This document shows positions 1 to 32,000 of a stretch of DNA of 32,000 nucleotides, piece by piece. The DNA lies in contig CP064962.1 of the NCBI GenBank assembly GCA_016699145.1, positions 900,001 through 932,000 on the forward strand, in the 5' to 3' direction. The stretch comes from Candidatus Saccharimonadota bacterium (lineage in GTDB: Bacteria > Patescibacteriota > Gracilibacteria > UBA1369 > 2-02-FULL-48-14). How positions within the stretch are numbered: position 1 is the first letter of the stretch; the number at the start of each line of letters is the position of its first letter. The notes under the pieces are model-generated. The model had not been told where the DNA came from. It made no database searches and saw only the letters and a program-made list of their open reading frames with translations. The position numbers were made by a program, and so were the translations under genes.

Positions 1-2
1 AA

Positions 3-428
3 AGTGTTAAGGCAGATGACTCACTGCTAGAACTATTAGACATTCCGAGTTTAGGAGAGATTTCAAGCGATCATCGGATTGCTTTTGGTGATGAATTGCC
101 GGTTCCTGCGCTCATTCTTGCAGAAAAAATGCCTTTTGATAGAAATGTAGGCGTACCTAGAAATGGAAGAAAGCAGGTGGATTACATCAGTCTAACGGAA
201 AGAGCAGACGCCATTGACGCCATTCTTCATCATCTTTTATCTTTGAGAAATCTGGGCATCGATAGCCTGAGCGGCACAATTAGAGCACTTAAAAGCGGGC
301 AAAGGTTTCTGAGGCCAAAAGAAGTTTCTCCGCTCCAGTCAGTCACACAAAGCGTAGACGTTGTCCGGCCAGCCCTTCCTACCGTAGTTGTGGTTCGCAG
401 AAATGCAGCAAATAATGCTGCAAAATAA
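3..428 (+). CDS. 3' end of a gene truncated by the left window edge; unknown function
   Basis: The frame is open from base 3 with no stop until TAA at 426-428. The TTG at 96 in the ORF track is only the first in-window start. No motif recognised. Confidence 0.45.
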   Translation, partial: SVKADDSLLELLDIPSLGEISSDHRIAFGDELPVPALILAEKMPFDRNVGVPRNGRKQVDYISLTERADAIDAILHHLLSLRNLGIDSLSGTIRALKSGQRFLRPKEVSPLQSVTQSVDVVRPALPTVVVVRRNAANNAAK

Positions 429-558
429 AAGCAGTCCTACTGAAAGGGGTGGATGAGGCCTACGTCTCTGATCAAACTTTCTACGAATTTGATTTTGCAA
501 CGAGCAGTGAGTGGTAAATCGTGAAAGTAGATCCGCAGTTGTCCCATTTATTAATCCA

Positions 559-801
559 TCATCTCATCCATTCCATCATGGGAGACATCATTTCGTCCAT
601 ACCCCGATAAGCGATGGCCGACGTTAGGAGCAATCCAAGAATGCTCACAACCAAACTCACCCACAGGATGGTCTTAAGACTTTCCTTGTTGGCAAAACGG
701 ATGAGCCAAACCACTCCTGCGGCAAAAGCAAAAAGAAATAAAAAGGCGAAGAAAAAGTGGATATGGATCCATACGGCGTAAGAAGAAGATGCGTACATCA
801 T
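559..801 (-). CDS. small 2-TM membrane protein with a Met-rich C-terminal tail
   Basis: 80 aa with two hydrophobic helices. The C-terminus reads GMDEMMSPMMEWMR. No family recognised. Confidence 0.45.
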   Translation of the reverse strand: MMYASSSYAVWIHIHFFFAFLFLFAFAAGVVWLIRFANKESLKTILWVSLVVSILGLLLTSAIAYRGMDEMMSPMMEWMR

Positions 802-825
802 ATAAAAGGGGTTAAGAAATCAGTT

Positions 826-1317
826 TTAAGGTTGAAAGTACCACTCAGGCTCAAAACGAACCTCCTTAACTTCAGAAAACTGGCTCGCAGTTCTTTCAAT
901 TTGCATCCACAGTACGCTCACTCTACAAGATCCACCACTCGTCTTATTCAGCGGATCGTCGAAGGTAAGAGTAAGCACTCCTCGTTTCAAATCTGTACCG
1001 ACGAGTTCCAAACCAGCCAAAGGATACTCTGTGCCAATCCCTCTATCTTGCTCCTCTTCCGTCAGTCCTCCTTGGATGAGAAGTTGGAGCGTATCTTCAA
1101 TAAGGGTTTCAGAATTTGGAATGATGCGCTCCACCGGCTCAAGTCCCTGCTCACTGCACATTAAATTCCCTTCCTCATCAGTGTCTTTCTCCTCATTATA
1201 GTAATAAAGTTCAACAGTTTGATTTTCCGCAACACAGTTAAAGCAAATAAAGAAGTGGAAGGCTAAAACAAGAACGGTAAGAGTAATAAGACCGATAAGA
1301 AAAATGGTTTTATTCAA
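826..1317 (-). CDS. membrane-anchored GerMN-domain protein
   Basis: N-terminal TM anchor. The stretch LQLLIQGGLTEEEQDRGIGTEYPLAGLELVG...LTLTFDDPLNKTSGGSCRVSVLWMQIERTASQFSEVKEVRFEPEWYFQP matches the GerMN-domain pattern as I recall it. Confidence 0.65.
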   Translation of the reverse strand: MNKTIFLIGLITLTVLVLAFHFFICFNCVAENQTVELYYYNEEKDTDEEGNLMCSEQGLEPVERIIPNSETLIEDTLQLLIQGGLTEEEQDRGIGTEYPLAGLELVGTDLKRGVLTLTFDDPLNKTSGGSCRVSVLWMQIERTASQFSEVKEVRFEPEWYFQP

Positions 1318-1436
1318 TGTGAATAGGTTTATTCATGCTTTCTTAAATCTCTATAAATACCTTACTCCCTAAAAGGTGCCTTGCATAATCCCAAAGGCAA
1401 ATCCAGCCACAAAGAGAAAATTTTGATGACACCTTC

Positions 1437-1591
1437 TAGAGGCTATCTCAAAAAAAAGGAAAGGACAAGAACGCAGAGGATTTTAAGCTTTTGTAAGCAA
1501 AATAATCCAGTTCTTGCCTTTAAGAGTGGAAGGATAGGCACGAAATCAGTGCCGTCCTAAGCACTCTGGTCTTTTTTTGAGATAGCCTCTA
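1437..1591. repeat. 155-bp element closed by a perfect 20-bp inverted repeat (MITE-like element or structured small RNA)
   Basis: TAGAGGCTATCTCAAAAAAA at 1437-1456 is the exact reverse complement of 1572-1591. The interior folds by eye into two further hairpins (aaggacaagaac/gttcttgcctt and ggcac-gaaatca-gtgcc). It lies in a divergent intergenic region. Confidence 0.5.
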
Positions 1592-1634
1592 AACTTGCAT
1601 GTGTTCTACTAAGATAGAGACTGAATAAAGAATC

Positions 1635-1868
1635 ATGCACCTTGCCATTTGGCTCATTTTCATTTTTCTAGGCCTAAGCTCTTTTTTAGGCTGGCTCCTT
1701 GTCGTGCACAATGTGAAAAAGTTCACAAGCTTCCAAAACGACACCTTTTTCAAAGTGAGAGCAGATCAAAGAACATCACTCCGAGCCATTCTTTTCTTGT
1801 ATGGCTTCGGCACGCTCGCCATTTTATTCCTTATTTTTGGATTTTTATATTTGAGATATGGCTTCTGA
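1635..1868 (+). CDS. small 2-TM membrane protein
   Basis: 77-aa ORF with two hydrophobic segments. It overlaps the next gene's start by 11 nt, suggesting coupling. The alternative ORF 1649..1891 is basic and low-complexity and was not preferred. Confidence 0.4.
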   Translation: MHLAIWLIFIFLGLSSFLGWLLVVHNVKKFTSFQNDTFFKVRADQRTSLRAILFLYGFGTLAILFLIFGFLYLRYGF

Positions 1869-2346
1869 AAATCAACAAGATGAAAAATTAGTAGAGCTTG
1901 TCAAAAAACATTGGATGTATTTATTCAGGCCGCTCTCTTTGTATTCATTAGGATGGGGCCTTTGCCTCACATTTTTTATTTTTGCAGACGCACTTTTCTT
2001 AGAATGGCATAACGCAAGCATGCTGTTTCTTTTGCTCGCTTTTCTACCCCTTTTGGTTGGACATCATTGGTTTTTCTTTTACCTCTTGAGCCGTGAACTA
2101 TCTCTGATTGTCATCACAGATAAACAAATTTTAAAGTTTGACTACCTTCCTCTCATCAAAAAAGATTTAGAGCTAGTGGTGGTCCATAACATTGATGAAA
2201 TTGAAGAAAAACAAGAAGGCATTTTGCAAAATATTTTTCATTATGGAACCGTGCTTATTCAGACTTCATCAGCTCCACTGCCAGTTCTTTTATGCTACAT
2301 TCCTCATCCGACGGGGTTCATTCGAAAAATAAGGGCTTTAAAATAA
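1858..2346 (+). CDS. membrane protein with two N-terminal TM helices and a soluble C-terminal domain (possibly bacterial PH/YdbS-like)
   Basis: 162 aa. The topology is a KHWMYLFRP segment, then 2 TM helices, then a roughly 70-aa beta-rich tail. The family assignment is tentative. Confidence 0.4.
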   Translation: MASENQQDEKLVELVKKHWMYLFRPLSLYSLGWGLCLTFFIFADALFLEWHNASMLFLLLAFLPLLVGHHWFFFYLLSRELSLIVITDKQILKFDYLPLIKKDLELVVVHNIDEIEEKQEGILQNIFHYGTVLIQTSSAPLPVLLCYIPHPTGFIRKIRALK

Positions 2347-2363
2347 TTTCACCATTTCATCCA

Positions 2364-2837
2364 ATGACAAAATCCTCTAAATTTTTTCTCTTCCTCTTAC
2401 GCATCAGCCTAGGTTGGATGTACCTCTACGCAGGGCTGACAAAACTTCTAGACCCCACATGGACTTCTCATGGGTACTTGGAAGGAGCGAAAGGCCTGAG
2501 TGGTTTTTATAACTGGCTGGCAACGCCCTCCGTGCTGCCAGTGGTGGATTTTATGAACGAATGGGGTCTTACTCTCCTGGGCGTTTCACTCATTCTGGGA
2601 ATCTTTGTTAGACTCAGTGGTGTCTTAGGAGCTCTGCTCATGCTCCTCTACTACTTGGCATTGGGCTTCCCTTATCCAAATGAGCACGCACTGATTGTGG
2701 ATGAACACATCATTTATATTTTTGCGCTCCTTTATTTAGCGGCCATTCAAGCTGGACGCACTTGGGGGCTTGATGAGTGGTGCAGCCGGTTGCCCATATG
2801 TAAGCGCTTTCCGAAAGTCAGGATTATTTTAGGTTGA
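2364..2837 (+). CDS. DoxX-family membrane protein
   Basis: LLRISLGWMYLYAGLTKLLDP plus 4 TM helices is typical of DoxX. The ATG at 2364 is preferred over the track start at 2292, which overlaps the upstream gene. Confidence 0.65.
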   Translation: MTKSSKFFLFLLRISLGWMYLYAGLTKLLDPTWTSHGYLEGAKGLSGFYNWLATPSVLPVVDFMNEWGLTLLGVSLILGIFVRLSGVLGALLMLLYYLALGFPYPNEHALIVDEHIIYIFALLYLAAIQAGRTWGLDEWCSRLPICKRFPKVRIILG

Positions 2838-2862
2838 ACTTACTCCCTCCAGTCCTTGGAAC

Positions 2863-2891
2863 TTGACTCGAATACCCCACTGGGGTATTCT
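2863..2891 (+). promoter_or_regulatory. csoR-1 promoter with a CsoR-type operator in the spacer
   Basis: TTGACT (2863-2868), 17-nt spacer, TATTCT (2886-2891). The 9-1-9 palindrome AATACCCCA-C-TGGGGTATT (2871-2889) lies in the spacer. The ATG at 2898 is 7 nt past the -10 hexamer. Confidence 0.55.
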
Positions 2892-2897
2892 CGGAAC

Positions 2898-3170
2898 ATG
2901 AGAAAAGACATCAAGACTAAAGCCGTCCGCCGTCTCAAGATCATTGAAGGGCAGATCCGTGGCCTTCAAAAAATGGTGGAGGATGAAAGTTACTGTGTAA
3001 ACATCATCACCCAAGCCAGCGCAATTAAAGAAGCTCTTTCTGGCGTGGAAGACTTGGTTTTAGAAAACCACCTCTCCACTCACGTTATTGAGCAGATGAA
3101 AAGCGGGAAAGAAGAACAAGCTGTGGATGAGATACTGAAGGTTTACAAACTCGCCCAAAGGAAAAAATAA
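2898..3170 (+). CDS. csoR: CsoR/RcnR-family metal-sensing repressor, copy 1
   Basis: 90 aa. RRLKIIEGQIRGLQKMVEDESYC...ENHLSTH carries C33, H58 and H62 at the canonical spacing (25, 4). The ATG at 2898 matches the start of the paralog at 28765. Confidence 0.85.
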   Translation: MRKDIKTKAVRRLKIIEGQIRGLQKMVEDESYCVNIITQASAIKEALSGVEDLVLENHLSTHVIEQMKSGKEEQAVDEILKVYKLAQRKK

Positions 3171-3180
3171 CCAATAGAGT

Positions 3181-5300
3181 ATGGAAACAGCAAGCTTCAA
3201 GATTGAAGGGATGACATGTGCTTCTTGTGTAAGCCACATTGAACACGACCTCAAGAAAACGAAAGGGGTGCATCACGTGATGGTAAATTTTGCGATGGAA
3301 CAAGCTGCTATCCACTACGACCCCGCACAGGTTTCTGAAAAAGAGCTGATCGAAGTCATTAAGAGAACGGGCTACAAAGCGGACCCTCTTGAATCCAAAG
3401 ACCATCATGACCCTCATTCTGGTCACGAAGATCACTCTGCCCATGCAGGTGCCGAGAGTTCCGAGCAAGTTATAAAAAGAAGAAGCCTATTCATCCTTTC
3501 CGCAGTCTTGAGCGTTCCTCTGCTTCTCATGAGTTTCTTCATCAACTGGAAGTTTGAGCACCATGCCATGCTCGTTCTCGCAGCGAGTATTTTGCTCGTG
3601 GGGAAAGAGTTTTTCGTTTGGCTCTAGGAACGGGAGCCGCCTTCATTTACTCGATCTATAGCCTCTTCTTCACCAATTCCATGGAAGAGTACTTCATGGA
3701 CACCGCCATCATCACGACGTTTATTCTTCTGGGCCGTTATTTAGAAGCCCTAGCAAAAGGAAGAGCCAGTGCAGCCATTCAAAAACTCTTGGCTCTTTCA
3801 GCAAAGGTGGCGCATCGAATCCATGGAAAAGAAACGGAGGACGTACCTGTGGATGAAATTAAAGAAGGTGACATTCTTTTGGTAAAACCGGGCGAGAAGA
3901 TCCCCGTGGATGGAGTGATTGTACAAGGCGAAGCAACGCTTGATGAGTCGATGGTTACAGGCGAAAGCATCCCCGTGGATAAAACGGTAGGAAGTCGAGT
4001 GATCGGCGCCACCGTGAACGGGAACACCCCCTTCCAAATGAGGGCTGAAAAGGTAGGGAAAGAAACTTTGCTCGCTCACATTGTTGAACTCGTACAGCAA
4101 GCGCAGATGTCCAAAGCGCCCATTCAAAAGTTGGTGGATCTTATTTCAGGGTATTTTGTGTGGGCAGTGATGGCGATTGCACTGGGAACCTTGATTTTTT
4201 GGATTGTGCTCACAAAAGAGGGGCCACAGGCGATTCTAGCCACCGTAACGGTGCTTATTATTGCATGCCCCTGTGCCCTCGGTCTTGCGACTCCAATCTC
4301 AATCATGGTGGGCAGTGGCAAAGGGGCATCCTTGGGAATTTTGCTCAAAAATATGGAGAGTTTGGAAACGGTGCATAAGGTGGATGCGATTGTGTTCGAT
4401 AAAACAGGCACCTTAACAAGAGGCAAGCCTGAAGTCAGGGAGTGGGAATCGGTGGACGGTGAAGAGAAGCACAACCTAGCCCTCGCACTGGCGATTGAGA
4501 CTCAAAGTGAACATCCACTTGCCGAGAGCATTGTGAACTTTGTACATGCTCAAAAGGACATTCCCCTCCTCCAAATGAGCAAGGTGAAAGCCATTACGGG
4601 AAAAGGCATTGAAGGAACTCACGACGGCAAAGTTTATATATTGGGCAGCATGAAGTATTTGAAGGAACGCGGGCTGTATAATGGCGCTCTAAAAGGCCTA
4701 CCCAAAGGACACACCATTCTTGGACTGGCGGATGAAAAGAACCTCCTCGCCTATTTTGCAGTTCAAGACCCCTTGAAGGAAAATTCAAAGGAAGCTATAG
4801 AGCGTTTGAAGGAACGAGGAGTGCGTACCATTATGCTCACAGGCGACAGTGAAGACGTGGCTCACTCCATCGCAAAACAGGTTGGGATTGATGAGGTTCA
4901 CGCCGAAGTCTCGCCTGAAGAAAAAGTGGCGCAGGTAAAGGCCCTTCAAGAACACGGGAAGATTGTGGCGATGGTTGGAGATGGCATAAATGACAGCCCC
5001 GCACTTGCTCAAGCTGACATTGGGATTGCAATGGGTACAGGGACCGACATTGCGATGGAAAGCGGAGACATTGTGCTCGTTAAGGGAGATCTCATGAAAG
5101 CGGTGGAAGCGATGGAACTTTCACAGGCGACGCTCCGTAATATCAAACAGAACCTGTTTTGGGCCTTCTTATACAATGCAATAGGTATCCCTGTAGCGGC
5201 TTTAGGATTTCTCAATCCAGCCATTTCAGCGGCAGCAATGGCTTTCTCTTCTATATCTGTAGTTCTAAATGCGCTTCGCTTAAAACGTTTTAAGGCTTAA
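3181..5300 (+). pseudogene. copA: Cu(I)-translocating P1B-type ATPase, interrupted by an internal deletion and frameshift
   Basis: Present: HMA domain GMTCASC, a His-rich linker, TM-A/TM-B, then CPC ([11 protein letters not shown]), DKTGT and [10 protein letters not shown]. The frame stops at TAG 3625-3627 (GKEFFVWL*) and resumes in the -1 frame at 3618 (LALGTGAAF). About 16 residues, including the conserved NMD motif, are missing relative to the intact paralog at 22667. Confidence 0.8.
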
Positions 5301-5310
5301 AGTAAACTCA

Positions 5311-5619
5311 ATGGACAAACTCAGCAAAAAACTCATCCTGGCCCTCATCCTTGCTTTTAGTTTCTTGCAACTCAGTTTTGCATTTTTAATGCACATTCAC
5401 GCTGATTCAATGGGAAACTGTGTCATGAACACGCATTGTGTTTTTGAGTCTTATGTGGACGAAACGGATGCCGTGATTTTTACTCCCTTGCTGTTCATAG
5501 CGCCTATCCTGTCCTTCTTTTTCATAGCCAAACCAAGCGGTTTCCGTCATTCCTTTCTTTACTCTTCCCCACCTCTTCAAAGGCGACAGTTCCTAAAAGG
5601 CATCATTCAGCGGGAGTGA
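5311..5619 (+). CDS. small membrane protein with a C-x4-HC motif, family copy 1
   Basis: 102 aa: N-terminal TM, C37-x4-H42-C43, a second hydrophobic segment, and the C-terminus LKGIIQRE. The paralog at 29057 has the same length. Confidence 0.6.
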   Translation: MDKLSKKLILALILAFSFLQLSFAFLMHIHADSMGNCVMNTHCVFESYVDETDAVIFTPLLFIAPILSFFFIAKPSGFRHSFLYSSPPLQRRQFLKGIIQRE

Positions 5620-5653
5620 AAGGCAGCTTTGCCTTTATTCCTAATGCTTTTTA

Positions 5654-6508
5654 ATGATGAAAAAACTCTCTATATTTTTAAGCCTTTTTACTCTCATTTT
5701 GAGTGCGTGCAACACTTCCGCAGAAGTAAGTATTTCTCATGCCCACGGGCTAGCGGTGGATTCGCAAAACTCAAACCGTGTCTTAATCGCTACCCACCAA
5801 GGATTGCTGAGTTGGGAGGATGGAATCCTTTCCCAAGTGGGAACCAGTCAAAGCGACCTCATGGGCTTTACCCCTCATCCATCACAAGAGAACACCTATT
5901 ATTCAAGCGGACATCCTCAAATGGGGAGCAATCTTGGTTTCCAAAAGACCAGTGACGGAGGAGAGAATTGGGAGCTCATCTCGCTCGGAAGTGACGGGCC
6001 TGTGGATTTCCATGCAATGACGATCAATTCAAAAGACCCAAATGTGGTTTATGGCTGGTATCACGGCGCTTTACAACGAAGTTTAGATGGTGGGGGTACT
6101 TGGGAAGTTTTGAATACCACCTTGAGTGAGGTCATTACTTTGAATGGGACGGCAGACGATCCATCAACGGTTTATGCAGGAACTTCGCAAGGGCTACTTG
6201 TAAGCACAGACAAAGGGGAAACGTGGGGTCTTCTAAGCGAAGACCTAATGGGCAGCGTTGTGATTGCCCTTGCCGTCAACCCTACCGATTCAATGGAAAT
6301 GCTTTCTTTTTCAGGCCGTCTAGGCCTGGCAAAGAGCACCGATGGCGGAAAAACTTGGAATTCAAGTGATGCAGAATTTGGTCAAGATTTCCCTTTGTAC
6401 ATTGCATATAGCAAAACAGAGCCGAGTACCATTTATCTCCTCACTAAAGAGAATAAACTCTACCGAAGTGTCGACGGTGGAGACACATGGAATCCGCTTG
6501 AATCCTAA
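5654..6508 (+). CDS. Asp-box (BNR-like) beta-propeller lipoprotein
   Basis: Lipobox LILSAC. Five S/T-x-D-G-G-x-T/N-W boxes (TSDGGENW, SLDGGGTW, STDKGETW, STDGGKTW, SVDGGDTW). Roughly 55% identity by eye to the C-terminal half of 29403..31289. Confidence 0.7.
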   Translation: MMKKLSIFLSLFTLILSACNTSAEVSISHAHGLAVDSQNSNRVLIATHQGLLSWEDGILSQVGTSQSDLMGFTPHPSQENTYYSSGHPQMGSNLGFQKTSDGGENWELISLGSDGPVDFHAMTINSKDPNVVYGWYHGALQRSLDGGGTWEVLNTTLSEVITLNGTADDPSTVYAGTSQGLLVSTDKGETWGLLSEDLMGSVVIALAVNPTDSMEMLSFSGRLGLAKSTDGGKTWNSSDAEFGQDFPLYIAYSKTEPSTIYLLTKENKLYRSVDGGDTWNPLES

Positions 6509-6518
6509 CTCACAGAAC

Positions 6519-7484
6519 ATGAAAAAAATAATAGCACTCAGCAGTGCAATTCTTATGGTGATTGGCCTCAGCTTAATGAACTTAGGCTCCAACATAGCTT
6601 ACTCTGAAAACATTGCAGCCGATCCCTCAGATCTCCCCGCTCCCCTTACCCGAACAGAGCCGCAAACCGTCGAGATTGAACTTGAAGCCAAGGAGGTACG
6701 ATCTGAAATCGCAGAGGGTGCCACCTACTCTTATTGGACTTTCGATGGCCAAGTGCCAGGGCCTTTCTTGCGTGTTCGCCAAGGAGACACCATCAAGCTC
6801 ACGCTCACAAATAATGAGGCAAATGAAAACCATCACAGCATTGATCTTCACGCCGTAACAGGGCCAGGAGGTGGAGCGGAAGCAACGACTGTGAAGCCTG
6901 GCGAATCCAAAACAGTAACCTTTAAGGCTCTCAACCCTGGCCTCTTTGTTTACCACTGTGCCCATCCCAGTGCGGCGGTTCATATGTCTCATGGGATGTA
7001 TGGCCTAATTTTGGTAGAACCTGAAGGGGGACTTCCACCCGTCGATCACGAGTTCTACGTCATGCAGGGCGAGTTCTACTCAAACGAGAAGAATCTCAAT
7101 GAGCCAAAGTACATTGTCTTCAATGGGAAGGGCGAATCCTTAGATGGCAAGATGATCGTCAGCGTGAACGATACGGTGCGCATTTACATGGGCAACGGCG
7201 GGGTGAACTTTATTTCTTCCTTTCATATTGTGGGTGAAATCTTTGACCAGGTTTATCCTGAAGCATCAATAGGCAACGAAACCCACAAGAATATACAAAC
7301 CACCCTTGTCCCAGCAGGAGGAGCCACGATTGTGGAGTTCACAGCAGAAATGCCTGGGGATTACTTTCTGGTCGATCATGCTCTCGCTCGTATCAGCAAA
7401 GGAGCCATAGGCACATTGACTGTGCTAGGCGAAGAAAATCATGCTATATTTGAGGGCGAGGAGGCCCACGGCCACAATCATTAA
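6519..7484 (+). CDS. NirK-like two-domain cupredoxin enzyme (copper nitrite reductase family / multicopper oxidase)
   Basis: Signal/TM segment. HHSIDLHAVTGPGGG, FVYHCAHPSAAVHMSHGMYG, SSFHIVGEIFD and LVDHALA align to the NirK type 1 and type 2 Cu ligands and to catalytic Asp/His positions. His-rich tail EEAHGHNH. The ATG at 6519 is preferred, because the track start at 6342 overlaps the previous gene. Confidence 0.75.
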   Translation: MKKIIALSSAILMVIGLSLMNLGSNIAYSENIAADPSDLPAPLTRTEPQTVEIELEAKEVRSEIAEGATYSYWTFDGQVPGPFLRVRQGDTIKLTLTNNEANENHHSIDLHAVTGPGGGAEATTVKPGESKTVTFKALNPGLFVYHCAHPSAAVHMSHGMYGLILVEPEGGLPPVDHEFYVMQGEFYSNEKNLNEPKYIVFNGKGESLDGKMIVSVNDTVRIYMGNGGVNFISSFHIVGEIFDQVYPEASIGNETHKNIQTTLVPAGGATIVEFTAEMPGDYFLVDHALARISKGAIGTLTVLGEENHAIFEGEEAHGHNH

Positions 7485-7503
7485 TTTTTAAACCTTATAT
7501 CTT

Positions 7504-8112
7504 ATGAAAAACTTTACACTTCTTTCTTCTGTTCTTGCAGCCTCCCTACTCTTGGCAGCCTGTGAAACCGAGTCCCGTGACGATGACAGGATGATGGACA
7601 ACGATTCTTCGATGATGGATCACGGCGATGAAGACATGGATCACATGATGGGAAACGGAATGATGATGGATGACGACATGATGGGGATGATGATTCGAAA
7701 TGATGAAGACTTTCTTTCAATGATGATCCCTCACCATCAGGAAGCCATTGATACGGCAAAAGTCATTTTGGAGAAGTCTGAAAATGCCGAGCTAAAAGCT
7801 TTAGCTCAAGCCATTGTGGATGCTCAAACTGCTGAAATCACTCAAATGGAAGACTGGGGAAAAGAGTGGTTTGGAACAGAATTCAAAGCAAGCGATGATT
7901 ATGAAGAGATGATGCCTGATCTCTCAGTCCTAGAAGGTGAAGAACTCGATCAAGCCTTTATTGAAGGCATGATTGAGCACCATCAAATGGCTATCATGAT
8001 GGCCATGCGACTCCAAATGATCACCGAACGTCAGGAACTTAAAGACATGGCTGATGCGATCATCGATGCCCAAAGTGCTGAAATCGATATGATGGAAGGC
8101 TGGTTGAACTAA
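7504..8112 (+). CDS. DUF305-family lipoprotein with an N-terminal Met/Asp/His-rich segment
   Basis: Lipobox LLAAC. MMDNDSSMMDHGDEDMDHMMGNGMMMDDDMMGMM, followed by two DUF305 half-repeats (PHHQEAIDTAK and EHHQMAIMMA). Confidence 0.8.
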   Translation: MKNFTLLSSVLAASLLLAACETESRDDDRMMDNDSSMMDHGDEDMDHMMGNGMMMDDDMMGMMIRNDEDFLSMMIPHHQEAIDTAKVILEKSENAELKALAQAIVDAQTAEITQMEDWGKEWFGTEFKASDDYEEMMPDLSVLEGEELDQAFIEGMIEHHQMAIMMAMRLQMITERQELKDMADAIIDAQSAEIDMMEGWLN

Positions 8113-8126
8113 TGAGCAGTAAAATG

Positions 8127-8156
8127 GGATAGGGGTAGGAACTCTTACCCCTATCC
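8127..8156 (+). terminator. perfect 11-bp stem hairpin after the module-1 operon (terminator-like, weak U-tract)
   Basis: GGATAGGGGTA, 8-nt loop ggaactct, TACCCCTATCC. It is followed by GCTATTTCG, so there is no strong T-run. The arms resemble CsoR-box half sites. Confidence 0.45.
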
Positions 8157-8175
8157 GCTATTTCGCAGTTAAAAC

Positions 8176-8943
8176 ATGAGAGGTTTACTTATAACATTTC
8201 TCATCACCCTGGCATTTGTAGCAGCTTGTTCTACCGAACCACCAAGCCCTGTACAAGAAATAGATACGTTGGAAGAGCCGAAAGAGGAACTGGAAGTAGT
8301 CTTTCAAGAGACCCCAAAAGCAGATGAGGTAAAGGAAGCAGTCGTGGGTGAAAGTGAAGACAGAGCCGAACCTGTGAATTGCGATCACAATGTGGAATGC
8401 TTTATCAATGGAATAAAGCAAGATCAGCCCACCTACTATTGGGGCGAAGGATTATCGGAGCCCATGCCTGGGGTGAGTCATTGGACACCAGAAAACTGGA
8501 CTTACACGCCTCATGAAGATGCTTCCTACACCTTGCTTATCGTCTCCAACTACAACGCCGCTCCCCAATTTGCAGAGGGTTGGTTTGAGAGCTATGCAAG
8601 GAGCGAATCCGCACCAGACGAAATTCGGAGCCTAGTAGCTGAATTGGATGCAGCTCAGTATCCTACAGAAGAAGAGTTGGCTCAGATGGACGAAGAAGTG
8701 CGATCAGCCATTGAGGAACAAATAGAGAGTGGCAAAAGCGCTTCCGAAATAGCTTGGGAACAAGCCACCTATACACAGGAGTATTATCTAAGTTCAATGA
8801 TCCCCATGGGTTCCATGACTTACACTTGCAGCTCCACAAACAAAACTGCCCTCCTCGAGGCGCTCAACCGTTTAGGCGAATCTCCGGTCTTATCACCAGG
8901 AAACCTAAACTTTTTAGAATGCACAGGTGAGATGAATTTTTGA
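8176..8943 (+). CDS. acidic lipoprotein, unknown function
   Basis: Lipobox FVAAC. 255 aa and Glu/Asp-rich. No family recognised. Confidence 0.55.
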   Translation: MRGLLITFLITLAFVAACSTEPPSPVQEIDTLEEPKEELEVVFQETPKADEVKEAVVGESEDRAEPVNCDHNVECFINGIKQDQPTYYWGEGLSEPMPGVSHWTPENWTYTPHEDASYTLLIVSNYNAAPQFAEGWFESYARSESAPDEIRSLVAELDAAQYPTEEELAQMDEEVRSAIEEQIESGKSASEIAWEQATYTQEYYLSSMIPMGSMTYTCSSTNKTALLEALNRLGESPVLSPGNLNFLECTGEMNF

Positions 8944-8963
8944 GACTTCTTTGTCTTATACCT

Positions 8964-9950
8964 ATGAAACCACCCCGTGTCTTATTGATCCCTACCTTAC
9001 TCGTTTGCCTGTGGGCCCTTGTCCATTCCGTTGTCATCATTGTGGATGGCCTTGCTGATGAACTTGCTAAAGTGGATGTGATTGTTGTTTTAGGAAACCA
9101 AGTGAATGACGATGGCAGTCCGTCTGAACGATTAAAAAGCCGTCTAGATAGGGCTGCAGAATTGTATAATGAAGGTTATACCGAATGCATTCTGTTGAGT
9201 GGCGGGATTGATCCAAACAACGGGCGCATTGAGGCAGACGATATGGCCAGCTATCTGGAGTCTGTTGGAATACCCCGCACCGATATGATTTGGGACAATA
9301 AGGGATTGGATACTTTTGGGACTGCCATGAGCATGAAACAGTTTATGGAATGGTATGACTGGGACTCGGTTCTCGTTGTTTCCAATTATTACCACATTCC
9401 TCGAATAAAACTTGCGTTCAAACAGGCTGGAATTGAGAACGTTTATTCTGCTCATGCAAAAATGTTCCCTGAATTAAGAGATCTCTATTCGATTCCACGG
9501 GAGTTTGTAGCGTATTATTACTATCTGTTCCGATCTTACAAAGAGTCTAAACCTATTTATGAAACGGCTACTTTCAGCTTGGAATATCCCGCCGATTGGA
9601 CCTCTTTGACCGAGGGCAACAGGAGCTCTTTTGTTGGTTCTGAAGCTGATGGATCTCCGACTTTCGAGCATTTTACAGGTGATTCATTTGAGGCTCCTGT
9701 TTGGAAAAACTTGGAAACCGAGTTTTATATTAATGCCCAAGGTCTAACTTGGACTATCCACTATAACAAGTTGGACGACGAGTTTATTTCCAGTTTGGGG
9801 AGCGAATATCCAGATAGTTTTAGATTTGTCACTACTAATACTGAAGACGAATCATTAAGTGGGTTTTTCATTTATAGTTATGATGAAGAGCTTTATCCTG
9901 AAGCAGTTGACCAACTGAAAGGAATTCTAGATTCTTACATGAAAAAGTAG
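8964..9950 (+). CDS. DUF218 (YdcF/ElyC-like) protein with an extra C-terminal domain
   Basis: N-terminal TM. VDVIVVLGNQVNDDGSPSERLKSRLDRAAELYNEGYTECILLSGG is the DUF218 signature. The ATG at 8964 is preferred over the TTG at 8940. Confidence 0.7.
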   Translation: MKPPRVLLIPTLLVCLWALVHSVVIIVDGLADELAKVDVIVVLGNQVNDDGSPSERLKSRLDRAAELYNEGYTECILLSGGIDPNNGRIEADDMASYLESVGIPRTDMIWDNKGLDTFGTAMSMKQFMEWYDWDSVLVVSNYYHIPRIKLAFKQAGIENVYSAHAKMFPELRDLYSIPREFVAYYYYLFRSYKESKPIYETATFSLEYPADWTSLTEGNRSSFVGSEADGSPTFEHFTGDSFEAPVWKNLETEFYINAQGLTWTIHYNKLDDEFISSLGSEYPDSFRFVTTNTEDESLSGFFIYSYDEELYPEAVDQLKGILDSYMKK

Positions 9951-10109
9951 CGAGACTCACATCGTGAACACAGATTATTACGCTGCAGATCTACTTTTCA
10001 GAGCACACCATCCAGCTGATTCTCAGGAATGAGTTGAACTTTTCTAAGGTTCTTCGAGCCATTCAGGTCGGGCCTAGTACCCCAGCCTCAAGTCCTGTAG
10101 AATAGAGGC

Positions 10110-10316
10110 ATGTACAACTGGAATACCAACACAGTGGCTCTAAAGAAAGATCCAGAAAAATTCAAGATATGGAGTCTAGAACAGGCCATCAATTTTGGTT
10201 TAAATGGAGAGAAAATAAACAAGAAGGAACTAAAGAAATATTTCTCAAAACTTAAGCTAGATCCATCGCGAGCAAAATTCATTCAATTGCTAATCAATGG
10301 AAAAAATTCTCACTGA
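10110..10316 (+). CDS. small protein upstream of, and overlapping, the AbiEii-like gene (possible non-canonical antitoxin)
   Basis: 68 aa and Lys-rich. It overlaps the downstream toxin-like gene by 20 nt. No AbiEi wHTH recognised. Confidence 0.4.
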   Translation: MYNWNTNTVALKKDPEKFKIWSLEQAINFGLNGEKINKKELKKYFSKLKLDPSRAKFIQLLINGKNSH

Positions 10317-10953
10317 ACGACAGGTTGCTCTACTTGAAGAAATAGGTCGACAAGCTTTTTTATCAAAGAATTTTTATTTGAGCGGAGGCACAGCGCTGGC
10401 AGGTTTTTACCTCTTCCACCGCTATTCCGAAGACTTGGACTTTTTCTCAGAAAATGAGATCGATCCCCTGCAGATCAACATCTTTTTTAAAAGCATACAG
10501 AAGACGTTCAAAATCAAAAAAATCGATTACGAACAAAGCTACAATCGAAATCTATTCTTTCTCCATTTTGACGATGAAATTTTGAAGACGGAATTCACTT
10601 ACTATCCCTTCCCCAGGATTAAAGAAGGTCAGCAAAAATTCGGAATTTCCATCGACAGTCTTCTAGATATCGCCGTAAACAAATTGTTCACTATTTATCA
10701 ACGCTGCAAAGCCCGAGATTACATTGACCTCTATTGTATCTGTAAAAAAGAACAACTTTCAATAAGTGACTTGATTCAAACGGCAAAAATAAAATTCGAC
10801 TGGCACATCGATCCCATCCAACTTGGCACCCAATTCATCAAATCCACGCAGGCCGAAGATCACCCTCATATGATTCAGGAACTGGACGAAAAAAATTGGC
10901 AAAACTTTTTTATTGAAGAAGCGCAGAAATTTGGACCAGATATTTTGAAATAA
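10297..10953 (+). CDS. AbiEii/AbiGii-family nucleotidyltransferase (type IV toxin-like)
   Basis: LSGGTALAGFYLFHRYSEDLDFF matches the GGTAL...HR-S-DLDF motif of DUF1814/AbiEii. Confidence 0.7.
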   Translation: MEKILTERQVALLEEIGRQAFLSKNFYLSGGTALAGFYLFHRYSEDLDFFSENEIDPLQINIFFKSIQKTFKIKKIDYEQSYNRNLFFLHFDDEILKTEFTYYPFPRIKEGQQKFGISIDSLLDIAVNKLFTIYQRCKARDYIDLYCICKKEQLSISDLIQTAKIKFDWHIDPIQLGTQFIKSTQAEDHPHMIQELDEKNWQNFFIEEAQKFGPDILK

Positions 10954-10972
10954 AGTGGTATGCCACTCGGAT

Positions 10973-11386
10973 CTACGACCCTCGCCTACCTAGATTATAA
11001 GTGAGTGCCATCAAAATACAGTGCTCCAGTTCTTTCACGGGGATTTTCTCTGATTCATCAAAAACAATAGCCCTATTCCCCTGGTAGCGTAACTGCGGAT
11101 AAATCTCTCTAAATGTGGAAATAAGGCTCGTTTGGCAATGGAAATAAATAGCGTACTGATTTGTGCCTTTCATCTGATCAATTCGAATAATACTCCCACT
11201 TTTTGACTGACTTGTAAGATAGCTGGGCTGATTCCATCTTAAAGTTTCTTCCAGGTCTCCCACGCCCTTTGTTTTGGAAGCAATGTCAAAAATCAACTGA
11301 CGAAGAGTGAGTAGCGGGCTTCTTAAGTTTTTTGGATAAGCCTCGAAAATGGCAGCAACTTCTGGATTTTTAAAATGAAGAGACAT
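10973..11386 (-). CDS. DUF1801-domain protein
   Basis: IFEAYPKNLRSPLLTLRQLIFDIA...ETLRWNQPSY fits the pattern of DUF1801 (YdhG-like) proteins. Confidence 0.55.
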   Translation of the reverse strand: MSLHFKNPEVAAIFEAYPKNLRSPLLTLRQLIFDIASKTKGVGDLEETLRWNQPSYLTSQSKSGSIIRIDQMKGTNQYAIYFHCQTSLISTFREIYPQLRYQGNRAIVFDESEKIPVKELEHCILMALTYNLGRRGS

Positions 11387-11389
11387 CTT

Positions 11390-11686
11390 TTAATCCTTCG
11401 AAGGGAAAGCATTATGACCATAAGACTTTCTATCTTGTATGCGGCCATCTTTTCCGTGAATAACGAGTTCAGTTTTTTCATTTTGAGCAAGCTTCACAGC
11501 ATAGATTTTGGCCTCGACCTTATTGTCAAAGATCTTAGAAGCTCTGACGGCAAGTGCCCTCTTGACCACCCATTTTCCTTCATTAGGAGCCAAGTGGTAC
11601 ATTTTTTTACCTGCTTGAACGGCAGCCACATAAGATCTTATCTGGATATTCTCAGTTTTTTTTCTAATTAAAAGAATCTTTTTCAT
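11390..11686 (-). CDS. DUF2188-domain protein
   Basis: YHLAPNEGKWVVKRALAVRASKIFDNKVEAKIYAVKLAQNEKTELVIHGKDGRIQDRKSYG is the DUF2188 pattern. The true start may be the internal Met at 11602. Confidence 0.65.
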   Translation of the reverse strand: MKKILLIRKKTENIQIRSYVAAVQAGKKMYHLAPNEGKWVVKRALAVRASKIFDNKVEAKIYAVKLAQNEKTELVIHGKDGRIQDRKSYGHNAFPSKD

Positions 11687-11726
11687 AAATTAAACTTTTC
11701 TTGTGATATCAACGATTTCTTCTTCA

Positions 11727-11981
11727 CTATATTGAGAGTTCCTTAAAAAATTCAATCATCCCTTCAAAATCCTCCAAGTGAGCGGCTACAAACTCAGTTT
11801 TACCAGAAGCACTTCCGCCAGACATGAGTATGACTTCAACGTCAGAACTCCCTTTGAGTTTTTCAGAAAATTCCTGGTCAGCAATTTTTGAAGATTCCAA
11901 GTGAAATGATTCCACTTTGACCGGATCGTAGCCACTCAAATTCTTTTTTGCATTATCTGGAGATATGATTATTGGTACCAT
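11727..11981 (-). pseudogene. short ORF carrying only a Walker A motif (probable fragment of a P-loop kinase/zeta-toxin-like gene)
   Basis: 84 aa. ILMSGGSASGKTEF (GxxxxGKT) is followed by only about 25 residues before the stop, too short for a P-loop NTPase fold. Confidence 0.3.
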
Positions 11982-12054
11982 AATATAGAAAATACACTCA
12001 TTTAAAACCCACGTCCTGAAAAAAAGCTGAATCTTTTCATGTTACTTCAAACAG

Positions 12055-14349
12055 TTAATCCACCAAGTCCAAAATCCAAATGGCACCGTGATCATTTCCA
12101 AGATCACCATCGGAACGTGCCCCCACCACGATGGAATTCGTTTCAGGACCGGCAGCAATGGACAAGCCAAATTCATCGTATGGCCATCTGTAGACCTCTG
12201 ATAAATCCAATTTTTGATAACTTTTCAAAGTGCCGTCGCGATCCATGAAGTAAATCCACAAACCACGGACTGCTTCGGTGCTGCCATTGCTCGTCCCCAA
12301 AACCAAATCGTTGTTACCATCTCCATTCAGATCACCCATATTTGCAATGGAATCACCGAAGTGATCACTGGAAGGTGCTACAAAACTTCTATTCTCGTTA
12401 TTGATCAAAGAATAAGAACGCACCGTCCCATTTGAATTCATGAATAAGATCCACGTGGTTCCTCCCGTAAAGCCTAGGGCATTAGCACTGGAAGTGACGG
12501 CAATATCAAGTACTCCATCCCGATTCAAATCACCGGCCGAGCTAATCGCATTACCAAAGTGATCCTCTTCATCCAGGGGGCCATCAAAACCACCTTGATT
12601 GTCGCCAACCTTTTGACTGCTTTTAACCGTTCCATCTTGATTCATGAACAAAATCCAAAAAGCCCCGATGTTGGACTGCCCCGTAGCTTTGTCTCGCACA
12701 CTCACGGCTATGTCTATGACTCCATCTCCGTTGAGGTCTCCAATGTTCGCAAGCGCTTCACCAAAGTAGTCCCCCAAAGCCAGTACATTCCCTAAGCCGC
12801 CATACGTATTGCTGATTTTCTGCTGATCTTTCACCGTACCGTCTTCGTTCAAGAAGAGAATCCAAATCGCTCCCGCACCAGACGCACCATCGTTGTCCAC
12901 CTGCACACCCACTGCTAGATCTTCTACCCCATCTCCATTCAAGTCCCCCAAGCCAGCTAAAGAAACACCAAAACTAGCATAATTCCCAATGCGTGGAACA
13001 AACCCTCCTTCGGTGTCGCTGATTTTCTGCTGATCTTTCACCGTTCTATCCGAATTCATAAAAAGAATCCACACCCCTCCCCGTGATTCTCCACCGTCAT
13101 CCCCTCGCTCACCCACGGCAAGATCCTCTACTCCGTCGTTATCCAAATCGCCGATCGTTGTCACCGATTGGCCAAGATGACTACGCTCTCCCAATTCTCC
13201 GTCAAAACCACCGATAAGGTCATTGATTTTTTGCTGTTCGCCAAGCTCAAAAGTCGCTTCAAGCGCACTCACTTCCAAGTTGAGGTTCTCATCCAAGGTA
13301 ATGTGGTAGCCTGTGGGCCAGAAATCAGGAGGATCTTTGAGGATGCAATGAAGATCAAACTGGATCACTTCCACGCTTTCTATGGAACGGACACTGCCTT
13401 CGTTGCCGCTGCACTGCTCCAAGTTCTTCACATCCATGAATTCCATCTCTTCATCAAACAAATACAACTGAAGTTCGCCATCCACAGCAGCAGCAAAAAG
13501 GAAGTAAGTACTAGCGACGCAATGGTAGGCATACTCTACAGAGAGCCCACTTTCTGAAATGTATTCTTGAAACTGCTGAAAAGCTTCCATGTCTTGAGCG
13601 GCACTCGTAGAAGCATAACAGCGTTGACTAGGGATTTTGAAGGTTTCTGAACGATATTCATCCCTCAAATAAGGGTCAAACTCATCCCATTCATTCTCAG
13701 TGACCAAAAACGCTCGGTAAATCATTTCTGCGGCAGAGCCACGATTCATGTCCATTGCGGGATGAAAGAAGAAAGAATCTTCATCCAATAAATTCAGATT
13801 ATCCAGCAAGCTTAAATGCGGTGCGTACCAAGCCTTAGGGTCAGCATCCGCCCAATTACCAAAGGAATGTTCCAAAGAGTAATAATCGTAGCTGTCTAAA
13901 TACTCCGTCCATGCTGTCTCTTCAAACAAAGCGTTTTCAATGATCTTAGCTGCCTCCACTTTATTGACCTCGTTACCAGGCCGATAATAGCCATCGGGAT
14001 AACCCTCAATCCACCCCTGCTCTTTTCCATAGCAAACGTAGGGTGCAAACCACTCTTCTTTCACATCTGGGAAACAATTCAAATATTCAGACGAGTCAAA
14101 TTCAAGATCCAATGTTTCCACAATGATTTTTACAAGTTCCGCACGGTTGACGCTGGAATCGGGTCGGAAGGTGCCATCTGAATATCCTTCTATAACATCG
14201 TAATAGCCCAAATGCTCAATCGCTTCGTGATTCTCGTGGTTTGAGTCGACATCTGAAAAAGAGACCCATGCAGCGTCGACATGGTTTGACATTAACCAAA
14301 GGCTGAGCCCTAAACCCAAAACAAAGGTAAAACTTTTCTTAATACACAT
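12055..14349 (-). CDS. secreted SLH-domain + FG-GAP repeat (integrin-alpha-like propeller) surface protein
   Basis: Signal peptide from the ATG at 14349. SLH-like repeats (FSDVD...AIEHLGYYDVIEGYSDGTFRPDSSVNRAELVKII; CFPDV...GYPDGYYRPGNEVNKVEAAKII). Seven C-terminal repeats of the form GDLNGDGVxDLAV...WILFMNxDGTVK. Confidence 0.8.
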   Translation of the reverse strand: MCIKKSFTFVLGLGLSLWLMSNHVDAAWVSFSDVDSNHENHEAIEHLGYYDVIEGYSDGTFRPDSSVNRAELVKIIVETLDLEFDSSEYLNCFPDVKEEWFAPYVCYGKEQGWIEGYPDGYYRPGNEVNKVEAAKIIENALFEETAWTEYLDSYDYYSLEHSFGNWADADPKAWYAPHLSLLDNLNLLDEDSFFFHPAMDMNRGSAAEMIYRAFLVTENEWDEFDPYLRDEYRSETFKIPSQRCYASTSAAQDMEAFQQFQEYISESGLSVEYAYHCVASTYFLFAAAVDGELQLYLFDEEMEFMDVKNLEQCSGNEGSVRSIESVEVIQFDLHCILKDPPDFWPTGYHITLDENLNLEVSALEATFELGEQQKINDLIGGFDGELGERSHLGQSVTTIGDLDNDGVEDLAVGERGDDGGESRGGVWILFMNSDRTVKDQQKISDTEGGFVPRIGNYASFGVSLAGLGDLNGDGVEDLAVGVQVDNDGASGAGAIWILFLNEDGTVKDQQKISNTYGGLGNVLALGDYFGEALANIGDLNGDGVIDIAVSVRDKATGQSNIGAFWILFMNQDGTVKSSQKVGDNQGGFDGPLDEEDHFGNAISSAGDLNRDGVLDIAVTSSANALGFTGGTTWILFMNSNGTVRSYSLINNENRSFVAPSSDHFGDSIANMGDLNGDGNNDLVLGTSNGSTEAVRGLWIYFMDRDGTLKSYQKLDLSEVYRWPYDEFGLSIAAGPETNSIVVGARSDGDLGNDHGAIWILDLVD

Positions 14350-14463
14350 TGGGTCGAAGTAAAAAACTAAACAGGCCCAATATAACACAGCCAAAGATTC
14401 AGAGGTATCTCACTCTTAGCAATCACTATTCCTCTATCTCTTCCAATCCATTACTGGATTACT

Positions 14464-14609
14464 CGGTCATCGTTTTCAATTTTTAACCTGATGGCGGGCC
14501 ATTCGGGTCTACTACCCTTTAAGTGGTCTCATTTTAGTGTTTCTTGCCGTGAGACACAATTGTCGTGTTTCAGGCTAAATGAGACATTTGAGACAGTATA
14601 AAAAGGGGC
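14464..14609 (+). repeat. 146-bp direct repeat, copy R1 (left boundary of the cassette)
   Basis: Aligns without gaps to 17633-17778, with 11 mismatches by my count (about 92%). The first 57 bp are identical. It contains three GAGACA boxes. Confidence 0.9.
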
Positions 14610-14628
14610 AGATTAAATCACCTCCACT

Positions 14629-14964
14629 CTAGTTTCCTGGAGTTCGATGTGAGAACCGGACCGGGTTTGGTTTTTGCATTCTTGGACCACGTATATTCAG
14701 CTCTAAACTTTCTCCTGCTGCTAATGTTTGAACAATATCGAAGTGAGTTGAGAGTACTTCTCTCGTCACCCCTTCTACGATATCTACTCCCGCTCGGGAT
14801 CTAAATACAGTTGAATCTCTATCATTTCGGTTGCATTCAAAAATATAGATTTCACGAGTGCCATCATCTTTAATATTGGACATCGAACCTGGACGTACAC
14901 CTGGCTCTAGTACTCCAATCTCTCTCCAGTTTCCTCCCGCAGAAATTTCAACGTGTAAGGGCAT
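14629..14964 (-). CDS. hypothetical protein A of the cassette (111 aa from the ATG)
   Basis: Clean ORF with apparently beta-rich composition. No motif recognised. The ATG at 14964 is preferred over the TTG at 14985. Confidence 0.5.
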   Translation of the reverse strand: MPLHVEISAGGNWREIGVLEPGVRPGSMSNIKDDGTREIYIFECNRNDRDSTVFRSRAGVDIVEGVTREVLSTHFDIVQTLAAGESLELNIRGPRMQKPNPVRFSHRTPGN

Positions 14965-15006
14965 AACAAATGGTTTAGATGGCAATCGTACCCCAATTTA
15001 AATAAA

Positions 15007-15049
15007 TGTCAACTTATTGATTGACAATATAGAGATTATATTGTAGCAT
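15007..15049 (+). promoter_or_regulatory. divergent control region of cassette genes A and B
   Basis: Inverted repeat TGTCAA (15007-15012), 8-nt spacer, TTGACA (15021-15026). The TTGACA also serves as a candidate -35, 17 nt upstream of TAGCAT (15044-15049). Confidence 0.35.
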
Positions 15050-15069
15050 TCATACTATTAATCTGTTCT

Positions 15070-16077
15070 ATGCCTACACCTGCTACCGCACTACAACCCT
15101 TTGAAGCACCTGAATACGAGCAAATCAAATCCCCTTTTCAAAAAGCAGTTGAAGAATGGTTTGCAAGAATGGGAGCTAGTTGGAAACATTTAATCATTGA
15201 CCCTAATAATCCTGGCCTTCAAGGGAGAATGGCTTTCGACCCGCAAGCAATAGAACAGTTTTTACAGGATCAATTTCACGAATTTTGGAAGTCCCTTTCA
15301 GAACAGCAGAAACAAATCTTTGGCCGTAACAATGATAGAATGGGGTGGAGGCTTTTCTTCATTGAAACAGCCACTACTATGTTCAATATCACACTCATGC
15401 ATGGTATCGAGAGAGGAGTGATTGCTCATCCAGATGGAAAAATCACTGGAACAGAAAGAGCGGGAATGCCAGGTTCTCTTGAAAACGACACTGCTCGAGC
15501 TAGGGGGTCTATGATGTTCGCCTTGGGAAATGCTCTTGCCGAACGTTTGAAGAATTCTTCTTCAGGTGATGCAGAAGAAGATAAACAATTCATGGATGCC
15601 CTAATGGACTATCTTGGTTTGGATATAGACCGTGCGAATGCTTTGATGTCTAGAGTCTTGGATCACCATGGAATCCCAAATATTCACAAGGCTCAACACC
15701 ATTATGGTGCTCTTCTCAAGACCGCTCTTCTTCAGTGTCATGGAAGTATGCATCCTTACTGGCGAACAACTCCCGAGGAAGTCATCCCTGATCAAATGCA
15801 AAAATATAGGTGGCCAGCAGCTTATTGCCAGTTGCCACTTTTAGATGTGGTACTGGGAGATTCTCTTTGGTTTTATGATCCAGTAAACATCAGAGCATTT
15901 CACGACGATTTAAAGGCTCGTCACCCAGAAACCGAGGAAGACCCTTTTGGACCCAACATTGAAGCTCGTTGCCAGCAAGGACAAAGAATCATTGACGCAC
16001 TGCAAGCTTTCCGAGCACGACTTCTCGGTGGCGCTCCCCAGATTGCTGGAGGTGCACAACGTTTGTTGGTCGATTAA
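15070..16077 (+). CDS. hypothetical protein B of the cassette (335 aa, apparently helical)
   Basis: Long clean ORF. No signal peptide, TM helix or catalytic motif recognised. Confidence 0.6.
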   Translation: MPTPATALQPFEAPEYEQIKSPFQKAVEEWFARMGASWKHLIIDPNNPGLQGRMAFDPQAIEQFLQDQFHEFWKSLSEQQKQIFGRNNDRMGWRLFFIETATTMFNITLMHGIERGVIAHPDGKITGTERAGMPGSLENDTARARGSMMFALGNALAERLKNSSSGDAEEDKQFMDALMDYLGLDIDRANALMSRVLDHHGIPNIHKAQHHYGALLKTALLQCHGSMHPYWRTTPEEVIPDQMQKYRWPAAYCQLPLLDVVLGDSLWFYDPVNIRAFHDDLKARHPETEEDPFGPNIEARCQQGQRIIDALQAFRARLLGGAPQIAGGAQRLLVD

Positions 16078-16100
16078 CAGTATTTCATAAAAACGAGCTT

Positions 16101-17579
16101 ATGTCTGGGTTAGCGAGACCACTAGCGTCTGAAGGAGAGAACGACCAGTTCCAACCATTGAATGGTGGTGCTGTCGATCGTCAGCAAGGCCCAGCCGTTT
16201 CTGTTGAGCAAGACATTGGTTTGAGGGCCGTTCAGGCTTTAGACCCGACCAGGGTGAAATATCAGAATTGCATCGACACCGCTTTTCTGGAGCCTGAAAC
16301 CGTGCCTTCTTTGGAAGAAGTGAGACGTAAAACAAGAGAATTGAACCCCGATCAGACCGATGAGAAACTTTTCACTGCTCGAACCTGGGATGTAGGGCGT
16401 TTTGAAGAAACCAATTTACCCGTTGTTGCAGGTCAACTGAAGGATAAAGAAGCATTCGGTGTTCAAAGAGCCATGCGAATCCTCGATCTACCAATCAAGA
16501 TGCCGGGGCAAGGATGGAAAATCCCAGAGGAATTGGCTCAATTCCAGGAAGCCATTGCCCTCGCTGTGGCTCAAGAACGCATGGTCAATCCTGACTTTGA
16601 TGACGACTACTACGCTTACATCATTGTAGATCAAAAGGTGGTTCAACCTGGGCAGAATCAACGCAGAGCAGGGTATCACAGTGACGCTTTTGTGACGGGA
16701 GACACGGAACTTGAAGTGGATGGTGAAGAAGCTTCTCGCAAAGTTGATCGCACCTATATTGTTTACGACACTTTGCCCACGGGATTCATCCCTGGACCGA
16801 TGCCTCTCGACTGTGACCCAGAGGACTGTGAACAGGTTTTGGAAAGTTTTGCCGAGCGTTCTCAAGATCAAAACCCACGGCTCTATCCGACTCATACCGT
16901 TTTACGTTTGGATCCTTACGATCTGCACACCTCCCGCACCAATGAGACCGAAGATCCTATCCTACGTACTTTTGTGAAAATTTCTTTCAGTAAATCGGTT
17001 TACAACCGTGAAGGCAATGATGTGAATCCTCACTTCAACTACAACTGGACGCTGGTGCCTCGTGACCCTGCCAAGCGTGAACATCGAAATCATATTATTG
17101 GTGCAGATCGAGTCGATAGAGATCAGTTCTTGGCCATTGATCCTAAGAGCATCGATTTTGAAAATGATGAAATCCCTTGGATAGAACCTGGCGTTTTCAC
17201 TGCCCACAAAACAGAAGGAGTACACGCAGTGCCTGCGATTCCAGGTGAGAAACTCGAGACCAAGGTGGGAAATTTCCTTGTCACAGTCAACACCGCTAAG
17301 GAAGGATATTGGAAAGTGACCACCAGCCAAGGGGATGAGTACTTCTTGGACGGAAAACGCTTCCATGACAACTACGAAAATGAGCCTGATGCAAAAGGTA
17401 TTTGCCTGCCTAAAGGCATGCCACGAAAAATGGTAAAACTCTCTAGAGATGTCTGTTTCGTGGCTCCCTGGGGAGGCATGCAATATGTTCCGAAAGGAGG
17501 TGTACTTGTCGTCTCAGATAAGTACGACATTTACGGAATTCATCCCAGTAACTTCGAGGCCTCTTTTGCGAGAGCTTAA
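16101..17579 (+). CDS. hypothetical protein C of the cassette (492 aa), with a possible H-x-D...H metal-site core and two C-terminal beta-rich modules
   Basis: Starts 23 nt after gene B. The core is YAYIIVDQKVVQPGQNQRRAGYH193SD195AF ... DLH276TS ... R289TFVKISFS. The two C-terminal modules span roughly residues 360-425 and 440-490. Confidence 0.65.
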   Translation: MSGLARPLASEGENDQFQPLNGGAVDRQQGPAVSVEQDIGLRAVQALDPTRVKYQNCIDTAFLEPETVPSLEEVRRKTRELNPDQTDEKLFTARTWDVGRFEETNLPVVAGQLKDKEAFGVQRAMRILDLPIKMPGQGWKIPEELAQFQEAIALAVAQERMVNPDFDDDYYAYIIVDQKVVQPGQNQRRAGYHSDAFVTGDTELEVDGEEASRKVDRTYIVYDTLPTGFIPGPMPLDCDPEDCEQVLESFAERSQDQNPRLYPTHTVLRLDPYDLHTSRTNETEDPILRTFVKISFSKSVYNREGNDVNPHFNYNWTLVPRDPAKREHRNHIIGADRVDRDQFLAIDPKSIDFENDEIPWIEPGVFTAHKTEGVHAVPAIPGEKLETKVGNFLVTVNTAKEGYWKVTTSQGDEYFLDGKRFHDNYENEPDAKGICLPKGMPRKMVKLSRDVCFVAPWGGMQYVPKGGVLVVSDKYDIYGIHPSNFEASFARA

Positions 17580-17632
17580 TGTCTACGCTACATCTGCAGA
17601 TTTATCCCAATGCCCCTTCCCCCTAGGTAGTA

Positions 17633-17778
17633 CGGTCATCGTTTTCAATTTTTAACCTGATGGCGGGCCATTCGGGTCTACTACCCTTTAGACGGTCTAA
17701 TTCTAGTGTCTCTTGCCGTGAGACACAAATGTAGCGTTTCAGGCTAAACGAGACACTTGAGACAGTATAAAAAGGGGC
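17633..17778 (+). repeat. 146-bp direct repeat, copy R2 (right boundary of the cassette)
   Basis: Same orientation and length as R1 at 14464-14609. See R1. Confidence 0.9.
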
Positions 17779-17816
17779 CGAGCGCGAGGGGTGTTGACGA
17801 AAGCAAAAATTATATT

Positions 17817-17831
17817 GAGCCTGCGAGGCTC
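17817..17831 (-). terminator. hairpin downstream of the short CDF gene
   Basis: GAGCCT-gcg-AGGCTC, a perfect 6-bp stem, lies 9 nt past the stop at 17840. On the minus strand it is followed by AATATAATTTTT. Confidence 0.4.
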
Positions 17832-17839
17832 ACCGCTGT

Positions 17840-18463
17840 CTAAACGCGATCCGCTTTCAAGGCTTCACGGATAATTCCGATAGACGAATGTAGCACAAAA
17901 ACCGCAATTCCTAACCCAACGAGAATGTCGGGGATCATGGAATTGAAGTAAGCAACCAAAAGGCCAGCCACGATCACACTCACATTCCCAAAAACATCGT
18001 TGCGAGAACAGATCCAAGCAGACTTCATGTTGAGATCACTAGACTTGTACCTGGACAGCACATACAGACAAAGAGCATTCGCAAGAAGGGCCACTCCCCC
18101 AATGATAGAAATGGTTTCGGCCGTAGGGAGAACGGGATGAATGATTTTAATCACTGTGGCAAAAACGACATAAATGCCTAAAAGACTCATCACGATTCCT
18201 TTCAACAAGGAGGCACGAGCCTTTGCCTTATCGTTTCGAAAGACTACAAAGAGACTGATGCCATAGACAAAAGTGTCCGCGAGCATATCCAAGGAGTCCG
18301 CTGTGAGTGCATTGGAATGTGACAAAAATCCAGCAATTGCCTCCACGAAGAACATGACCAAGTTCACCAAAAGGACAAACACGAAAACATTCCGCAATTT
18401 TTTGTTGTGGCGGTTCTTGAGGTCGACGTTTTCGGCGGCGCAGCAGCAGTCAGCCATAGGCAA
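17840..18463 (-). CDS. short cation diffusion facilitator (six TM helices, no cytoplasmic C-terminal domain), with an N-terminal CCC motif
   Basis: 207 aa. SLDMLADTF in TM2 and RNDVFGN in TM5 sit at the CDF metal-site positions. The N-terminus reads MADCCCAAE. Confidence 0.7.
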   Translation of the reverse strand: MPMADCCCAAENVDLKNRHNKKLRNVFVFVLLVNLVMFFVEAIAGFLSHSNALTADSLDMLADTFVYGISLFVVFRNDKAKARASLLKGIVMSLLGIYVVFATVIKIIHPVLPTAETISIIGGVALLANALCLYVLSRYKSSDLNMKSAWICSRNDVFGNVSVIVAGLLVAYFNSMIPDILVGLGIAVFVLHSSIGIIREALKADRV

Positions 18464-18517
18464 GCATTCTAGTTCAGCACCCTAGAATTTCAAAACCAAA
18501 AGAGTAAGCTATCCCCG

Positions 18518-19389
18518 ATGAAAGACCACGACCACTCCACTAGCAACATCAAGACCGCCTTCCTTCTGAACCTCTTTTTCACGGCCTTTGAAGTGGTGGG
18601 AGGAATTTTAACAAACAGCACCGCCATCCTCTCGGATGCGCTCCACGATTTTGGAGACTCTATTTCTTTGGGTCTATCGCTCTACTTGGAGAAAAAAGCA
18701 CAAAAAGACCGTAACGCCACATTCTCCTATGGTTTCAAACGCCTTTCCCTTTTAAGCGGACTCATCAGCAGTCTCATCCTTACCACTGGCTCCATCTTCA
18801 TTCTATCTGAAGCCATTCCACGAATCATGAATCCCGAGCACGCCAATGCGAAGGGCATGTTGGGTCTAGCCATCGTGGGCATCCTGGTCAACGGGTTCGC
18901 GGCCCTACGCACAAGAAGTGGAAAAACGGTGAACGAGGAGGTGGTCACGTGGCATCTCCTGGAAGACATGCTGGGTTGGATCGCCGTCTTCGTGACCAGT
19001 TTGGTGATGCTCTTCTTCGATCTTCACATTCTTGATCCCCTCCTGTCGGTGGCAATTACGCTCTTTGTGCTGTGGAATGTGCTGAAAAGACTCAAGTACA
19101 CCCTCAAGCTTTTCTTCAAGCAGTGCCCCACAACCTTTCCATCAGAAACATCGAAAAGAAACTGAAAGGAGTGTCCAGCGTAAAGCTCGTCCACGACACG
19201 CATCTGTGGTCCTTGGACGGTGAGAACCATGTTCTATCGACCCACTTAGTCATTCAAAAGAATCTGACCATTTCAGAGGCCTTGGATGTGAAGTGCCGCG
19301 CCAAAGAAGTGATACAAAAGATGGGCATCAGTCACGCCACGGTAGAAATAGAGAAGGAAAACGAAAGCTGTAATCTGAAAAACCACTAA
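18518..19389 (+). pseudogene. czcD: CzcD-type cation diffusion facilitator carrying a frameshift
   Basis: The TM domain (HDFGD in TM2, HLLED in TM5) is in the frame of 18518..19165. The C-terminal domain (FLQAVPHNLSIRNIEKKLKGVSSVKLVHDTHLWSLDG) is in the frame of 19072..19389. The junction is at the T4 run 19110-19113. Confidence 0.8.
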
Positions 19390-19391
19390 AG

Positions 19392-20168
19392 GTGACCCTA
19401 CTTCACGCTTTCATTTTAGGGATTGTAGAAGGGTTCACAGAGTTCCTGCCCATCTCCTCCACCGCGCACCTCGCTTTGACGGGGAAGCTCTTAGGCCTTG
19501 AGCAAACAGAGTACTTCAAGAGCTTTGAAATCATAATCCAACTGGGAGCCATCTTGGCGGTCATCGCTCTTTATTGGAGAAGCCTACTACAGTGGGAAGT
19601 GATCAAGCGGCTCATTGTGGGTTTTATCCCAACGGGAATTTTAGGTCTCTTGTTTTACAAACTGGTGAAACTTTATTTGCTCGAAAGTTTTCCAGTGATG
19701 CTCACCGCTCTGCTTGTGGGAGGCATTTTGCTGATCGTCTTTGAGAAAACCCACACAGAAAAGAAAGGTGAAGTCAAAGGGGTGGCCGCCATTCCCTACA
19801 AAACATGCCTCTACATAGGCCTATTCCAATCCTTAGCCATGATTCCTGGCGTTTCTCGCTCCGCTGCCACGATTGTAGGAGGCCTCTTGCTGGGACTTCA
19901 AAAGAGAACGATTGTGGAGTTCTCCTTCCTCCTCGCAGTGCCCACCATGCTCGCAGCCAGCTCTTTGGATATTTATAAGAATGCTCAAAGCTTCACGAGT
20001 GACCAAACGGTGCTTCTCAGTGTTGGGTTCGTAACTTCATTTGTTATGGCCCTCGTGAGCATCAAATTCTTGCTCGCCACCGTGCGGAGACAAACCTTCA
20101 GTGCGTTTGGTTTCTATAGGATTGGGATTGCTTCCGTCTTTTTCGTTCTCTTCGCCCTTGGGTTTTAG
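19392..20168 (+). CDS. uppP: undecaprenyl-diphosphate phosphatase
   Basis: ILGIVEGFTEFLPISSTAHL, PGVSRSAATI and 8 TM helices. GTG start. Confidence 0.9.
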   Translation: MTLLHAFILGIVEGFTEFLPISSTAHLALTGKLLGLEQTEYFKSFEIIIQLGAILAVIALYWRSLLQWEVIKRLIVGFIPTGILGLLFYKLVKLYLLESFPVMLTALLVGGILLIVFEKTHTEKKGEVKGVAAIPYKTCLYIGLFQSLAMIPGVSRSAATIVGGLLLGLQKRTIVEFSFLLAVPTMLAASSLDIYKNAQSFTSDQTVLLSVGFVTSFVMALVSIKFLLATVRRQTFSAFGFYRIGIASVFFVLFALGF

Positions 20169-20539
20169 GAGCCAGAATGTACCTCCAGAGTCACCTTTGC
20201 GCTAAAGAAAATGATCAGAACAATCACAAGTCCAGCCAGGTCTTCCACGCGTCCATAGCCATAGGTGAAGCGTGAAGTGGCCTTCTTTCGGGCAAACAAA
20301 AAAGCGATCCCCAGTGGAATGGCTGTCGCAGCATCACCAAAGTTGTGAATGGTGTCAGCGAGCAGAGCCACACTTCCTGAAAAGATCACCACAACCACTT
20401 GAATGAGTGCGGTGATGGCAAGACCCACAAAAGACCACTTGATGGCCCACAGTCCACGGGCGGATGTCGTAATGGAAGCATCCACCACTCCATGGGTATG
20501 ATCGTGGGAAAATTCTTGGAGATTGCTGTGTTTGTGCAT
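20165..20539 (-). pseudogene. N-terminal fragment (about 124 aa) of a CDF transporter
   Basis: MHKHSNLQEFSHDHTHGVVD...SGSVALLADTIHNFGDAATA...FTYGYGRVEDLAG ends within TM3. A full-length CDF is about 300 aa. The 3' end abuts and overlaps the uppP stop. Confidence 0.6.
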
Positions 20540-20595
20540 CTGATTATTAAGGTACAATAGCCTCATACTGATGTAAACAAGCCAAGAATCTTAGT

Positions 20596-21330
20596 ATGGA
20601 GATACCATTAGAAAAAACCCAGCAACATTTTAGGGGAATTGACGCACTCCGCGGGACTGCCGTACTTGGAATGATTATTTTTCATTTCTTTTTCATCCTA
20701 GATTTTCTTGATGTTCTAAATCAACAAATGTACGGCGGAGGGTGGCTTATACTTGCTCGATTTGTGCAGTTTGCCTTTCTGGGACTGGTGGGAGTTTCAC
20801 TAGCACTCAGTAAGAAGGACAGTAATGAACAATTCTTCCGAGGGATTAAAATTTTAGGCTTGGGACTCCTTGTAACACTGACAACTTATATTTTTATTCC
20901 AGGGCACTTCGTTCTCTTTGGAATCCTCCACTTGATTGGGACCTGCATTATTGTGCTTACTCCTCTGCGCAAACACCCCTATATCGCTCTGGCTTTTGGC
21001 ATCTGTATAATTGTGCTCAGTAAATACATCACTACTCTGCGGATAGATTTTGAGCCGTTCTATATTTTGGGTTTACAAACGCCTGTGACCGTAAGCGCCA
21101 TTGATTATTTTCCTATTTTCCCATGGATCGGTGTGGTACTTCTGGGTGTTTTCGTTGGGTGCTTTCTAAAAAATAAAATGCCAGGCCAGCCAACCGCTAT
21201 GTCAAAATACTTTAAACCGCTCCTATTCTTAGGGAGGAGATCGCTCTTAATTTATATGATTCATGTGCCTCTCATCATCGCCATTTTAATTCTGACCAAT
21301 GTGCTTGAACTCGGTCAGATAACTCCTTAG
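20596..21330 (+). CDS. DUF1624 / HGSNAT-like acyltransferase-family membrane protein
   Basis: FRGIDALRGTAVLGMIIFHFF, plus multiple TM helices. Confidence 0.55.
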   Translation: MEIPLEKTQQHFRGIDALRGTAVLGMIIFHFFFILDFLDVLNQQMYGGGWLILARFVQFAFLGLVGVSLALSKKDSNEQFFRGIKILGLGLLVTLTTYIFIPGHFVLFGILHLIGTCIIVLTPLRKHPYIALAFGICIIVLSKYITTLRIDFEPFYILGLQTPVTVSAIDYFPIFPWIGVVLLGVFVGCFLKNKMPGQPTAMSKYFKPLLFLGRRSLLIYMIHVPLIIAILILTNVLELGQITP

Positions 21331-21360
21331 GGGGGTGTTTCACTCGTGCTATGTTCTTGA

Positions 21361-21418
21361 CCACCACTCCATGGGTGTGGTCGTGGGAAGTCTCCGCTGA
21401 ATGGTGGTGTTCGTGCAT
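21361..21418 (-). pseudogene. 58-bp remnant of a CDF gene 5' end, second copy
   Basis: Encodes MHEHHHSAETSHDHTHGVV. The 29-bp core at 21361-21389 matches 20482-20510 with 2 mismatches. Homology is lost beyond that point. Confidence 0.55.
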
Positions 21419-21420
21419 AG

Positions 21421-21762
21421 CTAAGAGTAGACGACGTACAGAATAATGAGGATCAGCAAGGGGTAGGCGAACAACAGCTGCGGCCTGAAACACTGCCACG
21501 GACTGAAGCGTCCTTCGTGTGTTTTCATGTACTGATAGATGTGCCCAAACTCCTGAACAAATGCCCCCACCAGAACTAGACTAAGGCTCTTCTCTAAAAT
21601 GCCAAGACCAACGAGGGCGAACCCAAGCACATGGATGAGCTTATTCAACACTCCAGTGTGGCACTCCACGAATTTCTTCCATTGGGCTTTGATCATGGAC
21701 GCACTATACACCGCACTGCAACCGCGTGAATTACGAAACGCCGTGCACTTCTTGGTCGACAT
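21421..21762 (-). CDS. DUF962 (Mpo1-like) small membrane protein; start uncertain
   Basis: WKKFVECHTGVLNKLIHVLGFALVGLGIL...FVQEFGHIYQY resembles the H..N...H..G.P and GH motifs of DUF962. Candidate starts are at 21762 and 21696. The track start at 21837 would overlap csoR-3. Confidence 0.4.
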   Translation of the reverse strand: MSTKKCTAFRNSRGCSAVYSASMIKAQWKKFVECHTGVLNKLIHVLGFALVGLGILEKSLSLVLVGAFVQEFGHIYQYMKTHEGRFSPWQCFRPQLLFAYPLLILIILYVVYS

Positions 21763-21794
21763 TGTAAGGCTTTGCCTTGACGGACCAAGGGCAT

Positions 21795-21821
21795 ATAGGG
21801 TATAGGGGTATTGGCTATTAA
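21795..21821 (+). promoter_or_regulatory. csoR-3 upstream boxes and a -10-like element
   Basis: ATAGGGTATAGGGGTATT (21795-21812; the minus strand reads AATACCCCTATACCCTAT), then TATTAA (21816-21821), 8 nt before the ATG at 21830. No good -35 seen. Confidence 0.35.
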
Positions 21822-21829
21822 TCCATTCT

Positions 21830-22102
21830 ATGGTCAACCAAAGTATTAAAAAGCGAGCGTTGCATCGCGCTAAGATCCTTAAAGGTCAGCTCGAGGCACT
21901 CATGCGAAGCATCGAAAGTGAGGAGTATTGTACTTCACTGCTTCATCAATCCTACTCCATCCAAAATTCGCTCAAAAGTTTAGACAAACTACTTTTGGAG
22001 AATCATCTGGGTTCTCACGTCAGGCACCAAATGCAGGACCCGGCGCAGCAAGAAAAAGCAATTAAAGAGCTGATTGAAGTTTATACCTCGTCACATCGTT
22101 AG
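21830..22102 (+). CDS. CsoR/RcnR-family repressor, divergent copy 3
   Basis: 90 aa. KILKGQLEALMRSIESEEYC34...ENH59LGSH63 has the same C-H-H spacing as copies 1 and 2. Confidence 0.8.
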   Translation: MVNQSIKKRALHRAKILKGQLEALMRSIESEEYCTSLLHQSYSIQNSLKSLDKLLLENHLGSHVRHQMQDPAQQEKAIKELIEVYTSSHR

Positions 22103-22175
22103 GTTCATCATTTACCCCTTCGTTATGCTAAATCAAAAATTCAAGACGAAAGTCGTACACCGGTAAACGAATGTA

Positions 22176-22187
22176 TTGAGACGGTAC
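22176..22187 (+). promoter_or_regulatory. TTGAGACGGTAC box upstream of the YHS-copA operon
   Basis: A 12-mer identical to 28684-28695, which lies upstream of csoR-2. It is a near match to TTGAGACAGTAT at the right ends of R1 and R2. Confidence 0.35.
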
Positions 22188-22209
22188 TTATCCAATAAAC
22201 AACAAAACC

Positions 22210-22392
22210 ATGGAAAATTCATCCTGTTGCAGCCCAAAAAATTCATCTCCAGTTAAGGACGTAGTTTGTGGCATGGAGCTCACTCCAACAGAAGACACGC
22301 TCCAAGTTGCGCACAAAGGAAGCATCTACTATTTCTGCAATGCGGCGTGCAAGGATCAATTTGCCGCTGATCCAGGAAAATACCTTAGTTAA
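22210..22392 (+). CDS. YHS-domain (TRASH-type) metal-binding protein
   Basis: VKDVVCGMELTPTEDTLQVAHKGSIYYFCNAACKDQFAADPGKYL is the YHS/TRASH pattern. Confidence 0.8.
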   Translation: MENSSCCSPKNSSPVKDVVCGMELTPTEDTLQVAHKGSIYYFCNAACKDQFAADPGKYLS

Positions 22393-22422
22393 TCATTTAA
22401 CTTAATCATTTAACTTAATCAT
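22389..22422. repeat. 13-bp tandem repeat, 2.6 copies
   Basis: TTAATCATTTAAC occurs at 22389-22401 and 22402-22414, followed by TTAATCAT. The repeat fills the gap between the YHS stop and the next ATG. Confidence 0.85.
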
Positions 22423-22644
22423 ATGAAACCATCAAAATTAATGCATCTCATCAGTATTGTAGTGGGCTTCGCTGGGGTCATCACCTTCTTAGCCGCCATG
22501 TTCGGGGGAGCCGACAACCTGGTATTTGGCGTCACAAAGGCTGACGCTTTGTTCTGCACTGCCATTCTTATCCTCATCGCAATTTGGACTCAAATTGCCA
22601 CCATTCATCACATGATGCTCGAGAAGCGAGGAGAGCTTATTTAA
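22423..22644 (+). CDS. small 2-TM membrane protein
   Basis: 73 aa with two hydrophobic helices. Tightly packed between the YHS gene and copA. Confidence 0.5.
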
Positions 22645-22666
22645 TTTGAAAAGCACAACCCTAACA

Positions 22667-24931
22667 ATGAACACCACTACTTATAAAATCAAAGGCATGC
22701 ACTGCGCTTCTTGCGCGGGGATTATTCAAAGAACGTTTAAGAAAACGGAAGGAGTGAGTGCAGCAGAGGTCAATTACGGAACGGAAACTGCAAAGGTCAC
22801 CTTTGATGAGCACAAAGTGCACGCGGCCGACCTTTCAAAAAAGATTGAACCGCTTGGCTACACCCTCGTGCTTGAGGAAGACCACTCCAAACACACAGGC
22901 ATGGGCCAAACCAAGATAGAAAAGCTCAAAGAACTTTCAGAGCTCAGAACCTTGGTTCTCTCCGCCCTTCCTTTGGCTGCCTTCAGTATTGTAGCCATGA
23001 CATGGGACATCCTGGTTCAATTTGAAGTGCTGGCCCCCATGTCCGAAACCTTGAGCGAATTCTTCCACCACCTTCTCCCTCTCATGGCGACCTACGTGCT
23101 CTTTGTGGTGGGCAAACCCTACTTGCTTGGTTTTTATCGCTTCCTCCGATACGGCAAAGCAAACATGGACACGCTCATCGGAATTGGAACCGTGGCTGCC
23201 TACTTGTACAGCTTTGTCGTCACTGCTTTTGAGGCACCGCTTTCTGCGTACATCAACACGGAGCACAGCTACTACGATGTGACCATCGTGGTCATAACCT
23301 TCATTACACTGGGCAAGTATTTAGAATCGCGATCGAAACTCAAAACAGGGGACGCCATTGAAAAACTCCTCAATCTGCAGGCTAAAACCGCTCTCGTGCT
23401 CCGCGATGGTAAAGAAGTGGAGCTTCCGATTGATCAGGTCGTGAAAGGAGATCTGATCGTTGTGAAACCAGCAGGTAAAATCCCCGTGGATGGAGAACTC
23501 ACGGAAGGCTCTTCTTACATCGATGAATCCATGGTCACGGGAGAACCCATGCCAGTGCATAAAACCGTAGGCGACAAGGTAGTGGGAGGAACCATGAACA
23601 CGAGTGGGGCCTTCACTTTCAAGGCAAGCAAAGTGGGATCCGAAACCATGCTGGCTCACATCATCAAGATGGTGGAAGAAGCCCAAGGCAGCAAAGCGCC
23701 CATTCAAGCTTTAGCCGATAAAATCTCGAGCGTTTTCGTTCCCGTCGTCTTGGTCTTCGCTTTTGTTGCATTGGCGGTGTGGCTGAGTGTTGGGACTTTA
23801 TATCTAGGCTTTTCACAAGCCCTCTCCTACGGACTCGTTTCCTTCGTGAGTATTCTGGTGATCGCTTGCCCCTGTGCTCTTGGCCTGGCGACTCCCACTG
23901 CGATCATTGTTGGAGTGGGTAAAGGAGCGAAAGAAGGGATCCTCATCAAAGACGCAGCGACGCTCGAAAAACTTCACAAGGTGACCACCGTGGTCGTGGA
24001 TAAAACGGGAACAATCACCAAAGGAAAACCCGAGCTCATTTCGATCATCAAGCTGTCCGATAAAACAGACGACGAACTGCTTTCCATCCTTGCTTCCCTC
24101 GAAAAGAAGTCCGAACACCCCATTGCTCACGCCATCTTAAATGCGGCGACTGAGAAAAAACTTTCACTCCATACGGTCACAGACTTTGAAGGGATAAAAG
24201 GGAAAGGACTCAAGGGAACGATTGGGGCGACCACTTATTATGTGGGCAATGAAAAACTGATCCATGACCTCAAACTCAAAATGGATTCCAGCTTGATTGA
24301 AAAGGAAACGGCACAAGGCAAAACTCCAATCATTCTCGCTACAGAGAAGGAAGTGCTCGCCATTGCCCTGGTTGCAGATGCGATTAAACCAGAGGCCAAA
24401 GCAGCCATCGCTCAGCTCCATAAAATGGGACTTAAGGTCGTGATGCTGACGGGTGACAATACGAACACGGCAAAATTCATCGCAAGTGAAGCAGGCATAG
24501 ATGAAGTGGTAGCCGAAGTACTGCCAGAAGATAAACTCAAAAAAATCAAAGCACTTCAGGCCGAAGGTAAAATTGTTGCCATGGCGGGAGACGGCGTGAA
24601 CGATGCCCCTGCTCTGGCTCAGGCAGACGTAGGAATCGCAATGGCAACAGGCACCGACGTTGCCATTGAATCCGCAGGAATCACCCTACTCCACGGCGAC
24701 ATCTCCAAGCTGGTCAAAGCCATCTCCCTCTCAAAGATGACGATGCGCGGCATTAAACAAAATCTATTCTGGGCCTTCTTTTACAACATTGTCGGCATCC
24801 CTCTAGCAGCAGGTGCCTTCTACCCACTATTTGGATGGCTGCTCAGTCCCGTTTTTGCAGGACTCGCCATGGCCTTCTCAAGCGTGTCGGTGGTGGGAAA
24901 TTCCCTAAGGCTAAAAACAAAGAAACTATGA
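22667..24931 (+). CDS. copA: Cu(I)-translocating P1B-type ATPase, intact
   Basis: [55 protein letters not shown]. The ATG at 22667 is preferred over the TTG at 22646. Confidence 0.95.
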
Positions 24932-24956
24932 TAGATAGTCCATGATGTCTGAAATT

Positions 24957-25427
24957 TCAGCAATCGCACTCAATCCGAAGCCGCTTATCTAGAAGATACA
25001 AAGACACTAGAAGTAAAACAAGGCTCAGCACTTTGAACAGTGCGCTGTACAGTGCAAAGACACTCAGACCAATCCCTAGCCCCAGAAAAGTGAGGCTAGG
25101 GAACACGCAAAGGGTACAAAAGGCACTGAGAAAGGCGAGCACGGCAGAAAGACTGAAGGCAGAGCCGCTGAGGAGCTTTCCTTTACTCTTCCTCCTATAC
25201 GAAAGGACAGAACCGCACAGGAACACACTCACAAGCAGACTTAAAACAGCTCCATAAATCAAATTGATAGGAGTCAAATTCCCTCCTTCCATACACGCTA
25301 GGCCGCTCGGGTCAGTACCTGGAAGCCTGTTTAGGAAGTAAGCATAAACTCCAAACAACACGGCCCAGAAAAAGAGTGTTGCTAAAACAGCTGAAGGTCT
25401 TTTGTAAAGAGAAAGAAGGCCTCTCAT
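24957..25427 (-). CDS. 4-TM membrane protein with Cys motifs, unknown family
   Basis: 156 aa. FCTLC sits in a TM helix and the C-terminus is CDC. Last gene of the minus-strand operon, with a 2-nt gap to the DsbA-like gene. Confidence 0.5.
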   Translation of the reverse strand: MRGLLSLYKRPSAVLATLFFWAVLFGVYAYFLNRLPGTDPSGLACMEGGNLTPINLIYGAVLSLLVSVFLCGSVLSYRRKSKGKLLSGSAFSLSAVLAFLSAFCTLCVFPSLTFLGLGIGLSVFALYSALFKVLSLVLLLVSLYLLDKRLRIECDC

Positions 25428-25429
25428 AC

Positions 25430-26089
25430 TTATTTAAGTTTAAGTTCAGCTTCGATTAAAGCCTTAAGTTCATCGTAAGTGGGGATGCCATCGAGTTGCT
25501 GTCCATTGAAGAAAATGGTGGGCGTGCTGTCCACTCCCAACGCTTTTCCATCCACCTGGTCTCTCAAAATCTTGTCTTCATACTTCGTGCTGTTGATGAC
25601 CGCACTGAAGGCTTCAAGGTCGAGACCCAGTTCTTCCGCATAAGAAAGGAAGAGTTCGGTTTGAGGAGTGGTTTTCTCTCCCCATTCAAGTTGATTCTCA
25701 AACAGTAAGTCGTGCATCTCCCAGAACTTGCCCTGCTCCCCTGCCGCTTCCGCAGACTTGGCTGCTAGCACCGAGTTGTTATGGAAGGGAAAGTTGCGAA
25801 ACACAAAGTTCACCTGGCCTTCGTAATCCTCTAAAATCTGCTTCAAAATAGGATGAGCCATTCTGCAAGCTTCGCATTCTAAATCCGCAAACTCAACGAT
25901 GGTGATTTGGTCATCGGCAGCGACAATCTTTTGACTGTCTTCACGAACGAGCAAACTGGCATCTGCAGGTGGCGTATCTACGACGGGCTCGCCTGCATTA
26001 TGAGATGTGCTGCTGAAGTAAAGAACTCCCAAAACGATAAGACCTACAGCAGTTAAGGTGCCTACAATGAATTTTGAATCTTCAGACAT
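25430..26089 (-). CDS. membrane-anchored DsbA-family thiol:disulfide oxidoreductase
   Basis: N-terminal TM. IVEFADLECEACRMAHP carries a CxxC active site. FRNFPF and GVDSTPTIFFNG indicate a thioredoxin fold. Confidence 0.85.
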   Translation of the reverse strand: MSEDSKFIVGTLTAVGLIVLGVLYFSSTSHNAGEPVVDTPPADASLLVREDSQKIVAADDQITIVEFADLECEACRMAHPILKQILEDYEGQVNFVFRNFPFHNNSVLAAKSAEAAGEQGKFWEMHDLLFENQLEWGEKTTPQTELFLSYAEELGLDLEAFSAVINSTKYEDKILRDQVDGKALGVDSTPTIFFNGQQLDGIPTYDELKALIEAELKLK

Positions 26090-26091
26090 AG

Positions 26092-26520
26092 TTACTTTTG
26101 GTTAGACTTACGAAATAAAAGAAGGGAGACCGTGATGACGGTGAAAGCAGTAAGAGACATGAAAGGAATGGTGATGAAGCCGAACCATTCAAAGAACTTG
26201 GTGGTACAGGATATTCCCGCTCGGCAAGGAGCTAAACTCTCTGGAATGATCTCCCAGTAGAGAAGGTTGTGATACACGGCTATACCAAAACCTATCAGGG
26301 ATAAAGGCAAGGCGTAGAGGTAAACTTTAACGTCTCTAGTGAGGATTCCCACGGCCAGAATGAACACCAGCGGGTACATGGCAATGCGTTGATACCAACA
26401 CAGCACACAAGGTGGCAGGTCCATGACTTCACTGAAGTAGAGGCTGCCTAGGGTGGCTACAAGTGACTGAATCCAGCTTAGATAGATGATGTACTTGGAT
26501 TGAAAAGAGGTTTTCATCAC
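26092..26520 (-). CDS. DsbB/BdbC-type disulfide bond formation protein
   Basis: LPPCVLCWYQRIAMYP, 4 TM helices, and a second Cys pair (APCRAGISC). Confidence 0.85.
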   Translation of the reverse strand: MMKTSFQSKYIIYLSWIQSLVATLGSLYFSEVMDLPPCVLCWYQRIAMYPLVFILAVGILTRDVKVYLYALPLSLIGFGIAVYHNLLYWEIIPESLAPCRAGISCTTKFFEWFGFITIPFMSLTAFTVITVSLLLFRKSNQK

Positions 26521-26525
26521 AAAAA

Positions 26526-26738
26526 CTAGTTAAGGAGTAAAACTTTGTAAGACCCTAGGCCCTCAATCTCACTTTTCAGCGCATCCCAGTCCAGACTTTC
26601 CTCATGCTCAAGCACCGTTTCTCCCGTTGCAAAATTCACTTCGCACGAAGTTACCTCAGGTATGTCTTTGCAGACGTCCTCAATCAGCAGTTTACAAGCC
26701 TTGCAGTGGGTTCCTTGAATGGTGAAGGTGGTTTTCAT
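26526..26738 (-). CDS. single-domain HMA (CopZ-like) metallochaperone
   Basis: 70 aa. FTIQGTHCKACKLLIE has a CxxC in the HMA loop. Confidence 0.75.
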   Translation of the reverse strand: MKTTFTIQGTHCKACKLLIEDVCKDIPEVTSCEVNFATGETVLEHEESLDWDALKSEIEGLGSYKVLLLN

Positions 26739-26748
26739 AATGAATAGG

Positions 26749-28128
26749 TTAAAGGGGTGTGGAGGGCACGACGTTCACAGTGGCAGTGAACATTCCCATC
26801 GAACAAGTGATGAGGAAGTCACTTTGAGGATTCTCAATAGGACCGAGTTCATTTTCGCCAGGGCTTAGAGTGGTCGATAAATTGAACTCTGGCACGGTGA
26901 GTGCGCTGATGCAGCCTCCAACGGTTTCATTCATGGTCGCTTTGATGAGCGTTGGCTTCCCCGCTTCAATGGTGAAAGAAGAAGGAGAATACCCATAGTT
27001 GGTCACTTCTAGGTTGATGACCTGCATGCCGTCCTCCTCCGTGACACTAAGCGAGCCAGATGTGTCAGACCCTTCCACAGCAGGTCCACTGAAGAATCCA
27101 TCCACATCCACGCCCGTGAGGATGAGTCCACTCTTAAAGTTGAGCAGAGCCAGCAAAAGCACCAAAGAACCCGAGAAACGAAGAAAGAGACGAGCAAGTC
27201 GCCCCTCAGCCGTGGCTGAAATGATGCTTATTCCTAGTAGAGCTGGCAAAGTTCCTAAAGCAAAGACGAACATCATGAGCGCGCCTTCCATAAAACCACC
27301 CGAAGCCAAGGCAGCGAGTTGCAAGGATTGAGTGAATCCACAGGGCAAAAAGAACGTGAGCGCCCCTAAAGCAAACGGCGCAAAGGGATGTTCATGTTCA
27401 GAGAGATTCGCAATCCAATGCGAAACGGCTTTTGGGGGCTTAATTAGAAAACTGCCCTTGGGGATGATTTTTAGAATAGAAAGGGCCAAGTAAAACATCA
27501 CGAGAGCGATCACAATGTTCATGAAGCCCGTCATGCGGGTGCTGAGAGCAATGGACTGGCCCAAAATGCCCACCACACCTCCTAAAAAGAAGTAAGAAAT
27601 TAGGCGACCAAGATTGAATGAAAGAAGAGGTTTAAATTTCTGCCAACGAGACTCAGCTTGATGCACTTGGTTATGCTTTGCAGCCATGCTCAGGAGCAGC
27701 CCGCCCGTCACCGCCAAGCAACTGGAAGTCCCAGCCACGAGGCCAATCACAAAGACTCCAGCTAAAGTTGTTGCCCCTTCCACCGAGGGAGCGAGTGAAA
27801 AAATATCAAAACCTTTCAAAACTTGGTAAAGGGCAAAAATTAGCAATAGCGAGGCCCCGATCTCAACCCACTTTTGATCGTTGGTTTCTAGTTTTTTCAC
27901 AGACTCTTTTGTCAAAGAGTATCCAGCTTCCTGAATGGCAGCTTCAATTACTTCTGGAGCGGGTGGATTCTCAGCATCCACTTTAAGAACCGTAAAACCA
28001 GTGCGGTGATTGGAATGCACTTTAAGCACGCCAGGAATTTTCTTGAGTTTTCGTTCAACCATGAGTTCGCAGCTCCCGCAGGTCATGCCCTGAACGGTCA
28101 GCCTAATCGAGTTGTCGTTATTTTCCAT
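26749..28128 (-). CDS. tripartite fusion: HMA domain, DsbD_2/UreH-like (TauE-annotated) membrane domain, and a C-terminal cupredoxin-like domain
   Basis: N-terminal LTVQGMTCGSCELMV. The membrane core carries TSSCLAVTGG and FFLPCGFTQS. The C-terminal domain reads VINLEVTNYGYSPSSFTIEAGKPTLIKATMNETVGGC...ITCSMGMFTATVNV. Confidence 0.65.
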   Translation of the reverse strand: MENNDNSIRLTVQGMTCGSCELMVERKLKKIPGVLKVHSNHRTGFTVLKVDAENPPAPEVIEAAIQEAGYSLTKESVKKLETNDQKWVEIGASLLLIFALYQVLKGFDIFSLAPSVEGATTLAGVFVIGLVAGTSSCLAVTGGLLLSMAAKHNQVHQAESRWQKFKPLLSFNLGRLISYFFLGGVVGILGQSIALSTRMTGFMNIVIALVMFYLALSILKIIPKGSFLIKPPKAVSHWIANLSEHEHPFAPFALGALTFFLPCGFTQSLQLAALASGGFMEGALMMFVFALGTLPALLGISIISATAEGRLARLFLRFSGSLVLLLALLNFKSGLILTGVDVDGFFSGPAVEGSDTSGSLSVTEEDGMQVINLEVTNYGYSPSSFTIEAGKPTLIKATMNETVGGCISALTVPEFNLSTTLSPGENELGPIENPQSDFLITCSMGMFTATVNVVPSTPL

Positions 28129-28169
28129 AATAAATAAAGAATTAAGAATACGAGCTTCTCAATTCTTTT

Positions 28170-28487
28170 CTATATTCGAAGAACCGTGGTCTTTGTCGAA
28201 GAGAACGGAGGAAATTTCGGTGGAGAGTGAAACCTTAGGGTATCAAAAGATTGAGACGAAAGGCTGATGGTGGCGTGCGCTACCTGTGCCGAGAGTTCGG
28301 GCGAAAGAGGGCTTGAGAGAGTCAAAACCTCCTCGCCTTCATTCACATGGTTCAAGCAATGAGTTTCTGAGCAGTCTTCTTGCGCCACTTCAGCTGTTTC
28401 GTGATGCATCAAACTCATACCGATCTGCATGGGGCAAATAGTATGGAGCGAGAGCAAACCGAGAAGGAGAAAGCCAAAGATTTTCAC
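28170..28487 (-). CDS. small membrane protein with a C-x3-HC motif (divergent third member of the small-protein family)
   Basis: 105 aa: N-terminal TM, C39-x3-H43-C44, and the C-terminus KTTVLRI. First gene of the minus-strand operon. Confidence 0.45.
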   Translation of the reverse strand: MKIFGFLLLGLLSLHTICPMQIGMSLMHHETAEVAQEDCSETHCLNHVNEGEEVLTLSSPLSPELSAQVAHATISLSSQSFDTLRFHSPPKFPPFSSTKTTVLRI

Positions 28488-28565
28488 CGCTTCAGTCTAA
28501 GGTAAACTGGCTTTCATGTAAACAATCCTCAGTCTTCAACAAACAGGAAAAACTCGACTCTCTAT

Positions 28566-28703
28566 CCCCTAGGTCTTAGGGTCATAGGTTCAAATGATGC
28601 ACTTCTAAAAAAGTGAGGAGGAAGACTTGAGCGTGCGTAGTCTTTTTTCGTTGGGTCTCGTAGGCCCCGACGGCAAGAAACACTTGAGACGGTACAAAAA
28701 GGA
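28566..28703 (+). repeat. degenerate third copy (R3) of the 146-bp repeat family
   Basis: The left end cccctaggt...gggtcataggttcaaat resembles ccctaggtagtacggtcatcgttttcaat in R2. The right end ACACTTGAGACGGTACAAAAAGG matches ACACTTGAGACAGTATAAAAAGG in R2. The interior is diverged or deleted. Confidence 0.45.
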
Positions 28704-28726
28704 ATTATTTGTAATGGGAGTCTCAA

Positions 28727-28756
28727 TTGACTTATAATACCCCCTATGGGTATTAT
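28727..28756 (+). promoter_or_regulatory. csoR-2 promoter with a CsoR-type operator in the spacer
   Basis: TTGACT (28727-28732), 18-nt spacer, TATTAT (28751-28756). The operator AATACCC-cctat-GGGTATT spans 28736-28754. The ATG at 28765 is 9 nt past the -10. Confidence 0.5.
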
Positions 28757-28764
28757 GGGTACAT

Positions 28765-29037
28765 ATGAGAAAAGACATCAAGCTCAAAGCCATTCGTCGT
28801 CTAAAAATCATTGAAGGTCAAATTCGTGGTCTTCAAAAAATGGTTGAGGATGAGAGCTACTGCGTAAATATAATCACTCAATCCAGCGCAGTTAAAGAAG
28901 CACTCTCTGGCATTGAAGATTTGGTCTTAGAGAACCACCTCTCCACTCACGTTATCGAGCAAATGAAAAATGGAAAAGAAGATCAAGCCGTTGAAGAAAT
29001 ACTGAAGGTTTACAAGCTTGCTCAAAAGAAAAAATAA
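28765..29037 (+). CDS. csoR: CsoR/RcnR-family repressor, copy 2
   Basis: 81 of 90 residues identical to copy 1 by my count. Same C33/H58/H62. Confidence 0.85.
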   Translation: MRKDIKLKAIRRLKIIEGQIRGLQKMVEDESYCVNIITQSSAVKEALSGIEDLVLENHLSTHVIEQMKNGKEDQAVEEILKVYKLAQKKK

Positions 29038-29056
29038 TACGATCTAAACTCTAGGT

Positions 29057-29365
29057 ATGAAATCACTAAAGACGAAAATCTTGTGGATGCTGATTGTGGG
29101 ATTGAGCCTACTCCAGTTCTCCTTTGCCCTACTAATGAGCAACCAAGGGCATGAAAATACCTGCGCATTTAGTGAGCACTGCATCCTTGAGTCAGCAGTA
29201 AATCAAAGTGAAGCAGTCCTCCCACTACTACTCACCTTAGCTGTTCCAGTATTTTTTGTTTTTCTTTCTCACTCTGAAAATAAATCTTCCTTAAATTTTG
29301 TACCGCTGCGTCCAGATACAAACCTTCTCCGGCGTACCTTAAAAGGAGTCATACAGAGAGAGTGA
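29057..29365 (+). CDS. small membrane protein with a C-x4-HC motif, family copy 2
   Basis: 102 aa. C36-x4-H41-C42 and the C-terminus LKGVIQRE. Confidence 0.6.
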   Translation: MKSLKTKILWMLIVGLSLLQFSFALLMSNQGHENTCAFSEHCILESAVNQSEAVLPLLLTLAVPVFFVFLSHSENKSSLNFVPLRPDTNLLRRTLKGVIQRE

Positions 29366-29402
29366 CAGGCGATTGAGTCGATTTAGCCTATAACTCACTG
29401 AT

Positions 29403-31289
29403 ATGAAAAAAATACTTTCACTCCTACTTGGCACGGCACTCATTTTAAGTGCTTGCCAAAGTCAAAATACAGATACGGTGCAAAAAGAAAGTTCACTTGA
29501 TAAAAAGGTCTATGTTGCCGTAGAAAACGACAATGAAGTTGCCGTTTTCGATCCCACCTCAGGCATTATTTTAAAGAGAGTAGACCTTCCGGGCATGCCC
29601 CATAACGTTCAAGTTTCGCCATCTGGGGAAACGGTTTGGGTGACAGTGAATGCAATGGGTGAAGAGGAAGGTGAAAAAGAGGAAATGCATTCAAGTGGAA
29701 GCGATCTTGCAGAAGAAGACCAATTGGTTGTTATCTCTACAGAAACCGACGAAATCATGCAGCGAGTGACTTTGGGAACCGACTTGCACCTCGCCCACGT
29801 TGTTCTCAGCCCAGACAGCCAATGGGTCTATGCTACGGCACAAGAAGGAAATGAAATCTTCATAGTAAACGCAAAAACATACACACTTGAAAAAACAATA
29901 GAGCTTCCAGAAGGAGCTGAGCCTCATGGTTTGCGATTGAGTACCGATGGAAGTCTGGCCTATGTGGCCCTCATGGGAGCAAAAGGAATGGGCATCTTAA
30001 ATCTCGCAACGGAAGACCTTGAAGTCGTTAACTTCAATGATGCAGTGGTGCAAACGGGGGTCACTCTCGATGGGAAGTGGACATTTGCCTCTCTTTATTC
30101 CACCAAACAGTTAGGCCTTTACAACATAGAAACAAAAACGGTCAGCAAAGTGTCACTTCCAGAAGCCAAGGGACCAGTACAGGTTTATGCGACTCCCGAT
30201 TCTCGTTATGTCTATGTTGCCGATCAAGGCTTTTACTTCGACCAGCCCACAAACGATAAAGTTTATAAGGTCGATCTAGAATCTCAAGAAGTTGTGGCAA
30301 CCATCACGGCTGGAGAAGGGCCTCATGGTGTGGCCATTTCCAAAGATGGTTCGCAGGTCTACATCACCAATATTGTGAGTGGGGATCTCTCCATCATTGA
30401 TACAAAAACGGATCAGGTAATCAGAACAATCGAAATAGGAGACGCTCCCAATGGAGTGAGTGTTTGGGAGCGAGAAACAAGTGAACCATCGGTTTCTCTG
30501 ACTGAGGTGAATAGCATCTCTCACTCACATGGAATAGCCGTGGCGATTGATGATCCAAGCAAACTTTATATTGCGACTCACGAAGGGCTACTGGTTTTGA
30601 AAAATGATAAGGATTTGTATCGTATTGGAAGCACGACACACGACTTGATGGGCTTCACCGTTGACGGCAAAAATCCGATGACTTTCTACGCCAGTGGACA
30701 CCCTTCGTTTGGTGGTAATAGTGGCTTTCAAAAGACAACGGATGGCGGTGAAACATGGAATAAAGTATCGGATGGGATTGATGGACCTGTTGATTTTCAC
30801 GCCATGACGGTGAGTCCAGTAAACCCAGATATTGTTTACGGTTACTTCCATTCGAAAATTCAAAAAAGCATCGATGGTGGTACAACTTGGTCATTGCTCC
30901 CAAGCCAGCCAGAAAGCATCTTCAGTCTAGTGGCAGATAGGGTGGATGAAAAAACACTCTACGCAAATACAAAACAAGGCATTTGGGTGAGCAAAGACGG
31001 CGGTGAAAGCTGGGCATCACTTTCAGACGATTTAGCCTCCAGCGCAGTTTTAACTTTGGGTCAAAATCCTCAGGATACAAACGAAATGCTTAGTTTCTCT
31101 GATGCTCTTGGCCTGGCTTCGAGCAGTGACAGCGGAAAAACTTGGACCTCTGTTTCAGGAGCACCGGATGCCATTCTCTACTTCATGACTTATTCATCCA
31201 CTGACCCTAAGTTTGTTTACGCTATAGACGGGAACAGCGAAATCTATAAGAGTGAGGACGGAGGAATGAATTGGCAAAAAATCTACTAA
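29403..31289 (+). CDS. lipoprotein fusing a YVTN-type beta-propeller to an Asp-box (BNR-like) beta-propeller
   Basis: Lipobox LILSAC. N-terminal YVTN-like repeats (VYVAVENDNEVAVFD, PHGLRLSTDGSLAYVA, GPHGVAISKDGSQVYITN...SIIDT). The C-terminal half has TTDGGETW, SIDGGTTW, SKDGGESW, SSDSGKTW and SEDGGMNW. Confidence 0.75.
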   Translation: MKKILSLLLGTALILSACQSQNTDTVQKESSLDKKVYVAVENDNEVAVFDPTSGIILKRVDLPGMPHNVQVSPSGETVWVTVNAMGEEEGEKEEMHSSGSDLAEEDQLVVISTETDEIMQRVTLGTDLHLAHVVLSPDSQWVYATAQEGNEIFIVNAKTYTLEKTIELPEGAEPHGLRLSTDGSLAYVALMGAKGMGILNLATEDLEVVNFNDAVVQTGVTLDGKWTFASLYSTKQLGLYNIETKTVSKVSLPEAKGPVQVYATPDSRYVYVADQGFYFDQPTNDKVYKVDLESQEVVATITAGEGPHGVAISKDGSQVYITNIVSGDLSIIDTKTDQVIRTIEIGDAPNGVSVWERETSEPSVSLTEVNSISHSHGIAVAIDDPSKLYIATHEGLLVLKNDKDLYRIGSTTHDLMGFTVDGKNPMTFYASGHPSFGGNSGFQKTTDGGETWNKVSDGIDGPVDFHAMTVSPVNPDIVYGYFHSKIQKSIDGGTTWSLLPSQPESIFSLVADRVDEKTLYANTKQGIWVSKDGGESWASLSDDLASSAVLTLGQNPQDTNEMLSFSDALGLASSSDSGKTWTSVSGAPDAILYFMTYSSTDPKFVYAIDGNSEIYKSEDGGMNWQKIY

Positions 31290-31302
31290 CCCAATCTACA
31301 CA

Positions 31303-32000
31303 ATGAAAAAACCCTCACTTCTCCTAACGTTTTTTATTCTCACATTTTTGACAGCCTGCCAAAGTACGAGTCAAGACTCAACAATGGAAGAAACTTCCGA
31401 AGCACCTTTGGCCTCAAGTACTCAAATCGTAGAGCTGAAGGATGGGGACACCTACGATCTTGAATCCTCATTTGTTGAGAAAGAACTCAATGGCTCACTC
31501 TACAAAATGTTGGCTTATAACGGTTCTATTCCCGGCCCCACGCTCAAGGTGAAACAAGGTTCTACTATCACGATCAACTTCACAAACAACACAGACATTG
31601 AAACCACTCTCCATTCGCACGGAGTACGTTTAGACAACGCTTTCGATGGAGTCCCGGACGTGACCCAAGAGGCAATCCAGCCAGGAGAAACGTTCACATA
31701 CTCAGTTCGCTTCGATGATTCAGGTGTATTTTGGTACCATCCTCATTTAAGAGAAGACTACGCCCAAGACATGGGACTCTATGGCAATTACATCATCGTT
31801 GCCGATGAAGAAGACTGGTCCCCAGTGAATAGAGAAGAAACCTTGATGGTCGATGACATCCTTATGCAAGGAAACGAACTGGCCTCCTATTCCTTTAATG
31901 AAGTCACTCACACCCTCATGGGTCGCTTTGGAAACACCATGCTGGTGAACGGCAGCACGGATTACGGACTGACGGCAAAGAAAGGTGAAGTCATACGCTT
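31303..32000 (+). CDS. multicopper oxidase lipoprotein, 3' end beyond the window
   Basis: Absent from the ORF track because no stop is reached. My translation from the ATG at 31303 gives MKKPSLLLTFFILTFLTAC..., YNGSIPGPTLKV, TTLHSHGVRL and GVFWYHPHLRED, which include the MCO HxH and WYHPH copper motifs. Confidence 0.8.
   Translation, partial: MKKPSLLLTFFILTFLTACQSTSQDSTMEETSEAPLASSTQIVELKDGDTYDLESSFVEKELNGSLYKMLAYNGSIPGPTLKVKQGSTITINFTNNTDIETTLHSHGVRLDNAFDGVPDVTQEAIQPGETFTYSVRFDDSGVFWYHPHLREDYAQDMGLYGNYIIVADEEDWSPVNREETLMVDDILMQGNELASYSFNEVTHTLMGRFGNTMLVNGSTDYGLTAKKGEVIR

Follow-up and report, generated by a model that had tools for sequence, protein, structure and literature searches.

Three rare genes of a CPR bacterium lie between neighbouring copies of a modular, dispersed intergenic repeat

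The window examined here is a 32,000-nt stretch of DNA from a Candidatus Saccharimonadota bacterium (contig CP064962.1, positions 900,001 to 932,000). It holds two direct repeats, R1 and R2, and exactly three genes, A, B and C, are enclosed by them. The sizes and order of these genes agree with a preliminary description of the same DNA. Positions below are those of the window.

10297-10953: AbiEii toxin gene
14432..14612, plus strand: R1, full copy of a dispersed R-family element; the pairwise repeat with R2 spans 14464-14612
14489-14610, plus strand: covariance-model core of R1 (135.7 bits, E 2e-34)
near 14432, plus strand: start of family-level homology in R1 (CTCTATC..., 5' extension module)
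14629..14964, minus strand: gene A, 111 aa from the ATG at 14964 (NCBI record IPG41_05175)
14965..15069, no strand: A/B control region, 105 bp, with two predicted back-to-back divergent sigma-70-type promoters
15007-15012, minus strand, and 15021-15026, plus strand: predicted -35 boxes TTGACA; both hexamers are conserved in the comparison loci L010 and L011
15070..16077, plus strand: gene B, 335 aa
16101..17579, plus strand: gene C, encoding a three-part protein of 492 aa; 23 nt separate its start from B
17620..17781, plus strand: R2, a second full-length R-family element, paired with R1 over 17633-17781
17658-17779, plus strand: covariance-model core of R2 (133.3 bits)
from 17620, plus strand: 5' extension of R2, beginning at CCCCTAGG
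28566..28706, plus strand: R3, degenerate third R copy (covariance model, E 9e-4)
28566-28603, 28620-28648 and 28645-28706, plus strand: parts of R3, namely an intact 5' extension module, a terminator-like hairpin that replaces the middle, and a 3' module remnant

Domain search confirmed an SLH/FG-GAP surface-protein gene and CDF genes beside the segment, and the best reading of the window is a variable copper/metal-resistance island. No integrase, transposase or reverse transcriptase domain was found in the window ORFs that were scanned, in agreement with the earlier statement that the segment carries no integrase or transposase. Integrase genes are likewise absent from the recurrent neighbour families of 33 R loci.

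R1 and R2 belong to one direct-repeat family. A repeat search of the window aligned them without gaps over 149 nt at 92% identity, with a spacing of 3169 nt. The repeats, the 3169-nt unit and the 11 mismatches previously counted in 146 nt are all real; the full 149 nt contain 12 mismatches. The first falls at position 59, so the leading run of identity, previously put at 57 bp, is 58 bases long. At 8% overall divergence the probability of such a run is ~0.008. A repeat pair like this in 32 kb cannot have arisen by chance. The flanks of R1 and R2 do not align past the repeat ends, and no duplication was seen there. The extension variant CGGTCATCGTTTTCAATTTTTAACCTGA is private to R1 and R2; R3 and the copy in L038 have another in common. 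The private variant points to recent duplication or gene conversion. Most of the mismatches are T/C, with A in R1 at 2/12 and A in R2 at 4/12. A diversity-generating retroelement (TR/VR) was rejected because the mismatches are not confined to adenine, both R copies are intergenic, and the window ORFs scanned yielded no reverse transcriptase.

The ORF of gene A extends to a TTG at 14985 (14629-14985, minus strand, 118 aa). Two homologues of A were found, one full in L010 (82–83% amino acid identity) and one partial in L011 (74%), and both are divergent from a B homologue. The 105-bp spacer contains the palindrome TGTCAA (15007-15012) N8 TTGACA (15021-15026), as described earlier. Judged by its sequence, the palindrome is two back-to-back -35 boxes of putative divergent sigma-70-type promoters, with -10 candidates TAGCAT on the plus strand and TACGAT on the minus strand. 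The B family is very rare, with 7 representatives at E<1e-30 among 1.84 billion cluster representatives. B is of interest as an orphan family: its AlphaFold2 model is all-alpha and confident (pLDDT 81.8, pTM 0.77), and no fold in PDB or BFVD matches it significantly. PDB chains, searched by sequence and by profile, gave nothing significant for B or C. None of the three proteins matches Pfam, NCBIfam or the anti-phage defence models of PADLOC (PADLOC-DB 2.0: none at E<=1).

Gene C encodes a variable N-terminus, a central domain (residues ~95–335) homologous to ~220-aa phage proteins (phrog_1843) and a C-terminal beta domain (residues ~342–492, pLDDT ~80). Residues 121–322 match phrog_1843 at E 1.7e-22, the sole family match among A, B and C. 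The earlier statement that none of them can be placed in a family therefore holds for Pfam, NCBIfam and PADLOC, and the proteins are very rare, but it does not hold for this part of C. The central domain occurs in 39 phage genomes, often beside polynucleotide kinase, DNA ligase or helicase genes, its function is unknown, and C links this widespread DNA/RNA-metabolism domain of phages to a bacterial gene. In an alignment with six phage homologues H104, D106, H187, R200 and S206 are invariant. These residues presumably fit the HxD...H triad and R/S 2OG motif of Fe(II)/2-oxoglutarate dioxygenases, enzymes with a double-stranded beta-helix fold, which we take as a lead only; the domain has no Pfam or PDB profile match, and its AlphaFold model is unreliable (pLDDT <50). 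The C-terminal domain appears PGDYG-like through a distant homologue, P0005, with which it has APWG...GGVLV...DIYGI motifs in common. P0005 matches PGDYG (PF14083) weakly (17.2 bits, E 0.0065, against a gathering cut-off of 27 bits), and C itself is below every Pfam threshold with no PGDYG match. The PGDYG and PHROG 1843 families are both of unknown function, and their fusion was seen only in C and three close homologues.

The preliminary description regarded R plus A-B-C as a self-contained 3169-bp module, acquired or looping out through its R copies and encoding an undescribed three-protein system. Three orphan genes without known families, bracketed by direct repeats with a private variant and 58 identical leading bases, would suit such a module, and R adjoins A in L010 as in the window. 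However, the three genes are not found together elsewhere. Homologues of C (66–72% identity) lie on nine contigs, in three further contexts that all lack A, B and R. Two contigs carry the divergent A/B pair again, never with C and with R beside A in one of them, and the gene after B encodes a membrane protein in L011 and a PLP decarboxylase in L049. No empty site was found, and PADLOC, as noted, gave no match. In L020 an R copy precedes the CDF gene, and R2 is its counterpart, which places R2 in the flank and not in the cargo. R itself is dispersed: the window holds a third copy, and many genomes have others. Absence of the trio from other sites and dispersal of R are two findings that the preliminary description had itself set against its reading, and the three-gene system is left unsupported. 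There is no evidence for one, and we consider it very unlikely. What survives of the acquired-segment claim is accessory-looking DNA with signs of recombination at R, not a self-contained trio. The DNA between R1 and R2 probably has two independent origins, one for the divergent A-B pair with its own promoters and one for gene C, with its phage-type and PGDYG-like domains. Since R, A and B have the same arrangement in L010, R plus A-B may move as a block.

R is a family of intergenic repeats that is widespread in Peregrinibacteria and among other CPR bacteria. A covariance model of R gave 48 matches in 274 kb of comparison loci, taken as 8 kb around each R copy. A 22-mer from the 3' end was matched exactly 32 times in GTDB species genomes; most of these matches are in Peribacteria, and Roizman-, Ames-, Woese-, Dojka-, WWE3 and Gracilibacteria MAGs have it too. 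Shorter forms occur in Microgenomates, Dojkabacteria, WWE3 and Gracilibacteria. Chromosome OZ246396.1 carries six copies at 394–1300 kb, a spread of ~900 kb. R is not specific to this cassette. The degenerate copy R3, which was overlooked in the preliminary description, lies upstream of a csoR-like operon, and the orthologous loci L034 and L037 have an intact R at the same place. Other degenerate or truncated copies are found in L022 (7188-7308) and L035 (4730-4844). At gathering thresholds no Rfam 15 family matches anywhere in the window; in E-value mode the sole match in 14380-14700 is a sub-threshold CRISPR-DR25 outside R. No viral or plasmid match to R was found, and its sequence string did not occur in the literature searched. 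The family is apparently uncatalogued.

The architecture of R is modular. An optional 5' extension, CCTAGG-N7-GGGTCAT..., is followed by a 5' module of 26–30 nt, TGGCKGGCCAYTCGGGTCTAGTACCC, a variable middle with TGTCTCA/TGAGACA inverted repeats, and an almost invariant 3' module, GGCTAAATGAGACAYTTGAGACAGTATAAAAAGG. R copies are intergenic and lie in every gene arrangement. The 5' module also occurs alone, including between single genes (L042, L015, L026, L022, L033, L035 and L038), as does the 3' module (L023, L027, L040, L018 and L039). All modules of a locus are co-oriented, with 23/23 modules on one strand per locus in the 8 loci that hold at least two. In L042 a full R is followed by gene, solo module, gene, solo, gene and solo, each solo overlapping or following a stop codon and lying 14–25 nt before the next ATG. 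Similar arrays are present in L015, L026, L035 and L022.

Arrays of this kind could suggest an integron-like cassette platform, in which a reverse-strand full R is the attI- or promoter-like head, the solo modules (26–30 nt) are attC-like sites after each cassette, and single-gene cassettes enter and leave at the edge of the module through a recombinase whose gene lies elsewhere. The strict co-orientation, the reverse-R direction of ~10/15 intervening genes, and synteny that stops at the 5' edge of R beside unrelated small accessory genes would all fit. However, no integrase adjoins any head element, and some cargo genes (in L033 and L038, and B and C in the window) read in the antisense direction. 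On inspection, the modules lack attC R''/L''...L'/R' cores and the two-arm symmetry of recombinase sites. Copies are scattered genome-wide instead of forming one array, and homologous recombination between repeats would explain the same breakpoints. Integron cassettes are single promoterless genes between co-oriented sites; A and B in the window have predicted promoters of their own. We regard such a platform as improbable. We would give equally little credence to a related proposal, that the family belongs to an undescribed CPR gene-cassette system (a 120–170-nt structured head, solo recombination sites of 26–30 nt and a recombinase elsewhere) or is a guide or scaffold RNA, by which single accessory genes such as the A-B unit are inserted, excised or exchanged within and between CPR phyla. 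It would account for a 3' module that is identical across phyla, for modules that are strictly co-oriented and for synteny that ends at the 5' module.

R could instead have a selected function, whether as a small structured RNA, as a leader RNA or as a protein-binding regulatory or insulator region made up of TGAGACA heptamers, and purifying selection would then keep it beside envelope and metal-homeostasis genes. Single strands of R gave folding z-scores of -3.6 and -2.5. In a three-helix model 84–89% of pairs are kept and two-sided changes affect 10 pairs and 27 cells, a level reached by 0/500 shuffles; the signal is weaker on an unfitted alignment. Some compensatory change in three helices could mean a structured RNA. 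However, pairing is equally good on both strands (83.8% versus 83.4%). The 3' module hardly varies among CPR phyla and R is kept at orthologous loci, which argues for a selected function over a merely selfish repeat. In keeping with selection, the 3' 45 nt of the R beside A in L010 are 96% identical, compared with 75% for the adjoining coding DNA. The reverse-complemented 5' module lies 14–27 nt ahead of start codons in more than ten cases, and CDF, CsoR and ArsR genes recur near R copies. Against a regulatory role, R contains neither a terminator nor a consistent promoter, the first gene downstream of the 3' module shares its strand in only 19/37 cases, and no gene starts next to R2 on either side. 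The promoter and operator of csoR are outside R, the distance to -10-like boxes varies, TGAGACA shows no enrichment in the rest of the window, and degenerate and truncated copies exist. On balance a selected functional element seems unlikely.

A non-autonomous, MITE- or PATE-like transposable element, mobilised in trans, for example by a single-stranded-DNA mover of the IS200/IS605 type, would also be multi-copy, intergenic and without coding capacity, with hairpin-forming inverted repeats, and could be present across phyla. R is on the C-rich strand in 24/33 loci and the six OZ246396.1 copies are all on one strand, a bias of the kind reported for ssDNA transposons. However, no inverted repeat links the two ends of R, no target duplication accompanies it, and its left flank has no conserved tetranucleotide. 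No TnpA/TnpB or other transposase was found in the window or beside the copies, R was not found in viral contigs or plasmids, and the copies at orthologous loci look old. Such an element is distinctly unlikely.

Comparison of R copies among genomes shows mosaic evolution. The cores of R1 and R2 are as similar to each other (91% identity) as each is to the L038 copy from another species (92%). R subtypes reach 97% identity between genomes, yet are 80–95% identical within one genome, and the orthologous loci L015 and L016 have different subtypes. In L030/L038, L034/L037, L015/L016, L034/R3 and L020/R2, homology spans R and 1.2–2.6 kb of 3' flank and ends at the 5' edge of R, a one-sidedness that is partly a selection effect since the pairs were picked by matching 3'-flank genes. 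Because R is present in both genomes of a pair, the alignments place the breakpoint no closer than at or within R. We infer that recombination at R causes the synteny breaks and the similarity of R1 and R2.

Taken together, R1 and R2 are probably neighbouring copies of a modular dispersed intergenic repeat of Peribacteria/Peregrinibacteria and not attachment sites, with accessory DNA between them that is reshuffled at R. R copies would offer portable homology, and recombination and gene conversion there would reshuffle and homogenise the accessory genes beside them. The private 5' variant would reflect recent duplication or conversion, and ordinary homologous recombination between R1 and R2 could delete the 3169-bp unit. 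Counting against the repeat-family explanation, nothing was found that would explain the spread of R, neither a transposase or integrase nor terminal inverted repeats or a target-site duplication. R modules often separate single accessory genes and mark synteny breakpoints, and "repeat-delimited variable DNA" is a fair description of the neighbourhood. That variability is a property of the R family and not of an A-B-C system. Biochemically, R may be a selfish repeat, a protein-binding site or an RNA.

CPR bacteria (Patescibacteria) have tiny genomes thought to be poor in repeats and mobile elements. An intergenic element that is conserved, modular and co-oriented would be useful as a marker of how accessory genes, such as those for surface proteins and metal resistance, are exchanged among these episymbionts. 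Since R is common to several CPR phyla, absent from Rfam and located at synteny breakpoints, it is a candidate for a new regulatory RNA or recombination site.

Known systems resemble R in part. Unlike a MITE, R has neither terminal inverted repeats nor, at R1/R2, a target-site duplication. IS200/IS605-derived PATEs and the omega/reRNA regions of TnpB are, like R, hairpin-rich and strand-biased, lack terminal inverted repeats, and have a sharp, highly conserved 3' end followed by unrelated sequence; R differs in having no tnpA/tnpB nearby (none in 32 kb), no conserved target tetranucleotide and no Rfam match. Integron cassette arrays and CALINs share with R co-oriented short sites that directly follow stop codons and closely precede the next start codon, unrelated single accessory genes separated by these sites, a longer head element at one end, and between-genome variation that starts at the site. 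R differs in lacking IntI, attC core motifs and a bulged-hairpin architecture, and inspection of the sequences found neither the R'' (RYYYAAC) nor the R' (GTTRRRY) core at the ends of R or of solo modules. Furthermore, sequence rather than structure is conserved in R, and its many short arrays are scattered over the chromosome with part of the cargo antisense. REP/BIME of E. coli, ERIC and pneumococcal BOX (boxA-boxB-boxC) are, like R, non-coding, strictly intergenic, multi-copy elements of ~30–170 nt, whose modules are combined variously or stand alone and contain hairpin-forming inverted repeats. They too lack a transposase of their own, and the genes on either side of them may have any orientation. 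Adjacent REPs point in alternate directions, whereas R modules in a locus are all co-oriented, and no RAYT-type gene was seen. None of REP, ERIC and BOX is known from more than one genus or family; in contrast, the 3' module of R is identical across several CPR phyla.

A repeat search of positions 13000-19500 returned one strong direct-repeat family. Its two members, R1 (14464-14612) and R2 (17633-17781), are 149 nt long, 92% identical without gaps and 3169 nt apart, with 12 mismatches of which the earliest is at position 59. The DNA flanking R1 does not align with that flanking R2 beyond the repeat. The two direct repeats around three genes, as reported in the preliminary description, were confirmed, and the ORFs agree with its account of what they enclose:

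ORF to 14985, minus strand, gene A (111 aa from the ATG at 14964)
105-bp A/B spacer, holding TGTCAA-N8-TTGACA
15070-16077, plus strand, gene B
16101-17579, plus strand, gene C, beginning 23 nt past B

A, B and C are identical in sequence to NCBI proteins IPG41_05175/80/85, from a Candidatus Peregrinibacteria MAG. None matches a family in Pfam, NCBIfam or PADLOC, in line with the earlier failure to place them; the sole match is that of C residues 121-322 to phrog_1843, a PHROG of unknown function. The repeats are real, and so is the orphan status of the three genes. The proposal that A, B and C constitute a self-contained three-gene system is not supported by other contigs, designated here by L numbers. 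C homologues occur without A, B or R, A and B occur elsewhere without C, and co-occurrence of all three was not found: the C contexts (L001-L009) are separate from those of A/B (L010, L011) and of B alone (L049). A and B are therefore a conserved divergent pair, of which C is independent.

A has one full homologue (82-83% identity) and no phage relatives. B has four homologues (43-70% identity), and a profile search of 1.84 billion representatives found just 7 members of its family at E<1e-30. The gene order in L010 is R (3' end)-A (minus)-B (plus), the same as in the window, and in L011 the gene downstream of A-B encodes an unrelated membrane protein. The palindrome noted between A and B is present, but it is the pair of -35 hexamers (TTGACA, one per strand) of back-to-back sigma-70-type promoters. 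Both hexamers are kept in L010 and L011. The third B context, L049, has no A, C or R; there the B homologue, one of those 7 family members, is flanked by a 135-aa gene unrelated to A and by a PLP-dependent decarboxylase. In this locus (2662-5688) the B homologue is 43-45% identical, the value varying with the alignment, the 500-aa Orn/DAP/Arg-type decarboxylase follows 25 nt later, and a LysE exporter and a ParE/Phd pair are nearby. These neighbors hint that B may have a role in amino-acid or polyamine chemistry. An AlphaFold2 model of B from 10 sequences is confident and all-alpha (pLDDT 81.8, pTM 0.77), and Foldseek found no significant fold match for it in PDB (best E 0.26, TM about 0.2) or BFVD. 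B was not found in GenBank phages, and neither B nor C had a significant match when PDB chains were searched by sequence and by profile.

Among 5.8 billion clusters C is matched by three close homologues (65-72% identity, varying with the alignment) and by two partial homologues. The contigs that hold C homologues, L001-L009, represent three distinct neighborhoods, and none of them carries an A homologue, a B homologue or R. A degenerate-pattern scan found no viral relatives of C; tblastn against GenBank phages then gave ~220-aa proteins homologous to its central domain in 39 phage genomes (up to 38% identity, E 8e-45). In Erythrobacter phage XM05 NAD-ligase and polynucleotide kinase genes flank the homologue, in Microbacterium phage Musetta helicase and polynucleotide kinase genes do so, and in Ralstonia phage RPSC1 a ligase-like gene is nearby. 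H104, D106, H187, R200 and S206 are invariant in the central domain, and we take them to recall the Fe(II)/2OG-dioxygenase signature, as a lead only because profile searches of the domain against Pfam and PDB gave nothing. The AlphaFold model of C yielded a good C-terminal beta domain (about residues 342-492), but residues 1-340 are unreliable and Foldseek found no significant fold in PDB. The APWG...GGVLV...DIYGI motifs of the C-terminal domain recur in two distant proteins, one of which weakly matches the PGDYG family.

The window around these genes reads as a copper/metal-resistance island:

2856-3170, 21830-22102 and 28765-29037, CsoR-like repressors
3618-5300 and 22646-24931, P-type ATPases
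6342-7484, multicopper oxidase
7504-8112, DUF305 protein
25430-26089, DsbA
26092-26520, DsbB
26749-28128, DsbD-like/HMA/cupredoxin protein

There are also four CDF genes, of which one is frameshifted and another truncated. The first (18518-19389, cation efflux and ZT_dimer) lies in two overlapping frames, 18518-19165 and 19072-19389. Its orthologue in L020, a contig syntenic with part of the window, is a single intact 290-aa ORF, and the split gene is either a pseudogene or a long-read assembly frameshift error. The second (20165-20566, minus strand) retains the N-terminal 133 aa and only positions 4-82 of the Cation_efflux profile; its L020 counterpart is ~308 aa. A classic CsoR-type operator, ATACCCCCTATGGGTAT, lies at 28727-28753 inside a TTGACT...-10 promoter that immediately precedes the csoR-like gene 28765-29037, and is kept in L034 and L037. 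The toxin-antitoxin islet mentioned earlier corresponds to an AbiEii-type nucleotidyltransferase toxin gene (10297-10953), whose start is overlapped by a small ORF upstream (10110-10316); a homologue in L033 is 84-91% identical.

R is not specific to the cassette boundaries but is a dispersed family with a third copy in the window and copies in many genomes. A 22-mer of its 3' end, GAGACAYTTGAGACAGTATAAA, has 32 exact matches in GTDB species-representative genomes, mainly in Peribacteria, with others in Roizman-, Ames-, Woese-, Dojka-, WWE3 and Gracilibacteria MAGs. It also occurs in some MAGs labelled Gammaproteobacteria or Bdellovibrionales, including L020 (CAYGGQ010000092.1) and L037 (CAZAJN010000040.1). 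These two contigs are collinear with the window or with Peribacteria locus L034 at 82-90% DNA identity; the contigs are therefore mis-binned or the MAGs mislabelled, which makes at least two of the labels wrong. The other non-CPR labels among the matches (L018, L039, L041, L043-L045) may also be wrong. A, B and C are bracketed by a dispersed CPR repeat family that marks junctions of variable DNA. A plasmid search with the whole cassette as query gave no match, and scans of viral contigs for both R modules gave none either. A metagenome scan with a 20-mer of the R 5' end gave two GC-rich chance matches within unrelated coding DNA. R matched no Rfam family, and literature searches for its sequence strings and for CPR/Peribacteria repeats yielded nothing relevant.

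By alignment R has a long form of ~120 nt in Peribacteria and forms of ~95-105 nt elsewhere, all terminating in ...GGCTAAATGAGACATTTGAGACAGTATAAAAAGG. With nhmmer and a covariance model built in this analysis, 48 matches were found in 274 kb, among them solo 26-30-nt 5' modules and solo 3' modules. The third window copy, R3, is degenerate and includes two recognizable parts:

28566-28603, intact 5'-extension module
28645-28706, 3' part (E 9e-4, nhmmer/covariance model)

The Microgenomates-type short form (L019, L029, L036, L041, L045) has an extra conserved stretch just 3' of the element, which opens with (A)TGTCTCA, completing an inverted repeat with the last TGAGACA, and carries TGATGTATTTTGATATAGT ~10-20 nt further on.

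R may have been selected as an RNA or as a protein-binding site. A three-helix model, in which a GGGU/ACCC hairpin and a UGUCUCA/UGAGACA stem are closed by GCCAC/GUGGC, kept 89% of pairs with modest covariation in an unfitted alignment and 84% in 48 model-fitted sequences. Ten pairs changed on both sides in the latter, a level reached by 0 of 500 shuffles. The model fits both strands equally, and G-U versus A-C pairs revealed no difference that would identify an RNA strand. RNAalifold consensus structures for the long and short forms were weak or absent, and a naive covariation scan was uninformative. These results point to a conserved inverted-repeat architecture and fall short of demonstrating an RNA. 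Several other roles were rejected. R1, L031 and L033 have an in-frame ORF that begins at ATGGC... and ends at the TAA within GTATAAAAAGG, but early stops interrupt it in R2, L021, L034 and L042, several copies have 1-nt indels and many have no start codon; a small coding gene was rejected. R as a DGR, CRISPR, or tRNA/tmRNA was unsupported, and TGAGACA, considered as a regulon motif, shows no enrichment in the rest of the window.

R copies are intergenic in divergent, tandem and convergent gene arrangements. In only 19 of 37 cases does the gene past the 3' module share its strand; the module is therefore without polarity, and a general role as promoter of the downstream gene was rejected. The csoR operon, moreover, has its own promoter and operator outside R. 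Reverse-complemented 5' modules lie 14-27 nt ahead of start codons in more than 10 cases, with variable spacing to -10-like boxes, and a fixed-geometry promoter was not adopted. In L042 each of three consecutive small genes is followed by a solo module overlapping or abutting the stop codon. The eight loci with at least two modules contain 23 in all, co-oriented in every locus (estimated chance probability about 3e-5), and the six R copies found in the 1.3-Mb chromosome OZ246396.1 (L016, L022, L028, L031, L033), at 394-1300 kb, share one strand. In 24 of 33 loci R lies on the C-rich strand (negative GC skew), a preference that may be a replication-related bias.

Recurrent neighbors of R are CDF transporters, CsoR- and ArsR-type regulators, UppP and SLH proteins. 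Middle-region subtypes reach 97% identity between genomes and coexist within one genome (80-95%), and subtypes differ between the orthologous loci L015 and L016. In five comparisons (L030/L038, L034/L037, L015/L016, L034/R3, L020/R2), selected for matching 3'-flank genes, homology spans R and 1.2-2.6 kb of 3' flank and stops at the R 5' edge; since both genomes of each pair carry R, the break is locatable only at or within R.

R1 and R2 share a private 5' extension variant, CGGTCATCGTTTTCAATTTTTAACCTGA; R3 and L038 have a different variant in common. Past position 58, 13% of sites differ between R1 and R2, and neither is closer to the other than to L038: core identity is 91% between R1 and R2 and 92% between either and the L038 copy, from another species, so that the R1-R2 value is not higher. 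This mosaic is consistent with recent duplication, or with a gene-conversion tract, involving two members of an old family. The counterpart of R1 is the copy adjoining A in L010, and that of R2 is the copy preceding the CDF gene in L020. In the search for an empty site, L020 proved syntenic with the window over 18.5-21.8 kb and has R upstream of the CDF gene, but only 364 nt precede R and these are unrelated to C and to the SLH gene, so L020 qualifies neither as a clean empty site nor as a filled site.

The scanned window ORFs showed no integrase or transposase domain, as the preliminary description had said of the segment. At six loci a protein rich in Zn ribbons, whose C-terminus weakly matches HTH_17 (excisionase-type), lies 0-3 kb past the R 3' end, on the opposite strand (convergent) in 6/6; none occurs in the window:

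L021, 5268-6089
L023, 5277-5921
L024, 3652-4746
L026, 2877-3929
L030, 1202-1669
L045, 1592-2176

We favor recombination at portable R homology, which would be the working mechanism of the local architecture. The R family itself is the most interesting outcome of the follow-up; as an alternative, R may be a non-autonomous transposon or part of an integron-like cassette mechanism.
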